In this document: positions 1-64,000 of the stretch, one piece after another
Layout of the letters: every line of letters begins with the position of its first letter
Numbering within the stretch: the stretch's first letter is position 1
DNA from: Candidatus Saccharimonadales bacterium
GTDB lineage: Bacteria > Patescibacteriota > Saccharimonadia > Saccharimonadales > JACQNP01
Direction: 5' to 3'
DNA: 64,000 nt
Assembly: GCA_041742395.1 (NCBI GenBank)
Contig: JBGSIS010000010.1
Location: 724-64,723 of the forward strand
Position numbers and translations under genes: made by a program
The notes under the pieces: model-generated
What the model was told of the DNA's origin: nothing
The model's input: the letters and a program-made list of their open reading frames with translations, nothing else
The model's database searches: none

Positions 1-24
1 TATATTTTATTACGAGCCTTAAGA

Positions 25-2118
25 GTGAATTCAGACGTAGGATTTATAATAGTATTATATTCTATCGGTTTGAGCATCATGATGCTGATAAGTATTGGTT
101 TGGCAATAGGATACGTTACGGACTTAACCAGTTTGAATATAGCGGTAATAACAAATATCTTTGTCGTGACTATGTGCTGGATAACAATAAAGCACGGCAA
201 TAGTAGACACTTAAATTTAAGAATATTACGAAGACAAAATTTTGATATTATGACGATTTTTCATATTGTTTTGCTTGTATTGATACCGTTATTCACAGTA
301 TTTGGCGCGATTCGATTAAATAACTACGGAAGCGAGCACATATCTTTGGTAGCGATACTTTTGATGATCATTAGTGCAATATCGGCATTGAGACTTAGTT
401 ATATAAAAAACAAAAATACTGCATGGGTATTTCCGGTGACTATATTTATTATTTCAATTTCGCTTTTATTTATGACATCGTTAAGAAGTAACTTAACACC
501 TGGTCATGACATAGTTCAGGAATTGAGAGTAGCAAATGCAACTATTATGGATAGCAAGTGGAGTCCAGGCAATTCTATCGAAGATGCTTACAATGCTTGT
601 CTAAGTATTTCTCTACTTCCAGGAATATTACATGTAGCTACAGGCGTTTCAACAATTCTAATATTTAAGGTAGTATTCCAGATTATATTCGCCGGAGCTG
701 TGGTCGGTATATATTATTTTCTGAAAAAATTTAATAAGAATAATTTGGCATTTCTTTCTACTATTCTATTTATCAGTATTCCGACGTTTTTTATTGATCT
801 ACCTATGATTAATAGACAAGAGATTGCGCTGTTCTATTTTATATTATTGCTAATTGCTCTCTTTGATAAAGGTCAAAGACTAATATTAAAAAATATACTT
901 GTCTTGAACTTTGCTATAGGGATAGTCATATCTCACTACTCAACTACGTATATTGCGGTGGCAACTCTATCACTAGCTTTTATAATCAGTAGGCTCTTTG
1001 TCATACTAAAAATATTCAAAAATACATCTATAGATAGATCATCGATAGTCAATCTTCCATTAATATGTATCATGCTCCTATTTTCTATATTGTGGTATGG
1101 ACAAATCACTCAATCAAATGAAAATATCCAAAAGTTTATAGGGTCTTCAGTTGTAAATATAAAATCAGCATTGAAAATTAGTGATAATAACGAAAATAGT
1201 TCTATTAGTGGATTTAATAATATAAGTTCGCCAGAAGCCTTCGATCTGTATAACGAAAGATTAATTACCAAAAGTCCACCTGATGCACTTATTAAAAATA
1301 AAGCTGTTGCACTAGTGGATAACAGCATAGGATTTCAGGCTGCACAATATCAGCCCATTAACGTTAACCAGGGATTAGTCAGTAATATTAGTAAAATAAT
1401 AAATGTCCAGATATTCATGATAAAAATTTTCATAGTAGTTGGTGTCATATATCTTTTTATTAGGAGTATAATTAAATCCGAAAATATAGATTTTCTAGCT
1501 TACGTTTTAGCGGCTTTCTTAATACTGGCTATAACTGTAATTTTCCCAGCACTTAATTCAAATTATGGTTCGACTAGAGTCTACCAGCAATCTTTGATTT
1601 TACTTGCGCTGCCCGCGGTAGTCGCTATGAACTATCTTTCGAGCTTAATTTTAAAGAAGAATAGCATCATCGGGCCAGCGCTGTTTGTATTGTTATACTT
1701 TTCTCTAATGACTGGGTTTATAACCCAGATTACGGGTGGTTTTCAAGCTCAGATTAACTTAAACAACACAGGTGTGTATTTTGATAAATACTATGCACAC
1801 AAATCGGAGCAAATTGCGGGATATTGGATATCAGGAGTTGACTATTCGGGAGATACGATTCGCGTTAATGCCGACCCATCTACCACAACTAGATTACAAA
1901 ATTATTCTACGCTTCCACTCTCATCTTTCGATAATGACTTAGCTCCACCACTTATAAACAAAAATTCGTACGTATTCTTCGGTTATACAAATAGTGTAAA
2001 AAATATTGCTCTTACGTACTATAAGGGTAAACTCTTAATATACTCTCTTCCTGTTGAGTTTTATGAAAATAATAAAAATTTTATCTATAGTAATGGCGAA
2101 TCTAGGTTCTATAAATGA
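25..2118 (+). CDS. Large polytopic membrane protein, putative GT-C-like glycosyltransferase/polymerase of a surface-glycan locus
   Basis: 697-aa ORF with many (>10) hydrophobic helices followed by a soluble C-terminal part. Its TGA stop overlaps the ATG of the next GT4 gene (ATGA at 2115-2118). Function is assigned from architecture and context only. Confidence 0.5.
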   Translation: MNSDVGFIIVLYSIGLSIMMLISIGLAIGYVTDLTSLNIAVITNIFVVTMCWITIKHGNSRHLNLRILRRQNFDIMTIFHIVLLVLIPLFTVFGAIRLNNYGSEHISLVAILLMIISAISALRLSYIKNKNTAWVFPVTIFIISISLLFMTSLRSNLTPGHDIVQELRVANATIMDSKWSPGNSIEDAYNACLSISLLPGILHVATGVSTILIFKVVFQIIFAGAVVGIYYFLKKFNKNNLAFLSTILFISIPTFFIDLPMINRQEIALFYFILLLIALFDKGQRLILKNILVLNFAIGIVISHYSTTYIAVATLSLAFIISRLFVILKIFKNTSIDRSSIVNLPLICIMLLFSILWYGQITQSNENIQKFIGSSVVNIKSALKISDNNENSSISGFNNISSPEAFDLYNERLITKSPPDALIKNKAVALVDNSIGFQAAQYQPINVNQGLVSNISKIINVQIFMIKIFIVVGVIYLFIRSIIKSENIDFLAYVLAAFLILAITVIFPALNSNYGSTRVYQQSLILLALPAVVAMNYLSSLILKKNSIIGPALFVLLYFSLMTGFITQITGGFQAQINLNNTGVYFDKYYAHKSEQIAGYWISGVDYSGDTIRVNADPSTTTRLQNYSTLPLSSFDNDLAPPLINKNSYVFFGYTNSVKNIALTYYKGKLLIYSLPVEFYENNKNFIYSNGESRFYK

Positions 2119-3386
2119 GTAGAATAGTATTATTTTCGGATTTCTTCCCCCCCCATATACGGGGGGGAGCAGAAGTAAGTACAAGTTTACTCGCCAAGGA
2201 GCTTGTTAAATATCATCATGTTGAGGTGGTTACTTCTAAACTAAGTAGTTCAGACTGGAAATGGAATAGTATCACCATTCACCCTATACTTTCAAGGAAT
2301 GAAATTAAAAACAAAAATGCGTTTAGTCTATTGAAATATGCGATTGGTATCATTGTGCTACCAATATTAAATACTTACCGAATACATAAATTCTTAAAAT
2401 ATAATAAATTTGATGTTATTAATTTTGTTCCAACTTCTTATGTTAGCTTTCCAATGATTATTTTAGTGATCATTTTTAGTCGAAAAATTAGGATAGTAAT
2501 TGATGCTCGGGACTATACGTTAATATGCATATCTGATTTTAACAATAATAGTACGTGTAAGTTTGAACACAGACATAAATGTACGAGTCACATTAATTCT
2601 TTATATCAAAATGATAATCGTTTAATCGGACTACTACAACCCCTAATGGGACTTTACGAGGTTACAATATTCAATATATATAAAATCACACTTAGATTCA
2701 TCATTAATAATGATAGCAAGGTGCGTGTTGTAGCTCTATCGGAGTATGTAAAAAAACAACTTACAAATAATGGCTATAACAAAAATAAAATTGAAGTAAT
2801 TAATAATATTGCTGAAACTAATGATGAAAACAAACGCGACCAAAGACAGGCTTTGAGTTATGATTTCATATATGCAGGCAGACTCGAAAAGCCAAAAGGC
2901 ATATGGGATGCTATCCATGCTTTCGAACAATTAAATATGCCAAATATCAATTTTGCGATAGCTGGTGATGGTGCTGAGTATAATTTAATAAAAAAATATA
3001 TAAAACAGAACAATTTAGATAATATTATTCTTCTCGGTAAACTTCCTCCAGAAAATATAATTGATCTTTATAAAAAATCAAAATTTGTATTAGCCCCAGT
3101 AAAAAGACCAGAGCCCTTTGGTAGATTTATACAAGAAGCGTCTATAGCGCAAACACCTATAATTGCTCCAAACATTGGCGGTATTCCCGAAGCTTTATCT
3201 GATGGCATATCAGGATTTTTATATGATCCAACTCTATCTAAAGGTTTGCTAAAAACGCTTTCAAAAGCATCTAATATCGATGGATTAGAGTTAAGTAAGA
3301 TGCAGAATAAAATCGGTAAATTATCCGTTAAATATTCCCCTTCTTTTATATATGAAAAAAGAATCAAAACATACTTTGATATTTAA
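2115..3386 (+). CDS. Glycosyltransferase, GT4 (GT-B fold) family
   Basis: 423 aa. N-terminus FSDFFPPHIRGGAEV (typical GT4 PP..GG.E start). C-terminal EPFGRFIQEA...GGIPE nucleotide-sugar pocket-like motif. Contains the C8/G7 tracts at 2147-2167. Confidence 0.85.
   Translation: MSRIVLFSDFFPPHIRGGAEVSTSLLAKELVKYHHVEVVTSKLSSSDWKWNSITIHPILSRNEIKNKNAFSLLKYAIGIIVLPILNTYRIHKFLKYNKFDVINFVPTSYVSFPMIILVIIFSRKIRIVIDARDYTLICISDFNNNSTCKFEHRHKCTSHINSLYQNDNRLIGLLQPLMGLYEVTIFNIYKITLRFIINNDSKVRVVALSEYVKKQLTNNGYNKNKIEVINNIAETNDENKRDQRQALSYDFIYAGRLEKPKGIWDAIHAFEQLNMPNINFAIAGDGAEYNLIKKYIKQNNLDNIILLGKLPPENIIDLYKKSKFVLAPVKRPEPFGRFIQEASIAQTPIIAPNIGGIPEALSDGISGFLYDPTLSKGLLKTLSKASNIDGLELSKMQNKIGKLSVKYSPSFIYEKRIKTYFDI
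2147..2167 (+). repeat. Homopolymer pair C8 (2147-2154) - ATATAC - G7 (2161-2167), mutually complementary
   Basis: Read directly: TTC CCC CCC CAT ATA CGG GGG GGA encodes F-P-P-H-I-R-G-G at codons 11-18 of the GT4 gene. Confidence 0.95.
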
Positions 3387-3417
3387 AGAATACCCAATTG
3401 TATTTGATACTCGAGAC

Positions 3418-4605
3418 TTATAGAGAATTAACAACAGAAGATAATTCATCTATCGTTTTGATGAGACTAAACTCTTTTTCAATAAATATTCTAGCGTTTT
3501 TTCCGTATTGTTTTCTAATCATAGGATTCTCGAATAAATATAACATAGCACTTTTTAATTGTTCTATATTACGCTCTTCCACCAAAATTCCTGTCTTGCC
3601 ATCAATCAAGCCTTCACTAATCCCACTATGTCTCGTTGAGATTATGGCTAATTCCAACGAAGACGCTTCTAGTAACACGACGGGGAGTCCTTCCATGTCT
3701 CCATTTTCAGCAGTAACACTAGGAACAACAAAAACAGTTGCTTCTCTCATTAGTTTAACTACTTCGGCAGTATCTAGGCCCCCGAGCAGTTTAATTTGGT
3801 CAGCAACACCTAAACTGTGTATAAGATTGGACAGTCTAGAATATAATGGACCACTACCGATAATATTATAATTTATAGATTTATCTCCTGAAAAACATTC
3901 CGCAAATGCTCTTATGGAATACTCGAAACCTTTTTTTTCTACCAACCTACCGACAGACAGATAACGTATACTATTAATTGGGTCTTTTACTGGTAGAAAA
4001 TAATCTGTATTTACACCCATTCGTAACACTATAATTTTATCTGATGGACAGCTTAGGCTAATTAATTTATTCTTCCAGAAATTTGATATGCATAGAATTT
4101 TATTTGACATTCTAAAGACATCTTCATATACATTACGAGGTTCTGATTTAAGAAATGCGGACATATCATGTCCATGAAATACTGATATGAGTTTAAACTG
4201 TTTCCCGAATCTTTTCATAGCCGCTGCCTTAATTGCGACCGGTCCGAAATTACAAATTAAAGTATCATTTTTATCTATTTTCAGATCCATCAAATAGGGT
4301 ATTTGAGTTAATAAATATAGATGGTACTTACTATTGAATTTGTAGCCAAACAATCTATTTACTTTTTTTAAATAGAATAATGAACATCTAGATAATGTCT
4401 TAAGGTTTTTTTTGGGGACTGGAGCCAATATAGTTTTTTTCTGAAGCTCTTTATTTTTGAAAATTGGTTGGGTTTGACCTTCGATATTCAGAGCTGTTGC
4501 AATAATATATACATCGTAGCCAAGATCGATTAGCCCAGATATTTGTTGTAAAATGAAAGTTTCAGATAATTTAGGAAAGTCTTCCGTTAAGAAATAAACT
4601 CTCAT
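3418..4605 (-). CDS. Glycosyltransferase, GT4 family (WcaL-like)
   Basis: 395 aa. Starts MRVYFLTEDFPKLSETF as in WcaL-type GT4 enzymes. C-terminal VPSVTAENGDMEGLPVVLLEA...TRHSGISE motif. Confidence 0.85.
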   Translation of the reverse strand: MRVYFLTEDFPKLSETFILQQISGLIDLGYDVYIIATALNIEGQTQPIFKNKELQKKTILAPVPKKNLKTLSRCSLFYLKKVNRLFGYKFNSKYHLYLLTQIPYLMDLKIDKNDTLICNFGPVAIKAAAMKRFGKQFKLISVFHGHDMSAFLKSEPRNVYEDVFRMSNKILCISNFWKNKLISLSCPSDKIIVLRMGVNTDYFLPVKDPINSIRYLSVGRLVEKKGFEYSIRAFAECFSGDKSINYNIIGSGPLYSRLSNLIHSLGVADQIKLLGGLDTAEVVKLMREATVFVVPSVTAENGDMEGLPVVLLEASSLELAIISTRHSGISEGLIDGKTGILVEERNIEQLKSAMLYLFENPMIRKQYGKNARIFIEKEFSLIKTIDELSSVVNSL

Positions 4606-5876
4606 TTTAATACCTTTTGGTGTAAATATTTAAAGTAAAATATAACTGCAATTCCTGCTCCAAGACTTTGACCAGATAACCAACCCAATGCAAGACTGGT
4701 GGGTTTGCCGTCATTCATAATATACACAAAAGACATTACTGCACCAAGAATAATAAAGTTCATTACCACCATTGCTTCTATGAGTTTTACGATATTCAGC
4801 ATCGTTCCAACTGTACTAATTATTGCGATAGGGATAGAAGATACAGCAAGTATAAGCATAGGAATGTATGACGTTTCCGAATATATTGAACCAAAAACAC
4901 TTAATATTGGTCGTCCTATAATTATTAATAATAATATGCTTGTAGTTAGTAGTGCTGTTATGAGTTTCAAAGATTTTGATTGGTGTTGTCTAATTTCTGT
5001 AATATTATGTGAACCTTCAGCAAAAAGCGATTTGTTTATTGATGACGGTATCATAAAAATGATTGAAGCAACTGAAAGCGCAATAAAGAAAAACGCTGAT
5101 TGAGTTGAACCAATCAAGCTAAATGCTACCAATGGGATAAACATGTTTGCCCCACTCGATGCAATGCCGGAAATATAGTTTCCAAATGAGTATTTACTAA
5201 CTCTTTTTAAAGACGTAAAATCAGGTTTTGCGAAGACTGATATATTATTTAACTTGAAGCCAGCAGTAGTTACTAATAAAGCTGCGATGTAACTACATGC
5301 GTAAACGAATATTATGGTGACAAAGTTGGAACTACTTAATGTGAATGGTAGTATGATCTTCGTAAGACCCATTAAGACGCTTTCAATAAGTATCCAGAAT
5401 GCGACCCTTTTCGCTATGAATACATTATCAGTAAATGCATTAACTGCAACAATATAAACTAAAACTACAAACGAAATAGCCCAAGCTGGGTTTGTCAGAG
5501 TATTTTTGAGATCTGGGGCGAAAAATTCAATACTATTTATAAAAATTGCACTTGTTAGGATTGTAGCCAACAGCACGGCTATGAGTGTCGCACTCATAAA
5601 TCGATTAGGACTTTTTAATTCTTTATAATAACGTATCACTGAATTATTTAGACCTAGTAGACTTAAGCTTGCAAGCAAAATAACGGAAGATATTAGAGCT
5701 GTAGCTGTACCAATTTGGTCGGGGCTAAACAATCTTGTATTAATTGCCCAAAATAAGAATCCCGCTGCCGATGCTATTAACATATTTAACAGGATATAAA
5801 TAGAATTTCTGTACAAACTATCATGCATAAAATGCCGATACATATTCATTGGTAATTGTTTATAGTCTTTTAGCAT
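4602..5876 (-). CDS. Polysaccharide/oligosaccharide flippase (MOP/Wzx-like)
   Basis: 424 aa, roughly 12 predicted TM helices with short loops. 4-nt overlap with the downstream GT4 gene. Confidence 0.7.
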   Translation of the reverse strand: MLKDYKQLPMNMYRHFMHDSLYRNSIYILLNMLIASAAGFLFWAINTRLFSPDQIGTATALISSVILLASLSLLGLNNSVIRYYKELKSPNRFMSATLIAVLLATILTSAIFINSIEFFAPDLKNTLTNPAWAISFVVLVYIVAVNAFTDNVFIAKRVAFWILIESVLMGLTKIILPFTLSSSNFVTIIFVYACSYIAALLVTTAGFKLNNISVFAKPDFTSLKRVSKYSFGNYISGIASSGANMFIPLVAFSLIGSTQSAFFFIALSVASIIFMIPSSINKSLFAEGSHNITEIRQHQSKSLKLITALLTTSILLLIIIGRPILSVFGSIYSETSYIPMLILAVSSIPIAIISTVGTMLNIVKLIEAMVVMNFIILGAVMSFVYIMNDGKPTSLALGWLSGQSLGAGIAVIFYFKYLHQKVLK

Positions 5877-5992
5877 ATTGTTATTAGCTTGCTTATTACA
5901 TCACAAAGTATTAAATTCACCCATGAAACGAATACAATAGTACAAGTGTTTAATCTTAGTATTATTATACTATCAAAATTACCCCTGTACAA

Positions 5993-7021
5993 TTGCTTAA
6001 GGTTACTGTTATTTACTGTATACCAAGTATAATTGATACTGTGAGCAATAAATCAAAAACTTTTATTCGCAGACTATTGGAGGTCTTTCTTTTTTTTATT
6101 TTGATATTCTATATAATTTACGCCTCTGCCCTGTTTGTACAATTACGACTATTTAAAATACTTATCAGCCCTACACCACAAGTTCTAATTATTAGCAGTT
6201 TAGTACTTATATTAATATCATTAATTTGGGCATTGATAGCCAAGAAACAAGGATTAATAAAAAAGTCTAGACTAGTGCCAGTTGTTATAATCGCTAGTCT
6301 TTTTGTTTCTTTGTTCTGCTTTATATTTACACTTACTATTCAATCAACTGCTCAAATTAGTGAAAGTGATGAAGTTATTAAGATCACATCTTATAACCGT
6401 CTTTATGAAACTGAAGATAATGATACTCCGGCTGCTTATATGAAAACCATTGATAGTGATATTATTAGCCTCCAAGAAGCGAGTACGCCAGATTATACGA
6501 AAACATTTGCTGAGAAAGTTGGTCATCAATATTATATACAAGCTCCAGATAACGATACTGGTCTAGTGAGCCGCTGGCCTATAACTGAGACAGAGGTACT
6601 TCAAAACGGTAGTAAACAAGTAATACGAGCGGAGATAGCAACTGATCAAGGTAATATAGCTGTCTACGCGGTTCATATAACTCCACCATTTACAGAAAGC
6701 ATGTACCGTGAAGGTTTAGTCGAATTAAAACAGCTAAGTGAATGGATTGCTGAAGACGAACTACCGGTTATTGTTGGTGGAGATTTGAATACTACAATCT
6801 ATTCACCTGAGATGCGAACTTTTACTAGTAGCCTAGCAAGTAAAATAAAACCAACTACTGAGCAGCGATGGCCACAGTGTAGCTGGTATGGACATGGTAG
6901 ACTGCAGTGCCTACGTATAGATTTTGTATTTATTCCTACGTCCAGTTTATTCGCAGATAGTGAAATATCTCCAGATTTAGGTTCGGATCACCGTGCTATT
7001 ACTGTTCAGTTTTCTCTTTAG
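5993..7021 (+). CDS. Membrane-anchored endonuclease/exonuclease/phosphatase (EEP) family protein
   Basis: 342 aa. N-terminal TM helices, then an EEP-like domain ending in GSDHRAITVQFSL (family-typical SDH motif). TTG start from the track; a downstream GTG (about 6043) is an alternative start. Confidence 0.7.
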   Translation: MLKVTVIYCIPSIIDTVSNKSKTFIRRLLEVFLFFILIFYIIYASALFVQLRLFKILISPTPQVLIISSLVLILISLIWALIAKKQGLIKKSRLVPVVIIASLFVSLFCFIFTLTIQSTAQISESDEVIKITSYNRLYETEDNDTPAAYMKTIDSDIISLQEASTPDYTKTFAEKVGHQYYIQAPDNDTGLVSRWPITETEVLQNGSKQVIRAEIATDQGNIAVYAVHITPPFTESMYREGLVELKQLSEWIAEDELPVIVGGDLNTTIYSPEMRTFTSSLASKIKPTTEQRWPQCSWYGHGRLQCLRIDFVFIPTSSLFADSEISPDLGSDHRAITVQFSL

Positions 7022-7958
7022 TCTTAGCGGTTTTTTTCGTTGGCGGAATTAACAGGTGCTTGTACATAATGAGCCAGAATGCTCCTGCATAAGCCATGAA
7101 GAATAGCATTCCCGCATAGGAGTGGAATAAACTAAATGCTAGTTCAATATTTATATGGTAGCCTGCAAGTATTAGTATGAATACTCTTAGGATATTTAGA
7201 AGAAACAGTATGAATAGGGCAACTGGGAAGACTAAAAAGAATCGTTTCTTGTTAAGCTTTTGCCAGTCTAAGATACCGACAATTGCATACAGTCCACTGA
7301 ATAGAGCTATGGATTCAATACCTGAGCAGTACTTCTCTACTGTCACTCCGAACTTATCTAGTATTATTGTAAGTTCCGGAACTATGGTTACTGTTAGTCC
7401 GGTTAAATCCAGTAGCCAGGCTACGGAATACAAAACTATAAATGCCAAGTATTTCCACAGACCATATACAACCAGTAGGAATAAGTAGAAAATCGCTGCT
7501 ATAACGAGAGATTGTACGATTTCTGTACGAAATTCAGTTATTAACTTCTTAATATTGTTAAATCCAAATACCGCAAGGGCTGCAAATACAATGCTTAGTA
7601 ACATCAACGCATGAGTAAGTATAATATTTGGTAATGTATTGTTGCCTTCAATGAGCTGACTGACCATTAACCAAGCGCTATGCGTTAATACCAGACTAAG
7701 TGCTAACCATCCTATTAAACGTCTGTCCCACTTCTCTAATTTAACATTGGTAATTTTGTTCCTTACAAGTAAAGCAAATGCTACTAAAGCGAACGCAAGG
7801 GCCTTACCTGCTCCGCCGTAAATAGCAAATCCATCACGATACAATATACCGTTAGATATTATTTTCGGGCCAATGATTCCGGTTATGAAAATACAAAGCA
7901 ATAAAAAAGCCACCAAACGAACCAATAAAGGCGGAATGGCGGCAATTTTTATTTTCAT
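6999..7958 (-). CDS. Exosortase/archaeosortase-family transmembrane transpeptidase
   Basis: 319 aa, about 8 TM helices. Contains EKYCSGIESIALF (Cys211, TGC codon on the minus strand at 7326-7328), then LLNILRVFILILAGYH (N..R motif plus His), i.e. the Cys/Arg/His signature of the EpsH/ArtA family. Adjacent to two genes with a matching C-terminal sorting signal. Confidence 0.75.
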   Translation of the reverse strand: MKIKIAAIPPLLVRLVAFLLLCIFITGIIGPKIISNGILYRDGFAIYGGAGKALAFALVAFALLVRNKITNVKLEKWDRRLIGWLALSLVLTHSAWLMVSQLIEGNNTLPNIILTHALMLLSIVFAALAVFGFNNIKKLITEFRTEIVQSLVIAAIFYLFLLVVYGLWKYLAFIVLYSVAWLLDLTGLTVTIVPELTIILDKFGVTVEKYCSGIESIALFSGLYAIVGILDWQKLNKKRFFLVFPVALFILFLLNILRVFILILAGYHINIELAFSLFHSYAGMLFFMAYAGAFWLIMYKHLLIPPTKKTAKTKEKTEQ

Positions 7959-7972
7959 TTGATCGAGAACTT

Positions 7973-8440
7973 CTAGCTTTGCATTTGACGTCGTCGTGAG
8001 TAAACTATTGCTCCACCTGCTACGGTTAGTGAGCTAATAGCGGCAATTGTACCAATTTCTGGAACTGCTACATCGATTACTGCAACGTTAAGCTTGGTAG
8101 TTATCTTAGAAGCATTACCAGTACTTGTACCACTCATACTATCTTTTACTGCAGATACAGTTATTTGTGATCCAAGCGGACAGTTTGAAGCTAGGAAGCT
8201 AACTAAATAAGAACCGTCTGTGTCTGAAGCAGTAGATTGAGTGTTGCTGTTACAAACAACTGAAACGCTTGCACCTGATACAGGAGTAGTGTTTTCGGTT
8301 ATATATCCGGTTACTTCAGTTCTGGCCGGATTTGGTACTGATTGTGCCGATGTTATCATCGGTATGGCTAGAATACTTAGCGCAAAAGCAAGTACTCCAG
8401 CTATTATAAGGCTTTTGAAATTACGAACAATGGTATACAT
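7973..8440 (-). CDS. Secreted CarboxypepD_reg-like protein with VPEIG-TM-RRR C-terminal sorting signal (putative exosortase cargo 1)
   Basis: 155 aa. N-terminal signal peptide ending ITSAQS. Body GASVSVVCNSNTQSTASDTDGSYLV. C-terminus AVPEIGTIAAISSLTVAGGAIVYSRRRQMQS (nt 7976-8065). SD AAAGGAG upstream. Confidence 0.7.
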   Translation of the reverse strand: MYTIVRNFKSLIIAGVLAFALSILAIPMITSAQSVPNPARTEVTGYITENTTPVSGASVSVVCNSNTQSTASDTDGSYLVSFLASNCPLGSQITVSAVKDSMSGTSTGNASKITTKLNVAVIDVAVPEIGTIAAISSLTVAGGAIVYSRRRQMQS

Positions 8441-8562
8441 ACTGAAACTCCTTTATTAAGCAACTCTTATTACTGATAGTACACCCATAGGTAAATATAT
8501 ACAACTTAGTAACTTGTATATTTAGAGTTTTGTGGTAAATATTACTTTTCTGGTATTTAGCT

Positions 8563-9039
8563 TTATGCTAAAGGAGAGTTCTGTAATGATTTTCGACGTA
8601 CGTAAACAATCGCTGCACCAGCAATTCCGACTGCTGCGATAGATGCAATTGTACCAATTTCAGGAACTGCCACATTAACAACTGCTACATTGAGTTTGGT
8701 GGTTACTTCATCTGCTGTTCCAGTACTTGTTCCACTCTTACCGTCTTTTGTTGAAGCTGTTACGCTAACTGATGATCCTTTAGGACATTTCTTGTCTTTG
8801 TATTCAACCCTGTATGTTCCAGAGTTGTTAGTTTTATCTGACTTGGACTTACCATTACAAACTACAGTAACTTTTGCATTTTTTATTGGGGTTCCGTTTT
8901 CTGAGATTACTCCAGTAACTTGTGTTTCACCTTTAGATTTTGCTGATACTGAAGCAGTAGGTATAGCAAGCAAGATAAATGCAATAACCATTAAAGCGAT
9001 AAGTAGTATTTTCTTAGTGTTTAGAACTTTAATTGTCAT
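8563..9039 (-). CDS. Secreted CarboxypepD_reg-like protein with VPEIG-TM-RRK C-terminal sorting signal (putative exosortase cargo 2, paralogue)
   Basis: 158 aa. Same architecture as 7973-8440. C-terminus AVPEIGTIASIAAVGIAGAAIVYVRRKSLQNSPLA (nt 8566-8667). The DNA of the signal is also conserved (gcaattgtaccaatttc[t/a]ggaactgc in both genes). Confidence 0.7.
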   Translation of the reverse strand: MTIKVLNTKKILLIALMVIAFILLAIPTASVSAKSKGETQVTGVISENGTPIKNAKVTVVCNGKSKSDKTNNSGTYRVEYKDKKCPKGSSVSVTASTKDGKSGTSTGTADEVTTKLNVAVVNVAVPEIGTIASIAAVGIAGAAIVYVRRKSLQNSPLA

Positions 9040-9134
9040 GTTGTGCTTTCCTTATTATGAAGTATTTATGATTGTTAGTATTATAATAAACTAACTTTAC
9101 TTTTTAAGCAATTTTATACTAAATTTAAATGTTT

Positions 9135-10601
9135 CTATGTTGGTGTGTCGATGGTATTGTTGTTCAGGTAATTCATGGCTTCAACTATTCTTGATAGTGC
9201 AGTCTCTTTGCCGATGGTGTTTAGGTATTCATCTAGTTTTGGACTAGATGGTGCCCAGGTGGTGGCAATTCTTATTAGACTAAATAGGACTGCTGGTTTT
9301 TGGTTGGTCTCTGTTAGTAGGTCGTTAAGTTCTTGGTTTAGATCTTCAATTGAGAATGTGCTGTTATTTAATTTTGACTGGGCTGCTTCTAATATTTCTG
9401 TAAGTTCTTGGTTTGTAAGTTTTTTTAGTTGTTTGTTGGTGCTAATTAATTCTTGGTTAATCTTCGGTTCTTCGAAATAGAAACTGACAAGATCTGGTAT
9501 TTCAGCGAAGTACTTTAGTCTCTCTTGGATGGAAGATAATACTTTTAATTTATAGTTGTCGTCGTGCTGTTTGGACGATTCTGGCCAAAAATCCTTAGTT
9601 TTTTCATACAGGTCATTAATATCCATTTGCCTAATTAATGATCCATTGGCCCATTTGAGTCTTTGTTCATCAAACCTAGCGCCACTTTTCTGGACTCGAT
9701 CTAAGCTAAACTTGTCTACTAATTCTTGCTTAGTAAAAATTTCTTGAGTTGTTCCGTCGTTCCAGCCTAAGGTTGCTATAAAACTGAATAGTGCCTCCGG
9801 TAAGTAGCCTTCCCTTACGTAGTCTAGGACATCTTTGGCGCCGTCACGCTTGCTTAACTTGCGGTTTCCTTGATCGGCCATAATATGTGGCATTGTGGCC
9901 ATGGTCGGAAGAGTTATTTCAAGTGCCTCATATAGGTTTAAATAGTTAGGAATACTGGCTAGAAATTCTTGTCCGCGAATTATGTGAGTAATCTGCATTT
10001 CGTGGTCATCGACAATATGGGCAAAATTATATGTCGGGTAGCCGTCTGATTTAATTAGAATAAAATCGTCAATAACTTCTGGTCCAGTAGATAATTTACC
10101 CATTACTTCATCATGCCAAGTATATGCTTTGGGGTCAGACTTGAATCTTAGTGGTGTTTTTCCGTCCCACTCTAGTGGATCGGTCGGGCGGTGATTACGA
10201 TAAAGGAATGGTTTTTTTGAGTTAATTGCTTCTTGTCGGAATTCTTGCACTTCCTCGGAACTATATGGGTCAGCGTAAGCCCTACCGGAGTCTATAAGAC
10301 CCTTTGCCCACTTTTGATATATTTCTAGGCGTTCGCTTTGTTTGTAGGGCGCATATGGACCACCAATGTCTGGACCTTCGTCATAGTCTAAGCCGATTGT
10401 TCTCAGACTTTCAATAAGATGTTCAGCAGAGCCAGCAACTTCGCGCTTTTTGTCGGTATCTTCAAACCTAAGAATAAATTCGCCATTGTTCTGTCTAGCT
10501 ACAAGCCAGGCAAACAAAGCGGTTCTTATTCCGCCGACATGTAAGTATCCAGTGGGACTGGGAGCAAATCTAGTTCTTGTCATCGGAGTAATTGTAAACA
10601 A
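9135..10601 (-). CDS. gltX: Glutamate--tRNA ligase
   Basis: 488 aa. RFAPSPTGYLHVGGIRTALF (HIGH region) and KLSKRDG (KMSKS region). Confidence 0.95.
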   Translation of the reverse strand: MFTITPMTRTRFAPSPTGYLHVGGIRTALFAWLVARQNNGEFILRFEDTDKKREVAGSAEHLIESLRTIGLDYDEGPDIGGPYAPYKQSERLEIYQKWAKGLIDSGRAYADPYSSEEVQEFRQEAINSKKPFLYRNHRPTDPLEWDGKTPLRFKSDPKAYTWHDEVMGKLSTGPEVIDDFILIKSDGYPTYNFAHIVDDHEMQITHIIRGQEFLASIPNYLNLYEALEITLPTMATMPHIMADQGNRKLSKRDGAKDVLDYVREGYLPEALFSFIATLGWNDGTTQEIFTKQELVDKFSLDRVQKSGARFDEQRLKWANGSLIRQMDINDLYEKTKDFWPESSKQHDDNYKLKVLSSIQERLKYFAEIPDLVSFYFEEPKINQELISTNKQLKKLTNQELTEILEAAQSKLNNSTFSIEDLNQELNDLLTETNQKPAVLFSLIRIATTWAPSSPKLDEYLNTIGKETALSRIVEAMNYLNNNTIDTPT

Positions 10602-10634
10602 TATTATATAAATTAAGAAGTGTAAAGTTTAGAA

Positions 10635-11711
10635 TTAAAGGCTATTGGCGATTTTAATAACTTGATTTGCACTTAATGACGATTGCCCATTTATTTCGTA
10701 CCAAACACCATCATCTATCCAGCTAGCACTATCGCCATCATAAATGTAGATAGTCTTACCCTTCTCTTGTAGTAACTGATAGCTTCGGCTATTAGTACTG
10801 ACATGATTAGATAAGAGTGCGTCACTATTCCACTCTGATTTCTTCTGAGTAATTACATAACTCCGGTCGTCAGAATTAGATCTATATTTAATAGTAACTT
10901 GGCCTACTTGGTATTCAATCGGGCCATTAAAACTGAAGCCACCTGCCTGGTAAGCGGGTACTGTGCCATTAATTCCAGCCCTAGTTGAAGCAACTTTCAT
11001 AGCCAAATTAGGTACATTATTGTAAGCGAAATATCCTCCAAGAAGTAATCCGGCAACTATAAACATACTTATATTCAAGAAACCTGGTTTCAGTTTCAGT
11101 TTTTTTGCAAGTTTATGGGTTCGGGGTGTCTTTTTATGTGTAGCGTTTTTATGGCTTTGCGAGTTGTTGATGGCGTTTTCTAGTACACTTGAGGTCTTTG
11201 GTCTGCTGCTTATAGTTTGTGATTCACTAGTCTTGCTGATGTTCCTTGGAGAGTCGTGTTTAGTTGCTGGTATTTCTTTAGGTGGAACGGAAATTGGTAA
11301 TGGAGAATATTTGGTGGTTTTTTCAGTTTTGCCAACTCCAAACCTACTTATTAAGGAACTTTTAGGTGCTGTTTTTGCTCTTTGCTCTCTACTTTGATTG
11401 ACTGGTGTAGTCTTTTTTATTTGAGGTCGGCTGTCTATTGGAGTTTTCTTTTCAGGTGTAGTGTGTGGCTTATTGACGATGCGCCTAACTAGAGTCTTGG
11501 ATTTATGAGCAGTTCGACTTATATTATGAGGCTGTCTTTTTATACTGCTCTTAAGGGGAGACGGTCTACTTACAAAACCATCTGTACCTGAAGTAGATGA
11601 GCTAGGTGTTTTTGGGGCTGATATTTTTGGCTTAGGTGAACTAAGAAGCTCCCCAGTTACTGCGTCGTATCTGTTACCGTTTAAAGTAATTACGTTTCTT
11701 CTATTTCCCAC
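10635..11711 (-). CDS. Hypothetical bitopic membrane protein with K/P/S/T-rich cytoplasmic N-terminus
   Basis: 358 aa. Long low-complexity basic region, one TM (MFIVAGLLLGGYFAY), about 140-aa extracytoplasmic C-terminal domain. No motif recognised. Confidence 0.5.
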   Translation of the reverse strand: MGNRRNVITLNGNRYDAVTGELLSSPKPKISAPKTPSSSTSGTDGFVSRPSPLKSSIKRQPHNISRTAHKSKTLVRRIVNKPHTTPEKKTPIDSRPQIKKTTPVNQSREQRAKTAPKSSLISRFGVGKTEKTTKYSPLPISVPPKEIPATKHDSPRNISKTSESQTISSRPKTSSVLENAINNSQSHKNATHKKTPRTHKLAKKLKLKPGFLNISMFIVAGLLLGGYFAYNNVPNLAMKVASTRAGINGTVPAYQAGGFSFNGPIEYQVGQVTIKYRSNSDDRSYVITQKKSEWNSDALLSNHVSTNSRSYQLLQEKGKTIYIYDGDSASWIDDGVWYEINGQSSLSANQVIKIANSL

Positions 11712-11818
11712 TTTTAGTTTGGTCTCGACTTTCTATTAATATCCCTATACTATAATCTTAAACCGACTTTGCTCGGCCTGCAAGTAAAAATAAGCATTAT
11801 AGATAAAATTTAGTATAA

Positions 11819-13297
11819 ATGGAGTATTTAGACCCTAAACAAAAACGCGCTCATGAGATAAAGCTATACATAGGATATGGTCTCATGGCGATATTGATAG
11901 TTATAGCAACCATTATTATGGCCTTCTTGTCATTTGGCTTTAACTATGATAGAAACAGTGGCTCAGTAGTTCAGAATGGCCTGTTGTTCGTCGATTCACA
12001 ACCAGAAAGTTCAAAAGTATTTGTTAATGATGTAGATAAAGGTCAGACTGACGTTAGATTAGTGGTACCCTCCGGAAAGTATAAGATTAGACTTGAGCGA
12101 GATGGCTATCGTCAATGGAGTAATGAAGTAGATATTACTGGTGGTGATATCGCTAGAATTGTCTACCCATTTCTGTTTCCTACTAATTTAGAGTCGGAAG
12201 AAGTCAGTTCTTTAACATCAAAACCGGTATATTCTTCGCAGAGCCCAGACAGAAACTGGCTGATTATTAAGTATGCCGATAAGCTTAATGAGTTTGTTGA
12301 ATTTAGTACTGTCGAAGAAGTTATTACGCCTAAGGTATTATCTCTTAGCCCTAGCATTATTAACCAAACAGGTAAAAACCATAATTTTAAAGAAATTGAA
12401 TGGTCGAGTGATAACCGTCACTCCTTAATAAGGCATGATTTTGATGGCGGATTTGAGTTTATTATTCTAGATAGACAGGACGTAACTAAGTCTTTCAATT
12501 TAACTACAAAGTATAAGAATGTAGTGGCTAAACAAATAAGACTACGAGACAAGAAGTTCGATAAATACTACATTTTAAATGACGCAAACGAGCTTTATTC
12601 CTCAGAGTTTAAAAAAGAAGATTTAACTAAAGTTGCCGAAACGGTTTTGGATTTTCATCCTCATGGTGCTGACATAGTTATGTACGTTTCTTCTATACCT
12701 AACGTTAAAGATAAAGTTATGGTCAAAATTGCCGAAAAAGAAAAGCAATATAATATGCATGAGTTGCCTACTGACAAGAAGTATCTTCTGGATCTAGCTG
12801 AGTTTGACGGTAGTTGGTATGTAGTTCTAGGCGCTTCAAGTGAGAAAAAGGTCTACATCTATATAGATCCGTTTAAAGAGCTTAAAGATAGCGACGAGAA
12901 CTTGCCAGGACCGCAGTCACTACTTACTTTGGACGAGCCGGTTGAATATCTGGCTTTTTCGGCAAATGCCCGTTTTATTTCGATTCAAAGTGGTTCAAAC
13001 TTTTCACTTTATGACGCTGAAAATGTTAAATATTTTAAATATAATATTGGATTAGAGTTACCTAGTGACAATAAAGCAAAATGGATGGACGGACACAGAT
13101 TTAATATTGTGAATAAAGACAAAGTTCATGTATTTGATTTTGATGGTACTAACAAACAAGAGTTAATGGCATCCTATACTGGTATTCTACCGTTTTTCGA
13201 TAGAGACTATAATGATGTATTTACCTTAAGTCCTTCTTTGAAGACTAAAGATAAATCTGCTCTGTTTTTAACTCCATTAAAAGAACAAACTAACTAA
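11819..13297 (+). CDS. PEGA-domain membrane-anchored protein
   Basis: 492 aa. N-terminal TM then FVDSQPESSKVFVNDVDKGQTDVRLVVPSGKYKIRLERDGYRQW (PEGA-like), followed by a large beta-rich domain. Confidence 0.65.
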   Translation: MEYLDPKQKRAHEIKLYIGYGLMAILIVIATIIMAFLSFGFNYDRNSGSVVQNGLLFVDSQPESSKVFVNDVDKGQTDVRLVVPSGKYKIRLERDGYRQWSNEVDITGGDIARIVYPFLFPTNLESEEVSSLTSKPVYSSQSPDRNWLIIKYADKLNEFVEFSTVEEVITPKVLSLSPSIINQTGKNHNFKEIEWSSDNRHSLIRHDFDGGFEFIILDRQDVTKSFNLTTKYKNVVAKQIRLRDKKFDKYYILNDANELYSSEFKKEDLTKVAETVLDFHPHGADIVMYVSSIPNVKDKVMVKIAEKEKQYNMHELPTDKKYLLDLAEFDGSWYVVLGASSEKKVYIYIDPFKELKDSDENLPGPQSLLTLDEPVEYLAFSANARFISIQSGSNFSLYDAENVKYFKYNIGLELPSDNKAKWMDGHRFNIVNKDKVHVFDFDGTNKQELMASYTGILPFFDRDYNDVFTLSPSLKTKDKSALFLTPLKEQTN

Positions 13298-13300
13298 GTT

Positions 13301-14479
13301 TTAATTAAATATACCAGTAATTCTTTGCCATAAACTCGGTGCGTTACTAGGTATGACGGCTACTTGATCAGAAGCATCAGTTTGATTGGCGGTACTGGCG
13401 ACATTAGTTGTCGGATCGGGAGAAATTTGCTCACCGGTTACTAGTAGTCTTCTGAGTGAGGTTCCAGGAGGGTCACAGGTAATTAAAGTCATAGTGGATT
13501 TTTCTGTTGAGGTTGTTAGTACTGAAACGTCTGAGGGATCCACCACTTTCTTACCAGTAACTCGATAAACGAATCTTTTACTGTCTTTATTGAGATAAAA
13601 AGTGTCACCCTCTTCAAGTTCATTAAGTAGTACGAAGGCAAATTTATACTTCCCTTTATTTAAAATATTGTTACTGGAATGTCCGAAGATTACTCCGTTA
13701 CCAATTTCTCCTGGAAGTGGGGTTGTAGCGTAATGAACTACCCCCTGTTCTAGGGATTTTTGAATATCGTCTTCTTTAATTGAGGGTTGGTCGTAAACTA
13801 CAGGAATTTCAACATTAATTTTAGGTATTATTATCTTTGGTTCAGGACCGACAGCCGCCGTTGCTGGATCAATAATTATTGGAGTGTTGCTGACTGACTT
13901 ACTAGGGCTAACAAAAGGTGCTATAAATCTTTCGTTAAAGAATCCAAATAAGAACAAGACAAGCATAAATGAGCCTAGTCCAAGACCGAAGCCTAATGAT
14001 TTAAGATGTTGTTTGTGAGTAGGTTTGGAGTTAACGTTCCTAATTATTTGTCTTTTTATTTCTTTAGGATTTTTCAGAGATTTAACTTTGTGGACGGGAG
14101 TATTCTTGGTGTGTTTAGGGGCGACGTTATCTTCAGTTTCTTTTGTCTTTTGTTTTGCTGAGCTGTATTCTGATTGGTCCATACGGTTGTGCTCTGCATA
14201 AAACTCTTGCCAGACTTGGTGTTTTTGATCATCAGGCAAACTAACATAATATTTATGCCATTCAGTTTGTATGTCGGCCAACGATTTTCCAGAAGTACTT
14301 AGTTCATGCATGAATTGTTGATGTTTACTTCTGTGGGTTCCAGCTACTTCAGCTTCTTTAGATTCTTCTTCTGCGTTTGGTTCTTTTTTGTACAGATCTT
14401 CAATTTTGTGACGTATTAAATTAGCTGCGTCATTATTTGACGAGTTATTGTCGTTTGGTAAAGGATCGATTGTTTTCAT
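13301..14479 (-). CDS. Sortase-family transpeptidase (class E-like), membrane anchored
   Basis: 392 aa. Disordered N-terminus, TM (LGLGSFMLVLFLFGFF), catalytic-domain motifs VIFGHSS (His) and TLITCDP (TLxTC Cys) plus a downstream Arg (SLRRLLV). Confidence 0.8.
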   Translation of the reverse strand: MKTIDPLPNDNNSSNNDAANLIRHKIEDLYKKEPNAEEESKEAEVAGTHRSKHQQFMHELSTSGKSLADIQTEWHKYYVSLPDDQKHQVWQEFYAEHNRMDQSEYSSAKQKTKETEDNVAPKHTKNTPVHKVKSLKNPKEIKRQIIRNVNSKPTHKQHLKSLGFGLGLGSFMLVLFLFGFFNERFIAPFVSPSKSVSNTPIIIDPATAAVGPEPKIIIPKINVEIPVVYDQPSIKEDDIQKSLEQGVVHYATTPLPGEIGNGVIFGHSSNNILNKGKYKFAFVLLNELEEGDTFYLNKDSKRFVYRVTGKKVVDPSDVSVLTTSTEKSTMTLITCDPPGTSLRRLLVTGEQISPDPTTNVASTANQTDASDQVAVIPSNAPSLWQRITGIFN

Positions 14480-14552
14480 AATTGACTAGATATAACAGAT
14501 GCAATTATAGTACAATTACTTCTGTTATCCTATAATACATAAGGTTATTTTA

Positions 14553-14638
14553 GGGCGAGTGGCGGAACTGGTATACGCGCACGACTCAAAATCGTGTTCC
14601 TTTCAGGATTGAGGGTTCGATTCCCTCCTCGCCCACCA
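14553..14638 (+). tRNA. tRNA-Leu (anticodon CAA), CCA encoded
   Basis: Hand-folded. Acceptor GGGCGAG/CTCGCCC, anticodon stem CACGA/TCGTG with loop CTCAAAA, long variable arm (TCCT-TTC-AGGA), T arm GAGGG-TTCGATT-CCCTC, discriminator A, CCA. Confidence 0.9.
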
Positions 14639-14647
14639 ATTGAAAGC

Positions 14648-14674
14648 CCTCACTACTGTGAGGTTTTTATTTTT
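14648..14674 (+). terminator. Intrinsic terminator after tRNA-Leu
   Basis: CCTCAC-TACT-GTGAGG hairpin followed by TTTTTATTTTT. Confidence 0.6.
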
Positions 14675-15494
14675 AATCTATAACGTCCAGTAAGTTTTCA
14701 GTTATTACATCTAATTTTTCAGTTACGCTACTGTCTCCATACATTTCACGATAAAGTAGCCTTGGAACTCCTTTAGTTTTGTTGACTATTGGTTGGCTTT
14801 TACAAACTTCGCTTAAACGAACCACTTGTATGTCATTTTCATATGTGTCGTTATTGTAAGCTGTTTTAACTTGAATTTTGTAAGATAATTCAGTCTCATC
14901 ATAATGCGTGAAAACCGATAAATCCCATGAATTCTTTACTGCGTTATGGTTGGAATTTTTTCCTAAATCCTGACTTATTAAGCTTGGTAATATTGTCCAT
15001 TGGGGATTTCCGGAACTAATATTAAACCTTTGCAGCAATGACAAAACCAAAGTTTCCGATAGTATACCTAAAACAACATTATTAGAACTTAGTTTATCTT
15101 GTGATTGTAATAGGTATTCGTGTGCTAAGTTGGCTGTTTCTACTGTATCGTAGTAAGCTTTTTCAATTTGTTCTAGATCAGCCATTTCATTTGTTAAAAA
15201 CGATCTGTACATCGATAAGTTGGATAGTCGAACACAGGAACTTAAGTAGTGACTATCGATGTACTTGGATAACAAAATGCTTTTATCCCAACAATTTCCT
15301 GCAATTTCCAAGTTAGCCAGAGCTTGATCTGTATTTATACCTTGTTCAAAAGCCAGTTCCAAGAACATATCTCCAGCCAGCTGCTGACCAATATTGGTAG
15401 TGTCGTGGAGATTTTTTCGGGCAATTTCAATTCTACTTTCTTGTTCGCTATTCTTGAACAAAAATCGTTCGTGGGGTTCTCTTTCGGGGTGCAT
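14673..15494 (-). CDS. Hypothetical protein (possible PD-(D/E)xK-like C-terminal core)
   Basis: 273 aa, no TM. C-terminal SWDLSVF...SYKIQVKT resembles a D...(E/Q)xK nuclease core, but this is weak. Confidence 0.35.
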   Translation of the reverse strand: MHPEREPHERFLFKNSEQESRIEIARKNLHDTTNIGQQLAGDMFLELAFEQGINTDQALANLEIAGNCWDKSILLSKYIDSHYLSSCVRLSNLSMYRSFLTNEMADLEQIEKAYYDTVETANLAHEYLLQSQDKLSSNNVVLGILSETLVLSLLQRFNISSGNPQWTILPSLISQDLGKNSNHNAVKNSWDLSVFTHYDETELSYKIQVKTAYNNDTYENDIQVVRLSEVCKSQPIVNKTKGVPRLLYREMYGDSSVTEKLDVITENLLDVID

Positions 15495-15582
15495 ATTATT
15501 ATCTTGGGATAGTTATTTTAAAAAAATTCTATTAAATCAAGTATTAATAATATCAAATATATTATATAAAAACAATAACTGA

Positions 15583-16386
15583 TTAAAGTAATGCGGTAGT
15601 TAAAGCTTCAAAAGGTTTGGTCGGGTTTTGCATAAGCCATACCGATGATTTAGCGGCTACTTCAGTAATCCATAGATCGTCTTTTTTGCCATGTGGAGTA
15701 GAGCTAACTCTACCACTGCATGCACACCAGATATTATCTTGGTAATTGACGACTATATTTGTATTTATTTTTTTACTGAAATTTTCTAAGTTTATGGCTA
15801 TTTCCTCCATTGTAAGACTAAATTTGAATAAAAATTCACTATAGGTATTTTTTGATAGTTGTTGCAGTTGAGTTAGGTTTATAACTAGGGTAGTTGAGGG
15901 TCTATTAATTAGGTTTTTAGCGGAGTGAATAAATGAATCGGCAGCTTCTTTGGTAAGGATAGTTGGGGTTTTAGAATCTTGTAGAAATTTCTCTACTAGA
16001 ATAGATGTTTCACTATTCCTGCCTAGGTCACCAGCAAATAGTACTAGATCTGACCACAATGAATTTTCCATAAAATCCGCCAGGGCAATTTTTGAAAATC
16101 CGCCACTTGGGTTTACTGGTGCAAAATCACTATCGGGTAAAAGTTTGCTGAGTGTTTTCTTTAGAGAAGTTGGCAGAACCATTCTGATTTGCCCTGCTCC
16201 TTCAGCAGTAGCGATTTTATAACTTTCCGAGACATTACTAAAAGAGTATAAGTTTCCACCTATTATTAGCAGTTTACCGGCTTGGAGCTTATTTTCGGGC
16301 TTACTCCATATGAGATCCTCGAAAAGTGGATTATCCTTAGTTTGTTTTTGCCAAGACATAATCTTCTCCTGTTTTAACAAGCTCAT
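15583..16386 (-). CDS. YjeF-C / NAD(P)HX-dehydratase-like carbohydrate-kinase-fold protein (divergent)
   Basis: 267 aa. GKLLIIGGNLYSFSNVSESYKIATAEGAGQIRMVLP resembles the hhhGGS..y.GA..laa.aAlr.GaG start of the family. The C-terminal GxGD nucleotide motif is not evident. The start may be the internal Met (16359). Confidence 0.4.
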   Translation of the reverse strand: MSLLKQEKIMSWQKQTKDNPLFEDLIWSKPENKLQAGKLLIIGGNLYSFSNVSESYKIATAEGAGQIRMVLPTSLKKTLSKLLPDSDFAPVNPSGGFSKIALADFMENSLWSDLVLFAGDLGRNSETSILVEKFLQDSKTPTILTKEAADSFIHSAKNLINRPSTTLVINLTQLQQLSKNTYSEFLFKFSLTMEEIAINLENFSKKINTNIVVNYQDNIWCACSGRVSSTPHGKKDDLWITEVAAKSSVWLMQNPTKPFEALTTALL

Positions 16387-17062
16387 AAATTACATTTTTT
16401 CTTTCTAGGACAATTTTCCAACTGTTTAAAAATGCTATTTCGTAGAGTTCTTTGTCGGGGTTAAAAGCAATTGGATTATCTACTACTTCAAGCATACTGG
16501 CGTCACTTTTGCTGTCTCCAACCGCGTAACTATCTTCTAGTGATAAATTATGTTTTTTAATTAATTCTAGTAAGGTGGATTTTTTATCGGCGCTTCCTAG
16601 TTTTTTGATGCCGCTAAAATTTCCACTGACCCGTTCGTAAACGGTTCCAGTGCAGTAGTCAAAACCAAATTTTGAAGATATTCTACTAACCAGTTCTTGA
16701 TGAGATCCTGAAATAGCAATTAGTTTGTAATTTGCTTTTTTTAGTTCATCGATCAAGTTTCTTGTATATGTATATACTTGATCGGAATATTCATTTATTA
16801 CTTCATCGACCGATACTTCAATGTCTTCTGTAATTAAGTTTTGTAATGAGTTTTCAAATACCTCTATTAGTACTAACTCGTATTCCCGGAATGAATTTTC
16901 ACTTGTGCGATTCTTCCATTTCATTCGAGCATTCTTTAATTCTTGGTAATCGGCTGAGTTAATTAATTCTTTTTTAGCTAGATTATCTACAAGTGCATGA
17001 TAAAGCTGCCAGCGTATTAAAGTTCCGTCAATATCGAAGGCTGCAAATTTTATATCTTTCAT
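16337..17062 (-). CDS. HAD-IB family hydrolase (SerB-like phosphatase)
   Basis: 241 aa. Motif I FDIDGTL, motif IV-like GDSKSDASML. Confidence 0.8.
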   Translation of the reverse strand: MKDIKFAAFDIDGTLIRWQLYHALVDNLAKKELINSADYQELKNARMKWKNRTSENSFREYELVLIEVFENSLQNLITEDIEVSVDEVINEYSDQVYTYTRNLIDELKKANYKLIAISGSHQELVSRISSKFGFDYCTGTVYERVSGNFSGIKKLGSADKKSTLLELIKKHNLSLEDSYAVGDSKSDASMLEVVDNPIAFNPDKELYEIAFLNSWKIVLERKNVIYELVKTGEDYVLAKTN

Positions 17063-17526
17063 AAATGATCTACTATTTCCAAGTCGTGTTTAATTATTTT
17101 GTCCATTTCATCCAGTGCAAAATATGCTTTAATCTTCTTGCCTTCCAAAACATTACCTAGCCAGTATTTATCGTCGGGCCACATTAAATCATAAGGAATG
17201 TCGTTCATTTCAAACCATTTAGGTGACATCTCCTCGGTTTCTTCGGGGTCGCCTTCCCAGTTTGTTGAGATATATACAGTGACTTCAAAATCTCTGTTTT
17301 TGCCATCATGCCATTCATTAAAAATAATTATTGCCGACTTATTATAAATTAGTGGCTTTACATTAATTTCTTCTTGACACTCTCTGACCATGGCCTCTTC
17401 AACAGTTTCATTTTCTTCAACCTTACCTCCAACGCCGTTCCATCTGCCCTTACCAAAGCCTCGTTTTTTCATAGCTAGTAAAACTTCGTTATCTTTTTTT
17501 AAGAATAGAAGAGTTAATTTTTTCAT
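17059..17526 (-). CDS. Nudix hydrolase (MutT/8-oxo-dGTPase-like)
   Basis: 155 aa. Nudix box GGKVEENETVEEAMVRECQEEINV. Confidence 0.85.
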   Translation of the reverse strand: MKKLTLLFLKKDNEVLLAMKKRGFGKGRWNGVGGKVEENETVEEAMVRECQEEINVKPLIYNKSAIIIFNEWHDGKNRDFEVTVYISTNWEGDPEETEEMSPKWFEMNDIPYDLMWPDDKYWLGNVLEGKKIKAYFALDEMDKIIKHDLEIVDHL

Positions 17527-17530
17527 TCTT

Positions 17531-18325
17531 TTACAAATCTATTTCTATACTTGTTGGGCAGTGGTCTGAACCCATTACTTCAGGGTGAATATCGGCATTC
17601 TTAATTTTATCTATGATTTGATCTGAAACCATAAAGTAATCTATCCGCCAACCAATATTTCTTGCCCGGGCGTTTGCCCAATGTGTCCACCAGGTATAAG
17701 CATCTTCTTTTTCGGGATAAAATTTTCTATATGAATCGACATAACCAGCGTCAATGAAATTCTGAAATCCCTTCCGTTCTTCATTAGTGAAGCCATGTTT
17801 TCCAACATTTGGTTTGGGGTTTGCTAAGTCAATTTCTTGATGTGCGACATTTAAGTCTCCGCAAAAGATTACCGGTTTAGTTTTTTGTAATTCTAGGCAG
17901 TAGTCTAAAAATGCTTTATCCCACAGATCGTGTCTAAGGCTTAATCTTGACAGGTCTCCCTTACTATTTGGTGTATACACAGAAACTAGGTAAAAATCTT
18001 CAAATTCTGCTGTAATTACACGACCTTCATTTGCGGGGTTGCCATAATCATCATTTTTGAAACGGTCATTAATATCTTGGGTAAATCCGTTGCTAACTTT
18101 AATTGGCTGTTTTTTAGTGAATATTGCTGTCCCACTATAGCCCTTTTTTTCAGCTGAGCTCCAAAATTCTTGATACTGAGGTAAATCTACTTCGGATTGG
18201 TTTTGTTGGGCCTTTGTTTCTTGTAGGCATATAATATCTGGATCATGTTTTTGTATGAAATCTTGGAAGGCATTTTTGTTCCACACTGCTCTAATTCCAT
18301 TAACATTCCACGAATAAATTCTCAT
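17531..18325 (-). CDS. xth: Exodeoxyribonuclease III
   Basis: 264 aa. Starts MRIYSWNVNGIRA, contains LQETK, ends GSDHCP. Confidence 0.92.
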   Translation of the reverse strand: MRIYSWNVNGIRAVWNKNAFQDFIQKHDPDIICLQETKAQQNQSEVDLPQYQEFWSSAEKKGYSGTAIFTKKQPIKVSNGFTQDINDRFKNDDYGNPANEGRVITAEFEDFYLVSVYTPNSKGDLSRLSLRHDLWDKAFLDYCLELQKTKPVIFCGDLNVAHQEIDLANPKPNVGKHGFTNEERKGFQNFIDAGYVDSYRKFYPEKEDAYTWWTHWANARARNIGWRIDYFMVSDQIIDKIKNADIHPEVMGSDHCPTSIEIDL

Positions 18326-18372
18326 TGTTTTAGTATAGCTCTTTTAATATAAAATCTGCTAGACTTAGTTAA

Positions 18373-19089
18373 ATGTCAAAGTACTCAAGAATACTACTAA
18401 AACTCTCAGGAGAGCAACTAGCTGGTGAATATGACGGTGGTATTGATCCTAAGTTAGCAACTTGGCTGGCAACTGAAGCAAAGAAAGTGACTGACGAAGG
18501 TATTCAGGTAGTTATTATGGTTGGTGGTGGTAACTTTGTTCGTGGTGCACAGATTGCTGGGCATGGAATAAAGCGAGTGACAGCCGATCATATTGGTATG
18601 CTGGGCACAATGATGAACGCCCTGGCGTTAACTGACATATTTGAAAATAATGATGTAAAGACTAGATGTCTTTCAAATATATTTGCAGAACAAGTTGCCG
18701 AGCCATTCGTCCATAGATTAGCATTTAAACATCTTGAAAAAGGCAGAGTTGTAATTGTTGCTGGAGGAATCGGACGACCATATCTTACTACTGATACAGC
18801 GGCGGTATCGCTGGCTCTTGAGCTAGATTGTCAATTGGTTATGAAGGCCACAAAAGTAGATGGCGTGTATGATAAAGATCCGGAAAAATTTGATGATGCT
18901 GTCAAAATAGGAAACGTCTCTTTCCAAAGAGCAGTTGAGGATAATTCGATTAAAGTTATGGATAAAGCAGCAATGGGATTAGCTATGGAATATGGTTTAC
19001 CAATCCTCATATTTAATGCAATGGAACAAAACAATGTCTTGAAGGCAGCAATGGGCGAAGACATCGGAACTTTAATTTCTAAAAATTAG
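18373..19089 (+). CDS. pyrH: UMP kinase
   Basis: 238 aa. YSRILLKLSGEQLAG, VVIMVGGGNFVRG, ATKVDGVYDKDP. Confidence 0.95.
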   Translation: MSKYSRILLKLSGEQLAGEYDGGIDPKLATWLATEAKKVTDEGIQVVIMVGGGNFVRGAQIAGHGIKRVTADHIGMLGTMMNALALTDIFENNDVKTRCLSNIFAEQVAEPFVHRLAFKHLEKGRVVIVAGGIGRPYLTTDTAAVSLALELDCQLVMKATKVDGVYDKDPEKFDDAVKIGNVSFQRAVEDNSIKVMDKAAMGLAMEYGLPILIFNAMEQNNVLKAAMGEDIGTLISKN

Positions 19090-19104
19090 ATAATGATTAC
19101 ATAG

Positions 19105-19524
19105 ATGAACAAACGTAGTGAAAAAACATTCATAATAATCCTTCAGTTAACGGCTACACTGGCGGTAATTGGTATAGCATTACTTATCTATACAAGATGG
19201 CAAAACGGACCATCAGCAGTTTTTGATTTATTGGCGTATGTGGTAAGTATCGCGGCGTTGGCTATGACTACTCTTCAGAGCATTTCAATTTCTAGGCAAG
19301 TAAGGATTACACAGAATGCCGGCGATAAAATTTCTGATGCTACTAAAAAACTAGAAGCCTTAATCGTTACTGACAAATTACTTACTAACGAGATAAGAAA
19401 AGATATTGCTATAGACCAAAAAAGTGAAACTGTTACTAATACTTTAATTAGAGAAGAATCGGAAATTGAAGAAAAGATAGACCATTTAATAAATGAGCTA
19501 TCTAAACTAAATTCTAAAAAATAA
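19105..19524 (+). CDS. Hypothetical 2-TM membrane protein with coiled-coil tail
   Basis: 139 aa. Two N-terminal hydrophobic helices followed by a charged helical region. Confidence 0.45.
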   Translation: MNKRSEKTFIIILQLTATLAVIGIALLIYTRWQNGPSAVFDLLAYVVSIAALAMTTLQSISISRQVRITQNAGDKISDATKKLEALIVTDKLLTNEIRKDIAIDQKSETVTNTLIREESEIEEKIDHLINELSKLNSKK

Positions 19525-19529
19525 GTTTT

Positions 19530-19994
19530 TTAGTTAAGATTTTTCCTAACGAAAGTTGTATCGCCATTGACATCGCCTTCGTAAGTGGCGGTTAGAGAAT
19601 ATACTGCACAGTCATTTTCTTTAGTTGTACAAGGAGTTTTTCCGTCTTTTTGAAATACTTCGTAGGAGTAAACAAAATTGGACGGCTTATCGGCTAGTTT
19701 TGAGTCCTTACCCTTAGGATCTTTAAGTGTATCTTCTTCCAGGGCTTTAATGTTATTGCTTCGCCACTCTGGATTATTGATGTCGTTTCTGTCAGGGTAA
19801 GCAGTCTTCTGGGCATAGTAAGATTCAATTCCAACGTGAAGAGTCTTTATGTCTTTTTCCCTTTCAGTGTTTCTTTCTTTGATTCTTACGTCTTGAAAGC
19901 TAAAGAACACTAAACCTAGTAGTAATAAAATTGCCGCAAATACAATAAGTAGCTCGATTATGGTGAATCCATCAGTATTTTTATTTAACTTCAA
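19530..19994 (-). CDS. Type IV pilin-like prepilin
   Basis: 154 aa. N-terminal class III signal KNTDG/FTIIELLIVFAAILLL (G-F-T-x-x-E with Glu at +5). Confidence 0.8.
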   Translation of the reverse strand: MKLNKNTDGFTIIELLIVFAAILLLLGLVFFSFQDVRIKERNTEREKDIKTLHVGIESYYAQKTAYPDRNDINNPEWRSNNIKALEEDTLKDPKGKDSKLADKPSNFVYSYEVFQKDGKTPCTTKENDCAVYSLTATYEGDVNGDTTFVRKNLN

Positions 19995-20136
19995 ATTAAA
20001 TCCCTTCGATTTTACCTTCTACTTATTATAAGAAATATTTTCATAAATTTAAATGGTACAGTTAAAAAATGAATTTGGCCCAATCCAATAGTGGACAATA
20101 GATAAAAAAGTGGTGCATCAAGATATTTAAAAAAAG

Positions 20137-20165
20137 TTGACAAAACAACTAATATATGCTACTAT
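20137..20165 (+). promoter_or_regulatory. Sigma-70-like promoter of the island operon
   Basis: TTGACA (20137-20142), 17-nt spacer, TACTAT (20160-20165). Confidence 0.45.
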
Positions 20166-20220
20166 GTTGAAGGTTCCAAAAAACGGAACTCCCCTTATGA
20201 CAACTAAATAAGGGAGAATT

Positions 20221-20388
20221 ATGGAGAAACCCATAGTACATATCGAGCAACAGCTCGAGCATATCAAACAAGCAATAGACCAAGGACTGGACGACCAGTC
20301 CTTTTTTTATGCCTCGGAACAGCCTGACATAAAACAAAGAACGCTGCCCACAAAATTTATCATGCAACGAATGCTCAGGGTGGAATAA
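20221..20388 (+). CDS. Small ORF (55 aa) leading the island operon
   Basis: Below the ORF-track size cutoff. SD AAGGGAG lies 4 nt upstream of the ATG. Translates MEKPIVHIEQQLEHIKQAIDQGLDDQSFFYASEQPDIKQRTLPTKFIMQRMLRVE. The stop is 4 nt before the next ATG (20393). Confidence 0.35.
   Translation: MEKPIVHIEQQLEHIKQAIDQGLDDQSFFYASEQPDIKQRTLPTKFIMQRMLRVE
20284..20308 (+). terminator. Terminator-like hairpin inside the leader small ORF
   Basis: GGACTGG-ACGA-CCAGTCC followed by T7 (20302-20308). Confidence 0.4.
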
Positions 20389-20392
20389 AAGT

Positions 20393-20992
20393 ATGACAGA
20401 CACCTATAGAATAGCCCTAAGTGGCGGACCGTCGGGCGGAAAGTCTACGCTACAGCGAGCAGTCTCCGAACAGATAGCTGAAGCTTACTGCGCTCCGGAA
20501 GTTGCAACAATACTGCTAAGCGGAGGCTTCCCGGCCCCTACCGAACAGCATCCCTGGGAAGAATCCTGGCAACGAAACTTCCAACTAGCAGTAGCTGCCG
20601 GCCAGGTTGCACTGGAAAATATAACCAACCAACGAGCAGAACATGAAGGTAAACGCCTAATAATATACGATAGAGGTTTGCTCGACGGTGCTGCCTACCT
20701 ACCGGGAGGAATACCAGAGCTTGAGGAAATAACCGGCCAAGACGAGCATGCTATGCTAGGTAACTACGACTCAGTGCTACACCTTACCACTTCGGCGGCA
20801 CACTCAGCATACAACAAGCGAAGCAACCCGCACAGATTTGAAGTAGCGGCAGCAGCGCTAGAGCTCGACCAGCGAATCATGGCAGCCTGGGATAATCACC
20901 CAAATCGCATAGTACTGGACGAACCCGACAAAGTAGAGCGAGTGGCACAAGGCTTGAACATAGCTAGAGCTCTGTTAGAGGGAGAAGTATAA
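20393..20992 (+). CDS. P-loop NTPase/kinase (AAA_28 / NadR-C-like)
   Basis: 199 aa. Walker A SGGPSGGKST, Walker B-like LIIYDRGLLDG. Confidence 0.6.
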   Translation: MTDTYRIALSGGPSGGKSTLQRAVSEQIAEAYCAPEVATILLSGGFPAPTEQHPWEESWQRNFQLAVAAGQVALENITNQRAEHEGKRLIIYDRGLLDGAAYLPGGIPELEEITGQDEHAMLGNYDSVLHLTTSAAHSAYNKRSNPHRFEVAAAALELDQRIMAAWDNHPNRIVLDEPDKVERVAQGLNIARALLEGEV

Positions 20993-21769
20993 ATGAAAGA
21001 ACATCGCCTACTTCCACTGCCTAACGATGCAGATATAGAAGTCCTTAACGCTTCAGTTTCGGAGCCAGAACTGGGCACACGAGTAGTACTTAAGACCTGT
21101 AAAGTAAGCATACCTGAAACAGTCATACAGGAGGCTAAGACTGAACTGGTAGCTAGACAAAGCTTAAAGTATACACCTGGTCGGGAAAGCTCACCGGAAG
21201 ACTACCCAAAAACCAGCAGACTTGCACAGTGGCTAGCTGCAGCTGTCTTAGAACCGTCCCATAGTGACCTATCATTTATACGAGCTACAGATAAAAGAAA
21301 GCACATCTATGCAGATAATCTCCACTTTGACTCAAGATATGTTGGCTATAGTGAGCGTCGAAATGTACGAGGTACATTCTGGAGACCAAGCAATTCCGTT
21401 GAAATCTGGCGGCAAATTATAAACTTGAACGACCAGTCAAGACATCTTCAGATCATAAACACACCGATAAAGGATTTAGAAAGTAGAGGCTTGGATATCT
21501 ACCAAGAACGACCTGTTGGCAGAGAGATTATAGGATGCCAGAACCCAACAGATATTCCGATTAGCATGCTAACAACATCTATTCCAGAGTCAGAAACTCA
21601 AGTCTATACAATACCTGCCTACGACGGCGACAACTTACCAGTTTTAGGGCTCTGGTCAAGCCGAGTCCTACATGCTGGAATAACTGCCAAAGATGGCCAA
21701 CTTATGGCTGCGTCAGCCAAGTGGGTAAAGCCGGATAAAAGAGATGAAGGAGGATACTATGCCAAATAA
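20993..21769 (+). CDS. Hypothetical protein (possible HxD...H cupin/dioxygenase-like)
   Basis: 258 aa. The start abuts the previous stop (TAAATG). NLHFDSRY and distal RVLHAG could form a 2-His-1-carboxylate triad; this is speculative. Confidence 0.4.
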   Translation: MKEHRLLPLPNDADIEVLNASVSEPELGTRVVLKTCKVSIPETVIQEAKTELVARQSLKYTPGRESSPEDYPKTSRLAQWLAAAVLEPSHSDLSFIRATDKRKHIYADNLHFDSRYVGYSERRNVRGTFWRPSNSVEIWRQIINLNDQSRHLQIINTPIKDLESRGLDIYQERPVGREIIGCQNPTDIPISMLTTSIPESETQVYTIPAYDGDNLPVLGLWSSRVLHAGITAKDGQLMAASAKWVKPDKRDEGGYYAK

Positions 21770-22514
21770 TGAAAAGCTATTGAGCATCCTGACGCCCGTA
21801 CTAGCAAATGATGGAACTCGGGAATTGCTGCCAGAGACTATAGCATCAGTTGAGCAGCAAGCCCTACCATCTGGCTGGAACTTGGAGTGGATCATCATGG
21901 AGGACGGCAAGGAGCCTGTCCTCGAAGACTACCCATGGCCAGATGTTGTTCACTATCGAAAGATTGAAAAACAAGTTGGTGAGCCATCAGCAAGGACACT
22001 TGCACTATCGATGGCAATTGGCGAGGTCGTACTGGCCTTTGATGCCGATGACACATTACCACCAGAGTCTTTACAGAAAATCTGCACCGCTTTTGATGAT
22101 AATCCAAGTGCCAAATGGGTTGCTGGTCAGGAATCAACTCCACGTCATCCAACACCCTGGATAAGCCAGAAAGATTCAAAGGATAATATAGAGGCTGGTC
22201 TATGCCAACCAGAAACAATTTACCCATTCTGGAAACGAACCGGACAGTTCCCAGTCACCTTCCAGTGCTCATACAAGACAGATTCTCTCTGGGAATATGG
22301 TGGCTATCCGGCAATGCCCTACAGCGGTGACATAAACTTACTGTTCGCAGTATCGAGTGTAGAGCCTGGAGTGGTACTGCACGATACTATCCTGAACTAC
22401 CGCAGATGGCCTGGACAAATGACTGCACAGAAAGAGTACTTCGCCGTAAAAGATCTATCGCACCAACACGCTGAAAAGTGGGTCCAAGCTGTTACTAGAA
22501 AGAGCAATTCATGA
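21744..22514 (+). CDS. Glycosyltransferase family 2-like
   Basis: 256 aa. LSILTPVLANDG...SVEQQ start and FDADD (DxD) motif. Overlaps the upstream gene by 26 nt. Confidence 0.65.
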   Translation: MKEDTMPNNEKLLSILTPVLANDGTRELLPETIASVEQQALPSGWNLEWIIMEDGKEPVLEDYPWPDVVHYRKIEKQVGEPSARTLALSMAIGEVVLAFDADDTLPPESLQKICTAFDDNPSAKWVAGQESTPRHPTPWISQKDSKDNIEAGLCQPETIYPFWKRTGQFPVTFQCSYKTDSLWEYGGYPAMPYSGDINLLFAVSSVEPGVVLHDTILNYRRWPGQMTAQKEYFAVKDLSHQHAEKWVQAVTRKSNS

Positions 22515-23416
22515 AAACTGAAGTTATTCGAGAATATGCTAGCGAACACAACATTGATTTAGGAGTCCCAGAACCGATTATACGGCGAAGTGACCCGCTC
22601 GATACAGCAGCCGGTGCTCACATACCAGCTCAGGGAGACATAGAATTATTTGTTGACCATCAAAACAAAATTGTATACAAGGTTGGAACGGAAGATAGGC
22701 TACCAAAATATAAACAAGACTATCGGGCGTTGACAGTAGCCTACAACGCAAGCATCGCTGTGCCTAGACCGATTGCTGAACCAAGTGTACACGGTAAATA
22801 TCTTGTTTACGGCTCAGAATACATTTATCACGATCCTTACGGCTCACCTTCACCCGAAGCAACCGGCGAAACACTGGCAGCACTGCATGACATCAAAGTC
22901 GACTCATTTGAAATAGCAACCAGTAAGCTGGGAATGCTAGCCAGTTTCGTGCTTACTCAATGCGAAATATCTGAGCAAACACGAGAGTCTATAGAAGAAA
23001 GATGCTTGCCATGCATATCGGTAGTTACACATGATATGGAAAATAATAATAGCTTGATTCATGGTGATGTGCACCTCGGTAATGTTCTTCCAACCATACC
23101 TAGACCAACACTTATAGATTTTGAAGATTCCGGTAAGGGCTCGCCGCTATGGGACTTGGCTGTTCTTGTGCAATCTGCCAACAGATTTGGACTAGACCCT
23201 ACTTGGGTAGAAACATGTCTTCAATCTTGGCAACAAGCAAGTCACAAAGACTTGACGAAAGAAACACTAGGAGAGTACGTAGATTGGCGGTATTGGTATG
23301 GTGCCCTAAGTATGATTAAACGTACCCAACATGAACCTAACCTTCTGCCAGAATTACAGACAAGGCTCAAATGGGTACATATTCCCATAGACCAATCAAA
23401 ATGGACACGCTGTTAA
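22511..23416 (+). CDS. APH/choline-kinase-fold phosphotransferase
   Basis: 301 aa. LIHGDVHLGNVL (HGDxxxxN catalytic loop) and LIDFEDSG. ATGA overlap with the GT2 gene. Confidence 0.75.
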   Translation: MKTEVIREYASEHNIDLGVPEPIIRRSDPLDTAAGAHIPAQGDIELFVDHQNKIVYKVGTEDRLPKYKQDYRALTVAYNASIAVPRPIAEPSVHGKYLVYGSEYIYHDPYGSPSPEATGETLAALHDIKVDSFEIATSKLGMLASFVLTQCEISEQTRESIEERCLPCISVVTHDMENNNSLIHGDVHLGNVLPTIPRPTLIDFEDSGKGSPLWDLAVLVQSANRFGLDPTWVETCLQSWQQASHKDLTKETLGEYVDWRYWYGALSMIKRTQHEPNLLPELQTRLKWVHIPIDQSKWTRC

Positions 23417-23499
23417 TCGAGGAATACTGGGGGTAATTAATATCTAATTATTCAAAAATTAAAAAATGCAATTATGGGTCGGTTTTTTAACTATATTCT

Positions 23500-23589
23500 T
23501 GGCGGAGAGAGAGGGATTCGAACCCTCGAGACGGTTGCCCGCCTACACGCTTTCCAGGCGTGCCAGTTCAACCACTCCTGCACCTCTCC
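23500..23589 (-). tRNA. tRNA-Ser (anticodon GGA), CCA encoded
   Basis: Hand-folded on the minus strand. Acceptor GGAGAGG/TCTCTCC (one G-U pair), anticodon stem CACGC/GCGTG with loop CTGGAAA, 18-nt variable arm, T arm GAGGG-TTCGAAT-CCCTC, discriminator G, CCA. Confidence 0.9.
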
Positions 23590-23674
23590 ACGCAACACTT
23601 AGTATACGATATGAATTGTTTTTATAGAATTATCTTGCTTAATCTGTTAAATACAGTTTAGAATAGATTGAACG

Positions 23675-24538
23675 ATGCCAGTAATTAATCTCAAAGACGT
23701 CAGCAAACTGTACGGCTTCGGCGACGCCACTACTATAGCGTTAAACGAAGTTTCTTTTAGCGTGGAAAAAGGTGAGTTTGTTGCTATTATGGGTCCTTCT
23801 GGTTCTGGAAAGTCTACCTTGCTAAATATTGTAGGATTACTAGACAGACCATCCCATGGTATTTATGAGTTAGGTGGTAAGCGAGTAGAAAAAATGCGCA
23901 CCAATCAGCAAGCGAAAGTTCGACGGGATACGATTGGTTTTATTTTTCAGTCATTCAATCTACTGCCTAGATTAAACGTTTTAGAAAATGTTGCCCTGCC
24001 CCTCGGATATAAAGGAATGACCCAAACAAGACGTCTCAAAAGAGCTGGCATGATTCTACAAGAAGTTGGTCTTAGCGATAGAGAGTATTTTATGCCGAGA
24101 CAGTTAAGTGGCGGTCAAGCTCAGAGAGTTGCTATAGCAAGGGCTCTAGTGAATAATCCTAAAATTATTATTGCAGATGAGCCAACCGGCAATCTTGATA
24201 GTCAGTCGAGTCTTTTAGTTATGGAGTTATTGGATAGAATACATCGTGATGGCAATACAATTTTGATGGTTACTCATAATCCGGAACTTACTAAATATGC
24301 GTCGAGAGTTGTTTTTATGCATGATGGTTCAATTGTAGCCGACGAAAAATCTGAATTCGGCGACATACCACAATTCATTAGAAGAAGAATGTATAGTGTC
24401 AAAATAAAAACTCAAACCGATAAATTACAGGGTGTTTCGGCAGTCATGAATAATTTGCCAGAAAAATCTGATAATGATTCTGAAAGAAAAAGTAAGAAAA
24501 AACGTAAGTACACTAGAAAAACAAAGGGAGATAAGTAG
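23675..24538 (+). CDS. ABC transporter ATP-binding protein (MacB/LolD/FtsE type) with Lys-rich C-terminal tail
   Basis: 287 aa. Walker A GPSGSGKST, signature LSGGQAQR, Walker B IIIADEPT. The last ~60 aa are K/R-rich. Confidence 0.92.
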   Translation: MPVINLKDVSKLYGFGDATTIALNEVSFSVEKGEFVAIMGPSGSGKSTLLNIVGLLDRPSHGIYELGGKRVEKMRTNQQAKVRRDTIGFIFQSFNLLPRLNVLENVALPLGYKGMTQTRRLKRAGMILQEVGLSDREYFMPRQLSGGQAQRVAIARALVNNPKIIIADEPTGNLDSQSSLLVMELLDRIHRDGNTILMVTHNPELTKYASRVVFMHDGSIVADEKSEFGDIPQFIRRRMYSVKIKTQTDKLQGVSAVMNNLPEKSDNDSERKSKKKRKYTRKTKGDK

Positions 24539-25767
24539 TGCTACTAACCCCTTATATTAAACTAGCTTTGGCATCAATTAGGAGTGCCAGATTTAGGAGT
24601 TTTTTGACTATGCTAGGCATTATTATTGGAGTTGCTAGTGTAGTGGTTACAGTAAGTATTGGTGAGGGAGTAAAAAAACAGATTACCAACCAAATAAGTA
24701 GTTTAGGATCTGAATTAATTACTATACGTCCAGGTGCGATTGTTACACGTGATGAAGATAATAAGATCGTTGGCGTAAATCTGTTAGCTTCATCCAGTGC
24801 CAGGTCTTTCAATGAAGATGATTGGAAAAAAGTGGAAGCCACATCAAATATCCAAACGACTGTTCCCTTTAATGTAGTTAGTGGCGTCCCAAAACATGAA
24901 GATAAAACTATGCCAACAAGTACAATTATTGGTACTACTGAACAGCTACCAGTGATTTTACAGCAAGAACTTGAGTATGGTGGTTTTTTTAGTGTTGGCG
25001 ATAAGAATAAACAAGTTGTAGTAATAGGTAAACAAGTTGCTGAAGACCTATTTGGTGAACTTGCCCCAGTCGGTAAGACAATCCAAATTAGAGGAGAGTC
25101 CTTTATTGTTAGGGGAATTTTTAAGGATTTTCCAGCTAGTCCTATTTTAGTATCTACAGATTATAATTCTTCGATTTTTATGCCTTACGAAGTTAGTAAA
25201 AAGCTGACCGATAATCAACCTCAAATATTTCAGATTCTAGCTAAAGCAAATAACAGTCAGAATGTTGATAAAGCAGCGCTTGATATTAGATCTGGTCTAA
25301 AGTTACTTCATGGTGGCCAAGAAGACTTTACAGTACTAAAACAAGACGAGAATTTATCTGTAGCTAGTAATGTACTTAGTCTAATTACTGCGTTTATAGC
25401 TGGAGTAGCTGCCATATCTCTAATAGTTGGCGGCATTGGAGTAATGAACATTATGCTGGTTTTGGTTAGTGAAAGAACCCGTGAAATCGGGGTAAGAAAA
25501 GCCGTTGGAGCAACAAATAGACAGATTATGCTTCAATTCCTAGTCGAATCATCGGTAATTAGTATTACTGGAGGAATTCTAGGTGTTTTCGTGGCAATCT
25601 TAGCAAACTACGCTATTAGGATTTTTACCGATTTACAGCCAGTAATATCTTTGCCGGTAGTCGTAATATCTGTAGCAATCGCTTTAGCTGTCGGAATTGT
25701 ATTTGGCACAGCTCCAGCAGTCAGAGCGGCCAAGAAAGATCCTATCGAATCATTAAGATATGAATAA
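24538..25767 (+). CDS. ABC transporter permease (MacB/FtsX family with periplasmic core domain)
   Basis: 409 aa. N-terminal TM, large extracytoplasmic domain, C-terminal FtsX-type helices (ERTREIGVRKAVGA). Confidence 0.9.
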   Translation: MLLTPYIKLALASIRSARFRSFLTMLGIIIGVASVVVTVSIGEGVKKQITNQISSLGSELITIRPGAIVTRDEDNKIVGVNLLASSSARSFNEDDWKKVEATSNIQTTVPFNVVSGVPKHEDKTMPTSTIIGTTEQLPVILQQELEYGGFFSVGDKNKQVVVIGKQVAEDLFGELAPVGKTIQIRGESFIVRGIFKDFPASPILVSTDYNSSIFMPYEVSKKLTDNQPQIFQILAKANNSQNVDKAALDIRSGLKLLHGGQEDFTVLKQDENLSVASNVLSLITAFIAGVAAISLIVGGIGVMNIMLVLVSERTREIGVRKAVGATNRQIMLQFLVESSVISITGGILGVFVAILANYAIRIFTDLQPVISLPVVVISVAIALAVGIVFGTAPAVRAAKKDPIESLRYE

Positions 25768-26224
25768 AATAAATATTATATGTGTAGGTAAAAAAACTAG
25801 TTCACAACTTGAATCTTTAATCAAAGAATACCAAAAAAGATTAAGACCTTACGTAGAAATAAATTGGCAAATATTGTCTGGCTTTGAAGGTAAAATGTCA
25901 CCCGACGAGCTTAAAAATTTAGAATCGAATAAGATACTTACAAAATTAAATAGTAAGTTCACGATTTTGTTAGACGAAACCGGCGACGAATTAGATAATA
26001 ATCAGCTATCTGAACTAATTTACAATAAAGTTTCGCAAAATAGTGAAATTAATATTGTGATTGGTGGTTCATATGGCGTGTCCGAAGAATTAAAGAATAA
26101 GTCTAATGAAATCTTATCCTTATCTCGGTTAGTCTTTCCTCACCAACTAGTAAGGCTGTTAATCATCGAGCAGTTATATAGAAGCTATTCTATAGCTAAT
26201 AATCTTCCCTACCATCACGAATAA
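25760..26224 (+). CDS. rlmH: 23S rRNA (pseudouridine1915-N3)-methyltransferase
   Basis: 154 aa SPOUT protein. IVIGGSYGVSEEL and LSLSRLVFPHQLVRLLIIEQLYRSYSI...PYHH. Confidence 0.9.
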   Translation: MNKINIICVGKKTSSQLESLIKEYQKRLRPYVEINWQILSGFEGKMSPDELKNLESNKILTKLNSKFTILLDETGDELDNNQLSELIYNKVSQNSEINIVIGGSYGVSEELKNKSNEILSLSRLVFPHQLVRLLIIEQLYRSYSIANNLPYHHE

Positions 26225-26867
26225 TAGCGATGCTGTTTTCTACTTTTTTAAGATAAAAATGTTCGTTGTTTGATAGCCATTCGTCGGTAGCTTTTTTTGC
26301 ACCTGGTAGTTGCTCTGATTGGTAATCATCAATCAGGATGTATCCATTTGGAGACATCTTTTTCTCGATGAGTCTTAAGCTTTGAGCGATCGAATCATAG
26401 TAATCACCATCTAAAAATGCAAATATTATATTGCTTGGCATATCATTGTCATTGAGTTCAGAAAACCAGTTTTTATGTATTCTTGGAATCGGTAATTCGT
26501 GTTTTTTAAAGTTTTCAATAAACTGTTTTTTTGAGTATTTTAGCTGACCTTTTTGGAATTGAGTTCCTGCAGGACTTTGGTCTTGTTTATTTTTTTCTGG
26601 AAGTCCTTCAAAAGAATCATAAACATGGAATTCTACATCAGAATATTTATTTGATCTGAGTAATCTTTGTATCATTAAAGATGTAGTTCCGGCATAACAC
26701 CCCATTTCTATGACATTGCCTTTGGAATTATTGAGAGATATTTGCAAATATTTTAGTATTAATCCGACCTCATCTTTAGTCACTTGATCAGAAATTAATG
26801 AATATTTATTTAAAATTTCAGTTGGCGTCATTCTAGATAAGTGTTTGCCAGTAATACCAAAATTCAT
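26196..26867 (-). CDS. Class I SAM-dependent methyltransferase (TylF/macrocin O-MT-like)
   Basis: 223 aa. IEMGCYAGTTS and FAFLDGDYYDSIAQSL. The likely true start is the internal Met at 26831, which removes the overlap with the VKOR gene. Confidence 0.65.
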   Translation of the reverse strand: MNFGITGKHLSRMTPTEILNKYSLISDQVTKDEVGLILKYLQISLNNSKGNVIEMGCYAGTTSLMIQRLLRSNKYSDVEFHVYDSFEGLPEKNKQDQSPAGTQFQKGQLKYSKKQFIENFKKHELPIPRIHKNWFSELNDNDMPSNIIFAFLDGDYYDSIAQSLRLIEKKMSPNGYILIDDYQSEQLPGAKKATDEWLSNNEHFYLKKVENSIAIIRDGREDY

Positions 26868-27450
26868 TTAATAGAATTAGGAATATTACTGTATACCAAG
26901 CAAGGAGTATATTTATATAGTTATTTTTTATAAATTTTGCTACTCCATTCATTGACTTTGGTAGAGGTAAATTATTATTTTCAATATTGTAAGCAGTAAT
27001 AAAAACAAATATCGGTATAGTAATCATCCAGGTAACGAAGCACCAAGGACAGATAGCATTAATTCTGTATACGCCTTGGAAGAATAAGTAATGCATAAAT
27101 ATAACCCCAACTAAAGATATAAACTGGGCTGACTGCCAGATCCATTTACTGAATTTTGCACCGGATAGCATCAAGAAACCAAAAGTCACTAAAGCTGTAA
27201 AGCCCATTATACCGAATATTGAATTTGGTACGCCAAGTATACTTGCTTGCTCTGTTTTCATAACTGAACCGCAACTAAGTACTGGATTAATATTGCATGG
27301 AGGATTATAGCCAGGGTCTTTGAGAACTTGGATTTTATCATAGGTAAGAATGAATGAGGCAAGCAGCCCAATGATTCCACAAATAATTAATACGTAAGGA
27401 ATATATTTGTTTATTTTTGAAGTAGCTAATTTCTCTTTTATTTTACCCAT
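26833..27450 (-). CDS. Vitamin K epoxide reductase (VKOR) family protein
   Basis: 205 aa, 4-5 TM. Loop cysteines CNINPVLSCGSV and the CPWC redox motif. Confidence 0.8.
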   Translation of the reverse strand: MGKIKEKLATSKINKYIPYVLIICGIIGLLASFILTYDKIQVLKDPGYNPPCNINPVLSCGSVMKTEQASILGVPNSIFGIMGFTALVTFGFLMLSGAKFSKWIWQSAQFISLVGVIFMHYLFFQGVYRINAICPWCFVTWMITIPIFVFITAYNIENNNLPLPKSMNGVAKFIKNNYINILLAWYTVIFLILLNEFWYYWQTLI

Positions 27451-27552
27451 TTCTAATAAATAACTATATCACCTCAGAACCTATAAGTTAAGTAGCCTCG
27501 TATTTAATAATTTTAATATTTTTTCAATAAAATCTGGTAAAATGTACTAAAT

Positions 27553-28719
27553 ATGAAAGATTTAAAACATAATGGACTTCTTAAAGTAGACGATGAACAA
27601 AGACGAGCTTTAGCTATTGCTACATTAGTAGCCTTGATAGCTGGCTTCTTTTTCTTAAGACAGTATTTTATGTTAGTAGCAATAGCATGTATATTCGCCT
27701 TTTTATTTTACCCTGTATATAAATGGTTGTTAAATAAAGGCATTAAAGAAGGCTCGGCAAGTGTACTGACTTTTTTACTGACTTTAATGGCGATTATTTT
27801 ACCGTTGGCGATAGTTATTATTCTAACTATAGGGCAGATTAAAATATTAGTTGAAAATGCTCAATCATTGAGTGCTCCAGACGTAAATTACTCAGAATTT
27901 TTAAATAATTTAATTGATAAGTTTAATACCTGGATGGTTAATTTGGGTCTTGATATTAATATAACTACTGCAGATATTTCTAGCTGGGTATCAAGTACGG
28001 TTGCAGATATCGGTAATTCGCTACTTAACTCAATATCCGGTTCTGTAACTGGCATATTTGCTCTCATAACTACAGCGATTATCTATATTTATGTTTTTCT
28101 TTCTATCCTGAAGAATCAAAAGTTTATTATAAACACAGTCGGAAACCTTAATCCGCTGGGTGAAGGAATTACCAAGATTTACATACAAAAAATGGCATCG
28201 ATGACCAAAGCTATGGTAAGAGGTCAGTTTATTATTGCGATTTGCCAAGGTTTTTGGAGTGCATTCATATTGTCTCTAGTTGGTTTTAATAATCTGTTCT
28301 TTTTCTTCTTTGTTATATTAACTATATTCTCATTTGTTCCTTTGGGCGCTGGTATTATTACCATCCCAATGGGAGTCATAATGATCTTGTTTGGTAACGT
28401 TTGGCAAGGTGTAGTAGTAATACTTAATCACCTTCTAATTGTTACTAACATTGATAATGTTTTGAGACCCCACTTAGTACCTAAAGATGCAAGATTAGAT
28501 CCAGCCTTAACTATGCTAGCAGTTTTTGGTGGTATGGCTGTATTTGGTTTCCCGGGAATAGTTCTAGGCCCAGTACTGATGATAGTTATCGTAACTACTA
28601 TTCAGATGTTTTTGGAGGTATTCAAAAACATTGATTCTCTAGATACTTCAACTACTGAAAAGAAATCTTTGAAAAGTTATTTATCTAAGTTAAGATCTCC
28701 AGTAAAAACTAAGAATTAA
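27553..28719 (+). CDS. AI-2E family transporter (PerM/UPF0118)
   Basis: 388 aa, about 8 TM. Family-typical layout including NIDNVLRPHLV. Confidence 0.8.
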   Translation: MKDLKHNGLLKVDDEQRRALAIATLVALIAGFFFLRQYFMLVAIACIFAFLFYPVYKWLLNKGIKEGSASVLTFLLTLMAIILPLAIVIILTIGQIKILVENAQSLSAPDVNYSEFLNNLIDKFNTWMVNLGLDINITTADISSWVSSTVADIGNSLLNSISGSVTGIFALITTAIIYIYVFLSILKNQKFIINTVGNLNPLGEGITKIYIQKMASMTKAMVRGQFIIAICQGFWSAFILSLVGFNNLFFFFFVILTIFSFVPLGAGIITIPMGVIMILFGNVWQGVVVILNHLLIVTNIDNVLRPHLVPKDARLDPALTMLAVFGGMAVFGFPGIVLGPVLMIVIVTTIQMFLEVFKNIDSLDTSTTEKKSLKSYLSKLRSPVKTKN

Positions 28720-29981
28720 TCTTTTTTAATCGACAGTAGCCAGAAGCTAATTAAGCTAAATAGTACTAATACTACAATTGCAAATGTGGCATTCTTCAGT
28801 AGTCCGAATATAATCAGTATTGCGTATGTTATTCCAAGTAACCCAACATAACTAGTAGCGTTATTCTCTAGATTGGTTAAGAATTTATTATTCTTGTTTG
28901 ATGTTAAGTTGGCAACTTTTTTACGTATAAATGTAGCAAATTTATTTGGTCCTGACATAACAGCAGTTATGAATATTATAAGTGATATTAAGACCAATAT
29001 TCGGTTATAGGTAATTAAATCTTTTGTCAGTATATCGAATACAGCCGTTGCAGCAGATGATGACGACGATTGAAGCGAATTACTGGCCTGTTGCACTAAG
29101 GGAACCCTTACAAAGTAGATTACTTGAACGTTAAGCACCATAAGTACTATTGTTAATGCGGACAGCGCCATTATTGTCTTTCTTTTATCTCGTGCTAAGG
29201 CAATTGCTGCTCCGCCAGATACGACAGCTAAAACGAATAATACTATAGCTCCCTTGTTTAAAACATTGAATGCATATAAGACGCTCTGCATCGAATTAAT
29301 TTCAGTTACAGTAATAGTTTTCTTAACATTATCTAAATTAACTGCACCTACAAAATTAAGCCCTGAAGCGGCAAGGTCATCTTGGACTCTATTGACGATA
29401 GGATTCAAATTTAGTAGAACTTTTTCGTCTTCAATGTACATTACAAAGTTAGTGTTTTCAGGCTTTTTACCGCCGTTTTCAATACTGGTTATAATTCCTT
29501 CGTGGGCGCTGTAGTTAATATCATACCAATAGCTTTGGAATTTCTCTGAGGCAATAACTTGTACTACCTTTTCATTAGTATATGAACGAAGGCTTTGTGT
29601 TAGTGGCACTGAAAGTGCTGATGCACGGGGAGGAACAAACTCTTTAATTGCATTTTCTGCATCTGTGGCAGCAAAAATTTCATTGGTAATCTGATCAGCT
29701 AGTTCTTTCTGAAAATCTTTATCTTGGAGTATTGCCGAAGTCTTTGCTGTCCAAGTATCAGTATCTATGACATTTCTTTTTAACCAACCAGCAGCAATAG
29801 ATAAATTAAGTGTAACTGCGCAGATAATTACTAGTAACCAAACAGAAATACTTTTAATTATTTTCATAAATCCGCCCCCCTTGGTGCTTTGCTTTTTTAG
29901 TAACGCCACTTCATCTTCTAGGCTTGATAGTTTATTTTGCAATTCTTTTTTACTTAAATCATCATAGTTTGACTTAGTCAT
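28716..29981 (-). CDS. Hypothetical membrane protein
   Basis: 421 aa. Coiled-coil N-terminus, one TM, about 200-aa external domain, then 4-5 C-terminal TM helices. No motif recognised. Confidence 0.5.
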   Translation of the reverse strand: MTKSNYDDLSKKELQNKLSSLEDEVALLKKQSTKGGGFMKIIKSISVWLLVIICAVTLNLSIAAGWLKRNVIDTDTWTAKTSAILQDKDFQKELADQITNEIFAATDAENAIKEFVPPRASALSVPLTQSLRSYTNEKVVQVIASEKFQSYWYDINYSAHEGIITSIENGGKKPENTNFVMYIEDEKVLLNLNPIVNRVQDDLAASGLNFVGAVNLDNVKKTITVTEINSMQSVLYAFNVLNKGAIVLFVLAVVSGGAAIALARDKRKTIMALSALTIVLMVLNVQVIYFVRVPLVQQASNSLQSSSSSAATAVFDILTKDLITYNRILVLISLIIFITAVMSGPNKFATFIRKKVANLTSNKNNKFLTNLENNATSYVGLLGITYAILIIFGLLKNATFAIVVLVLFSLISFWLLSIKKD

Positions 29982-30031
29982 AGCGAACTCCTTATTAACA
30001 TTACAATACCATATAAACTGATAAGTATCAA

Positions 30032-30511
30032 TTATTTGATTTTTACTTTACCAATTGAGTAGAACTTAACTAGCGACCATAAAACAATAGCCGATATGGT
30101 TAAGCTACCTATTATGTTTGTAGTACTGTCTTTTTTTAAATTATTAAAAATACTAACATTGTTTGATTCTTCAGGCTTATCTTTGGGCGATTGGTAAAAG
30201 TTATTATAATTATCGCTTACAGGAATATATGTCGTACTTTCCTGGTTATTGTTTAGTTCAGCCTGATTAATTGTTTCTGTAATTGTGTTTGAATTTATCG
30301 TGCTTGGGTTGACTATATCTATTGGCTCTTTTTGGCAGTCTTCTGGTGATATGAATAATTGTGATCCATTTCCAGCATTAACTGCTTCCAAATAGCACTC
30401 TAGGGTCACAATTGACTGTCTAAGATTAACACTTTCAGCATATATGGGCATAAAACTTAATAGGCTAATTAGTGTCGATAAAAACAATATTATTGGTAAT
30501 CTTTGCTTCAC
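30032..30511 (-). CDS. Small secreted protein with C-terminal TM anchor (CscD-position gene of the WxL-like cluster)
   Basis: 159 aa. Signal peptide, N/S/T-rich body, C-terminal IIGSLTISAIVLWSLVKFYSIGKVKIK. No LPXTG seen. Confidence 0.5.
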   Translation of the reverse strand: MKQRLPIILFLSTLISLLSFMPIYAESVNLRQSIVTLECYLEAVNAGNGSQLFISPEDCQKEPIDIVNPSTINSNTITETINQAELNNNQESTTYIPVSDNYNNFYQSPKDKPEESNNVSIFNNLKKDSTTNIIGSLTISAIVLWSLVKFYSIGKVKIK

Positions 30512-32994
30512 TAGTTTGCAACTATAGTTATCGTTAGATTAATATCGTAGCTACCTATAGGTTGTTCTTCAGGAATATACTGCGAAAGATTAATACCGGT
30601 AATATCAAAAATACAGTCGGGGTCTGCGGATGAGTTAGCCGAAGCTAAAGTAAGTGAATCTAAGGTGCCTTGATTAAACGCAGAACTTGCTCCCAGATTT
30701 ACGTTTGAAGTACTGCAACCTGTTTCTGGCGTATTTGTACCTGTTGCTGGATCGATTGTTAGCTGACCAGCCTCGACGTCAATATCTGGTCCATCACTAC
30801 AGCCATTGGGAGTACCGGTCACGTCATTAAAATCGTATTGTTCAGTATCTCCAACATTGCGCCAAAGATCAGTGATTCCAGAAGTTGCAGCAATACTTGC
30901 AGACCAACCAGGAGTTGTAGTTAAGTTACTAATTCTTATTTTTTGGGTCGCTGTTCCTAAACTACCACTGATACTGCTGCAGTTAAAATTATATCCAAAG
31001 TTAGACATAGAATAATTTGGAGCTGCAACAGATGTATCATTATTGTCTACTATATCTAGTGTTAGATTTCCATGATCTGAATCATTCCAGCTGGCATAGT
31101 AGTAAGTACCGCCAGAAGCATTTGTTTCGGTTTGATTACCACCAACCCTAAATCCATTTTTTACAAAGCCTGTAATTCTATCAGCTACATTAGCGGTGGC
31201 AACTAAATACTGGGTACTATTTCCAGATAAACTAACTGGACGATTAACGGCATTAACTCCAGTCGATCTTTTTACCCAGACGTTTTCAGAACGGTGTCCA
31301 GCTGTAGTTATGCTTTGGGCTGCGCCGGTTCCGCTGTAGCTGCCAGCGGTGAAATTAGCGCCGTTCTTAAAGGCAAACCAGTGAGATAAAACTGTATTGG
31401 AATTTGACTGGGCATTGGCCCCTACTTGAAATCCATCGGAGTTTAGGGCTTGTATAACATTTGCCGCATTGGCTGTTGCGCCAAAGTAGGCTGTGCTATT
31501 TCCGGCTAGCGAAGATGGCTTCCAGACTCCAACCTGTGTGGTATTTGTTTTTATTGTTACCATATCTGGTTGCCATGGTAGCCTAGTTATATTGCGAATA
31601 AGTTGATTCCCGTAAAAAGAACCAACGGCAAAATCTGATGAACCGCTGTTATCGTAAGGGTCGAAAGCGTTTCCAAAAGCTTGCCACTGATAAGTTACAC
31701 CAACAGAATTTGTTTGAGCTGCCGTATTGACAGTAAAGCCATCGGCATTTAAAGATGTAATACCGTTAGCAAAATTAGCAACATTATTTGAAAAATATGC
31801 AGTGCTATTACCTTGCATTGTTTTGGTTCTGAAGACACCGAGCTGAGCGGTATTTGCTTTAACAATTACCAGATCTGGTCTAAAACCTAGACCTGTTATT
31901 GGATTACTAGCTCCAGTTCCAGTATATGACCCAGTTTTCATATCGAAAGTTCCACTTGAAGAATTACTAGGTGCACCACCAAGTGCAAACCAATATATTG
32001 TAGCTGTATTGCCATTACTGGAAGCATTATTTCCAACCTGGAATCCGTTGGCTTGAAGAGCTTGTATTCCATTTGTGGTATTAGCAACTAAATCGCCAAC
32101 AAAACTTGAGCTGTCTCCAAAAGAGTCAGTAAAATTCATGAGTGGTCTCCTGTCATTTGCGGTTGCACTGGTGGCGTTTTTGGTAAGAGCAAAGTTTGGA
32201 GTAAAAGAAGCACCAAAGCCAGTAATGTTCCTATTATCGACAGCATTTCCAGTATAAGTGCCTTGGCCAAATAATCCAGCCGTATCTTTAAACGCAACGT
32301 AGTAATACGTCCCAAGGTTAACGTTATCTGTTGCGCCGACTGTAAAGAAAGTTGCGCCAAAATTGCTTATGTATGTTCCTGTAGTATTCCTTGCTGTATT
32401 GTTTAAGAATAGAGTTTCATTAGCTGGTTCTGAAGAAACACGAAAATGACCTGCAACGTTAGTAGAACGCTTAACTATGGTCATATTTGGTTGAAATCCA
32501 GTGGTGATATTTCTTGGCGAAACCCCATTACCGGTATAGCTACCAACACAAAAATTTCCGGTAGCACTACAATCTGAGCCGTCAACCGCTATCCAGTTAT
32601 ATAAAACATTCGCACTATTCACATTAGCAAGAGTACCTAACGTAAAGCCATCAATATCCAGAGTAATTTGAGTAGTAGTGTTGTTAGCCGTGTTAGATGT
32701 ATAGGCTGTGGTATTTGCCGGCATGGCTGAAGTCTTAAAGACTGCAACTCCAGCTGTAGTCGTTGATTTTATTAGAACAAAATCTGGCTGAAAACCGAGG
32801 CCTGTGATTGCATGCCCGGTTACACCGGAACCTACATAATATCCTGATTGCATTGTAAAATTAGCGGCGTCTGCTTGCTGGAAATAATATGTAAATAAGC
32901 TCATAGCAATTACTACTGAATAAAACAGTAAGGCGACTTTGCTTAATCTATTGACTTTTTTAGTTCCTAAAAAGAAAATCTGCTTATTAAGCAT
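30511..32994 (-). CDS. Large secreted protein: six ~95-aa repeats plus C-terminal WxL-like domain
   Basis: 827 aa. Repeat signature G(S/T)YTG(N/T)G...ITG(L)GF(Q/R)PD.V.IK...N(S/T)TAYF...DGF(Q/T)V...Y.W.AF occurs six times. The last ~180 aa align by eye with the 228-aa protein at 34289-34975 (GWSASIAATSGITDLW..YDFND..GQLTIDP..SYDINLTITIVAN). Confidence 0.6.
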   Translation of the reverse strand: MLNKQIFFLGTKKVNRLSKVALLFYSVVIAMSLFTYYFQQADAANFTMQSGYYVGSGVTGHAITGLGFQPDFVLIKSTTTAGVAVFKTSAMPANTTAYTSNTANNTTTQITLDIDGFTLGTLANVNSANVLYNWIAVDGSDCSATGNFCVGSYTGNGVSPRNITTGFQPNMTIVKRSTNVAGHFRVSSEPANETLFLNNTARNTTGTYISNFGATFFTVGATDNVNLGTYYYVAFKDTAGLFGQGTYTGNAVDNRNITGFGASFTPNFALTKNATSATANDRRPLMNFTDSFGDSSSFVGDLVANTTNGIQALQANGFQVGNNASSNGNTATIYWFALGGAPSNSSSGTFDMKTGSYTGTGASNPITGLGFRPDLVIVKANTAQLGVFRTKTMQGNSTAYFSNNVANFANGITSLNADGFTVNTAAQTNSVGVTYQWQAFGNAFDPYDNSGSSDFAVGSFYGNQLIRNITRLPWQPDMVTIKTNTTQVGVWKPSSLAGNSTAYFGATANAANVIQALNSDGFQVGANAQSNSNTVLSHWFAFKNGANFTAGSYSGTGAAQSITTAGHRSENVWVKRSTGVNAVNRPVSLSGNSTQYLVATANVADRITGFVKNGFRVGGNQTETNASGGTYYYASWNDSDHGNLTLDIVDNNDTSVAAPNYSMSNFGYNFNCSSISGSLGTATQKIRISNLTTTPGWSASIAATSGITDLWRNVGDTEQYDFNDVTGTPNGCSDGPDIDVEAGQLTIDPATGTNTPETGCSTSNVNLGASSAFNQGTLDSLTLASANSSADPDCIFDITGINLSQYIPEEQPIGSYDINLTITIVAN

Positions 32995-33005
32995 TAAAGC
33001 CCACC

Positions 33006-34286
33006 TTATTGTTTATCTTTTTCTTCTTTACTGCTTTCTTTAGTGACTGTTGATTTCTTCTTAGTTTTTTTTGAGTCACTTTTTTTTGCTTTGGGCTTTT
33101 TGTCAGATTTTGGGCTTACTTTTTTCTTAGTTTTCTTAACTACTTTGGGAATATAGTTTGAACCAGGCACAACATTGATTACCTCTAAACCTTCTAGAAT
33201 ATATGGTGCCTTTAGTTTATTTATCTTGGCAATGGTTTTCCAATCAGCTTCATATTCTTTGGAAATTGATGTAATAGAATCTTTCTTTTTTACTTTATGT
33301 TCAATAATCTTGCCTTTGATTTCTTTATCGTACTTTCGCTTTGAAATAATTTTATATGAAATAAATACCAGTATGGCCAGCAGAAGTATATAAATAACTA
33401 TCATAAGTGGATTAGGTGCTACAAAAATTAATTTAGATTTACTGACCGTTTTAGAAGAATTTCCTTTTTCACCTAAAGAAGTTGTCGGATCGTCGCTATA
33501 TGAAGCACTAGAACTTATTAAGTAGGCTCCCCCGATAAAAGGTTTCTTAAGTTCAAAGTTAAACTCAGAAGTTTGACCGGCCAGTATCGGGAATTCGCCG
33601 CCAGTTGAGTTTACGGTTGTACCAAACAATGTCTTTAATTTTGTTTGTAAATTAGTGTCTAAAGATACATTACCAGAGTTCCTGAGCTTTTCATTTATTA
33701 GTAAAAGGTCACCCTTATTCTTTACGCTAAGTGATTCGAAGGTTAAGCCTTTAGTAAACTCACCAGGAACTGTTATTGCAACTCTAATAGCTGATCTAAA
33801 ACTTAGAGTGACACCACTTACCTGGCTCTGCTGAGGTGGTTCAACGGCTTGAATTGCAATACAAGCATTATGCTCACCTGGTGAAGCATCATTTGGAACT
33901 TCAATTTTAAATCCAATAGTTTCGGACTGATTACTACTTAATTCCAGTTTTTCTTTTTTAAGTTTAATCCAGGAGCCTTCATTGTCTAAGTTATCGGCTT
34001 TTTGTTCGCAAGCAAATGCCCCGCCACTAGATATTTGAGCATCTGTGGGATAAAGTAGAATATTTCTTGCACTGTCCGAGGAGTTAGAGACAATAATGGC
34101 ATCCTCGACACTTTTTCCAGGACTAATTTCATGTACAAAAATTGATTGAGTTCGGGGATTGTCGTCTCGTGGATTAGCTGGTTTAGCTCCAACCCCACTA
34201 CTCTCAGTTGCGTAGGCGCTCGACACAAAGCCAAATAGAATAAATAGCCCCACCGCCAAATTGGTAATTTTGGCGATTTTGAACAT
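33006..34286 (-). CDS. DUF916/DUF3324-like (CscA-like) surface protein with TM anchor, LysM-like segment and Lys-rich tail
   Basis: 426 aa. Signal peptide. KPANPRDDNPRTQSIFVHEISPGKSVEDAIIVSNSS matches the DUF916 pattern. TM at aa 292-313. HKVKKKDSITSISKEYEADWKTIAKINKLKAPYILEGLEVINVVP (aa 329-374) is LysM-like. The tail is K-rich. Confidence 0.6.
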   Translation of the reverse strand: MFKIAKITNLAVGLFILFGFVSSAYATESSGVGAKPANPRDDNPRTQSIFVHEISPGKSVEDAIIVSNSSDSARNILLYPTDAQISSGGAFACEQKADNLDNEGSWIKLKKEKLELSSNQSETIGFKIEVPNDASPGEHNACIAIQAVEPPQQSQVSGVTLSFRSAIRVAITVPGEFTKGLTFESLSVKNKGDLLLINEKLRNSGNVSLDTNLQTKLKTLFGTTVNSTGGEFPILAGQTSEFNFELKKPFIGGAYLISSSASYSDDPTTSLGEKGNSSKTVSKSKLIFVAPNPLMIVIYILLLAILVFISYKIISKRKYDKEIKGKIIEHKVKKKDSITSISKEYEADWKTIAKINKLKAPYILEGLEVINVVPGSNYIPKVVKKTKKKVSPKSDKKPKAKKSDSKKTKKKSTVTKESSKEEKDKQ

Positions 34287-34288
34287 AT

Positions 34289-34975
34289 TTAGCTAGCTGT
34301 TACCGTTACCGTGAAGTTAATGTCATATGAATCAACAGATTGTTCGGCAGGAATTGATTGAGAAAGTCCGATATCTGTAAGATAACCTCTCCACACATCG
34401 TCTGAACCGGATCCAGCGTTTAATAAGGTAACGCTGTCGGTAGTTCCCTGATTAAAGGCAGTTGATGTACCTTTAGTTACGCTTGTTGCAGTACAAGAAA
34501 CACAGTCAGTTGTAAGAGTACTTACACTAGGATCAATAGTTAGTTGACCACCTCTGGTGTCAGCATCTCCACCATCAGTACAACCCGAACCACCTGGATC
34601 ATTGAAATCATAAGTTTGTGTTGCTCCGGCGTTTTCCCATACTGAAGTAATCCCAGATGTAGCCGCAACAGCAAGAGTCCATCCGTTATCTGCTCCGTCA
34701 GGATTTATAACGTACATCCTTTGGGAGGCACTTGCTAGTAATCCTGTAGATGCGCTACCACCTGACTGACAGTTAAATGAAAATGTCTTTGATCCTAGAG
34801 CGAATGTTGGTGAACCGACAGGCACCCTAGATCCGTCAAGTATGTCAGTTGAAATTGTTCCAGCTGTTATTGACTGTGTTAAGTCTGGAGTACTGGCAGC
34901 TGAAGCTACTCCGCTGAAACTAAGTAATACTAATAGCATACTTATAAATGCTAAGTTAATCCTTTTTATGTTCAT
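34289..34975 (-). CDS. Small secreted WxL-like domain protein (CscB-like)
   Basis: 228 aa. Signal peptide ending GVASAAS. DNGWTLAVAATSG (first WxL-type motif). C-terminal SYDINFTVTVTAS sits at the position of the second motif. Homologous to the C-terminus of the 827-aa protein. Confidence 0.6.
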   Translation of the reverse strand: MNIKRINLAFISMLLVLLSFSGVASAASTPDLTQSITAGTISTDILDGSRVPVGSPTFALGSKTFSFNCQSGGSASTGLLASASQRMYVINPDGADNGWTLAVAATSGITSVWENAGATQTYDFNDPGGSGCTDGGDADTRGGQLTIDPSVSTLTTDCVSCTATSVTKGTSTAFNQGTTDSVTLLNAGSGSDDVWRGYLTDIGLSQSIPAEQSVDSYDINFTVTVTAS

Positions 34976-35028
34976 TAAAAACCCCTCTTATGTCTATAAT
35001 TTTCGCAAATCATAAGCAAAATGTCAAA

Positions 35029-37389
35029 CTAAAGAATTTGCTTTTTTGTAGCAAAGTTAAATGCAATGAATCCAGGTATGATTGGTACCCAAAAAGTAAT
35101 TAATCTATATAGTAATGACACACTAAGTCCGATGTCTGCAGGTATGCCTATCGATACAAATCCGGCTACAAGTCCAGCTTCGGCACCACCAATACCGCCT
35201 GGAGTTGGCGTAACGCTGGCAGCCGTCGCCCCAATTGTAAATACAAAGAATGCTTGAAGTATCGATATATCTACTCCAAGTGATTGAGCACAAACATATA
35301 AGCATAGTGCATAAAAGCTGGTAATACTCATGGCACTAATTAAAGCAAAGAAAAATCTATCAGGGTGTTCAAAAAGCTTAGTCATATCTTCGCGGATAGA
35401 CCGTATTATTCTCATTGCTTTTAATCTTAGTTTTCTGGTAAAAGTAATGGCAAGTATTAAAGAAAATACAACAATCACAGCGAAGAATACAACTTTTCTA
35501 GATACTGGAATCTTTACGACTTCTCTAAAAGAACTGCTACTAAGTCCGGCGACAATAAATAAAATACAAATATGGCCAATAAGCCCGACTAAGTTATTGA
35601 GGGCAGTTATTGAGGAAGCTTGAACAGTGTCATAGCCTACCTTTTGTAAGTATCTAATATTAGTTGCAATGCCGCCTGCACTGGCTGGTAGTAATCTATT
35701 TGTGAAGCTGGTACTTATTGTAACGAGTAGCGTCTTGAAATAGTTAATAGGTAAATACGATAGGAATTTATATACCCCAGCAGCCGATAAATATGTTGCT
35801 CCGGAAAGAGCGAAAGCCCATAATATGTATCTTGTATCGGCAGTTTTGATAGCATCCATACTGTCGGATAAATTACCTAGTTGGGGTATGAAAACATAAA
35901 GGGCTAAACCGAACATGACAGTATAAAAAACTGCTTTAGTATCTATTCTTTTAATTTTTGCTTTTTTAATCGTCTCTTTATTTAACTCACTTAAAATATT
36001 CTGTCTGATTTCTTGGAGTTTCCCTTTTTGTTGCTTAAGCAGTTTTGTTGTTGCTCCAGAAAGAGAAGCATAGTCTAGATAAGGATAAGCTAATTCTAAT
36101 TCTTTTTCGCCCATTATTTTTACTGCGGTTTTAATAACGTCTTTAGTATCTGCGATTACTGATAACGATGCTATTAGCTCGACCGTATCTCTATAGAAAC
36201 TGTGCTCTTCAACCGATGCTTCAGAAAATCCGAAGTCTATAATCCAAGGTTCATCTTGATCATCTATAAATATATTTGCGACTCTTAGATCCCGGTGAAT
36301 TATATTTGAGCCATGAAGAATTTTAACTTGTTTCCAGATGTTCTCCAGAATTTCTAAATTAACATTGTTAGGATCAATTTTATCCAAAGATTTTCCATCA
36401 ATCATTTCTTGAGCCATTGCCCACATATCTTCTTTGATATGGAATATACCCCTTATTTTGGGCGTTCTTACACCATTACTAAATGCTAAACCTGCAACAT
36501 AGGCTTCATGTTCTAGTTGGCGTTTTGGTGTCATGAAAGGTGCTTCGTCTTCAAGCCGTCTATAGATAACTTTTCTAGTTAGTTTGAATAGCCAGTCGGC
36601 TACGTTATTGCTGCTATCTACTACTTTTACGAATAGGTTTTTACCGTCTTTAACCTTAACGAAAAATGGAGTACTTCCTCTAGCATCAACTTTTGCTTTT
36701 TCAATATGAACTATCTTTAGATGTAGTACGGAAATCTTCTTTTTTATTAAAGAAGTTGGTACGTATTTTCCTTGAGTATCACCAAAAGCAAAATTCAAGA
36801 CACTAGATATTGCAAGTCCGACTCCAAACCCTCCAATAACATCAACTGGCAAGTGCATTCCCAAATATATTCTGGAAATACAAACAAGTATTATCATCCA
36901 GGTAATGTACTTATGGAATACTTTTGGAGTATATACATAAGCGATAGTTCCGAGTGCCGTGGCTACCGCCGCATGGCCTGAAGGATAGCCTACAATTGAA
37001 TCTAAGTTCTCTCTTAGTTGCACATTAGAAAGTATTTCCGAAGGTCTTAGCCTTGATTCATAAGTCTTTAGCCATTTAGTTATGACCCAGGCTAGTACAC
37101 CTGCTAGTAGGAATTTTGCAGAATGGGCATAGTGTCTTCTTAGTAATGTGGCTATTGTGGCTACAAAGACAAAACCTATGGTTCCGAATACTGAGATTAA
37201 GACAAAAATTGGCGCTAAAAAGCCCGGCAAACTATTAAAAAATCTAAATAAATAAAGTTCTAATGTACCTATACCGCTATCTACAAGGAGCTGCCCAAAT
37301 AGAAAAATAGATATACCTGCAGCTGCGTAAACAATATAAACTGGATTTCTATATGAATTTATTCTATGTTTCAGCGCTGTCTTTAACAT
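35029..37389 (-). CDS. Tri-domain fusion: PAP2 phosphatase - protein-kinase-like domain - lysyl-PG-synthase-type (flippase-like) TM domain
   Basis: 786 aa. Complete PAP2 signature K108x6RP, PSGH (136-139), SRx5Hx3D (172-183). Kinase catalytic loop IIHRDLRVAN (HRD 365-367) and DFG (385-387). C-terminal ~300 aa multi-TM region resembling the LPG_synthase_TM/UPF0104 family. Confidence 0.75.
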   Translation of the reverse strand: MLKTALKHRINSYRNPVYIVYAAAGISIFLFGQLLVDSGIGTLELYLFRFFNSLPGFLAPIFVLISVFGTIGFVFVATIATLLRRHYAHSAKFLLAGVLAWVITKWLKTYESRLRPSEILSNVQLRENLDSIVGYPSGHAAVATALGTIAYVYTPKVFHKYITWMIILVCISRIYLGMHLPVDVIGGFGVGLAISSVLNFAFGDTQGKYVPTSLIKKKISVLHLKIVHIEKAKVDARGSTPFFVKVKDGKNLFVKVVDSSNNVADWLFKLTRKVIYRRLEDEAPFMTPKRQLEHEAYVAGLAFSNGVRTPKIRGIFHIKEDMWAMAQEMIDGKSLDKIDPNNVNLEILENIWKQVKILHGSNIIHRDLRVANIFIDDQDEPWIIDFGFSEASVEEHSFYRDTVELIASLSVIADTKDVIKTAVKIMGEKELELAYPYLDYASLSGATTKLLKQQKGKLQEIRQNILSELNKETIKKAKIKRIDTKAVFYTVMFGLALYVFIPQLGNLSDSMDAIKTADTRYILWAFALSGATYLSAAGVYKFLSYLPINYFKTLLVTISTSFTNRLLPASAGGIATNIRYLQKVGYDTVQASSITALNNLVGLIGHICILFIVAGLSSSSFREVVKIPVSRKVVFFAVIVVFSLILAITFTRKLRLKAMRIIRSIREDMTKLFEHPDRFFFALISAMSITSFYALCLYVCAQSLGVDISILQAFFVFTIGATAASVTPTPGGIGGAEAGLVAGFVSIGIPADIGLSVSLLYRLITFWVPIIPGFIAFNFATKKQIL

Positions 37390-37396
37390 GACGGTA

Positions 37397-40135
37397 TCAA
37401 GTTTTAGCGGATGACTTTTTTCTAATATTTACAAACCAAAGCTTAGTTCTGCTCCTGAAGAATTCTAGTATTAAGTAATAGTAAGGAAATGAGATTATTA
37501 CAAGTACAGCACTACTTATAAGTCCGCCGATTAGCGTAAAAGCTAGATTTTCCCAGAAAGGATCGCTAAGAGCCAATGGTATTAAAGCTGCGATGGCAGT
37601 TGTAGTGGTTGTAAGTAATGGCCTAAACCTTTCTTTGATTGCTTGAGCCATGGACTGTCTTGGCGAGTAGCCTAACTTTCTCTTTTGATTTGCATAGTCC
37701 GTCAGGAGAATAGAGTTATTCACGGAAATTCCGATTAAGGCGAAGAACCCTATCATAGTAAAGAACGACAATGGGTTATCTGTAGAGCTTAATATTAGGC
37801 CGACCCCAAAGAAACTAAATGGTACTGCTACTAGAATTAATATTGGTTGCAGGAAAGACCTGAACTGAAAGGCTAACAATAGATACATTACCAAAACCAG
37901 AATTGGAAGTGAAATTAGTACAGTACTAAATGAATCTTGATTTTGTGATTCTGAACCAAAGTCGAATGCAAAGTCGCTTTCACTAAGCCCTAGAGTATAG
38001 TCTTTGTTAGGTATGAATTCGTCTTCTACGACTTTTTGAGTAGCTTGTACTAATGCTGAAGTGTCATCGGAGTCGAAGCTTGCTTTTACTTCTACAACTC
38101 TATTTCCGTCTATTCTGGTAATTGTAACAAGTTCACCAGTGTATTCGGTTTTGTTAATTTGGGCTGTAGTGCCGTTATTTCTTTCTATAGTCTTATCGGT
38201 TAAAAATTTTACGAGATTATTGGCAACTTTATCGGCCTTAACAGGATCTTCGGCTGCAATCTGAACTTTAAATGGTAATTTTTCTTTTGGCGGTCCCGAA
38301 CTCACTTGGCTTACATATATATCGGCACCCGGTACTGAGCTTAGTTCTTGGGATAATTTCTCGACATACTCTTTACTAGTGGTATCTCTCTTATCAATAG
38401 GAGTAAGTGTAATATTGGCAGTTGATTGTCGTTCGTTAGCATCGCCTAAATAAGTAACTTTACTTATGTCATCGCCTAGTTTGGATGCTATTTTTGAATT
38501 AGCTTCGGCGGTAATTTCTTGAGCCTCTTCAATGCTTGTTCCAGGAGCAAATGTGAATTGTATCTGTAGTTCATTGGAATCTTTTGGAGTTGGGAAAATA
38601 TCAAACTTTAGTTTTGAAAATAGGGGCCCGCTACCTAACAGCACTATTAAACTGAAGGAAACTGCTGCTAGGGAATAAGCCGCTTTTCTTTTAGTAGAGT
38701 TTGCTGAAAGAATAATCCTTGAAAATAAGTTTCCAAGCCAGAATACACCACTACGAAAGTATTCAAATGGATTACGATTATTAGCTTTTTTATTTTCAGT
38801 CTTGTGAATGAATCTGGACATGAACGGAACGAATGTTAGTGATACTAATAGTGATACAAATAGATTAACAATTATAGTAATAGGTAGAACTCTTATAAAT
38901 TCTCCCAATATTCCTCCAAAGAATAATAATGGAGCAAATCCAAGAACTGTAGTTAATGTCCCGGCTGAACTAGCAGTTGCAATTTTCTTAATTGAAATAG
39001 CAATCGAATCTCTGGTGTCTTTATTTCTTTGTCTTTCTCTATCTATTGATTCCGCTACGATCACAATGTCGTCAACTATTAGTCCTAAACAAAGAACTAA
39101 CCCAAATAAGGTAATTGTATTTAAAGATATACCACTCAAGTAGAAAATACCTAGAGACATACTTATTGTCATCACCATAGCTAAAGCAGCAATTAATCCC
39201 GTCTTGAAACCTATATACAAGAAACAAACCAGAACAACAATTATTAATCCTTCAAGCAAATTTTTCTGAAGTGACTTTATTTGTTGCTCAATGTTTTCAG
39301 CAAAACCAGCAGCTTCGACAATTACCAGGCCGTCATTAGAGTATTTCTGGTTGATGTTAGTAAGTTCTTCCTTGAATACTTTATTGAAAGATATTATGTC
39401 GGTTCCTTCTTCAAGATTTATTCCGACAATTATGCTTGAATTAATTTCAAACTGATTATTGACTTTTGATCCAAGCCAATCAAATTTTGTCTGTTGGGTT
39501 GAAGATTTACCGGTAACTGGATTAGTTGCAGTATTTACCAGCTTTATTGTTTCTGCTGAGTTAATTTCTTCAAATTTTTGGTTTAAAGATTCACCGATTT
39601 CATCTGCTTTTTGTGACAGTAATTGATTTTCGGCATCTTTACTGGAAATTCCTACAAGTATGTCGTATTTATTATTGAACTTTGTAGCATCAATAGAGTT
39701 AAAGCTAACTTGAGCACCTTCTGGCAATTTGGTTCCACTAGATTCTAGTTTATTTTTTATCGAATCTGAACCTTCCGAAGAAGTGTATTCATCCTGGTGT
39801 TCAACTACAATTATTGCTCCATTGTTAGTGCTATTTGCTGTAGTTTTCTTTACAGTGCTATCCTCTTTTATTGAGTTTAGGATGGGAAGTGTTATATCTT
39901 GATCTACTTTATTTTTATCATCAGCAAAATACAGCACTTGAACAGTGCTTATCGATACATTAACCTGAGGAAAACCCTCTCTTTGCATGAATGTTGTATA
40001 TGAGAAGAATCCAAATAGTAAAACAGAAACCCAAATAAATATACTTGTTTTTACATGGTCAAAGAAAAATAGACTCAGTTTTTGAAACAAGCTAAGCTTT
40101 ATGGGGTCTTTACTCTTCTTCACTTTTTTAGTCAC
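37397..40135 (-). CDS. RND-superfamily transporter permease
   Basis: 912 aa. 12-TM 1+5/1+5 layout with two large external loops. N-terminus FMQREGFPQVNVSISTVQVLY is typical of AcrB-like proteins. No adaptor or outer-membrane factor gene is adjacent. Confidence 0.8.
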   Translation of the reverse strand: MTKKVKKSKDPIKLSLFQKLSLFFFDHVKTSIFIWVSVLLFGFFSYTTFMQREGFPQVNVSISTVQVLYFADDKNKVDQDITLPILNSIKEDSTVKKTTANSTNNGAIIVVEHQDEYTSSEGSDSIKNKLESSGTKLPEGAQVSFNSIDATKFNNKYDILVGISSKDAENQLLSQKADEIGESLNQKFEEINSAETIKLVNTATNPVTGKSSTQQTKFDWLGSKVNNQFEINSSIIVGINLEEGTDIISFNKVFKEELTNINQKYSNDGLVIVEAAGFAENIEQQIKSLQKNLLEGLIIVVLVCFLYIGFKTGLIAALAMVMTISMSLGIFYLSGISLNTITLFGLVLCLGLIVDDIVIVAESIDRERQRNKDTRDSIAISIKKIATASSAGTLTTVLGFAPLLFFGGILGEFIRVLPITIIVNLFVSLLVSLTFVPFMSRFIHKTENKKANNRNPFEYFRSGVFWLGNLFSRIILSANSTKRKAAYSLAAVSFSLIVLLGSGPLFSKLKFDIFPTPKDSNELQIQFTFAPGTSIEEAQEITAEANSKIASKLGDDISKVTYLGDANERQSTANITLTPIDKRDTTSKEYVEKLSQELSSVPGADIYVSQVSSGPPKEKLPFKVQIAAEDPVKADKVANNLVKFLTDKTIERNNGTTAQINKTEYTGELVTITRIDGNRVVEVKASFDSDDTSALVQATQKVVEDEFIPNKDYTLGLSESDFAFDFGSESQNQDSFSTVLISLPILVLVMYLLLAFQFRSFLQPILILVAVPFSFFGVGLILSSTDNPLSFFTMIGFFALIGISVNNSILLTDYANQKRKLGYSPRQSMAQAIKERFRPLLTTTTTAIAALIPLALSDPFWENLAFTLIGGLISSAVLVIISFPYYYLILEFFRSRTKLWFVNIRKKSSAKT

Positions 40136-40186
40136 TTCAAATATTATAGCAATAAATACATGATTTGACTTCTAAAATATGTATTT

Positions 40187-40456
40187 TTAGAAAATTGATT
40201 TTAGTATGAATCTAAGTGTAAAAAATGTAATTGTTGAGAAAATTGACAAAACGATTCCAATTATTGAAAATATTATTTCAAAATTATTATTCTTTCTCGA
40301 GTAATAAAACCAAGAGATTCCAAATATGAGACCCAGTAGAGGAACTAAACAAATTAGAATCTTTAAAATAGGAAGCTTTAAACTGAATGGTTCATCTTTT
40401 TTATTTGAAATCTTCCTATTGGAATTAACTAATTCCCCTTCAAGAACATCTTTCAT
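40187..40456 (-). CDS. Small 2-TM membrane protein
   Basis: 89 aa with two hydrophobic helices. No motif recognised. Confidence 0.4.
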   Translation of the reverse strand: MKDVLEGELVNSNRKISNKKDEPFSLKLPILKILICLVPLLGLIFGISWFYYSRKNNNFEIIFSIIGIVLSIFSTITFFTLRFILKSIF

Positions 40457-40463
40457 ATATAAA

Positions 40464-40946
40464 CTAGTTTTGAGTCGTTGATTCTTCGGTAGTCTGTTCT
40501 TTTACAGTCACAACAGCATTGAATTTTACTGGATCATTTTTATCTTGAATATTAAATGTTCCTTCATCTTCAAATATATAGGCGTAAGATCCGCCCTTTG
40601 TAGTAACTTCTTCGGCGTCAAATTCTTCAAGCTTTAACTCGTCTGCGGGACTTTGAATTATTTCGATATTACCATCCGAATTATTAGTAAACTGTATTTG
40701 TGTTCCTGGTTTTACGGAAATTGTATTTGGGGTAAATCCTTCATTGACTATCACAAGTTCTGAATTAGGTGAATTATCAGTACTTACGGTTGTCTGTTGG
40801 GTTGAGTCATTATTTTTATCCATCACTACCGCTACGATAGATACCACTAGGATTGTAATAACTACTAGAGCGGCTAGAACTATTACTTTTTTATTAAATG
40901 GATGTTTAACATTTTTTACGGAAGTATTTTGAGGCTGATTTTCCAT
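40464..40946 (-). CDS. Membrane-anchored cupredoxin-fold-like protein (no Cu ligands evident)
   Basis: 160 aa. N-terminal TM. FTPNTISVKPGTQIQFTNNSDG...GTFNI...AVVTVKE resembles cupredoxin/EfeO-like domains, but there is no Cys and the His/Met ligands are not evident. Confidence 0.4.
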   Translation of the reverse strand: MENQPQNTSVKNVKHPFNKKVIVLAALVVITILVVSIVAVVMDKNNDSTQQTTVSTDNSPNSELVIVNEGFTPNTISVKPGTQIQFTNNSDGNIEIIQSPADELKLEEFDAEEVTTKGGSYAYIFEDEGTFNIQDKNDPVKFNAVVTVKEQTTEESTTQN

Positions 40947-40947
40947 T

Positions 40948-43485
40948 TTATTTCCTCACCATTTCTACATTAATTATTTCAATTATTTCAGATCCAAGTT
41001 TGACTGGCTGAGATAAGTTTCTATAACCGATTCGGTCAAAGTTGATGTTATTAACTCTAGTAGGTACGTTAAGTAAGAAGTATATACCTGAAGAACCTGT
41101 TCGATATGTTCTTAAGTTTGATCCATCAAAGTAAGATACCTTAACTCCTCTGAGTCGTGATCTTGAAGATTTATCTATTACTCTTCCACCGATGAACACT
41201 TCCTTCAATTGACTTACAGAAGAAGTTGTAGCTGAAGAAGAGCCAGACTTAGTACTTACATTTCCTGCGACATCATATGCGGAGACACTATAGCTGTAGG
41301 TCGTAGCAGGTTGGAGTGTAGCGTCTGCAAAACTTGTGCCTGTTAATCTTTTGATCTCTGTTCCGTTTCTGTAGACTATATATCCTGCAACTCCAGTGTT
41401 GTCTGTGCTAGCAGCCCAGCTAATGTTAATTTGATTTGTACCAGTAGCTACGGTAATTACATTTTGTGGCACAGTTGGTGCAGCGGTGTCAGGTGTTGGC
41501 GGAGCAGTAATCCTTACTGAAATAGAGTTGGAAATGTTAGACGGGTTATTGTTGTTATCTCTAGCTTGTACTGTGTATGTATATTGAGTGTCGTAGGAAA
41601 TATTAGTGTTTGTATAGGTCGTTTGAGTTGTGCTTGCAATTGCTTGGCCATTTCTATAAACGGTATAGTTTTTAATTCCACTACTATCACTTGAAGCTGA
41701 CCAATTTAAAACTACATTGGTGTTATTGGTAATAGTGTATGACAGGTTACTTGGTGTTGATGGGGCTGTAGTGTCGGGAGGTACTGGGTAGTTTACTGAT
41801 ACCTGGCTTGTAAATGCACTCTGATTATTGTTTGTGTCGTAGGCAGCAATTCTATACTGATAAGTTTTTCCTTGCGATACAGCTCCATCGTTTAAGGATG
41901 TAGCGGCGGCATTTACAGCAAGAGTTGAAGTTAATACGTTATCTGTATATTTTTCAATCCTATAACCACCTAACTGTACATTATCTGTGCTTGCGACCCA
42001 GTTTAGTGTCACTACACCGTTGGCTAAGTTAGCACTAAAGTTTGTTGGTGTTGATGGGGCTGTAGTGTCTGGTGGCGGTACAACTATGTTTTGCACGTTT
42101 ATGGTTACACTTGAAGTAGCTTGATTATTATTACCGTCAAATACTCTGGATAAAATTGTATGTTGGCCGTTTGTTAGTTTTGTTGTATCTAGGCTGAATC
42201 CATAAGGACTTGAGCTGTCGGAACTATTTAATGTGCCATCAACAAAGAAGTCTACTCTGCTAACTCTATCGTTATCATTGGCGGTTACAGCAACGTTGAC
42301 TAATCCTTGTACAGTCGCACCTGCAGTTGGTGCCGAAGTAGAAATTGTTGGTAGTACGTTATCTACTGGAGTAGACTGAATCGCTACAAAAGCTGATTGG
42401 TTGCCAGTTTTATCTTTGGCGGCTACTTCAAAGTTATATGCGCTACCATTGGTTAATCCGGTAAATGTATAGGTGTTAGTTGTTACGTTAGATACATTTG
42501 TGTAAGTTGTACCACTAGCTGTTTTGTAGCGTAATTGGTAGTTTAGGAAATCTGGATCTGAATTTGCTATCCATGAAATCTTAACTTGATTACTGGTAGC
42601 GCTATCTACTTTAAGTCCTGTTGGAGTGGCTGGAGGTGTAGTATCTGGTGGAGCTACTGGTGTTGCATTTATAGCGGCGTAGTTTGAGAAATTACCATTT
42701 GTATCAGTAGCCCTAACTTCAATTACGTAGGTCGTGCCGTTGGTTAAATTAGTAATTGTTTGGCTGGTTTGAACTGTACTATTAGTTGCAACTATATAAG
42801 AAGTACTGTTAGCTACTTTGTATCTTACTTGGTAATCCCTAAGATCATTCTCAGTATTGGCATTCCATGAAACAGTAGCAATTTTGTCGCCATTAGTTAC
42901 CTTAAGCCCGGTTGGAGTGGCTGGAGGTGTAGTATCGGGTGGCGGTGGCGGGCTGTTAATCGTGATAGATGTGTTTTGAGATACGCTTAGTAGATTTGGT
43001 GGCGGTAATTGAGAAGACGCGCTGAACATCGAGGACTCAGTTTTATTTACCGTAATAGAGGTATTACCACTTCCAATTGCTTTAAATCTTGCCTTAAATA
43101 TATTTGCATTGGCGGAGTTTACTGGTGAAAATGACGTAGTATTATATGTTAGCTTTCCTGGAGTGGCTTGGTTTAATATTGGGTCATTAAAACTAAATGC
43201 ACTGGATGATTTATCAAAAGCTATAAACTCTAGGTTGGCAGGATTATATTCAATTACAGCCTTAACACTAGTAATGCTTTCGCCTCCAGTATTTGTGTTG
43301 ACTGAAAAAGTAACCTCATCGTTTAGCTTGGCGCTACTACTGGATGCAGTTATAAATATTGATGTCGTTGGAGACGCATTAACTATCAATATAATCATTG
43401 ACCCAATTAAGGCGAAAATTAGGGCGACTATTATTAACTTATTTTTACTTTTCGGTATTTGTTTTAAATTAGATACTTTATTCAT
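40948..43485 (-). CDS. Large secreted adhesin-like protein: cohesin-like domain, 5 FN3 modules, Ig-like module, CarboxypepD_reg-like C-terminus
   Basis: 845 aa. Signal anchor. Cohesin-like EVTFSVNTNTGGESITSVKAVIEYNPANLEF. FN3 modules are each introduced by PPDTT(P/A)P(A/S)TP. Ends GGRVIDKSSRSRLRGVKVSY... Confidence 0.7.
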   Translation of the reverse strand: MNKVSNLKQIPKSKNKLIIVALIFALIGSMIILIVNASPTTSIFITASSSSAKLNDEVTFSVNTNTGGESITSVKAVIEYNPANLEFIAFDKSSSAFSFNDPILNQATPGKLTYNTTSFSPVNSANANIFKARFKAIGSGNTSITVNKTESSMFSASSQLPPPNLLSVSQNTSITINSPPPPPDTTPPATPTGLKVTNGDKIATVSWNANTENDLRDYQVRYKVANSTSYIVATNSTVQTSQTITNLTNGTTYVIEVRATDTNGNFSNYAAINATPVAPPDTTPPATPTGLKVDSATSNQVKISWIANSDPDFLNYQLRYKTASGTTYTNVSNVTTNTYTFTGLTNGSAYNFEVAAKDKTGNQSAFVAIQSTPVDNVLPTISTSAPTAGATVQGLVNVAVTANDNDRVSRVDFFVDGTLNSSDSSSPYGFSLDTTKLTNGQHTILSRVFDGNNNQATSSVTINVQNIVVPPPDTTAPSTPTNFSANLANGVVTLNWVASTDNVQLGGYRIEKYTDNVLTSTLAVNAAATSLNDGAVSQGKTYQYRIAAYDTNNNQSAFTSQVSVNYPVPPDTTAPSTPSNLSYTITNNTNVVLNWSASSDSSGIKNYTVYRNGQAIASTTQTTYTNTNISYDTQYTYTVQARDNNNNPSNISNSISVRITAPPTPDTAAPTVPQNVITVATGTNQINISWAASTDNTGVAGYIVYRNGTEIKRLTGTSFADATLQPATTYSYSVSAYDVAGNVSTKSGSSSATTSSVSQLKEVFIGGRVIDKSSRSRLRGVKVSYFDGSNLRTYRTGSSGIYFLLNVPTRVNNINFDRIGYRNLSQPVKLGSEIIEIINVEMVRK
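41751..42069. repeat. 25-nt direct repeat pair inside the FN3 gene (41751-41775 and 42045-42069)
   Basis: ttggtgttgatggggctgtagtgtc occurs at both sites, 294 nt (98 codons) apart. It encodes the PDTTAPSTP linker. Confidence 0.85.
42620..42942. repeat. 32-nt direct repeat pair inside the FN3 gene (42620-42651 and 42911-42942)
   Basis: gttggagtggctggaggtgtagtatc[t/g]ggtgg, 31/32 identical, 291 nt (97 codons) apart. It encodes the PPDTTPPATPTGLKV linker. Confidence 0.85.
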
Positions 43486-43646
43486 ACCCTCATCCCAAAT
43501 TCATTTTTTATACTTAATATGATTAAACTTTATCATCATAATTTTTATATTGCTAGTGCCTAATACTAGTTATCCACAGAGTTGTTAAACTGGACTAAAA
43601 TTAAATACATTTAAATATTTAGAACATTACATATAAAATTAGATTA

Positions 43647-45752
43647 ATGAGTGAAAAGTTGTTTGTTAGAGAAGATATTGGTAGTGGTGAACCAATTGTA
43701 TTACTGCATGGCATGTTTGGTGATGGTACACAGTGGAAAAAGATTGCCGCCAAATTAAGTGATCAATATAGAGTAATTGTAGTTGATCTATTAGGTCATG
43801 GTCAGTCCCCTAGACCAGAAGACTGTGAATATACGCCTGACGATCACGTAAAGGCCCTAAGATCTACTTTAGAAAGCTTGAGTGCGACTGATAATTTAAC
43901 TGTTGTTGGCTACTCAATGGGGGGTTCTGTTGCTCTGTCGTACTGTGCAAGCTTTCCTAGTAAACAGTTATTCTTAATTTCTACACCTTTTTACTTGAAT
44001 ACAAATCAAATGATATTAGCTAATTTTGCTCCATCTGTAACTATTACTAAAATATCTACTTTCCTTTTTAAACAAGTTGAAGTCTCTTTAAATAATGAGG
44101 GGGTGGTAAATAGGGCTGTTAGATATGGCGACAAATCTAAAAAGTTTCACAAAATGATTGGTGCTAATGACAACAAACTAGATGCAGAGATAATTAGAAA
44201 GAATCTTAAGCAGCTAGTTAGAGAGTTTAACTTCGCTAAATATTTATCTAAAATAAAGACTCCGACTACATTTTATGCCGGTAAAAAAGATTTGTTTATA
44301 GTTCAGGGACAGCTCTATGCGCTTAAGAAGTTCAACCCTTATATGGATATACAAAGGCTAGAAGTCATTAAAGTAGATCACATGCTAGTGCAGAATCTAC
44401 CAAAAGAAATTTCTTCGCTTTTATCTATTAATAAAGAAGACAAACTAAATATTAATAATGATTCTGGTAGTGGCGTTCCACTTATTTTGCTGCACGGAAT
44501 TGAGAGCTCTTCAAATTATTGGCATAATCTAATCCCTGCTCTTAAAGAAAATCACAGGGTTATTACTATTGATTTACTAGGTTTTGGAAATTCACCTAAA
44601 CCGCAGAATATTGCCTATAGTATTGATGATCATATTCAGTGGCTTGATAGAACTATAAAAAGTTTGGGACTAAAAGAGTTTATTTTAGCAGGACACTCTC
44701 TGGGAAGTATAATTTCGCTTGCCTATGCTGCTAAACACCCCAGTAAAGTAAATGAACTATTTCTTTTCTCTCCAGTGTTAATTGGTTATCAGGCTAAATC
44801 TTCTAGGAAAGTAATTGGTGGGCTTAGTTTACTGAGAGGTCTAAACGATACTAGTTATATCCAAGCTCAGCTTTCTCAGAATATTGGTGACAAGAATATG
44901 ACGATGTTCTTACCGACTCTACGTACGATTGAAAACACTATAAATAAACAGGATCATATAAAAATAAAAGATAATGCTTCTGATATACCTGTGCATTTTT
45001 ATTATGGAAGTGCTGATCAGCTAATAGACAGGCAGTATATAGAATCGGTCGCCAGTGAGTTTAAAGTCAGTGATATTCACGAACTAAAAGATAGAAACCA
45101 CAACTTCTTATTATTTAGTCCAGAAATTGTAGTTGATGCTATAGACAAAGGCTATAAACCTAAATCTGAGATATCTAAGTTCTCTGTTTTGCCTCCAAAT
45201 TTTCGAAAACACATTACTAACTTGGCAGTACCTAGGGTTTTTCTTAAATCTATCAGCCTATTTTGTATCGCAATTTTGTTATTTACAGATTATGCACCTG
45301 CCGTATTAGTTTTATTCTTGTCGGTTTATGTATTGGTTAATGGCTATAAAACTATCAAGGGAGCGTTTTCATTAAAAAACGAAGAACTCTCTTATCTGGG
45401 TTATTTGTTTTTAGGTATAGTTTCGTACATTATAGCAATAGGACTTATAAAACGGCCGGAATTTAGTTTGAGGGTCGCTGTAATTTTAATTTGCTCTGGA
45501 GTGTTAGTCGGTGGAATTAATAGGGTAATAGTTGCCCGCTTTTGGACTGAAAGCTCAAAGATTAAGAAGTTACTATATTATAGTGGTTGGCCAATGATTG
45601 TATTAGGTCTATTGGCGATTTTTGGAATAACTAAAAGCGTCTACATAATTGTCTATACTTTTGCGATATACCTAATAATAAAAAGTATTAAATTCTTCTG
45701 GATAGGACTAGCCGGCCTAATAATGGCTTACATCAGAGGCTTTATAAGATAA
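43647..45752 (+). CDS. Tandem double alpha/beta-hydrolase fused to a C-terminal multi-TM (DUF308/HdeD-like) domain
   Basis: 701 aa. Module 1 has LLHGMFGDG and GYSMGG. Module 2 has LLHGIESSS and GHSLGS. The last ~170 aa contain about 5 TM helices. Confidence 0.75.
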   Translation: MSEKLFVREDIGSGEPIVLLHGMFGDGTQWKKIAAKLSDQYRVIVVDLLGHGQSPRPEDCEYTPDDHVKALRSTLESLSATDNLTVVGYSMGGSVALSYCASFPSKQLFLISTPFYLNTNQMILANFAPSVTITKISTFLFKQVEVSLNNEGVVNRAVRYGDKSKKFHKMIGANDNKLDAEIIRKNLKQLVREFNFAKYLSKIKTPTTFYAGKKDLFIVQGQLYALKKFNPYMDIQRLEVIKVDHMLVQNLPKEISSLLSINKEDKLNINNDSGSGVPLILLHGIESSSNYWHNLIPALKENHRVITIDLLGFGNSPKPQNIAYSIDDHIQWLDRTIKSLGLKEFILAGHSLGSIISLAYAAKHPSKVNELFLFSPVLIGYQAKSSRKVIGGLSLLRGLNDTSYIQAQLSQNIGDKNMTMFLPTLRTIENTINKQDHIKIKDNASDIPVHFYYGSADQLIDRQYIESVASEFKVSDIHELKDRNHNFLLFSPEIVVDAIDKGYKPKSEISKFSVLPPNFRKHITNLAVPRVFLKSISLFCIAILLFTDYAPAVLVLFLSVYVLVNGYKTIKGAFSLKNEELSYLGYLFLGIVSYIIAIGLIKRPEFSLRVAVILICSGVLVGGINRVIVARFWTESSKIKKLLYYSGWPMIVLGLLAIFGITKSVYIIVYTFAIYLIIKSIKFFWIGLAGLIMAYIRGFIR

Positions 45753-45756
45753 TATT

Positions 45757-45966
45757 CTACTTGCCTCTTCCTTGATCAAGAGTAGTTCGAGGACTGAAAT
45801 AGGCGTGTGGATTGATATGGAAATTAAGGTCGGCGTTAGTTGTTAGTCTATCTTTTCGTGTTTTTATAATTGCTTGTTTGGTCTGAAACTTGATACTTCT
45901 GGCATAATCTATGGGATGAGTTTTTTGTGATATTTTAGATTTGTTAGCTTTCATAATACCCTCCAT
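45757..45966 (-). CDS. Hypothetical small basic protein
   Basis: 69-aa ORF with no recognisable motif. Coding status uncertain. Confidence 0.3.
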   Translation of the reverse strand: MEGIMKANKSKISQKTHPIDYARSIKFQTKQAIIKTRKDRLTTNADLNFHINPHAYFSPRTTLDQGRGK

Positions 45967-46002
45967 TTAGTACTTATTATTATACTCTCTTTGGCAAATT
46001 AT

Positions 46003-46320
46003 TTAGGCAATTTGCGTCAAGCTAACGGGTCTAGAATATTGAATAATTTCAATTAGTTGCCCGTTACTATCGTCGATAATATCAACAAGTCCTAGAATTG
46101 TAGTGTTGGGAATCATTACTACTTCCCTGTTAATTTCATGGCAAAGGTTAACATACATTTTTATTCCAGATAATGCTAATTGACTAAGCTGATTTTGGGG
46201 GTCAATATGTGTCTCAGCTTCAGCTATTAGATTATCGATAAATTCTAACCTATAGGTCATGCCATCTGGTTCGGCGTGCTCAAAAGTTTGTCTGAGCTTT
46301 TCACTATTAAATTCTTGCAT
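46003..46320 (-). CDS. Hypothetical protein
   Basis: 105-aa ORF, divergent from the cyclase gene. No motif recognised. Confidence 0.4.
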   Translation of the reverse strand: MQEFNSEKLRQTFEHAEPDGMTYRLEFIDNLIAEAETHIDPQNQLSQLALSGIKMYVNLCHEINREVVMIPNTTILGLVDIIDDSNGQLIEIIQYSRPVSLTQIA

Positions 46321-46384
46321 TTTTGTTTTTGTTATTTACATTTGTGATTTTATCATAGCATAAGCATGTTGTCAAGATAACAAT

Positions 46385-47011
46385 GTGAATATCTACTGGA
46401 AAATATATACTTATAAGGTGGATATATTTCGAAATAAAAAAGCAAAAGTAGTTGATGACTTTTTGCACGACAATGTACATCAACCTCAGGCGCCCTACTT
46501 GCGTGATTACCCTACATCTAAGCGAACTTTTGCATTCGTAGATGTCTCTAACTACACCGAATACACTCAAAAGCACGGCGCTCATGCTGCTGCGCAGATG
46601 CTCCATAAATTTAGGAATGCTGTTCGAATTGTGGTTGGCCGTCATGGGGTAAGGGTTGCTAAATGGCTTGGAGATGGAGTTATGTTGGTTGGAGTATCGA
46701 CTCGTCCTGTATTTGATGCAGTAGCCGATCTTAATAAGTTATTTATAAACCAAGAATTTACCATTCACTCTGGTATTGCTAGAGGTGAAATAATAATTTT
46801 TGAGGGTGATGACTACGTAGGTTCTGCAGTTAATATTGCTTCTAGACTTTGCGATTATGCCAGGCCATCGGAGATTTTAGCATTCGATATTAAACGAACC
46901 GAATTACCCCAAAATGTTAAGCTCGAAAAACTAGGAAGTAGCGTTGCAGTTCGTGGTATTGGTGAGCTATCTAAAGTTTATTCACTACATATAGATACAA
47001 AGTCTAAATAA
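46385..47011 (+). CDS. Stand-alone class III adenylate/guanylate cyclase catalytic domain
   Basis: 208 aa. Metal Asp motifs FAFVDVSNYT and AKWLGDGVML. Transition-state Asn/Arg in GSAVNIASRL. Start codon uncertain (GTG at 46385 from the track; no clear SD). Confidence 0.8.
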   Translation: MNIYWKIYTYKVDIFRNKKAKVVDDFLHDNVHQPQAPYLRDYPTSKRTFAFVDVSNYTEYTQKHGAHAAAQMLHKFRNAVRIVVGRHGVRVAKWLGDGVMLVGVSTRPVFDAVADLNKLFINQEFTIHSGIARGEIIIFEGDDYVGSAVNIASRLCDYARPSEILAFDIKRTELPQNVKLEKLGSSVAVRGIGELSKVYSLHIDTKSK

Positions 47012-47282
47012 CTATTCCGTAAAAACTTTCCAGTAATTTATATACAATATATGCTGGCCACACTAAGGCCTTTAAAAAACCTGTAACTACGGCGCCGAAA
47101 CCAACGGCGGCTTGCATCCAGTAAACTAATGCACCGACAAAACCTACAAAATATAGAGCTCCACTAGTTCCATGGGCTGAAGCATTTGATTTGTTATTTT
47201 TGTTAGACCATTCTTTCCAGTCTTCGGTCCCTTTTATTTTTGCCTTAATTTCTATTTCTGGATCGTTTGATTTCTTAACCAT
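47004..47282 (-). CDS. Small 2-TM membrane protein
   Basis: 92 aa. Charged N-terminus, then GALYFVGFVGALVYWMQAAVGFGAVVTGFLKALVWPAYIVY. Confidence 0.45.
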   Translation of the reverse strand: MVKKSNDPEIEIKAKIKGTEDWKEWSNKNNKSNASAHGTSGALYFVGFVGALVYWMQAAVGFGAVVTGFLKALVWPAYIVYKLLESFYGIVI

Positions 47283-47356
47283 GACTATCTCCTATTTATA
47301 TTTATATTTTATCACTTTAGTAAATATTTTATCTAATCTAAGATAATAACTTTATA

Positions 47357-48109
47357 TTATAATTCTGGAAAAGTCCGTTGTATTAGAGATGTTTTGTCGA
47401 CGTATTTTTTAAATTCAGCAGGGATATGATCTGAATAAATAGTATAATCATTGTTTTTTAGAAGTCTTTTATACTCCTTAGAGAGCATTAGCTGGTCTTT
47501 TTTCTTATGATTATATCTTCTAGCAATTTTATTTCCAGTAATTGCTCCAATAATACTTCCGACAAGTAGTCCGAAATGTCCCCATTCCGTTGTAGTGTCT
47601 TTACTTTCTGCTTGGCTTTCTAAATTTGCTAAGTAGTCTTGATTTTCAAACTTATTTTCCTCTTCGTCTAATACGACGGTTATTGCTGAATTTAAACTGC
47701 GAATATTTTGTCTAATATTTGTTGCAGAATCTCCACATGGTTGCGAAGGCTCTCTGAGTAGGTCGTTAATAACTAACTCTTCATTTTCCGTAACGAGTGG
47801 TCCACCTACTAAATATAGTTTCATCTGAGTAGAGCATGCTTCACCCAAATCTTTTGAAACTCTCAAAAAATTTTTATTGGCTTCGTCTAGGTCCCCTGAT
47901 TTTTGATTAATCCGATTAGTTTCTTCAGATAGTTTTTCAACTTCCATAGAATCTACGCTAGATCCTACCATCTCGCCTACTTGCATACCACCAAATGCTA
48001 ATACAGCCGTGGCTGCCAAAGTACGAGCTGCGCCCCCTATTAAATAATTTCGCCTTTTATGCTCGACATGCTCCAGTAGCTTATCGTCTGGTACTCTAAC
48101 TTCATCCAT
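47357..48109 (-). CDS. Two-TM Cys-pair ectodomain protein, paralogue P1 (long-tail type)
   Basis: 250 aa. KRRNYLIGG-TM1. Core NKNFLRVSKDLGEAC...VINDLLREPSQPCGDSATNIR. Gly-rich TM2 GLLVGSIIGAITG. Basic ~55-aa tail containing LSKEY. Confidence 0.6.
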   Translation of the reverse strand: MDEVRVPDDKLLEHVEHKRRNYLIGGAARTLAATAVLAFGGMQVGEMVGSSVDSMEVEKLSEETNRINQKSGDLDEANKNFLRVSKDLGEACSTQMKLYLVGGPLVTENEELVINDLLREPSQPCGDSATNIRQNIRSLNSAITVVLDEEENKFENQDYLANLESQAESKDTTTEWGHFGLLVGSIIGAITGNKIARRYNHKKKDQLMLSKEYKRLLKNNDYTIYSDHIPAEFKKYVDKTSLIQRTFPEL

Positions 48110-48119
48110 GTTAAAATTA

Positions 48120-48148
48120 ATAGTACATTAAAAAAGACAAAAAAACAA
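48120..48148 (-). promoter_or_regulatory. Promoter-like element upstream of P1 (copy 1 of a duplicated element)
   Basis: Minus strand: TTGTTT (48148-48143), 17 nt, TACTAT (48125-48120). Only 10 nt separate the -10 box from the ATG, so the transcript would be near-leaderless. 21/23 nt of the spacer plus -35 region are identical to 52210-52232. Confidence 0.45.
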
Positions 48149-48163
48149 ATATATGTAAATATA

Positions 48164-49369
48164 CTAAATTGTATCAAAAACTAAGCTAGCTTCACCAGAT
48201 TCAATATAACCTTCTGAGATATTACAAACGTAAACTGAATCTTGACTTGGTTCGACAGTTAATTTGTCTTTCATCTTACTGTTTGTAGTTATAAGTGTGT
48301 AGTCTCTGTCCTGAATTCCGGAATAAATACCTAGGCGGTTGCAAAGTCCTGGTTGCAATCCTTCTGCCATATCTACTCTTCTGGGTGATTTCCCGGATAG
48401 TTCGTCATTAGTAATCTTAAAATCAGACGCTTCTTTAATTACTTCACTTATGTACTGAATAGGTTGTTCACCAGAACCTGGTTGTAGTGTTTCTGCTCCG
48501 ACAATATCTAATTGTTTTTCCTCGTAAATGGCTTCTTTGTCTGGAGCTGGTGGCTTGTTCATATTGGCCATTATGGCTGTTGCGCTATCGGCAACTATTT
48601 CAACACTAGCTGGTCTAGGCATGGGTGTCTCATAAAACCCTGAGCTTAATCCTGGAATTGGTAGTAAAAGAGCGGCAACGGCAACACGTCCTGGAGCAAT
48701 TTTGCGTTCAAGCCCGTTAGAAGTTTCTTTGGTAAAAACTAGTTTAACAGTATTTCCTGCTTTACATACAGCTTTTCCTATTTTATCTACAGATTTATGA
48801 ACAAACTTTTGTTCTTTTTTGGCTTGTTTTGTAAGTTCGAGCATTTTTTTATTACCGAGATGTTCGTCTTTATAATTAGTTTTAATTAAACTCGAACTAA
48901 TATTGTTTAGTTCACCATATTTAATCATTGCGAACATTGCAGTACTTACAATTTCACCGTAGTCGTCGTCTTTCTTATCTATAAGCTGCTCGTTTAGTAG
49001 ATCTCTTTTAAGTATTACAGAACCATCAGAATTCTGAATCGCAAAAAATCCACCGTGTTCACTTCCGATATCTGTTCTATATAGTTCAAAACAAACTCGT
49101 CCTGTTTCGGTGTCTTGAGTTCTTTTTAGACCCAAACTCCTGAAGTCATCAATGCTAACAACTGGAAGTTCAATCGATTCTGTATTTCCGACAAGTTCGC
49201 CACGTTTTGATTTATCATTTTTTAAGATTAATTCTGAGATATAAGAAAATCCATTAAAAATTCTTAGCGCCGCTTCACCGTGAATGTTGTCGTGTCTTTC
49301 CAGTCCCAATACATCTGGTCCGTTGGGTTCAATTTTTGCTGGTAGTATTGGTTGGCGTTCTAAATTCAT
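48164..49369 (-). CDS. Orphan 401-aa protein of the paralogue array (no signal peptide, no motif recognised)
   Basis: Long ORF starting 2 nt after the P2 stop. One weak hydrophobic stretch (RVAVAALLLPIPGL). Confidence 0.55.
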   Translation of the reverse strand: MNLERQPILPAKIEPNGPDVLGLERHDNIHGEAALRIFNGFSYISELILKNDKSKRGELVGNTESIELPVVSIDDFRSLGLKRTQDTETGRVCFELYRTDIGSEHGGFFAIQNSDGSVILKRDLLNEQLIDKKDDDYGEIVSTAMFAMIKYGELNNISSSLIKTNYKDEHLGNKKMLELTKQAKKEQKFVHKSVDKIGKAVCKAGNTVKLVFTKETSNGLERKIAPGRVAVAALLLPIPGLSSGFYETPMPRPASVEIVADSATAIMANMNKPPAPDKEAIYEEKQLDIVGAETLQPGSGEQPIQYISEVIKEASDFKITNDELSGKSPRRVDMAEGLQPGLCNRLGIYSGIQDRDYTLITTNSKMKDKLTVEPSQDSVYVCNISEGYIESGEASLVFDTI

Positions 49370-49371
49370 AA

Positions 49372-49995
49372 TTAATGTTTTCTAACTGTCGAATATATAG
49401 CCCCATATCCGATAATACCACCAAAAGCGAATGCAAGTCCTCCTACTGCCAGGGTTCCTAATTCGCCGTCAAGTTCATTGTCGCTTTCTCTTTCAAGATT
49501 TCTGGTTAGCTCTGGTATTTCACTTTCATTTTCATTTATGTTATCAATTATTCTTTGTGATTTGTCATATTCTAATGATAGTTTTCGGACGTTCACTCGG
49601 ACATCTATTTGTGTCTCTCCGCAAGGTGTCCCTGGTTCGTTAATTAAGTCACTAACAATGCTGTCTTCTTTAGTTTCCTCTAATACACCACCAGGCATGA
49701 ATACTGCAACTTTACTTGTGCATGCTTCACCCAGTCCTTGTTTTACTCTTAATATGTTCGATTCAGTTTCTTCTTTATCATCACGAAGATTATCGATTAA
49801 TTGTTGTGCCTCTTCCATGTTTTGTTTGGCTTCAGTATAGTGTTCTTCTGAAATATTATTGAAATCTAAATAAGCTGTAGCTGTGATAGTTGCACCGAAT
49901 ACTAAAATGGCAGAATTAATAAATCTCCTAAGTCGTCTATTGTAACGATTATTTGACTCTGCAGTACTAGAGTAGCCTGAAACTTCTTCGCTCAT
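49372..49995 (-). CDS. Two-TM Cys-pair ectodomain protein, paralogue P2 (short-tail type)
   Basis: 207 aa. RRLRRF-TM1. Core ESNILRVKQGLGEAC...IVSDLINEPGTPCGETQIDVR. TM2 LAVGGLAFAFGGIIGYG. Tail STVRKH. Confidence 0.6.
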   Translation of the reverse strand: MSEEVSGYSSTAESNNRYNRRLRRFINSAILVFGATITATAYLDFNNISEEHYTEAKQNMEEAQQLIDNLRDDKEETESNILRVKQGLGEACTSKVAVFMPGGVLEETKEDSIVSDLINEPGTPCGETQIDVRVNVRKLSLEYDKSQRIIDNINENESEIPELTRNLERESDNELDGELGTLAVGGLAFAFGGIIGYGAIYSTVRKH

Positions 49996-50037
49996 ATTAC
50001 GATACGATACATCATAACAGACAAATAAGCAATAATA

Positions 50038-50673
50038 TTATAGAAATTTATATTCATCAATTACAAATAAGTTTTCATCATCAGCTATCTTTCTTGCAAA
50101 TTCATGGTTAATTGCCCCTGATTTTTTGAGCTGTTTCCATTCTTTGGATTCTTTTATTTTTATCTTACTTTTAAATTGATATCGAGCATTAGTTAAAGTG
50201 CCTAATGCTAATCCCAGTAAAGACCCAGCCAAAAAACCTAAATGTAATGATTCTTGACTAAAATCATACGATTCAGATTCTGATTCTTGCTGTTCAATTA
50301 TCTTGTTCAAGCTATTTTGTGAATCTATAGTTGTTGTTTTGGCTTCTTGTAGTCTGCGAAAATCACTCCTGATTTCTGTCGGATTATCTCCGCATGGTTT
50401 ATTTGGATTGTTAATCATGTCTAGTACTACAGAGTCTTCATTGCTTTCTAGATCAGACTCAGGTAGATATTTCTTGAAGAGTACTATGCACGATTCACCG
50501 ATTTGTGTCTCTACTCTAAGTAAGTTTTTTTGACTTTCCTCGACATTATTTTCCCAGGCATTTATATCTTGAGCTTGGATCTCATCTATGTTAGTGTCTG
50601 AATTTTCTATAATTATACCAATCCCAAACATAGTTAATGTCATACCGGCAGTCATTGCTACAAATGCGCCCAA
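50038..50673 (-). CDS. Two-TM Cys-pair ectodomain protein, paralogue P3 (long-tail type; N-terminus probably longer than the TTG-start ORF)
   Basis: 211 aa from TTG at 50673. Core QKNLLRVETQIGESC...VVLDMINNPNKPCGDNPTEIR. TM2 GFLAGSLLGLALG. The frame is open up to 50790 and encodes ELIEHFENKRREYQKGG, which is homologous to the N-termini of P1 and P4. Confidence 0.55.
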   Translation of the reverse strand: MGAFVAMTAGMTLTMFGIGIIIENSDTNIDEIQAQDINAWENNVEESQKNLLRVETQIGESCIVLFKKYLPESDLESNEDSVVLDMINNPNKPCGDNPTEIRSDFRRLQEAKTTTIDSQNSLNKIIEQQESESESYDFSQESLHLGFLAGSLLGLALGTLTNARYQFKSKIKIKESKEWKQLKKSGAINHEFARKIADDENLFVIDEYKFL

Positions 50674-50764
50674 ACCCCTTAATCTTCCGCCTTTTTGGTA
50701 TTCACGGCGCTTGTTTTCGAAGTGCTCAATCAGCTCCTGGTTGCTTGTTTCGGTATCTTGTTCT

Positions 50765-51559
50765 TTAGATTTTATATTTGTTCCTATACTCTACTTCTAC
50801 TTCATAACGTTCTCTATTGTCATTAGCTAGATCTGTCATAAGATTTTGATTGTACTCCTTAGATAGTCTATATTCCATCCATTGCCGGGATTCTCTTATT
50901 TCTCTTTTTCTTCTGCGAGTATATGTGTCAGCCCGGTCGGCACCCAACATTATTCCAGCTATTCCACCAGCAACTAACCCAAGTTTATTCCACCAAGGGA
51001 AAGTCATTTTGGAATTTGCCGTAGCTTCTAAACTTTCTAGGTAATCAACGTCACGGTTCTCGGCTTGTATTAACTCTTCTTTTTCTAGAGATATTGCGCT
51101 ATAAGTAGAGACAATTTTCTGATAATTTTGTCTAATTTGTGTCGGTACTTCTCCGCATGGTTTGCTAGGGTTTCCTAGTATGTCATTTACAACAGTATCT
51201 TCTTCGCCTTGTATCTGAAATACGTACAAATTCATTTGGCTTACACAAGCTTCGCCTATTTCTTGTGACACTCTATCCAAATTCTTATTTGCTTCGTCTA
51301 AGTCACCTGATTGTCTTGTCACTTCTTCTTCCCTGATTTGTTCAACGCGATCTGTTTCTTTTTCGAACTGGTTCACCTCGTTGTTATCTATAAAATTTCC
51401 GACAAGACTTCCGGCTATAAATCCACCATAAGCCATAATCCCAGTTGCAGCAATCGCTCGAATTCCCCCGCCAATTAAATAATTCCGCCGTTGCTTTAAC
51501 CATGGTTCGGCTGCATTCTGTCTGTCTTGTTCTGTTGGCATATTATTTATATCTTGCAT
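50765..51559 (-). CDS. Two-TM Cys-pair ectodomain protein, paralogue P4 (long-tail type)
   Basis: 264 aa. QRRNYLIGG-TM1. Core NKNLDRVSQEIGEAC...VVNDILGNPSKPCGEVPTQIR. TM2 GLVAGGIAGIMLG. Basic tail containing LSKEY. The start abuts the P5 stop. Confidence 0.6.
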   Translation of the reverse strand: MQDINNMPTEQDRQNAAEPWLKQRRNYLIGGGIRAIAATGIMAYGGFIAGSLVGNFIDNNEVNQFEKETDRVEQIREEEVTRQSGDLDEANKNLDRVSQEIGEACVSQMNLYVFQIQGEEDTVVNDILGNPSKPCGEVPTQIRQNYQKIVSTYSAISLEKEELIQAENRDVDYLESLEATANSKMTFPWWNKLGLVAGGIAGIMLGADRADTYTRRRKREIRESRQWMEYRLSKEYNQNLMTDLANDNRERYEVEVEYRNKYKI

Positions 51560-52174
51560 CTATTTCATTCTACTTTTTGGTGAAAATTTGTATGTTTCTG
51601 CCCACATAACTCCGAAAAAAATACTTACACCAGTAAACGCCACTGTAGATAATCCAGCTATAGTATATTCTCCTGCGTTAGAATGCTCTTCTGCTTTCTG
51701 AAGTGGACTAATTTGCGCTTCTGATTCATCGACATTTTGGGAGGCTTCTATTTCGCTTTGATAGGCGTTTAGTAGTGGCTTAGCAATTTGTCTAACTTCT
51801 TTTCGTGTAGTACCACAAGGAAGATTAGCTTCAGTTAGCATGTCGTCTACTACTGTGTTTTCATCGCTACTCGATAGAGTGCCGCCGGGCAAATAGTCAC
51901 TAAGACTAGACAAACAACCACCGCCAACATTCTGTTTTATTCTGACTAGGTTTTTTACTGCCTCTTCGTGTTGGTCTTGATTTTCATTGAGTTCCACCTG
52001 TCCGTCTCTCAGATTATTAATCTCATCTTGGTCGTGCTTGTTAATTATGGCATTACCAAAAAACACTGAAGTAGAAAAGCCAATAAAACCCGCACCTGCA
52101 ATACGCATTTTCATACTACGGGAAACATTCTTGTTCCTTTTTTTCTCAATATTAATTTGTTCCGGTGTTTTCAA
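51560..52174 (-). CDS. Two-TM Cys-pair ectodomain protein, paralogue P5 (short-tail type)
   Basis: 204 aa. TTG start with SD AGGAG 6 nt upstream. TM1 IAGAGFIGFSTSVFFG. Core VKNLVRIKQNVGGGC...VVDDMLTEANLPCGTTRKEVR. TM2 IAGLSTVAFTGVSIFFGV. Confidence 0.6.
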   Translation of the reverse strand: MKTPEQINIEKKRNKNVSRSMKMRIAGAGFIGFSTSVFFGNAIINKHDQDEINNLRDGQVELNENQDQHEEAVKNLVRIKQNVGGGCLSSLSDYLPGGTLSSSDENTVVDDMLTEANLPCGTTRKEVRQIAKPLLNAYQSEIEASQNVDESEAQISPLQKAEEHSNAGEYTIAGLSTVAFTGVSIFFGVMWAETYKFSPKSRMK

Positions 52175-52203
52175 CTACAGCTCCTAATATAAGTAATGAA
52201 AAA

Positions 52204-52232
52204 ACTATACACTAAGAAAGACAAAAAAACAA
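52204..52232 (-). promoter_or_regulatory. Promoter-like element upstream of P5 (copy 2 of the duplicated element)
   Basis: Minus strand: TTGTTT (52232-52227), 17 nt, TATAGT (52209-52204). Shares TTGTTTTTTTGTCTTT with the P1 upstream element. Confidence 0.45.
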
Positions 52233-52251
52233 AATACTTCTAGAATATATA

Positions 52252-53508
52252 TTAAGCTTTTGCTTTTCTTTTTTGGAAGAACTTTTTCAGGCCTTTTAGG
52301 TTATTTCTTTCAATGTTGACTAAATTACCTGTAAGAATTATATCTTCGATTACTTTCATGTCTGTTTCAGATAATGATCTTTCGTTTCCTTCAGAATCTA
52401 CAACTAGTATGCCAGTTCTTTTATCGACTGTTATAACTAGCTCTCTAACTTCATTAGGCATATTAGTAGGAAATTCTCGTTTGGTAACTACTCGTCTGAA
52501 TCGTTTATCTTTTCCAGGCTTAATTTCTAAGCTTACAGTCATGTTAGTCTTGACCTTGCCAATGTTAACTTCGTACTGTTTTTGAAGCTCTAGGTCAAAA
52601 TTTGGATCGATTGCATGCATTGCTTCAATGAAAGTCTCTTTTTCGTTATTTGTAACGCCGAGTTCTTTTTCGAAGCGTTTAAACAGACCAAGTTTTCTAA
52701 GTAATGCAAAGTGATCACTTGTTACATCTTGGGTTATTTCAAAATCTGAGTCAATAGAGTTAACTAATTCGATGATACCTTCTACGGCGCTAAACCTTGA
52801 TCCGTTATCGTCCTGTCCCCAACCGTATAAGTTCCCTGATTGAAGTTCATCTTCTGGATTCTCTCCATAAAATTGAAGATAGTCACAATACGAACCCTGA
52901 GATCTTACGAACTTTACTATTGGGAAAGCTAGGTTTTGCCTGGTGATGGCATAAATTCCAAAGCCCTGGTCTTCACCATCACTGCCTTCTTGCTTAAGTA
53001 GACCTAGAGAGAATTTTAGTGTTCCTGTCCATTCTTGGAATGTTGCGTTTCCAGCACCAATAATTCTGTTCGTTGTGATACCGAATTTATTATCTATTTC
53101 GGTAACCTGGGTCAATCCCCTGAATTTATTACCTGCAAAGTCTTGTTCGGAAGAATATAGGGTTACAGAACTTCCTTTGGCCTTAGAATCATAAACTTCA
53201 TTGGCACGTGCCATGCAGTCTGACGCCAGAATACTGCACTCCATTGTCCCTGATTCTGTAGCGTACATATCTGCTAATAACTGTCCGGTTGTTGGCTCGT
53301 CAGGTTTAATCCTTGATGGATCAGGTGTTGAAGGTACGTTTGGATCAAATAATTCTTCATAACCCCGAACGCCATGATTAAATGCTGCTCTTTCAAATGC
53401 AGCTCTTTCAAGAGCAGCTATTTGATTTTCTAAAGCTACTTTTTCAAAATTATTATAATTGTTATTAATTTCCTCATTATAATAATTCGAATATTCGTGA
53501 TTGCGCAT
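52252..53508 (-). CDS. Orphan 418-aa protein of the paralogue array (no signal peptide, no motif recognised)
   Basis: Long ORF. N/Y-rich N-terminus and coiled-coil (ALENQIAALERAAFERAAF), K-rich C-terminus. A TATAAT-containing promoter-like sequence lies upstream (53509-53555). Confidence 0.55.
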   Translation of the reverse strand: MRNHEYSNYYNEEINNNYNNFEKVALENQIAALERAAFERAAFNHGVRGYEELFDPNVPSTPDPSRIKPDEPTTGQLLADMYATESGTMECSILASDCMARANEVYDSKAKGSSVTLYSSEQDFAGNKFRGLTQVTEIDNKFGITTNRIIGAGNATFQEWTGTLKFSLGLLKQEGSDGEDQGFGIYAITRQNLAFPIVKFVRSQGSYCDYLQFYGENPEDELQSGNLYGWGQDDNGSRFSAVEGIIELVNSIDSDFEITQDVTSDHFALLRKLGLFKRFEKELGVTNNEKETFIEAMHAIDPNFDLELQKQYEVNIGKVKTNMTVSLEIKPGKDKRFRRVVTKREFPTNMPNEVRELVITVDKRTGILVVDSEGNERSLSETDMKVIEDIILTGNLVNIERNNLKGLKKFFQKRKAKA

Positions 53509-53555
53509 AATGTTGTATTATAACAGAAAAAAGTAAAAAAGTCTAGTAATTTGTT

Positions 53556-53960
53556 CTAGTATCCACCATCTTGGTCTTTACAGGCAAAGTCGGTAACTGC
53601 CTTACCAGTAGCGAAATCGGCGAACTGAAAATCTGGCCTACTAAAGATATTTGAATCACCTATTGTAAAAAACAGCACTGAAGGCTCATAGCTGTTGGCT
53701 GCTTTTGGCATGACGCTAAGAATCTGTTGACCGTCTTGTTCATGAACATCAATAATTGCACCTTTATCTGGATCGTAAGGAGTATTATCTAGGCATCCGT
53801 CTTCTTGGGTGTATCTGTCTTTAAATGTTGACTGAGCGTCTTGATGTTCATTCCACTTAACTAATCCTAAGAATGATATTCCAGCAATGCCCAAGATAGC
53901 AGTTATTGAGGCACCGGTTTTTAGTAGTTTTTTCTCTGTACTGAATTTTTCCATCAACAT
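53556..53960 (-). CDS. TM-anchored small extracytoplasmic protein with two Cys
   Basis: 134 aa. N-terminal anchor ASITAILGIAGISFLGLV. Cysteines in EDGCLDN and FACKDQ. Confidence 0.5.
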   Translation of the reverse strand: MLMEKFSTEKKLLKTGASITAILGIAGISFLGLVKWNEHQDAQSTFKDRYTQEDGCLDNTPYDPDKGAIIDVHEQDGQQILSVMPKAANSYEPSVLFFTIGDSNIFSRPDFQFADFATGKAVTDFACKDQDGGY

Positions 53961-54001
53961 ACAATAACATTAAAGAATTATATTGTCCATGGTCTAATTT
54001 T

Positions 54002-54574
54002 CTAGAAATTTATTTGAGAGGATTGTGAATTTTCGTTTTCAAAAAGTGTAAAAACAAAATTTGCGTCGTTAGTATTTTCTGGTATTAGGTAGCTAAGTTG
54101 ACCACTAATGCTCTTTCCACTATCGACTGGTCCAGCAATTATTGGGTTTTCTAGGATTGTTGGCCACATTTCGTAGGACTGTTCACCAATAACTATTTTA
54201 GTTTGAAGAACTGGTGCAAAGTTGTAGGCATAGGTCGAGTTATTTGTAATTTTTAAGTTAACTACCACAAACTTTTCACCGCTTGGAGCAATAAATGGCT
54301 CTGAACCTTTATTGGTAGTGGCTGAGGTTACTTCCCATTCAACCCCATTTTTGTTTTGAGTAGTTTGACTAATGACAGCACTATTTTGATTCTGACTACT
54401 TGATTCAGAAGCTTGGTCGGCACTGAGAGCATTTACGAACATATTGCCGGTTAGTCCGCCAACTATTACCCAGACGCCAATTACGAAGAATTTCGCGTAA
54501 TTGTTGAGTGACGAGTGACCTGTCGATTGACCGCCCTTCTTGAAACTTAACTTTGCTTTAGATTGTCTGCTCAT
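54002..54574 (-). CDS. TM-anchored DUF4352-like (Ig-fold) protein
   Basis: 190 aa. N-terminal TM. GEKFVVVNLKITNNSTYAYNF...SGQLSYLIPE resembles DUF4352. ATGA overlap with the cyt-b5 gene. Confidence 0.5.
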   Translation of the reverse strand: MSRQSKAKLSFKKGGQSTGHSSLNNYAKFFVIGVWVIVGGLTGNMFVNALSADQASESSSQNQNSAVISQTTQNKNGVEWEVTSATTNKGSEPFIAPSGEKFVVVNLKITNNSTYAYNFAPVLQTKIVIGEQSYEMWPTILENPIIAGPVDSGKSISGQLSYLIPENTNDANFVFTLFENENSQSSQINF

Positions 54575-55296
54575 TTCATTGGCCCCACATAATAACTGGC
54601 TAGTACACTGTAGGCTGATGAGGAGTGCTTCTTTTTTTGTCCAGAAACTGATGAGCTACCGTTCATATAGCCTGTAAAATCTTTTCCACAAGAAGTACTA
54701 TTGAATACTGATTTTCCTCCAGGATGTTTTGAAACATAACTGGTTAAAATATAGTAACCACCGTTATATATTCCCCAGCAATTAGACTGAGAGTTATGAG
54801 TTGCTACTTCTGACGAAGTGCATGCTCCACCCGCTGAACCGCAACTTGGAGCTGGCGGTGGAGTCGGCGTCGGCGTGGGTGTTGGTGTAGTAGGAGTACT
54901 GCCAGAACCAGTACTTCCGGAATTAGACGAACTACCGGTTGAGGTGCTACCGCCTGACGGTTGCGTAGAACTACCTGTCGAGGCTTGACTGCTATTAGAC
55001 GTAGAGGTGTTTTGATTACTGGTGCCATCTGAACTTGTAGATGTATCTTGATTACTATTTGAAGTACTTTGGTTTGGATTGTCGTTAAGATCTGTACCGT
55101 TAGCTGTAGAATTACTGTTATCAATTTGAGAGATTTGATCTGAACTGTCATCTAGAGTTTCGGAATTCGATGAAGGAGATATATTGAAAATAAAGCCTCC
55201 AACAAATATTGTTGTAACTCCAATGAAATAACCAACCAGACAAAAGGCTACTAGTTTTTTTAAAGTTATGTCGGTAACAAGTGTTTTTAACTTCAT
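54571..55296 (-). CDS. TM-anchored protein with S/T/N-rich and (TP)n linker and a C-terminal cytochrome b5-like heme-binding domain
   Basis: 241 aa. HNSQSNCWGIYNGGYYILTSYVSKHPGG...GKDFTG...KKHSSSAY matches the cyt-b5 pattern (H..DCW...VYD.T.F...HPGG...G.D.T..F...HS). ATGA overlap with the NOX-like gene. Confidence 0.65.
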   Translation of the reverse strand: MKLKTLVTDITLKKLVAFCLVGYFIGVTTIFVGGFIFNISPSSNSETLDDSSDQISQIDNSNSTANGTDLNDNPNQSTSNSNQDTSTSSDGTSNQNTSTSNSSQASTGSSTQPSGGSTSTGSSSNSGSTGSGSTPTTPTPTPTPTPPPAPSCGSAGGACTSSEVATHNSQSNCWGIYNGGYYILTSYVSKHPGGKSVFNSTSCGKDFTGYMNGSSSVSGQKKKHSSSAYSVLASYYVGPMK

Positions 55297-56612
55297 GACA
55301 TTGAAAATTCCTCAGAATGCATATTATTTTTCTTTACACCTAATTGTAGCATTTGTTGCTTTAGTGCTTTCATCATTGGTGGTGGACCGCAAAGTAGAAT
55401 GTCACATTCTTTAATGTCTGTAGTTATGTTGCTCATTTTCTCTGCAGTTAAAAATCCGTCACGATCGGTGATAATTGGAATTACTCTTACGTTGTTATTT
55501 GTTTTTTGCTTAATATTCATTAGTATTTCTTGCCAGTCAATTAATTCCTCTTCGTTTTTAACGCTATAGTAAAAGTCTACTTTATAGTCCTCTGGTACTT
55601 CTTTTAGCATACTAAGGAAAGGTGTTACACCTATACCGCCAGCAACCCAAACTTGTTTTCGTGATTGAAAATTACGGAAGTTAAATCTACCATAAGCTCC
55701 CTCTATTAAAACATCCATTCCGGCAAGCGAGGGTGCTAGTCTTACTAATGTTGAAGTATATTTTCCTAGATCTTTGACAGTAATTTCTAAGCCATCATCT
55801 TTTGAGTTCGATGAAATAGTAAAAGGATGCCACTCATGGGACATGCCTTCAGCTTGAAAGCTAACAAATAGAAACTGACCTGATTTGAAATCTAGAGTTT
55901 CATTTTTTGGTTGCATTCGAATTCTTGATACTCCAGTAGCTGGATTACTAATTTGTGAGATAGTGTATTCATATCTCCTAACAAAAAATCTTGGCAGCAA
56001 TGTCCTATATATATAGGCAACGCTAGCAAAAAACAGAAAAGATAATAGATATATTCTAAGTACAATTATGTTCTGATTTATACTAGGCATTAGAATTATA
56101 TGTAGTGACATTAAAAGCAAAACTAATCCTAAAAATTTATGGGACAGTAACCACAAATGATAAGGCATCTTTACGTAGAAAGTTAGAATCATCAAAAATA
56201 CAAATATCCACAGAGCAAAAGTACCAAGAGTTCTAGGCAAGTCTGAAGTCGATGGCAGAAGATATAGGGCCGAATCTTTCCAAGAAATACTAGCTTTTTC
56301 TAATGCAAGTGTAAGTGGGTGAAGAAGTAAGATACATAGTGCAATCCCACCGGTAAGGTGATGAGCAATATACATTTTGTTTAGGCCACCAAAAAGGGTT
56401 TCCAATTCTCTGAGTCTAGTAGAAAGAATTATGTTTAAGCAAAATAGCATAACTGCGACTAGTCCAGTAATGCTGCCAATAGCTGCCAGTTTAAGTTCCG
56501 GAGAGTCGAATCTTCCTTCGAATGGAACACCAAAAATCCACATTACCACGGGTATGATGGTAAGAATAACTACTAGCGGCCAGCCTAATCTGGAGTAATA
56601 TTTATAAAGCAT
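55293..56612 (-). CDS. Ferric reductase / NADPH-oxidase (NOX/FRE)-like flavocytochrome
   Basis: 439 aa. 6 TM with two H-x13-H heme-ligand pairs (HLTGGIALCILLLH and HKFLGLVLLLMSLH). FAD motif HPFTISS, NAD(P)H motif GGIGVTPFLS, and CGPPPMM. Confidence 0.8.
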   Translation of the reverse strand: MLYKYYSRLGWPLVVILTIIPVVMWIFGVPFEGRFDSPELKLAAIGSITGLVAVMLFCLNIILSTRLRELETLFGGLNKMYIAHHLTGGIALCILLLHPLTLALEKASISWKDSALYLLPSTSDLPRTLGTFALWIFVFLMILTFYVKMPYHLWLLSHKFLGLVLLLMSLHIILMPSINQNIIVLRIYLLSFLFFASVAYIYRTLLPRFFVRRYEYTISQISNPATGVSRIRMQPKNETLDFKSGQFLFVSFQAEGMSHEWHPFTISSNSKDDGLEITVKDLGKYTSTLVRLAPSLAGMDVLIEGAYGRFNFRNFQSRKQVWVAGGIGVTPFLSMLKEVPEDYKVDFYYSVKNEEELIDWQEILMNIKQKTNNNVRVIPIITDRDGFLTAEKMSNITTDIKECDILLCGPPPMMKALKQQMLQLGVKKNNMHSEEFSMS

Positions 56613-56674
56613 ATGTTTACTACTATTAAACCTTATCTATAAATTGCTGTCTAGTTAGGTTGAATAATTACCTG

Positions 56675-57211
56675 TTATTTATTCTGTTTTAGCTCTGCAA
56701 ATCTTTTAACTAAAGATCTTAAAACAAATTGCGGGACATACCTTTCTATTTCGTTTTCCCAGCCCTCAGGCCCCATCATCCCCTTTACATTGCTGGAACT
56801 TACTTTTAAGAGTTCGTCGGGTCCAGCAACATAAAATGTCCTGATTTTAGGTTCTATATCCATGTTTAAGCTCGATAGAGTCTTTTCAGAATTAAAGTCA
56901 TCAGCGTTTCTGAGACCCCTTAGTAAGTAATTAAAACCAAGTTCCTTAGCATATCTAACAGTGTATTTATTTTCAAAAGTACCAATTGTTACATTTTCGT
57001 AGGGCTGAGTAAGATCTTGTAGCATCTCCACTCTTTCTTCCATAGTGAACATACTCTTCTTAGACGGGTTGACCGCAACCGCCACATGAAGTTCGTCAAA
57101 GAGCTCTGCTCCACTTTCTATGACCCATAGATGTCCATTAGTTGGTGGGTCGAATGATCCTGCATACACCGCTTTACGTTCTGTTAATCGCTCTGCGTTT
57201 AATTGTTCCAT
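56675..57211 (-). CDS. coaD: Phosphopantetheine adenylyltransferase
   Basis: 178 aa. AVYAGSFDPPTNGHLWVIE (GSFDPxTxGH). Confidence 0.9.
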   Translation of the reverse strand: MEQLNAERLTERKAVYAGSFDPPTNGHLWVIESGAELFDELHVAVAVNPSKKSMFTMEERVEMLQDLTQPYENVTIGTFENKYTVRYAKELGFNYLLRGLRNADDFNSEKTLSSLNMDIEPKIRTFYVAGPDELLKVSSSNVKGMMGPEGWENEIERYVPQFVLRSLVKRFAELKQNK

Positions 57212-57304
57212 GCAAACCTCCTTGACTTGGTTGTACTATAATTGTATTTATTATTGTCAATAAAGTAAAATATTATATATAAGGGTGGAGTTAAGGATTG
57301 ATTT

Positions 57305-57985
57305 ATGTCAGAAAGATTTAATCCAGAAGAAATAAAGATTATTGACGATAGGACAGTTTTTGGCCTAACTGGTGGTATGGGTTCTGGAAAATCTACTGTT
57401 TCTGGTGAATTAGAGCAACGGGGTGCAAAAATTGTAGATGCTGACTTGATTGTTAGACAGATTCAATCCCCTGGCGAACCAGGGCTAAATGGAATGGTCG
57501 ATGTTTTAGGCGAAGATATTTTACTGAATAATGGTGAGTTGAACCGAAAAGTTGCCGCTAAAAAAATGTTCACTAACGATGAAACTCGAAAAAGCGTCAT
57601 GAGGGTTCTCAGTCCACTAATTAAGAATGAAATTTTTGAACAAACAAGTAAATATGAAAGAGACGATTTAGTTGTTTTAGATATTCCACTTCTGTTTGAG
57701 GCGGGTTGGAATGAATTACCACTTAAGGGAATAATGGTCGTCAATACTCCAAAAAATCTAGCAATAGCCAGGTTGGTTAAGTATAGAGGATATAGTGAAG
57801 AGGAAGCTGAAACTAGACTTTCGGCACAAATGAGTTTGGATCGACGCTTGAATTATGCCGACGTTATTATTGACAATGATTCGGATAGACAATCACTTAC
57901 TAAAGAAATTGATATTGCTTGGAAGTGGATGAATACCGTTAGAGATCTAGGACGGGTTTCACTTAAAAGCTGGGGAAACCAATAA
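57305..57985 (+). CDS. coaE: Dephospho-CoA kinase
   Basis: 226 aa. FGLTGGMGSGKSTV P-loop and VLDIPLLFE. Confidence 0.88.
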   Translation: MSERFNPEEIKIIDDRTVFGLTGGMGSGKSTVSGELEQRGAKIVDADLIVRQIQSPGEPGLNGMVDVLGEDILLNNGELNRKVAAKKMFTNDETRKSVMRVLSPLIKNEIFEQTSKYERDDLVVLDIPLLFEAGWNELPLKGIMVVNTPKNLAIARLVKYRGYSEEEAETRLSAQMSLDRRLNYADVIIDNDSDRQSLTKEIDIAWKWMNTVRDLGRVSLKSWGNQ

Positions 57986-58677
57986 TGAATACAAAGTCTG
58001 AAATTTTAGAATCTAACTTAGACTATTTGGTGGCGCCAAGCTTGCCTGCAGATAGAGCCATGGAGGTTGCTGGTCATATGATTGATTCTTATTATGAGCC
58101 TTGGCGAAAATATCATACTATTAATCATCTTGGTCAAATGCTTGGATTAACACTTGAGTACAAAGATGAACTAAAAAACCCACGCCGAGTAATCTGGGGT
58201 ACAATTGGGCACGATAGGATTTATATTCCTCAGCTGTACAGTCCTAGTATGCCAAAAGGATTAAATGAAAAGCTAAGCGCTGAGTCAACATATCACGACT
58301 TAGCATCTTTTTTACCTAACCGTGAATGTCAACAAATAAGAGGAGATATATTATCTTCAGCTACACATAAACTTGGTGGAGGTAATTCTGACCGGGCTTT
58401 TTTCTTGGATTGGGATATGAGCATACTGGGGTCCGATAAAGTTATTTTTGATGACTACGATTCAAATATTGAAGAAGAGTTTTCTCATGTTGATACTTTG
58501 CTTTTCAAATTAGCTAGGTTAAGTTTTTTTGTATCTAACTTATCACTAAAAAGAATTTTCATAACAGATGTCGCACATGAATTATTAGATGATGCCGCTC
58601 GGGAAAATATGGAAAGAAAAGTAATAGAATACCAGTCAGATATTCGAAATATTCAGCAAGCAAAACAACGTAGTTAA
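57985..58677 (+). CDS. HD-superfamily phosphohydrolase-like protein (COG4339-like)
   Basis: 230 aa. YHTINHLGQML and IGHDRIY. The start overlaps the coaE stop (TAATG). Confidence 0.5.
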   Translation: MNTKSEILESNLDYLVAPSLPADRAMEVAGHMIDSYYEPWRKYHTINHLGQMLGLTLEYKDELKNPRRVIWGTIGHDRIYIPQLYSPSMPKGLNEKLSAESTYHDLASFLPNRECQQIRGDILSSATHKLGGGNSDRAFFLDWDMSILGSDKVIFDDYDSNIEEEFSHVDTLLFKLARLSFFVSNLSLKRIFITDVAHELLDDAARENMERKVIEYQSDIRNIQQAKQRS

Positions 58678-59796
58678 TTATTGGGAAAAATAATCGTAAC
58701 CAATACTATCGTTCTGGTAGTTCATGGCTCCTTTGCCTACAATATATTTCAATATGTTTGAGTCTATCGCTCCGAGTCTTTTTAGCAATAATTCTTCTTT
58801 GTCGCAAATTGGTTGCGGCATTTCGTAACAAGCCACAGTACCACGCAAAAAAAGAGATTCTGTCATCTCGGCTACGTCTTCTGAGCTATTGGTTGCTGCG
58901 TATTCGGATATAAAATAATCAAAATTAACTTTATCTTCTTCTCTAGTATAGTTTGCCCCTGAATTTATTCGAACATACTCGATGTCTTTGCCTTCATCGA
59001 TGCACATTTTGTCATGCAAAGCGTGTCCAATTTCATGGTAAACATTAGACTTAATTGAGTTAATGTCATTTGAATTTAAAATAATAAATGGCCTACCTTT
59101 GATGTTATCCACTGAGTAAAGACCTCCAATTTCAAAGTCGCTTAAAGCAACAGAGCTAGTTACGTATATATCTGTTCCTCGAATGTAATCCAATATTCCG
59201 GGAGGCAGTTTACTGAGTGCGTCAGTTAGTGTAAAAGCCGCAAGTTGATACTCATATAACGATAGTTGATCGGGTTTGTGAACGGCTTGTGCAGAATTAG
59301 TTTGAGTTGGGGTGGACATCGACAAAGGCAGTTCTCCAAAGTGAAAACGTACATCTTGTTCGACATAATAGTCATTTAGAAAACCACTAATTTCTTCCTT
59401 ATTCTTTGTTTTATCTAGAAGGTCGTAGTTAATATATTCCTCACTCGTACTTTCTTCTCTGGTCTTGACGTAATATTCAATAGCTTCATCTTTGGTTATT
59501 CGTTCTTCAAATAATTCGTCACTTACTTCTATGCAATTTTGAGACTGTTCGGCGGGAGTGTCTTGTTGCTCGGCAGTTTCTAAGTAGTTATTTTCTGTAT
59601 GGACTATGAATGCTGCTGAGCCAAAAACAGCACCAATAAGTAGTAATCTGCCAACTGAGCCAATTATTATTCTTTTTGTAACTTCTTTATCTTGTTTGTG
59701 TGTAGCTTCTAACGACCTAAATTCAACTGGTGGAATATAGCTTTCTGGATTTTCGAAGTCATAGGGAGTGCCTGAAGGATTGCTATCTATATGCAT
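58678..59796 (-). CDS. Membrane-anchored putative zinc metallopeptidase (HExxH)
   Basis: 372 aa. N-terminal TM (LLLIGAVFGSAAFIV). NVYHEIGHALHD zincin motif. Confidence 0.55.
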   Translation of the reverse strand: MHIDSNPSGTPYDFENPESYIPPVEFRSLEATHKQDKEVTKRIIIGSVGRLLLIGAVFGSAAFIVHTENNYLETAEQQDTPAEQSQNCIEVSDELFEERITKDEAIEYYVKTREESTSEEYINYDLLDKTKNKEEISGFLNDYYVEQDVRFHFGELPLSMSTPTQTNSAQAVHKPDQLSLYEYQLAAFTLTDALSKLPPGILDYIRGTDIYVTSSVALSDFEIGGLYSVDNIKGRPFIILNSNDINSIKSNVYHEIGHALHDKMCIDEGKDIEYVRINSGANYTREEDKVNFDYFISEYAATNSSEDVAEMTESLFLRGTVACYEMPQPICDKEELLLKRLGAIDSNILKYIVGKGAMNYQNDSIGYDYFSQ

Positions 59797-59840
59797 ATAT
59801 TGATAAATACTACGATAAATACTTCAATTTTTCCAACAAT

Positions 59841-60632
59841 TTACTTACCTTGGAATTCTTTAAACTGCTTGTCTAGTAATATAAGTTGATCCCAATCGTA
59901 AATTAGTCCTTGTTGAAGCATTGTAGATATTTTACCAAGGTATCGAATAACTTGAGTTTTATGAGTAGCCATTGCTGTTTCTATGTCTCGACTTGGGTAT
60001 TTATAATTAACTAGAAATTCTATCTGAGAATCTTGAAAATTTGTTAAATTCTGGAGAGATACTTCTTTATCTGAAGATACTTGCTGTTCTTCAAATAGCC
60101 GGTGAGCCAGTAGTGGACCTTCTGGAGTAAAAAGCCTACCAACGTCTGCACCGGCAACTGTGTGGGCTATCAATTCCGCTCTTTTATTAGGGTAATCCTG
60201 CTCCATGGCTTTTTGGATAATTGTTCCACCATGAAATCTTGGAGTCGTGCCAATTATTGCTAGACGGCCTGACTCGATTCCAACTCGACTTATACTAGGT
60301 ATATTTGCCAGTCTGCTTGCTAACCATTCTGAACTTTCGACTTCGTCGACACCTAATGAGCGGTCAAAAGTCTTTATCTTGTCATGGGTAGATGCAGCAC
60401 TTATTGCAATCTCGAATTCATTATTAGTAAGTCCTAGGGCATCCTTTAAAACGGCTACATCTTCACAGACCATTCTTGTGTGAAGTCCATTGTGATATCT
60501 GTATAACCCAGATTCTAATTCTTCAATCGACCCGAAGTCATTATCTATCTCATGAATAGACTCGGAGACTATTCGTCTAGTTGGATTACTTAGTTCTCTA
60601 TACCAGCCATATTCTTCCAATGAATTGTGCAT
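59841..60632 (-). CDS. HD-domain protein
   Basis: 263 aa. YHNGLHTRMV ... ASTHDKIK (H...HD). Confidence 0.5.
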   Translation of the reverse strand: MHNSLEEYGWYRELSNPTRRIVSESIHEIDNDFGSIEELESGLYRYHNGLHTRMVCEDVAVLKDALGLTNNEFEIAISAASTHDKIKTFDRSLGVDEVESSEWLASRLANIPSISRVGIESGRLAIIGTTPRFHGGTIIQKAMEQDYPNKRAELIAHTVAGADVGRLFTPEGPLLAHRLFEEQQVSSDKEVSLQNLTNFQDSQIEFLVNYKYPSRDIETAMATHKTQVIRYLGKISTMLQQGLIYDWDQLILLDKQFKEFQGK

Positions 60633-60704
60633 GATATGCTCCTTATTTACATTGCATTATAAGTCTAGAACTATATTTTACAAGTACAATCTGTTGTGCA
60701 ATAA

Positions 60705-61526
60705 ATGCACATAAATTACAATAAAGATGTGACTGACCATGAAAATATTAAAAAAATAATTAGCGAGTTAGGTGGCGATGAGCTTTTAGCGGATATTTAT
60801 ATATCATTGACCATGTATGGACCGCAGACAATTTCTCAGCTGTCTAGAAATTCAAAAGTTGAAAGAACCAAGATATATCGACTGTTAGATGATATGCAAA
60901 AGTTTAATCTTATTGAAGTTGAGCTTCAGCCTAATCGAAATATTATTAAAGCTTCTTCACTGGCCTCGTTAAGGCCGTTGATTGTTCAAAAGCAAGAACA
61001 ACTAAAGGTGTTTGAAGAATTCTTGCCGGAACTTGAAAACAGACTCAATAGGCAGACCATAAAATCACCTTTAACCAAAGTACAGTTTTATAAAGGCAAA
61101 GACGGAGCTAAGCAGATGCTCTGGAATCAGACTAATTCCAATACAGAAACAGTGTCAATTCTTTATCAGAATATGCAGTCTCACACTGGAGAAGATTTTT
61201 ATTTACGATGGGCCGAAAAGTGTAATATGCGCAAAATACCAATAAGAAGTATTGTTGGCGATGAGTTCATTGCCAGCCAAAAAGCTTGGTATGATAATTC
61301 AACTAGTCGTAAGCTGGTTAATTGGCAAGGTCGATATTTATCTAGTGATATACACGAAATTACTTTTTGGACCTGCATATACGACAATGTAGTGGCTTAC
61401 TTCGATTGGCACGAACAAGAGATATACGGAATTGAAATTTATAACCAGAAATTAGCTGACGCTAACAAAAGCTTTTTTGAGGCTTTATGGGCTCAAGGTT
61501 CTGACCTAAAGACAAACTTAGTCTAG
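60705..61526 (+). CDS. TrmB-family transcriptional regulator
   Basis: 273 aa. N-terminal wHTH DIYISLTMYGPQTISQLSRNSKVERTKIYRLLDDMQKFNLIEV. Confidence 0.7.
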   Translation: MHINYNKDVTDHENIKKIISELGGDELLADIYISLTMYGPQTISQLSRNSKVERTKIYRLLDDMQKFNLIEVELQPNRNIIKASSLASLRPLIVQKQEQLKVFEEFLPELENRLNRQTIKSPLTKVQFYKGKDGAKQMLWNQTNSNTETVSILYQNMQSHTGEDFYLRWAEKCNMRKIPIRSIVGDEFIASQKAWYDNSTSRKLVNWQGRYLSSDIHEITFWTCIYDNVVAYFDWHEQEIYGIEIYNQKLADANKSFFEALWAQGSDLKTNLV

Positions 61527-61979
61527 GTAGTTCAACTCAATAAGAAAATCTAACCAAATAGCTTCGAAAACTTTATTATCATCGGTTTTTTCATTTATCG
61601 TATTTTGAGCAATTTCTTGAAGTTCGATATTGGAGTACCATTTTGCTCCACGAGTTTCATCGAGGCTTGGAGTAATTTCATTTATATTCGTTTGTGCAGC
61701 AAAAACTGTCCAATCATGATAATCCCCTTCTGGTCTACGGCATTTGTTCTGTATACGACGGTTTTCTATGACTTTTACTAGTGAATTTATACTTAAATTA
61801 ATTCCGACTTCTTCTAGTACTTCATTAATTGCAGTTTGTTCAGGAGATCCATGCTGATCGACGTGTCCGGCCGGCGCTGCTAGCCCAAAAGGAAACTTTG
61901 CTCTGTCTATGAGTAATAATTCACCTGAATTATTAGAAATAATTACGCCTACACTTTTGTTATCGCATCGTTCGATCAT
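61518..61979 (-). CDS. Nudix hydrolase
   Basis: 153 aa. Nudix box PAGHVDQHGSPEQTAINEVLEEVGI. Confidence 0.8.
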   Translation of the reverse strand: MIERCDNKSVGVIISNNSGELLLIDRAKFPFGLAAPAGHVDQHGSPEQTAINEVLEEVGINLSINSLVKVIENRRIQNKCRRPEGDYHDWTVFAAQTNINEITPSLDETRGAKWYSNIELQEIAQNTINEKTDDNKVFEAIWLDFLIELNYLD

Positions 61980-62524
61980 GGCTGTTCTCCAAATACTATT
62001 AGTGACCTGACATTAACTCCCTGTTCTTTTAGTTTTTCAGAACCACCAAGGTGTGGAATATCTATAAGTGAACAAAATTCAATCACCGATGAACCAAATC
62101 TCTGGACAAGTTCTAACCCAGCCATAGCTGTTCCTCCGGTAGCAAGTACGTCATCGACGAGTACTATCCTGTCTTCATGGCTAATTACATTTGATTGAAT
62201 TTCTAGCTCATTAACTCCATATTCTAGTTCGTACTTAACACTCTCAACTTCTCCAGGTAATTTTCCTGGTTTTCTGAGCATTACGCATCCGACGTTTAGT
62301 CGAGCTGCCATAGCTGCACCAAAAATGAATCCTCGAGCATCAAAGCTTATTATTTTGGTGGCATCGTCTCGGTATTTTTCGGACATTTCTTCAATTAAGT
62401 CCCCAAATACCACACCATTTCCAATTAATGGGGCAATGTCATAGAATTTAATTCCAACTTTAGGGAAATCCTGAACTTCTTGGATCATTTCATGATATTG
62501 ATGTTTAGATTCTATTTGATTCAT
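61976..62524 (-). CDS. apt: Adenine phosphoribosyltransferase
   Basis: 182 aa. FYDIAPLIGN and the PRPP loop VLVDDVLATGGT. Confidence 0.9.
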   Translation of the reverse strand: MNQIESKHQYHEMIQEVQDFPKVGIKFYDIAPLIGNGVVFGDLIEEMSEKYRDDATKIISFDARGFIFGAAMAARLNVGCVMLRKPGKLPGEVESVKYELEYGVNELEIQSNVISHEDRIVLVDDVLATGGTAMAGLELVQRFGSSVIEFCSLIDIPHLGGSEKLKEQGVNVRSLIVFGEQP

Positions 62525-62599
62525 GTTGCCTCCGATTTGGTAATTAATGTTACAACCTGATAATACTGCTTAGCTAAATTATATTTAGTAAAATGGTTT

Positions 62600-63256
62600 T
62601 TACAATTCAAAATCCATTTCTAGATTCAGCCAAAATGGAAATTCATTATTTTCTACTGCTTTAATAATATCTAGAGTATCTGGAGCAAGATCGGGTGTAT
62701 TAGATATTTGTTGTTTATTAATTTTGATGGTTTTATCGATAGTAGAAGTATTTTCAAGTTTTGTGATAATTATATGAGCTACGACATGACTCATTATTTG
62801 GTTATCTGATTTAATAATTATCTCGGCTATTCCGGCTGATTTTAAATCATTTGTTGAGTAGTTAGCTTTTTCTAATAATTCACGTTTGGCGGCCGCAATA
62901 GATTGTTCGCCGATATGAACTTTGCCGCCGATCATATTTAATAGGCCGAGATATGGTTCTTTGTCCTTTTTTTGAAGGTAGTAGTTATCTTGGTCTTCAA
63001 TTAGTGTATAGGTTATTACTTTTGGTTGGTCTTTCTTGTTGACACCAATTCTCGAAAGATTATCCACTGCTGTTTTTCCTTTGTTTGTTAGTCTATATAC
63101 CCCCCTATCTTGCTTTTCAACTAATCCATCAATAATTAGCTGATTAAGGTGATATTTAAAGTGGCTACTTTCAACATTTTCAGGTTTTAGTTGACTGTAT
63201 TTCTGACTTTTGTTGATTCTTAATTGATCGAGAATATTTTTCTGATAAATATGCAT
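62600..63256 (-). CDS. Winged-helix plus degenerate Nudix-domain protein (putative regulator)
   Basis: 218 aa. N-terminal wHTH (YSQLKPENVESSHFKYHLNQLIIDGLVEK). Nudix-like GGKVHIGEQSIAAAKRELLEKANY with an incomplete EE pair. Confidence 0.55.
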   Translation of the reverse strand: MHIYQKNILDQLRINKSQKYSQLKPENVESSHFKYHLNQLIIDGLVEKQDRGVYRLTNKGKTAVDNLSRIGVNKKDQPKVITYTLIEDQDNYYLQKKDKEPYLGLLNMIGGKVHIGEQSIAAAKRELLEKANYSTNDLKSAGIAEIIIKSDNQIMSHVVAHIIITKLENTSTIDKTIKINKQQISNTPDLAPDTLDIIKAVENNEFPFWLNLEMDFEL

Positions 63257-63310
63257 GTCTGATACAAATTATATAGGGATTAAGTCCAATAAGCACAAGC
63301 AATAATGATG

Positions 63311-63339
63311 TTGCTATATATTTACATACGTGGTATAAT
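63311..63339 (+). promoter_or_regulatory. Extended -10 promoter of the last gene
   Basis: TTGCTA (63311-63316), 17 nt, TGgTATAAT (TATAAT at 63334-63339). The ATG lies 10 nt downstream. Confidence 0.45.
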
Positions 63340-63349
63340 AATCCTTACA

Positions 63350-64000
63350 ATGAATAGTTTTGAAAACGTAGTAAAAGTAGAGCCATTTGACGCGGAAGAC
63401 CAAAGAATAGCTGGACGACTAGGTATTGTAGTGCCAGAACTTTGGATGACCGATAGGTACGAAGAGCGACTTTCTTTAGAAGGTTTATCTATGCAAATTG
63501 ATCCAGATAATCTAATAAAAGCTTATGACAGGTTAGAAGTTTCACTTAAAGGTGGTGGATTTGGTGTTGTTTTCGATTCTTTAGGCTATGATGAGGGCGC
63601 TGAAACTAAAAGAGAGTATCAAATACCAAAATCATACTTTAGAAGCCAACAGCATTTACCAACATTTACGTTAGAAGCTGATCCTACTCCTACATCTGAA
63701 GAAAAATCTGCTGAGTTGGCTGACTTTGGATTACTGCTTGGCTCTTGTGCGATAGTTGATTTAATTGAAAATGAAAATGACCTCGAAGAACTTAAGGCCG
63801 GAAAGGCTAACCGAATAAACAACTCCGGTATTGTTGCTCAGGCAACTACAGCTGTAGGTAATTTGGGCGCCGTTTTAACTGGAGTTTATGAAGCTGTTCC
63901 CTATGCTGGTAGTAGTATTGGATATGCAATACTACTCGGAGGAGCTGGATCACGAATTGCGACAATGTTGAAATCTAAAAAAATAAAGTCTCAAGAATTG
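63350..64000 (+). CDS. Hypothetical protein, 5' partial view (runs off the window)
   Basis: Own translation gives MNSFENVVKVEPFDAEDQRIAGRLGIVVPELW...GAVLTGVYEAVPYAGSSIGYAILLGGAGSRIATMLKSKKIKSQEL. 217 codons are open to the window end. Not in the ORF track because no stop is reached. Confidence 0.6.
   Translation, partial: MNSFENVVKVEPFDAEDQRIAGRLGIVVPELWMTDRYEERLSLEGLSMQIDPDNLIKAYDRLEVSLKGGGFGVVFDSLGYDEGAETKREYQIPKSYFRSQQHLPTFTLEADPTPTSEEKSAELADFGLLLGSCAIVDLIENENDLEELKAGKANRINNSGIVAQATTAVGNLGAVLTGVYEAVPYAGSSIGYAILLGGAGSRIATMLKSKKIKSQEL

Follow-up and report, generated by a model that had tools for sequence, protein, structure and literature searches.

Analysis of a 64 kb stretch of DNA (the window) revealed two adjacent, complementary homopolymers, C8 and G7, at the 5' end of a GT4 glycosyltransferase gene within a surface-glycan cluster. 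The site is considered a credible, unproven homopolymer contingency locus, and its reading as a frameshift switch, in which two hypermutable runs control a surface-glycan GT4, is tentatively preferred, with a probability of approximately 0.45. This reading draws on the position of the runs, which are in frame, are the sole C or G runs of at least 7 nt in the 64 kb, are spelled with the rarest codons, and lie in a gene of a glycan cluster. The earlier note on this DNA had proposed phase variation of a surface glycan epitope at the site, and its proposal was partly supported, being plausible on mechanism and on statistics while unproven.

The site reads CCCCCCCC ATATAC GGGGGGG on the + strand and occupies codons 11-18 (FPPHIRGG) of the GT4 gene (Table 1). 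The opening 20 codons are ATG AGT AGA ATA GTA TTA TTT TCG GAT TTC in the first half and TTC CCC CCC CAT ATA CGG GGG GGA GCA GAA in the second, with the translation MSRIVLFSDFFPPHIRGGAE. The next longest C or G runs in the whole window were 6 nt, and the local G+C content (2001-4000) was 32% vs 36.5% for the window. Direct reading of the sequence returned the same run coordinates, lengths, and codon numbering as the earlier note, and the low G+C surroundings that it had remarked upon were confirmed by measurement.

Table 1. Features of the GT4 locus and its surroundings, with coordinates counted from the first letter of the window.
Feature	Coordinates	Strand	Content or evidence
DUF2206 polytopic membrane protein, upstream of GT4	25-2118	+	PF09971 8.5e-22
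GT4 (retaining, GT-B fold) glycosyltransferase, 423 aa	2115-3386	+	Pfam domains, EX7E, N-terminal PPxxxGG
C8 homopolymer	2147-2154	+	final base of TTC (F11), CCC (P12), CCC (P13), initial base of CAT (H14)
20-nt quasi-palindrome, CCCCCCCATA and TACGGGGGGG	2148-2167	.	9/10 positions complementary (inverted-repeat scan)
ATATAC spacer (hairpin loop)	2155-2160	+	remainder of H14, I15, initial base of R16
G7 homopolymer	2161-2167	+	final 2 bases of CGG (R16), GGG (G17), initial 2 bases of GGA (G18)
WcaL-like GT4 glycosyltransferase, convergent	3418-4605	-	PF00534 1.5e-33; TIGR04005 wcaL 1e-59, below cut-off; same glycan cluster
Polysaccharide flippase-like membrane protein (Polysacc_synt)	4602-5876	-	PF01943 2.6e-6
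Exosortase-family protein, beside cluster	6999-7958	-	PF09721 1.6e-17; TIGR04178 above cut-off; TIGR04162 1e-22
Glutamyl-tRNA synthetase (gltX)	9135-10601	-	taxon marker

Membership of the encoded protein in CAZy family GT4 (GT-B fold) was indicated by three domain models above their curated cut-offs, namely PF00534 (2e-27, 96.2 bits, cut-off 26.4), PF13692 (1.6e-18, 67.8 bits, cut-off 27), and PF13439 (2e-8, 34.7 bits, cut-off 28.5), together with the EX7E motif and a Gly-rich N-terminal loop. The EX7E residues E333 and E341 (EPFGRFIQE) were invariant in a 17-sequence family alignment, as were P13, G17, and G18 of the N-terminal PPxxxGG. These results bear out both the GT4 identity and the constraint on the amino acid motif claimed previously. 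The closest solved structure was BshA (5d00, 1e-12), and no NCBIfam equivalog was found for the protein. Homologues align from residue 1, and the start codon at 2115 is therefore right. The family consensus at the motif is FPPYIYGGAE, such that H14 (CAT vs TAT in the family) and R16 (CGG vs TAC or AAA) are residue choices that each extend a run. Both residues also occur in other family members.

The DUF2206 gene terminates with a TGA that overlaps the ATG of the GT4 gene (ATGA, 2115-2118), which suggests translational coupling of the latter to the former, and the GT4 gene is the final gene of this two-gene + strand unit. The glycan cluster contains DUF2206, two GT4 genes, the flippase, and the exosortase. 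The order DUF2206-GT4, and the longer order DUF2206, GT4, GT, and flippase, recurred in three further loci (L035, L036, and L042), where the flippase gene comes after the two GT genes in L035 and L042 and an exosortase adjoins the orthologous cluster in L042; the genes are therefore regarded as a conserved surface-glycan cluster. The gltX product displayed one 94% identical match followed by a long series at 67-74% labelled Saccharimonadales or Saccharibacteria, which places the host in Saccharimonadales (Candidatus Saccharibacteria, TM7). The nearest relative found via gltX (contig L037) shared 94% amino acid identity in the gltX product and 85% nucleotide identity over syntenic blocks. Beside gltX it carried DUF3048 and a two-component system without the glycan cluster, and the cluster is therefore taken as a variable, low-G+C island in the lineage of the window. 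A near-identical contig to this relative (L039) differed from it only by two 1-nt indels (an A5/A6 run and A/AA), which may be assembly errors.

The capacity of the host to repair slipped homopolymers is relevant to the proposed switch. To our knowledge, the classic homopolymer switchers C. jejuni and H. pylori are without MutS/MutL-type mismatch repair. No evidence for MutS/MutL was reported in Saccharibacteria, a statement made at the level of the phylum (Jaffe et al., PMC8406219), and the runs should therefore be hypermutable. Ten large ORFs of the 64 kb window were scanned, and none of them encodes MutS.

Codon usage was derived from 61 non-overlapping ORFs that cover 93% of the window. 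The spelling of the site was unusual, as CCC, GGG, and CGG are the rarest codons for Pro (11%), Gly (7.3%), and Arg (4.7%), respectively, and TTC makes up 32% of Phe codons. Pro-Pro dipeptides were spelled CCC-CCC in 1 of 36 cases, the C8 site itself, and Gly-Gly dipeptides were spelled GGG-GGA in 3 of 95. The probability that the peptide FPPHIRGG is written with the C8 and G7 runs under window codon usage was approximately 5.5e-5 (0.324 x 0.111^2 x 0.19 x 0.073). Resampling of the synonymous codons of all 61 window genes 3000 times yielded two C or G runs of at least 7 nt within 30 nt of each other in 0.2% of the resamplings. By the same procedure, 2 runs of at least 7 nt were observed vs 0.49 expected per window and 1 of at least 8 nt vs 0.14, and 6-nt runs numbered 5 vs 2.2 expected, hence they were not depleted. 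The run pair is thus a real, if modest, anomaly for a single window; the over-representation expected of a contingency locus was observed both in the spelling (5.5e-5) and in the resampling (0.2%), and it counts as modest since the pair came from a scan of many windows, in which a value of about 0.002 is reachable by chance. Foreign codon usage was rejected as a source of the spelling: the GT4 gene has 32% G+C, below the window, and G/C-rich codons are not its norm.

Comparison with homologues supported the rarity of the arrangement. Exact-protein look-ups for the GT4 and the neighbouring GT returned no record, and the best match to the GT4 among 5.8 billion proteins was 45% identical; this search would also have picked up a near-identical allele carrying a frameshift, and it returned none. 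Scans of genome and metagenome contigs identified 34 loci, all at most 42% identical to the GT4, with no same-species copy of the locus in the collections searched, and a phage collection (tblastn) gave distant GT matches only. The DNA of the PPxxxGG motif was read in 24 distinct homologous segments plus the four nearest homologues, approximately 28 genes at 27-45% identity. None of these contained a C run of at least 7 nt at the motif (maximum C6, in L033 and L035), one contained a G7 (L027, GGG GGG G, 29% G+C), and none combined long C and G runs. The four nearest homologues use mixed codons and lie on contigs of 43-59% G+C, where C- and G-rich codons are likelier. The earlier note had held that the motif leaves the all-C and all-G codon choice free and had proposed a tabulation of Pro-Pro and Gly-Gly codons and a tract comparison with relatives; the first claim agrees with the use of the rarest codons and with the absence of the spelling from the approximately 28 genes, the tabulation, run window-wide, found that CCC and GGG are not the usual codons of these dipeptides, and the C8/G7 pair was found in none of the homologues, the lone G7 of L027 aside.

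A run census, by codon resampling of 234 genes (86,552 codons) from all non-redundant loci, which had been chosen for their GT4 genes, identified 4 C or G runs of at least 7 nt within codons 1-30 of GT4 genes vs 2.4 expected and 0 in gene bodies vs 3.7 expected. The four were the two of the window, that of L027, and one in a different GT4 gene of L009. Such an enrichment of runs at GT4 N-termini is only suggestive, given small numbers and loci selected for GT4 genes, and as a population-genetic argument it speaks weakly in favor of slippage. A G7 thus occurs at the same GG motif in two other GT4 genes (L027 and L009), a count weakly above expectation. In low-GC loci, N-terminal GG[AVDEG] sites were spelled GGGGGGG in 2 of 32 cases vs 0 of 46 elsewhere; the G7 of the window stands in a different register at this site, and counting it gives 3 of 32. 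Neither the rest of the 64 kb window nor the 21 kb covered in the nearest relative contained a further C or G run of at least 7 nt.

The effect of slippage was followed by rebuilding the GT4 gene in silico with C6-C10 and G5-G9. All net -1 states stopped translation after 20-21 residues (ending EQK) and all net +1 states after 30-31 residues (ending SRSKYKFTRQGAC). The earlier note was right that a slip of one base in either direction truncates the enzyme, and its figure of 12-17 codons marks the position where the frame changes, not where the product ends. After the start, the frame has no further Met until residue 114, beyond the invariant GG loop, and between 2118 and the runs direct reading of the two remaining frames found no ATG, GTG, or TTG; with early stops and no rescue start, OFF alleles would therefore be true nulls. 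The site thus has the placement of a contingency locus, with runs in codons 11-18, a stop at 20-31 for any net change of one base, and no alternative start. Compensating slips (C9/G6 and C7/G8) restored the frame and kept three residues between PP and GG, with HIR recoded to PYT or IYG. The family displays many tripeptides at this position (YIY, HIK, YDR, NIK, and YVR), and from this tolerance the compensated alleles might encode active enzyme.

In the proposed switch, C8 and G7 would act as adjacent slippage-prone homopolymers within the first 18 codons of a presumably non-essential surface-glycan GT4 gene, with C8/G7 as the ON length. Replication slippage by one base in either run would shift the frame and leave only a 20-31-residue peptide (OFF), such that the surface glycan of an OFF cell would be without the sugar added by the GT4. 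Reversal would occur by a back-slip in the same run or by a compensating slip in the other (C9/G6 or C7/G8). Slips would go unrepaired, MutS/MutL being reported as absent, and ON and OFF cells would always coexist in the population. No gene is co-transcribed downstream of the GT4, the last gene in its transcription unit, and switching would therefore have no polar effect. The layout of the site, its codon anomaly, the consequences of slips for the frame, and the taxon are established here, and from these we infer a useful slippage rate and selection in its favor.

With regard to length, bioinformatic surveys by standard practice count a gene as putatively phase-variable from a C or G run of at least 7 nt upward, and experiments in C. 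jejuni have validated those of at least 8 nt (PMC6321876). The C8 and G7 lie at the low end of this range, and tracts of 7 or more qualify as candidate switches, as the earlier note had assumed (PMC6321876). Points against the switch are the shortness of the runs, the lack of a second candidate tract in the window, and the undepleted 6-nt runs. Moreover, the 5' position of the runs is partly due to the PP...GG protein motif, which favors C and G runs. Known switches normally use one run, and a second, complementary run is needless for switching.

The principal alternative, held to be quite possible and given somewhat less credence than the switch, is a neutral accident without any role, in which the runs arose by drift, the second perhaps by a quasi-palindrome template switch, and are recent and unpurged. 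Whatever its codons, a PP...GG motif is spelled as an interrupted inverted repeat (CCNCCN...GGNGGN), and in the 24 homologous segments 4 of the 7 stem pairs (C-G) were fixed by the Pro and Gly codons, so that the motif offers an imperfect precursor. Template switching between short imperfect inverted repeats homogenizes their arms, coding DNA included (PMC7202029, PMC8604942, PMC8794818), and the site resembles such quasi-palindrome mutation hotspots as a short inverted repeat in coding DNA with one mismatch. Lone runs at the motif of other genes (G7 in L027 and L009; C6 in L033 and L035), the chance level attainable in a large scan, and the single tract in the window are likewise in keeping with an accident. 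However, template switching renders the arms of quasi-palindromes complementary (PMC7202029, PMC8604942); as a mutational process without function it predicts neither homopolymeric arms nor reversible switching. The observed spelling also demands the flanking TTC, CAT, and CGG, all of which lengthen the runs. In a host without MutS/MutL, C8 and G7 in a useful gene would be a steady source of null mutants that one synonymous change could remove, and gene bodies in the sampled loci held none of the 3.7 runs expected. Runs of neutral origin would nevertheless slip, and the difference from the switch lies mainly in whether switching is selected; if the locus does not switch, it is a codon-usage curiosity only.

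An extended version of the switch reading was also considered, in which the site would give the Candidate Phyla Radiation its first simple-sequence contingency locus, in an episymbiont devoid of mismatch repair, with a two-run ON/OFF control, the HIR/PYT/IYG loop variants as additional states, and a hairpin that raises the slippage rate. Taken together, these proposals appear unlikely. The inverted repeat itself could raise slippage or could be a by-product of template switching.

A function for the 7-bp G:C hairpin itself, as mRNA or DNA, is still less likely; it would govern translation or mRNA stability of the GT4, e.g., through ribosome pausing at the rare-codon Pro-Pro or through sequestration of the start, the homopolymers being incidental. 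The C8-ATATAC-G7 sequence folds into this hairpin, the RNA at -16.2 to -18.1 kcal/mol and the DNA at -7.9 to -9.2 kcal/mol. The 121-nt region around the GT4 start had a folding z of -3.0, better than 199 of 200 shuffles, and in this fold the start codon was base-paired within an outer stem surrounding the hairpin; coupling across the ATGA overlap could also be structure-sensitive. Against a function stands the absence of covariation, as the three free stem pairs of the 24 homologous segments were paired in 81.0% of cases vs 79.4% when shuffled, with 125 of 500 shuffles reaching 81.0%, and an Rfam scan of the window returned a tRNA only and nothing at the hairpin; a conserved cis-regulatory RNA hairpin was rejected on these two grounds. 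In the centroid structure of the 121-nt region, the hairpin was not confined to one register. It begins 33 nt past the AUG, outside the initiation footprint. An intrinsic terminator or attenuator was rejected, with 0 terminator-like sites between 1500 and 3900 on either strand and no U tract, the sequence after the stem being AGCAGAAGT. A -1 ribosomal frameshift site was rejected by inspection: C CCC CCC slips inefficiently as a heptamer, and the stem takes in the site, whereas a stimulatory stem is expected 5-9 nt downstream. The mRNA hairpin put forward in the earlier note is therefore thermodynamically real, yet the family does not conserve it and no terminator tail follows it. Finally, several sequencing platforms are prone to errors at homopolymers and G:C hairpins, and the related long-read-style contig L036 has many fragmented genes. 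A miscalled homopolymer or polishing error that conceals a different true sequence is nevertheless highly improbable because the C8/G7 lengths alone keep the 423-codon frame open, any single miscall breaks it, and the product, with an FPPxxxGGAE that equals the family consensus, matches homologues over its full length, starting at residue 1.

The preferred reading, a two-run frameshift switch, can be placed beside known systems. A search of the literature on phase variation in Saccharibacteria and on homopolymeric tracts in Patescibacteria glycosyltransferases found no earlier report, and a hypervariable 9-mer repeat gene described in a Gracilibacteria paper is a different phenomenon. Saccharibacteria spend their lives on the surface of host bacteria, to which they attach, and face the defences of the host, phages, and, in animals, immunity. 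For the attachment, their surface glycans are probably of central importance.

Homopolymer switching of glycosyltransferases is familiar from the poly-G genes lgtA, lgtC, and lgtD and the poly-C gene lgtG of Neisseria and from futA/futB of Helicobacter pylori, with poly-C near the 5' end. In these systems, as proposed here, a 5' homopolymer in a GT ORF toggles the addition of one sugar and alters a surface glycan epitope. They differ in that the enzymes belong to GT25/GT8/GT2-like and GT10 families vs GT4 here, in that the runs are single and usually longer (approximately 8-17 nt), and in that the hosts are host-associated Proteobacteria and Campylobacterota vs Patescibacteria; we know of no paired complementary run described among them. 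Haemophilus, also listed as an example in the earlier note, was an imprecise choice, as its LOS genes switch mainly via tetranucleotide repeats.

A likeness in kind is also seen with the poly-G/C loci in the LOS and capsule GT genes of Campylobacter jejuni (e.g., wlaN, cgtA, and the cj1420 class; PhasomeIt catalogue), where an intragenic C or G run of at least 7 nt lies in a surface-glycan GT gene. The runs of Campylobacter are mostly 9-10 nt and nearly always coding-strand poly-G, with 5% poly-C (PMC6321876), and they occur at tens of loci per genome with demonstrated variation, in contrast to the one C8 and G7 locus in 64 kb known here from sequence alone. Common to both are an AT-rich genome in which the run stands out (PMC6321876), a frameshift ON/OFF mechanism, which is proposed for the present site, and a host without MutS/MutL-type repair, taken on the Saccharibacteria side from PMC8406219. 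If real, the site would bring a known kind of locus to a new phylum, in an unusual layout of paired runs, and a genome-wide census of C and G runs could then predict which surface structures vary. If the locus switches, ultra-small bacteria reportedly without mismatch repair would share the bet-hedging trick of Campylobacter and Helicobacter.

In the 232 kb of comparison loci outside the window, G/C runs of at least 7 nt were identified at only two positions (L027 1175-1181 and L009 3389-3395), each being a G7 run at the N-terminal Gly-Gly motif of a GT4 glycosyltransferase gene and each in a very AT-rich source (29% and 27% G+C, respectively). The L027 gene was a homologue within the family of the window GT4 gene that carries the paired C8/G7 runs, and the L009 gene was a different GT4 from a Nanoarchaeota MAG in which ATT GGG GGG GTA encodes IGGV. 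The GT4 Gly-Gly motif may be a hotspot at which such runs recur, or a switch site that has arisen repeatedly. The start codon of the window gene was also flanked by a perfect 10-nt inverted repeat (2065-2074, GAAAATAATA; 2128-2137, TATTATTTTC) with arms 53 nt apart, which could pair in the mRNA across the junction between the DUF2206 stop and the glycosyltransferase start.

Comparison with the nearest relative (L037), located via gltX, displayed flanking synteny at 85% nucleotide identity. Beside gltX, the entire glycan and exosortase region (window 1-9100) was replaced in L037 by other genes coding for a DUF3048 protein and a two-component system (histidine kinase plus response regulator), so the surface-glycan cluster is specific to the strain or species. 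The sole differences between L037 and a near-identical contig from this related species (L039) were single-base indels at L039 3121-3130 and 5400-5410, comprising an A5/A6 run and an A/AA site, that split or fuse the DUF3048 and histidine kinase genes. Saccharibacteria are reported to lack MutS/MutL (PMC8406219), and the indels are either assembly errors or true frameshift polymorphism in a lineage reported without mismatch repair.

Further features were identified in the window (table below), including a four-gene block that looks like a horizontally acquired islet and an unusual PAP2/kinase/lysyl-phosphatidylglycerol-synthase-type domain fusion.

Coordinates and content of additional features in the window
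Feature	Position	Strand	Content
Exosortase-family gene	6999-7958	-	PF09721; TIGR04178 above cut-off
Small secreted protein genes (paralogous pair)	7973-8440 and 8563-9039	-	Adjoin exosortase-family gene
Classical sortase	13301-14479		Near exosortase gene
Four-gene block	20393-23416		AAA_28 protein, unknown protein, GT2 glycosyltransferase, APH-type phosphotransferase; G+C 44-45% vs 36% for window
tRNA-Ser	23500-23589	-	Adjoins four-gene block
786-aa protein	35029-37389	-	PAP2 phosphatase, partial protein-kinase, and lysyl-phosphatidylglycerol-synthase-type membrane domains

This Saccharibacterium genome carried an exosortase, secreted paralogues, and a sortase. An exosortase gene was likewise paired with the glycan genes in L042, a locus with the orthologous cluster. 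Both small secreted paralogues terminated in VAVPEIGTIA followed by a hydrophobic helix and an RR(R/K) cluster, an arrangement that looks like a VPEIG-type C-terminal sorting signal, and the top-scoring model for the exosortase-family gene was the VPEID-CTERM exosortase E.

Follow-up and report, generated by a model that had tools for sequence, protein, structure and literature searches.

A putative exosortase-type protein-sorting module with one adjacent cargo family in Saccharimonadales

Gene order at the locus and across Saccharibacteria

The window, a 64,000-nucleotide stretch of Candidatus Saccharimonadales DNA, carries on its minus strand two paralogous genes for small predicted cargo proteins and a gene for a polytopic membrane protein of the exosortase/archaeosortase family. 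These three genes and the window features around them are as follows.

25-2118, plus strand: DUF2206 membrane protein (Pfam match)
2115-3386, plus strand: GT4 glycosyltransferase (Pfam match)
3418-4605, minus strand: second GT4 glycosyltransferase (Pfam match)
4602..5876, minus strand: Wzx-like polysaccharide flippase (PF01943, 27.5 bits, slightly below the 28.2 cutoff)
5993..7021, plus strand: membrane-anchored endonuclease/exonuclease/phosphatase-family gene, convergent with the enzyme gene (PF03372, 56.9 bits)
6999..7958, minus strand: exosortase/archaeosortase-family polytopic membrane protein, 319 aa (PF09721, TIGR04178, AF2)
7973..8440, minus strand: cargo gene 2, 155 aa, paralogue of cargo 1 (ORF, homologue alignment)
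8563..9039, minus strand: cargo gene 1, 158 aa (ORF), with predicted signal peptide, transthyretin-like beta-sandwich and C-terminal sorting signal
9080..9107, minus strand: weak candidate promoter-like site TTAAAA-16-TATAAT, about 40 nt upstream of the cargo 1 ATG (consensus scan)
13301..14479, minus strand: classical sortase, about 4 kb from the module (Pfam Sortase 90.1 bits, TLITC motif), already recognized in an earlier note made from the DNA letters

Transcription runs from cargo 1 through cargo 2 to the enzyme, whose ATG lies 14 nt past the cargo 2 stop codon; the cargo genes, which the earlier note had placed downstream of the enzyme, are upstream of it in the direction of transcription, all three being on the minus strand. 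The promoter and terminator consensus scan of the region returned no more sites than expected by chance. The convergent endonuclease/exonuclease/phosphatase-family gene overlaps the 3′ end of the enzyme gene by 23 nt, an arrangement kept in the closest relatives only, where it recurs in loci L024 and L025, and found in none of the 23 genome loci compared.

A cargo gene ends directly upstream of the enzyme gene in all 23 of these genome loci, almost all of which are labeled Saccharibacteria or Saccharimonadales, and each locus holds one to three cargo copies. The same pairing is present in a relative 75% identical to the window enzyme despite a different upstream flank. The pairing recurs throughout soil and environmental Saccharibacteria, and the probable CPR lineage proposed earlier holds, since nearly all named relatives and loci belong to Saccharibacteria, Saccharimonadales or Patescibacteria. 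Saccharibacteria are regarded as monoderm.

In 19 of the 23 loci and in the window, the 4 kb around the enzyme hold genes for Wzx, GT4, GT2, DUF2206 or pyruvyl transferase; these vary in kind and are absent within that distance in the other four. Wzx homologues occur within 4 kb in 10/23 loci and also in L024, pyruvyl transferase is co-located in 12/23, and the DUF2206 and GT4 families of the window cluster recur near the enzyme in other loci. The 75%-identical relative likewise has a surface-polysaccharide cluster joined to the module. The cargo-enzyme pair is the invariant core and is linked to surface-polysaccharide genes, and the earlier description of a minimal, self-contained module thus holds only in part. 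Exosortases are known to be linked to EPS loci (PMC1569441). No paper came up when the literature was searched for exosortases or archaeosortases in Saccharibacteria or Patescibacteria, or for VPEID-CTERM, and a Tn-seq paper on Southlakia does not mention sortases.

The enzyme: family, triad and predicted topology

The 319-aa protein scores above the cutoffs of the Pfam model Exosortase_EpsH (PF09721; 64.2 bits, cutoff 25.7) and of the NCBIfam family signature TIGR04178 (55.7 bits, cutoff 23), the latter being matched also by all 30 relatives tested. A homologue search with the enzyme gave 169 sequences. Three codons specify the residues of interest.

7326..7328, minus strand: Cys211 (YCSGIES), predicted nucleophile, invariant in 30 sequences
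7185..7187, minus strand: Arg258 (NILRV), invariant
7122..7124, minus strand: His279 (LFHSYAG), conserved histidine, invariant

All three are unchanged in the alignment of 30 relatives at 45-79% identity, and Cys, Arg and His form the putative triad of the exosortase/archaeosortase superfamily (Haft 2023 preprint). Two of the three signature elements named in the earlier note, YCSGIES with Cys211 and NILRV, are present and invariant; the third, GYH, is replaced by LFHSYAG as the site of the invariant histidine, position 268 being Tyr in most relatives. On these sequence grounds the protein is a member of the exosortase/archaeosortase family, as had been proposed.

None of the curated NCBIfam subfamily models reaches its cutoff on the enzyme. 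The best is TIGR04162 (XrtE), both for the window enzyme (80.7 bits, cutoff 150) and for all 30 relatives tested (E = 2.7e-23 at best, likewise sub-threshold). The alignment covers only positions 100-300 of the 516 in that profile, and the protein stops at residue 319; the protease half of "exosortase E/protease" is therefore absent. Filing the enzyme as XrtE was rejected because two features that define XrtE are missing. The models for XrtA (TIGR03109; 29.7 bits, cutoff 208) and the EpsH subfamily (TIGR02602; 37.3 bits, cutoff 105.55) fall below threshold, and no archaeosortase model in the NCBIfam scan matches the window enzyme at E <= 1. Some of the 30 relatives give weak matches to ArtC, ArtA or ArtE, with weak ArtC matches in 18. 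XrtG (TIGR03110), an exosortase-family protein of Gram-positives, does not match the window enzyme and matches one of the 30 relatives (E = 5e-4). The earlier note favored archaeal-type lipid anchoring as the more plausible analogue; by HMM score, bacterial exosortase models outscore archaeosortase models throughout, for the window enzyme and the relatives alike. Searching the PDB by sequence, with the enzyme profile, and by fold, with the AF2 model, returned no match. The cargo-enzyme pairing falls outside all curated subfamily models and all papers found, and we read enzyme and cargo together as an exosortase-type sorting system of a new subfamily.

The AF2 model of the enzyme (pLDDT 86.2) consists almost entirely of long helices, with a beta-hairpin at residues 191-206 shortly before Cys211; it has the roughly eight transmembrane segments and deep membrane embedding of the superfamily, the exact number of crossings being a prediction. 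Counts of Lys and Arg in successive loops, taken from the sequence and the AF2 model, alternate as 3/1/6/0/3 ... 4/0/7, a pattern that would put both termini inside the cell and the three triad residues close to the outer side of the membrane. This predicted topology, with the triad in the outer half of the membrane, presupposes an odd number of crossings by the segment 144-185, which we assume. A cytoplasmic C-terminus agrees with locus L012, in which the enzyme and a pyruvyl transferase of cytoplasmic type form a single ORF joined at the C-terminus of the enzyme.

Cargo proteins and their C-terminal signal

Cargo 1 and cargo 2 are paralogues with 47% identity (E = 1e-35). The AF2 model of cargo 1 places a helix at residues 8-24, strands at 38-121 and a second helix at 128-153, with pLDDT of about 85-91 over the beta-sandwich (residues 38-121), and two cysteines, C61 and C85, are invariant in the homologue alignment. 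Foldseek matches the fold to transthyretin-like and carboxypeptidase regulatory domains. The Pfam model CarboxypepD_reg stays below threshold (21-23 bits, cutoff 32.3), and the CarboxypepD_reg-like body suggested earlier is borne out by the beta-sandwich fold and the Foldseek matches but not by the Pfam score. A word-indexed search for cargo homologues found few, 3 from a single sequence and 11 from a profile, and an exhaustive profile search was used instead; its long multi-repeat matches were set aside as CarboxypepD_reg-like repeats of a generic kind, which carry other anchors (PGF-CTERM, LPXTG-like) and lie outside this system.

Both cargo proteins end in a predicted sorting signal.

8566..8667, minus strand: cargo 1 signal, VPEIG (residues 125-129), hydrophobic helix, RRK and a short tail (tail HMM 62.3 bits; PEP_CTERM 13.4)
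7976..8065, minus strand: cargo 2 signal, VPEIG (residues 126-130), hydrophobic helix, RRR and QMQS (tail HMM 57.8 bits; PEP_CTERM 13.0)

The two C-termini read NVAV(I/V)(D/N)VAVPEIGTIA followed by a hydrophobic helix and RR(R/K), so that the tandem paralogous genes and their tripartite tails are as first described. Across 34 aligned homologues (mean identity 39%) the Pro and Gly of the motif are invariant and the Glu nearly so, with a helix of variable sequence; the tail is conserved well beyond what chance would give. VPEIG is the local spelling of a family-wide [VLI]-P-E-[FLMYI]-[G/S]: among 122 short family representatives, each at most 50% identical to the others, 104 carry [VLI]PE[FLMYI]G with a helix and basic residues, and most of the remainder carry PE-x-S. 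Motif, helix and basic cluster follow one another without a spacer, as they do in PEP-CTERM and PGF-CTERM signals (Haft 2023 preprint).

An HMM built on the tail alone scores 37 true tails at 35-74 bits and the next best of 2,836 ORFs at 10.5 bits, and across about 300 kb the signal is confined to the adjacent cargo family and occurs on no other ORF. Because it is seen on one protein family only, the signal could be a conserved trait of that family instead of a sorting tag that can move between proteins. On the whole cargo proteins and on the isolated tails alike, none of the curated CTERM models of NCBIfam exceeds its cutoff. The PEP_CTERM model TIGR02595 is a near miss, aligning over its full length to both window tails at 13.0 and 13.4 bits (cutoff 16). 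The VPEID-CTERM model TIGR04161 matches neither window tail and reaches 14.1 bits (cutoff 33) on one homologue tail, and the PEFG-CTERM and PEF-CTERM models match neither the cargo proteins nor their tails. Of the two classes to which the earlier note likened VPEIG, VPEID-CTERM and PEFG-CTERM, the former is borne out as nearest for the enzyme, with XrtE as its best model; neither class model matches the window tails. The LPXTG-type model TIGR01167 does not match the window tails; on the tails of some relatives it gives 15.5-16.3 bits, sub-threshold and over the hydrophobic part only.

Proposed sorting mechanism and related systems

We consider it likely, with a probability of about 0.7, that this module serves Saccharimonadales (Saccharibacteria, CPR) as a dedicated protein-sorting system of exosortase type. 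Both small cargo proteins would be exported by Sec via their N-terminal signal peptides, and outside the cell each would fold into one disulfide-containing beta-sandwich, held temporarily in the membrane by the C-terminal helix with the RRR cluster inside. The enzyme, probably translated from the same transcript as the cargo, would recognize [VLI]-P-E-hydrophobic-[G/S], which directly caps the cargo helix on its outer side, and cleave at the motif through Cys211 with help from Arg258 and His279; the predicted topology puts this triad in the membrane's outer half. The helix would then be removed and the new C-terminus handed to an acceptor.

The sequences show the family membership of the enzyme, its conserved triad, the tripartite signal and its confinement to one cargo family, the strict adjacency of the genes and their linkage to surface-polysaccharide genes; cleavage, topology and acceptor are what we infer. 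A membrane lipid or lipid-linked glycan ranks first among the acceptors, as a tentative choice to which we give a little under even odds; a cell-surface glycopolymer from the neighboring cluster is a less probable second, and water, that is, simple release, is a somewhat doubtful third. More speculative than any of these is the idea that the enzyme is a transpeptidase covalently coupling the beta-sandwich protein to a pyruvylated surface glycopolymer or its lipid-linked precursor, supplied by the cluster of Wzx, glycosyltransferase and pyruvyl transferase genes. Were this unlikely reading true, a protein-decorated glycan coat would be a major, lineage-wide surface structure of environmental Saccharibacteria, possibly involved in attachment to host bacteria, and the module would be the first case of protein-to-polysaccharide anchoring by an exosortase as well as the first exosortase system known to function in a monoderm bacterium of the CPR.

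The restriction of the tail to one protein family, the sub-threshold scores of all curated CTERM models and the tight linkage of the enzyme to Wzx, glycosyltransferase and pyruvyl transferase genes, extending to a single ORF with the last of these in one locus, would also fit an arrangement in which the C-terminal helix and RRR are the permanent anchor of a small type I surface protein and the exosortase-family neighbor has another role, for example in exporting or assembling the polysaccharide of the adjacent cluster or in processing substrates encoded elsewhere in the genome. We judge this improbable, and more so than the glycopolymer transpeptidase. A plain anchor has no need of an invariant P-E-x-G at the membrane boundary while its helix drifts, the Cys/Arg/His triad expected of a protease or transpeptidase is invariant, and the cargo adjoins the enzyme in every one of the 23 loci whereas the polysaccharide genes vary and are missing within 4 kb in four.

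Less probable again is that the enzyme is a plain endopeptidase that clips the helix and leaves the freed beta-sandwich to stay non-covalently, for example on pyruvylated glycan, or to diffuse off. One-step transpeptidation is unsettled for the family, even for ArtA (Haft 2023 preprint), transthyretin-like sandwiches are often structural or carbohydrate-binding, and the co-location of pyruvyl transferase in 12/23 loci is consistent with such a role. However, ArtA, the sole relative studied experimentally, couples cleavage to lipid attachment, and a Cys/Arg/His set like that of sortases points to an acyl-enzyme intermediate to be handed on to a nucleophile. Processing of both cargo proteins by the classical sortase, with anchoring to peptidoglycan, has next to no chance of being correct and was rejected because LPXTG motif and synteny are both absent: a genuine sortase gene lies about 4 kb away and LPXTG-type models match the hydrophobic tail weakly, below threshold, but the cargo tails hold no LPXTG-like motif, their motif adjoins the helix without the spacer typical of sortase signals, and in none of the 23 loci is a sortase homologue encoded within 4 kb of the module.

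Exosortases are widespread yet barely studied experimentally. The proposed sorting module is very simple, with one enzyme, one small family of adjacent substrates and, in a presumed monoderm, no outer membrane to cross, and would therefore lend itself to finding out what an exosortase links its substrate to. Its conservation spans a large uncultivated lineage, it is linked genetically to a surface-polysaccharide cluster, and its cargo is likely to be abundant on the surface of Saccharibacteria, a surface central to the epibiotic life of these bacteria. At present, the enzyme subfamily and the cargo proteins are annotated with no more than a generic family name or as "hypothetical protein"; a curated model could be built for the enzyme subfamily as well as for the PE-hydrophobic-G tail.

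Of the known systems, the sortase/LPXTG pathway of Gram-positives shares with the module Sec export, a transient C-terminal helix and a Cys/Arg/His enzyme, and one such sortase is encoded in the window; it differs in an unrelated enzyme fold and in the LPXTG motif and motif-helix spacer that the cargo lacks. ArtA (PGF-CTERM) and ArtC (PEF-CTERM) act in an envelope without an outer membrane, as the module would, and PEF resembles the family consensus PE[F/L/M/Y]G, but bacteria lack the archaeal prenyl lipid that serves as acceptor, and the window enzyme has no archaeosortase match at E <= 1. Among family members, experimental proof of both cleavage and lipid attachment exists for ArtA alone (Haft 2023 preprint). 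The PEP-CTERM/XrtA (EpsH) system of Gram-negative EPS producers resembles the module in enzyme family, triad, a P-E core abutting the helix and association with polysaccharide loci. Its hosts have an outer membrane, whereas the host phylum of the window is treated as monoderm. PEP-CTERM systems have been described only in bacteria with an outer membrane, and they serve many unrelated substrates (median 8; PMC1569441). In the roughly 300 kb and among the family representatives covered here, one cargo family, with 1-3 adjacent copies per locus, carries the tail. XrtE/VPEID-CTERM (TIGR04162 with TIGR04161) ends its motif in D where the cargo has G or S, includes a protease half that the window enzyme lacks, and has a tail model that leaves the window tails unmatched; it nevertheless provides the best subfamily model for the enzyme, shares V-P-E-I in the motif and, like the module, has few substrates.

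The enzyme gene and its family

Three genes follow one another in tandem on one strand:

9039..8563, minus strand: cargo 1, a 158-aa ORF
8440..7973, minus strand: cargo 2, a 155-aa ORF
7958..6999, minus strand: the enzyme gene, a 319-aa ORF encoding a membrane protein

The two cargo genes are separated by 122 nt, and 14 nt separate the cargo 2 stop codon from the enzyme ATG. About 40 nt 5′ of cargo 1 there is a sigma-70-like site, from a scan that overall did not rise above chance. Transcription reads the cargo genes before the enzyme gene, so their placement downstream of the enzyme in the earlier note was reversed. In public sources the enzyme is called no more than 'exosortase/archaeosortase family protein', and the cargo is listed as 'hypothetical protein'.

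The enzyme belongs to this family, scoring 64.2 bits against Pfam Exosortase_EpsH (cutoff 25.7) and 55.7 bits against the NCBIfam family signature TIGR04178 (cutoff 23), and 169 homologues were detected. In 30 aligned relatives (45-79% identity) the Cys/Arg/His triad does not vary: C211 (YCSGIES), R258 (NILRV) and H279 (LFHSYAG). The histidine of GYH, previously taken as the conserved one, is H268, which is tyrosine in most of these relatives. An AlphaFold2 model built from the relatives' alignment is confident (mean pLDDT 86.2) and consists of long helices and, immediately N-terminal to Cys211, a short beta-hairpin (191-206); no solved structure resembling the enzyme was found by sequence or by fold. 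The Lys plus Arg counts of the loops between predicted helices alternate (3, 1, 6, 0, 3, then 4, 0, 7), from which we infer a topology that presupposes a single crossing by the helical segment 144-185. The counts would fit cytoplasmic N- and C-termini and a triad within the membrane's outer half.

Cargo proteins, probable sorting signal and pairing

Cargo 1 and cargo 2 share 47% identity. The cargo model comprises a signal-peptide helix (8-24), a beta-sandwich (38-121, pLDDT about 85-91) and a C-terminal helix (128-153), with PEIG in the short low-confidence linker between the sandwich and that helix. Pfam matches to CarboxypepD_reg are sub-threshold; Foldseek pairs the sandwich with transthyretin-like and carboxypeptidase regulatory domains, its matches to Gram-positive pilin domains being weaker. 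C61 and C85 are invariant in the cargo alignment, a pair whose conservation would fit an extracytoplasmic disulfide.

An exhaustive cargo profile search of 1.84 billion representatives returned 988 proteins at E <= 1e-10. Among the top 150, over 100 match over their full length and measure 140-160 aa, and a few are two-domain versions of 230-260 aa. The profile also found the long multi-repeat proteins P0171 and P0279, whose CarboxypepD_reg-like repeats precede a PGF-CTERM-like end made up of DSPGFG or DQPGFG and a helix. Elsewhere, this type of sandwich is thus displayed by means of archaeosortase-type signals.

An alignment of 34 cargo sequences shows no variation at P126 or G129 and almost none at E127. 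A conserved strand, (T)KLN[VI]A[IV]VNV, lies on the N-terminal side of the motif, and directly after the motif come a hydrophobic helix of variable sequence and an Arg that never changes. The pattern [VLI]-P-E-[FLMYI]-G followed by a helix and basic residues occurs in 104 of 122 short representatives, the others mostly having Ser in place of Gly. The VPEIG motif of the earlier note is present in the window, but Ile at the variable position is a minority spelling (6/104), and PE-hydrophobic-[G/S] is therefore the better notation. With motif, gene order and conserved histidine so corrected, the original observation is confirmed. Cargo-like genes directly 5′ of the enzyme at two other loci (L003:3323-3742 and L010:3511-3948) carry GVPRASL or VPVFG in place of PE-x-G, and may be natural variants that probe the tolerance of the motif.

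With one genome scanned per species, 23 enzyme loci were found, nearly all titled Candidatus Saccharibacteria, Saccharimonadales or Saccharimonadia; other labels occur on a few soil MAGs, which are likely mis-binned. At all 23 a cargo gene ends just 5′ of the enzyme, and several have two or three cargo copies or an extra copy just 3′ of it. Run on 2,836 ORFs from the window and the loci, a tail-only HMM gave 37 matches at 35-74 bits, every one an enzyme-adjacent cargo gene, the next best ORF scoring 10.5 bits. Within the 64-kb window only cargo 1 and cargo 2 bear the tail.

Polysaccharide genes around the module

Past the enzyme, the window carries a gene in convergent orientation for a membrane-bound Exo_endo_phos protein, along with genes for a Wzx-like flippase, two glycosyltransferases of the GT4 family and a DUF2206 membrane protein. 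A 75%-identical relative (L024) has the same block of two cargo genes, enzyme, Exo_endo_phos, Wzx, DUF2206 and GT4. The upstream flank differs, with type IV secretion genes in the relative versus GluRS in the window, and the linkage is therefore to the polysaccharide genes. The earlier interpretation was right about gene identities and incomplete as regards this genomic context.

Genes within 4 kb of the enzyme at the 23 loci
Wzx-like flippase: 10/23 by BLAST, plus one locus (L005) by Pfam
GT4 glycosyltransferase: 8/23
DUF2206 membrane protein: 5/23
Polysaccharide pyruvyl transferase: 12/23
Pectate-lyase-like beta-helix protein: 10/23
At least one of these, leaving out the beta-helix protein: 19/23

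The pyruvyl transferase gene usually overlaps the enzyme stop codon by a few bases. At locus L012 (3983-6193, plus strand) a single 736-aa ORF contains an exosortase domain at 54-296 and a polysaccharide pyruvyl transferase domain at 332-665 (both by Pfam); it may be a true gene fusion or may result from a frameshift in the assembly.

Several other features were observed. The conserved beta-helix protein (about 675 aa; L001:6231-8255, minus strand, with homologues in 10 loci) is encoded on the opposite strand beyond the pyruvyl transferase gene and is a candidate surface enzyme of the same cluster that would modify or degrade glycans. The window has two Exo_endo_phos family genes (5993-7021, plus; 17531-18325, minus); the first encodes N-terminal membrane segments and overlaps the 3′ end of the enzyme gene convergently by 23 nt, an arrangement also present in L024 and absent from all 23 genome loci. 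In L024, the closest relative with known gene context, positions 1-4823 before the module contain type IV secretion-like genes (DUF87/TraG-like ATPases, Peptidase_M23, DUF8128). A classical sortase (13301-14479, minus; 392 aa, sortase domain 216-350, TLITC motif, long N-terminal extension) neighbours a PEGA-domain protein and a DUF4367 protein (genes at 11819-13297, plus, and 10635-11711, minus); the window yielded no LPXTG-type substrate. Three genes (40948-43485, 30511-32994 and 37397-40135, all minus) encode large predicted proteins of the surface or envelope, namely an 845-aa fn3/Big_7 protein, an 827-aa DUF7483 protein and a 912-aa RND/SecDF-like transporter (ACR_tran). A horizontally acquired island is possible at 20001-24000, where GC is 0.44-0.45 versus about 0.36 elsewhere and the genes include those for an AAA_28 protein and an APH-type phosphotransferase.

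Proposed mechanism and relation to known systems

Exosortases and archaeosortases have a sortase-like Cys/Arg/His set in common, and archaeosortase A (ArtA) removes the PGF-CTERM helix while the protein gains a lipid (Haft 2023 preprint). By analogy with such studied relatives, we propose that the cargo would be exported by Sec, its sandwich folding extracellularly and its C-terminal helix serving as a transient anchor. PE-x-[G/S] would be recognised at the outer membrane boundary, Cys211 would attack, and the protein would lose its helix and be handed to an acceptor. Lipid anchoring, favoured in the earlier note, is a reasonable expectation for an envelope without an outer membrane. Exosortases are associated with EPS loci (PMC1569441), and a glycan or lipid-linked glycan acceptor is a serious alternative to lipid because of the repeated polysaccharide-cluster linkage and the pyruvyl transferase fusion.

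It is unlikely that the C-terminal helix is a permanent anchor and the enzyme has an unrelated role, since the motif is invariant while the helix drifts and cargo and enzyme are strictly adjacent. Endoproteolysis that simply releases the cargo is a similarly low-probability alternative. Processing by the classical sortase (13301..14479) was rejected because the cargo has no LPXTG motif and no spacer, and no sortase lies within 4 kb of the module at any of the 23 loci. The most probable reading is the proposed processing and transfer of the cargo by the adjacent enzyme.

No NCBIfam subfamily model matched the enzyme at cutoff, and the literature searched gave no papers joining Saccharibacteria or Patescibacteria with an exosortase or archaeosortase. 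The best subfamily model is XrtE, of the VPEID-CTERM system (80.7 bits versus a cutoff of 150), but the enzyme aligns only to the exosortase half of its 516 positions and is thus without the protease half. XrtE likewise ranks first for 30 of 30 relatives, with weaker matches to XrtA, XrtX and XrtV, and to archaeosortase C in 18 of them. On isolated tails, PEP_CTERM gives a full-length alignment at 13.0-13.4 bits (cutoff 16). VPEID-CTERM matches one homologue only, at 14.1 bits (cutoff 33); the remaining matches cover the generic hydrophobic part. We read the module as a probable new subfamily, not yet curated, within a known type of sorting system, reduced to a very simple form with one enzyme and one substrate family in an unusual lineage.

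Follow-up and report, generated by a model that had tools for sequence, protein, structure and literature searches.

The analysed window is a stretch of 64,000 nucleotides of a contig from a Candidatus Saccharimonadales bacterium, and all coordinates below refer to it. In the list of open reading frames, four genes on its minus strand, here called S, W, L and D in order of transcription, form the same-strand, near-abutting cluster that a first-pass annotation had described at this position. S (34289..34975) encodes a protein of 228 aa with a pI of 4.1; W (33006..34286) a protein of 426 aa with a pI of 9.5, by sequence a WxLIP/CscA homologue; L (30511..32994) a large secreted protein of 827 aa; and D (30032..30511) a small anchored protein of 159 aa. 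S and W are separated by 2 nt and W and L by 11 nt, and L and D overlap by 1 nt. A ribosome-binding site (GAGGGG) lies just 5' of the S ATG. Upstream, a promoter-like site on the same strand (34999..35027; TTGACA, 17 nt, TG-extended GAAAAT, i.e. TTGACA-17-(TG)CGAAAAT) has 10 of 12 consensus matches and a location consistent with the start of an operon, although such sites are no more numerous in the region than shuffling would predict. Cellular genes flank the locus, and a sortase is encoded 16 kb away. The best relatives are Saccharibacteria, in agreement with the suggested host from the candidate phyla radiation (CPR), a group of ultrasmall bacteria.

The membrane-anchored protein W

The first domain of W (33771..34208, minus strand; aa 27-172) is a DUF916/WxLIP peptidoglycan-binding domain (PGBD). 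PF06030 (DUF916/WxLIP_PGBD) matches residues 36-144 with 28.1 bits (gathering score 27.3), and the same model is present in most of the 120 W homologues listed. In hhalign comparisons with Firmicute proteins drawn from real WxL clusters, domain 1 matched the PGBD with 96.9% probability (E 1.8e-10) and full-length W matched WxLIP with 97.9% (E 5.5e-13; residues 22-277 against 19-284). The latter alignment spans the second domain (33438..33770, minus strand; aa 173-283), which occupies the position of DUF3324/HBD, but taken alone this domain reached a non-significant 2.1% against DUF3324/HBD in hhalign. A transmembrane helix follows (33339..33437, minus strand; about aa 284-316, from a hydropathy scan). 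Of the earlier description of W as a DUF916/DUF3324 protein with a membrane anchor, the DUF916 part and the helix thus hold, and the DUF3324 part is not recognisable in isolation. Judged by these profile matches, W is a true DUF916/WxLIP/CscA homologue. It shares with WxLIP (DUF916/PGBD, DUF3324/HBD and transmembrane helix; Hassan, Chaudhuri and Williamson 2023) a homologous first domain, the ectodomain length, the two-domain layout and the C-terminal helix, and the motifs NPRxxSIF and NQxDKxxxYFDL, the latter conserved, fall together in the alignment.

Two features of W beyond the helix had escaped the first-pass annotation. One is a LysM domain (33189..33311, minus strand; aa 326-366), matched by PF01476 at residues 330-365 with 29.5 bits (gathering score 20.9), and the other is a polybasic, low-complexity tail (33009..33188, minus strand; aa 367-426). 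The 110 residues that follow the helix, both features included, contain 35 K+R and 15 D+E. The LysM extension, which sets W apart from WxLIP, is present in 60 of the 70 CPR W members and follows the helix in all 60 LysM-bearing proteins. The LysM domain is predicted to lie on the cytoplasmic side of the helix, a location that the docking model proposed below does not explain.

A domain shared by S and L

In S, a signal peptide and then a conserved N-terminal peptide precede a single beta domain of ~190 aa with four conserved Cys (34292..34861, minus strand; aa 39-228), a putative WxL-like docking domain in which the first GWxL motif is G98-W99-T-L101 and the second motif reads T-V-T-V. Its counterpart in L, likewise putative, is located at the C-terminus (30514..31071, minus strand; aa 642-827), without the S-type N-terminal peptide. 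The homology between the 228-aa protein and the last ~180 aa of the 827-aa protein, proposed from the letters alone, is borne out by 43% identity (E 3e-43) between S aa 39-228 and L aa 642-827, and all of the quoted blocks, GW(T/S)(L/A)..AATSGIT, YDFND, GQLTIDP, FNQGT.DS.TL and SYDIN(F/L)T(V/I)T(V/I), are found in the alignment. The domain reaches the protein's C-terminus in 263 of 267 family members (96 of them large, at 300-1744 aa), and its profile is matched by 710 representatives at 50% identity. It stands alone in S and follows variable lectin- or tail-fibre-like cargo in L.

By sequence, this domain is not detectably WxL. The Pfam WxL model that the first-pass annotation had proposed to run on S and on the L C-terminus (PF13731) matched in 0 of 118 scans of S-family members and L C-termini, even at E<=10, and NCBIfam likewise gave no match. 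Domain-only profile-profile comparison with WxL gave non-significant probabilities of 0.8-13% (0.8-2% against large WxL), whereas small and large Firmicute WxL, compared with each other as a positive control, gave 97.9% (E 5e-13). Untrimmed hhalign comparisons gave 78-83%, but aligned signal peptides inflate these values: once either side is trimmed, scores of 41-47 fall to 18-27 and probabilities to 0.8-13%. The earlier reading was said to fall if searches showed no significant relationship to WxL or DUF916/DUF3324 and assigned a different known fold family instead; for WxL the former was the outcome by sequence, and no other known fold family was assigned by the searches.

Below the level of significance, a resemblance to WxL is evident. 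Greedy/global profile alignment lines the two families up collinearly, and GxLSxD, GWxL, GQLT/GAxL, conserved A and W, IP/VP and Y...T(W/V)T correspond in position. Of the WxL motifs, the S/L domain retains the first, GWxL; the second is replaced, as had been noted, by T(V/L)T(V/I), and the Asp/Arg pair that precedes the first motif is also missing. The WxL HMM scored the CPR domains at a median of 3.0 and a maximum of 10.7 bits, compared with 0.3 and 4.2 for reversed decoys, and the reciprocal test agreed; block-shuffled decoys equalled the real alignment score in 4/200 and 15/200 trials. The AF2 model of S (pLDDT 72.5) has 12 strands. Of its 63 strand residues, 48 coincide with strand residues in a real WxL model with a pLDDT of 89 when no shift is applied, compared with 17-40 at other shifts. 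The nearest PDB neighbours common to both models are the chaperone-usher pilins FimG, CsuA/B and CfaE, a weak likeness; none of the Foldseek matches was significant (E >= 0.03, TM 0.25-0.33). On balance, we give even odds that the shared domain is truly, if very remotely, homologous to WxL.

Cargo of L and anchoring of D

Upstream of its C-terminal domain, L carries six repeats of ~100 aa that resemble DUF7483 and phage tail fibres (31072..32859, minus strand; starting at aa 46, 148, 242, 350, 455 and 548). PF24299 matches four stretches (E 4.8e-32) and the tail fiber family phrog_24898 matches five (E 3.8e-28); the DUF7483 repeats had not been recognised in the first reading. These repeats are presumably the binding cargo of L. 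Relatives carry DUF7483, Laminin_G_3, Ig, beta-helix, BNR, H_lectin or PATR modules at this place, and, judged by domain content, the cargo of L is swappable and adhesin- or lectin-like.

In D, the signal peptide is followed by an S-like N-terminal peptide (VNLRQSIVT), a module with two Cys, a low-complexity linker of polar residues, which in relatives is rich in P/S/T, and a C-terminal hydrophobic helix with a basic end, in agreement with its description as a small, C-terminally anchored protein without LPXTG. An iterative search placed the D family immediately 3' of L, or else of W, in the majority of some 40 related loci.

Distribution and related loci

The search yielded 165 genomic relatives, from which 80 loci were kept, almost all of them labelled as CPR lineages of more than 10 candidate phyla. 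Among the 55 loci with enough flank, 23 have the order SWLD and nine SWL. As to the ancestral or laterally acquired origin that had been suggested, the span of the family over many CPR lineages argues against a recent transfer into this genome. The S-W-L(-D) order also occurs in Nanosynbacter lyticus, where S is annotated "hypothetical". In the published WxLIP survey, the DUF916 proteins of TM7x and of a Kazan bacterium are listed as orphans without WxL partners.

For Southlakia epibionticum, a cluster (SEML1_0625-0628) has been tabulated, without discussion, as an LPXTG-like protein, a DUF916 protein, a small protein with a Foldseek TM of 0.85 to a 'WxL domain-containing protein', and a large FN3/RCC1 protein; DPAM placed the first domain of SEML1_0626 in ECOD e4b0mM4 and SEML1_0627 in e6fjyB1, and the cluster was non-essential in co-culture Tn-seq (Table S2, PMC10633639). 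It is a probable counterpart of the present operon, with the same set of a large FN3/RCC1, a small, a DUF916 and a small Ig-like 'LPXTG-like' protein, differing in that its W is 316 aa long and without LysM. The oral-Saccharibacteria loci L082-L085 have the same layout, and there an S of the present family adjoins a LysM-less W of 322-337 aa; we infer that SEML1_0627 belongs to this S family.

A proposed CPR counterpart of the WxL/Csc surface complex

We propose, with a probability of roughly two in three, that the operon is the CPR counterpart of the WxL/Csc surface complex and works by docking and display. S, W, L and D would be exported by Sec. W would act as the membrane-anchored WxL-interacting protein, with its DUF916/PGBD domain, second beta domain and transmembrane helix, and the shared ~190-aa beta domain of S and L would stand in place of the WxL domain, docking onto W and/or the wall without covalent linkage. 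A hairpin strand of W may complete the beta sandwich of the domain, by analogy with an AlphaFold prediction for Enterococcus in which a WxLIP strand completes the WxL sandwich (PMC10599100). The variable N-terminal cargo of L would thereby be shown at the cell surface and act as an adhesin or bind glycans, its target plausibly being the host bacterium of these epibionts, and D would serve as a membrane-anchored stalk in place of CscD, the LPXTG protein. The operon probably displays swappable adhesins on the CPR cell surface; the shared domain would take the WxL role, and docking, surface location and adhesin function are what we infer.

The arrangement fits what has been defined as a WxL cluster, namely one WxLIP together with two domain-sharing proteins inside four genes (PMC10599100), and the four Csc-type roles that had been proposed can all be allotted, with W as WxLIP, S as the domain only, L carrying the same domain at its extreme C-terminus and D as the small anchored protein. 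In the clusters of Lactobacillales and Bacillales, these roles fall to CscA/WxLIP, CscB (small WxL), CscC (large WxL) and the LPXTG protein CscD (PMC1534035, PMC9772566, PMC10599100). In both systems, a membrane-anchored, basic DUF916 protein adjoins an acidic small protein made of a signal peptide plus domain, the large protein ends in that domain after variable adhesin/lectin modules, the first GWxL motif is present, and the fourth, small anchored protein starts with the N-terminal strand motif of the small domain protein. The CPR hosts, as opposed to Firmicutes, differ in a docking domain unseen by PF13731 and profile-profile comparison, with T(V/L)T(V/I) as second motif and, in most members, four conserved Cys and an acidic insert; in S and L being of one domain type, whereas Firmicutes have distinct small and large subtypes; in the anchoring of D by a helix instead of LPXTG, despite the sortase encoded 16 kb away; and in the LysM and polybasic tail that W usually bears.

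The mature N-terminus of S (34862..34897, minus strand; aa 27-38, ..TPDLTQSITA), a candidate donor strand, points to a further form of assembly. Across 223 S proteins, the Q and the I of its [L/F]xQxIxx motif each show 91% conservation, the peptide is missing from the 96 L proteins, and residues 21-39 have a pLDDT <50 in the monomer model of S. With a matrix built from the S peptide, the best match fell at the mature N-terminus in 15 of 24 D proteins; the stretch of similarity is short, and the D scores that exceeded the 95th percentile of controls made up only 29-42%. That S and D have this peptide in common, unlike L, was missed in the first reading, and it suggests assembly by strand donation. 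In Firmicutes, too, five CscD proteins of the LPXTG type start with the strand motif found at the N-terminus of the adjacent small WxL proteins. Taken further, the operon would build a short pilus-like polymer instead of a simple docked complex, in which L, an acceptor only, is the tip, S, donor and acceptor, the shaft, and D, with donor strand, linker and anchor, the base, and W, which has two Ig-like domains, would serve as a PapD-like chaperone or anchor. Donor-strand fibres (chaperone-usher pili, TasA/TapA, archaeal cannulae and threads) provide the nearest, if weak, structural neighbours of both the S and WxL models, i.e. donor-strand pilins and CanA, and the position of the S peptide right after the signal peptide is in keeping with them, as is the predicted completion of the WxL sandwich by a WxLIP strand. 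The DPAM assignments of the Southlakia proteins, e4b0mM4 and e6fjyB1, which we take to be the Caf1M chaperone and a Csu pilin subunit, point the same way. Such a fibre is nevertheless unlikely, as neither structure nor sequence matches reach significance, no usher-like or polymerising component is evident, and no such filament has been reported on Saccharibacteria in the literature searched.

An S/L fold unrelated to WxL, independently recruited by CPR bacteria as a DUF916 partner and resembling WxL by convergence or chance, would account for the failed Pfam and profile-profile tests where the Firmicute control passes, for the marginal block-shuffle result and for the four conserved Cys and DFNDP..GC.DG.DAD insert, which have no WxL counterpart. 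It is quite improbable in view of the collinear motif register, the one-to-one correspondence of strands, the score shift over decoys in both directions and the identical cluster logic and nearest PDB class; furthermore, the oral-Saccharibacteria members lack the Cys-rich insert and appear more WxL-like. That the genes are left from a prophage tail-fibre or baseplate module, as the tail fiber match of the L repeats and a weak match of the W LysM region to a baseplate phrog might suggest, has a negligible probability, given 0 relatives in 2.9 million viral contigs, the cellular neighbouring genes and the differing chromosomal contexts in which the operon lies among the related loci examined.

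Results

The four genes of the cluster lie on the minus strand, co-directional and exactly where the first-pass annotation had placed them (30032-34975). They encode S (34975..34289, 228 aa), a small secreted protein; W (34286..33006, 426 aa), a homologue of the WxL-interacting proteins (WxLIPs); L (32994..30511, 827 aa), a large secreted protein; and D (30511..30032, 159 aa), a small anchored protein. S and W are separated by 2 nt and W and L by 11 nt, L and D share 1 nt, and S is preceded by a GAGGGG ribosome-binding site and by a promoter-like site (TTGACA-17-TG-GAAAAT, 35027-34999, minus strand), found in a scan in which such sites were overall no commoner than in shuffles. S-W-L-D looks like a single operon. 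The homology proposed between S and the end of L was borne out, residues 39-228 of S matching residues 642-827 of L at 43% identity (E 3e-43), far above chance; we refer to this shared unit as the docking domain. The window holds one copy of the cluster only, and the flanking genes are cellular and unrelated to it (a PAP2-kinase-LPG-synthase fusion, RND-type and AI-2E transporters, VKOR and a methyltransferase).

In Pfam, W matches PF06030 (DUF916, now WxLIP_PGBD) over residues 36-144, its 28.1 bits lying just above the gathering score (27.3), and LysM (PF01476) over residues 330-365 with 29.5 bits against 20.9. Both domains are precomputed annotations in most of 120 W homologues among the matches listed, and one JGI record of a homologue is named 'LysM domain-containing protein/WxL interacting protein'. 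The reference WxL clusters came from six Firmicute genomes (an Enterococcus faecium assembly, Bacillus cereus, Aerococcus urinaeequi, Enterococcus mansonii, Companilactobacillus and Salinicoccus). At full length, the W family of the candidate phyla radiation (CPR) aligned with the Firmicute WxLIPs at an hhalign probability of 97.9% (E 5.5e-13, residues 22-277 against 19-284). The first domain alone gave 96.9% (E 1.8e-10); the second domain alone gave a non-significant 2.1%, the full-length alignment passing collinearly through it, and PF11797 (DUF3324) had no Pfam match there. Membership of W in the DUF916 family is established by these profile comparisons, and the identity of the second domain with DUF3324 is suggested by its position, its size and the collinear extension of the alignment. 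Of the DUF916/DUF3324 pair read into the N-terminal half of W, the first member holds but the second does not stand on its own.

W carries a hydrophobic helix at about residues 284-316, in keeping with the C-terminal transmembrane helix of WxLIPs. LysM is present in 60 of the 70 W proteins of at least 300 aa. In all 60 LysM-bearing relatives (among the fetched genomic loci L001-L085), as in W of the window (residues 326-366, 33189-33311), it follows the single C-terminal helix at a distance of 8-12 residues with no later hydrophobic segment, and the W tail downstream of the helix is strongly basic (polybasic). From the cleaved N-terminal signal peptide and the positive-inside rule, the LysM of W is therefore predicted to be cytoplasmic, where no peptidoglycan exists. 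The ten LysM-less CPR relatives have a post-helix tail with a median of 9 aa, as in Firmicutes.

By sequence, the docking domain is not a WxL domain. PF13731, the Pfam WxL model, matched neither S, nor the C-terminus of L, nor any of 116 further members (118 scans), even at E<=10, and hhalign comparison of the domain only with WxL gave 0.8-13%, so that both checks went against the kinship which had been proposed. S had no match in Pfam, NCBIfam or PHROGs, and its profile found only one weak, unrelated match in the PDB. The WxL proteins used here were retrieved with a synthetic WxL-like bait (171.8 bits to PF13731 in Pfam), which fetched 78 real PF13731 proteins and was itself placed in no alignment. 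As a positive control, Firmicute small against large WxL gave 97.9% (E 5e-13), compared with 0.8-2% for the CPR domain against large WxL. Probabilities of 77.9% and 82.5% over the last ~48 columns were rejected as domain evidence because they need signal peptides in both alignments; once either alignment is trimmed, the score is 18-27 instead of 41-47 and the probability 0.8-13%, and block-shuffled decoys equalled the real score in 4/200 and 15/200 trials. Of the two Trp-x-Leu motifs of WxL, which lie there on adjacent strands, only the first is present (G98-W99-T-L101 in S, where W and L each occur in 90% or more of the sequences); the second is replaced, as had been noticed, by T-V-T-V where WxL has T-W-T-L.

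A greedy/global profile alignment of the docking domain with WxL is nevertheless collinear from end to end with all landmarks in register, namely GxLSxD(I/Y)(L/V) at the first strand, VxNP..NGWTL against VxDxRGTxAGWxL, GQLT against GAxL, a conserved Ala, the Trp of GTW, LSQxIP against LxVP, and SYxxNxT(V/L)T against xYxAxLTWT. With the WxL HMM, 267 CPR domains had a median score of 3.0 bits (maximum 10.7) and their reversed sequences one of 0.3 (4.2), and the reciprocal test gave 1.1 (13.2) against -0.5 (6.0), a weak but consistent shift. In predicted models (pLDDT 72.5 for S and 89.4 for a real Staphylococcus WxL), the profile alignment places 48 of 63 S strand residues on WxL strands at zero shift, compared with 17-40 at shifts of 2-14, and the 12 strands of S correspond, in the same order, to 12 of the 13 strands of the WxL model. 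No significant PDB match was found for either model (Foldseek E at least 0.03, TM 0.25-0.33); chaperone-usher pilins head both weak lists, which have in common FimG (5iqm_A, 3jwn_G), the CFA/I chaperone-adhesin complex (6k73_D) and CsuA/B. We think that the docking domain fills the role of WxL, and it may be a very remote WxL relative. Two S-family members (alignment A3) also gave weak Pfam matches (E 0.039) to Peptidase_M73, which we take to be the TasA/camelysin family, whose fibres are assembled by donor strands; these matches may reflect a common 'xGTLxxD' N-terminal motif.

Against 1.84 billion cluster representatives, the docking-domain profile found 710 proteins at E<=1e-3 (counted as sequence clusters at 50% identity), 401 of them at E<=1e-30. 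The domain occupies the extreme C-terminus in 263 of the 267 extractable family sequences, which fall into 171 small and 96 large proteins (300-1744 aa). As in WxL clusters, the small protein consists of a signal peptide and the domain only, and the large one bears the domain last, behind other folded domains. None of 120 S homologues among the matches listed has a Pfam domain. The N-terminal portions vary widely among 69 large proteins and include DUF7483 (6), Laminin_G_3 (5), Ig_Rha78A_N (4), DUF2341, an SdiA-regulated propeller, PATR, beta-helix, BNR and H-type lectin, with the majority unannotated. L of the window carries six ~100-aa repeats of DUF7483 type (PF24299, 111.8 bits against a threshold of 27, E 4.8e-32, four stretches), which also match the phage tail fibre family phrog_24898 (E 3.8e-28, five stretches). 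The pattern is that of a constant docking module bearing exchangeable binding modules. L also contains 32 N-x-S/T sequons against 19 +/- 3.6 expected from composition, many in equivalent positions from repeat to repeat (GNSTAY, ANTTAY); the excess might reflect glycosylation or mere repeat conservation.

A scan of one genome per GTDB species yielded 165 relatives, from which 80 loci were kept. The cluster had been read as belonging to a CPR-like organism, and nearly all of these loci are indeed labelled CPR/Patescibacteria, spanning Saccharibacteria, Microgenomates and the Doudna-, Peri-, Gracili-, Falkow-, Kerfeld-, Dojka-, Andersen-, Pacei- and Parcubacteria; a few are labelled Gammaproteobacteria or Limnocylindria, MAG labels that we do not trust. 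In the 55 loci that extend 5 kb or more downstream of S, scored with our own profiles, the order S-W-L-D occurs in 23 and S-W-L in 9, the remainder being variants such as L-S-W or duplications. W of at least 250 aa is found in 49 of the 55; the others include Gracilibacteria and Peribacteria with fragmented ORFs, presumably owing to an alternative genetic code. Exact-sequence matches place the S family in Candidatus Nanosynbacter lyticus (WP_408912849.1) and Nanogingivalaceae, in both as 'hypothetical protein', and the adjacent W is a 'DUF916 domain-containing protein' in Ca. Minimicrobia vallesae. The S-W pair is tandemly duplicated in four loci labelled Kerfeldbacteria, Microgenomates and Gammaproteobacteria (S-W-S-W-L in L055, L065 and L069; S-W-L-W-L in L074). 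The S-W module can thus multiply within one locus, as do the WxL genes in Companilactobacillus, whose locus (L087) has nine.

D has a signal peptide and a C-terminal helix and, as had been stated, contains no LPXTG-like motif, which is absent also from every other protein of the cluster. D resembles CscD as a small, secreted, C-terminally anchored, cluster-encoded protein and differs from it in the missing LPXTG. The gene of a 392-aa sortase (PF04203, 90 bits, TLITC motif) lies at 13301-14479 (minus strand), 16 kb away from the cluster. By iterative search, D-family genes directly follow L (or W) in most of about 40 loci, and their products share a plan of signal peptide, short conserved peptide, 2-Cys module (..EC...D.G....P.EC), P/S/T-rich linker and basic-ended C-terminal helix. 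The short peptide of D is similar to the mature N-terminus of S. Among 223 small proteins of the S type, the stretch of 11 residues preceding the first strand follows the pattern [L/F]-x-Q-x-I-x-x, in which Q and I reach 91% each; the equivalent positions of 96 large proteins are unconserved. With a matrix derived from this S peptide, the top match falls at the mature N-terminus in 15 of 24 D proteins, and 42% of D proteins score above the 95th percentile of other ORFs.

Five Firmicute CscD proteins of the LPXTG type (loci L003, L004 and L086-L088) start with (S/T)x(A/G)x(I/V)xF, the opening motif of the neighbouring small WxL proteins, as in the CscD and small WxL pairs TSRATISFYG and NSNATVSFIAGD, TSTAGIRFVEGD and KSQATVEITPGD, and TTTGVTFTSS and TTTSVEFTAPD. 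No description of this common N-terminal motif was found in the literature consulted.

Discussion

The closest known system is the WxL/Csc cluster, and the window cluster follows the same genomic logic as described for it (PMC9772566, PMC10599100). Hassan et al. define a WxL cluster as at least one WxLIP (DUF916) gene plus two adjacent WxL-domain (PF13731) proteins (PMC10599100); the WxLIP gene is present here, and the two adjacent proteins share a domain that PF13731 does not match. The Csc interpretation of the first-pass annotation thus survives in part, since the observation is real and W belongs to DUF916, but S and L lie outside Pfam WxL and D lacks LPXTG; therefore, we regard it as a cluster that would work like a WxL cluster without being a member. 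We propose, with a probability of about 0.68, that it is a CPR-wide WxLIP-based surface-display complex, in which the docking domain is the equivalent of WxL and possibly its very remote homologue. By analogy with WxL, a strand of W would bind the docking domain; in the literature, WxL binding via the PGBD hairpin strand, which completes the WxL sandwich, is an AlphaFold prediction only (PMC10599100).

A probable counterpart is recorded for Southlakia epibionticum, where it appears only as rows of supplementary Table S2 (PMC10633639). Its four consecutive genes, SEML1_0625-0628, encode a protein whose top match is an LPXTG anchor protein (SEML1_0625), a DUF916 protein (SEML1_0626), a protein with a Foldseek TM of 0.85 to a 'WxL domain-containing protein' (SEML1_0627) and a large FN3/RCC1 protein (SEML1_0628) (PMC10633639). 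All four are non-essential in co-culture and disruption of SEML1_0625 confers a growth advantage (PMC10633639), a dispensability which tempers any claim that the complex is required for host attachment. The loci of oral and animal Saccharibacteria (L082-L085) share this layout; L of L082 has RCC1 repeats, S is of the window family (129-141 bits) and W, of 322-337 aa, is LysM-less; we therefore infer that SEML1_0627 belongs to the S family. SEML1_0652, considered as a W orthologue for its position by MltG/RuvX (synteny with locus L002), was rejected as it is a LysM-LysM-CHAP protein. In the literature searched, we found no paper containing both 'WxL' and 'Saccharibacteria', none among the top matches of a wider search tied WxL or DUF916 to CPR, and nothing on TM7x_00810-00825 was found in literature text or in one transcriptome supplement. 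A survey of WxLIPs lists the DUF916 proteins of TM7x and a Kazan bacterium as isolated domains without WxL partners (PMC10599100).

The cluster could instead build a fibre by strand donation. The conserved N-terminal peptide of S and D is compatible with this, and DPAM assigns SEML1_0626 to ECOD domain e4b0mM4, which we take to be a PapD-like chaperone domain. The peptide common to S and D, the predicted strand completion by the WxLIP, the pilin-like PDB neighbours and e4b0mM4 together suggest such an assembly, in which L would only accept, S would donate and accept, and the anchored D would only donate. L (adhesin plus acceptor domain) would then receive S (donor peptide plus acceptor) as a cap or an extension, D or CscD (donor peptide plus anchor) would tie the chain to the cell, and W with its two Ig domains would act as a membrane-bound chaperone. 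However, the Foldseek matches to donor-strand pilins are weak, and we consider the fibre unlikely; the wider form, in which WxL-type clusters of CPR and by extension of Firmicutes are strand-donation assembly systems of monoderm bacteria, is somewhat more doubtful. If it were true, epibiotic CPR would possess a modular, exchangeable host-attachment fibre, and the LysM beyond the helix of W might engage the peptidoglycan of a partner cell rather than idle in the cytoplasm.

That the docking domain resembles WxL by pure analogy, as the failure of every domain-only profile comparison would allow, seems improbable beside the collinear landmarks and the strand register. A phage remnant, which the tail-fibre match of the L repeats might recall, is scarcely credible and was rejected, as the family has no relative in 2.9 million viral contigs.

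Cultivated CPR/Patescibacteria live attached to host bacteria, and to our knowledge few of the molecules that attach them have been described beyond type IV pili. The surface-display complex proposed here is encoded by a CPR-wide operon (710 clusters at 50% identity). In this operon a homologue of the WxLIPs is found together with the docking domain, which is joined to lectin-, Ig- and tail-fibre-like modules of great diversity, as would be anticipated for a system that displays exchangeable adhesins. The operon occurs in Nanosynbacter lyticus, which can now be studied genetically. WxL systems have so far been seen as all but restricted to Lactobacillales and Bacillales, a picture that now changes: the 'orphan' DUF916 proteins of CPR have partners, too divergent for the Pfam model. 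That S and D, like the small WxL proteins and CscD of Firmicutes, have an N-terminal peptide in common offers a concrete, testable assembly hypothesis. That the cluster is a previously undescribed extension of a known system into CPR is solid, with one indication of dispensability from Southlakia.

Several further observations concern cluster variants and the surroundings of the operon. S of L082-L085 (e.g. L083:6938-7630) lacks the Cys-rich acidic insert DFNDP..GC.DG.DAD of window S and most CPR members, and W of the same loci lacks LysM, so that two cluster subtypes seem to exist. Immediately upstream of the operon, 35029-37389 (minus strand) encodes a 786-aa protein in which a PAP2 phosphatase is fused to a protein-kinase-like and a lysyl-phosphatidylglycerol-synthase-type membrane domain, followed by a 912-aa RND/MMPL-type transporter (37397-40135). 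The stretch 40464-43485 (minus strand) encodes a second large surface-type protein of 845 aa, with four FN3 domains, Big_7, a CarboxypepD_reg-like C-terminus and no docking domain, and next to it a 160-aa cupredoxin-like protein. The stretch 20000-24000, with a GC content of 0.44-0.45 against about 0.35 elsewhere in the window, encodes an AAA_28 protein, an unannotated 258-aa protein, a family-2 glycosyltransferase and an APH-type kinase, and may represent an island gained by horizontal transfer. A VKOR-family protein (PF07884, E 2e-41) is encoded 2.6 kb downstream of the cluster (26833-27450, minus strand); given the four conserved Cys of the docking domain and the two of D, extracytoplasmic disulfide formation may therefore matter for the cluster.
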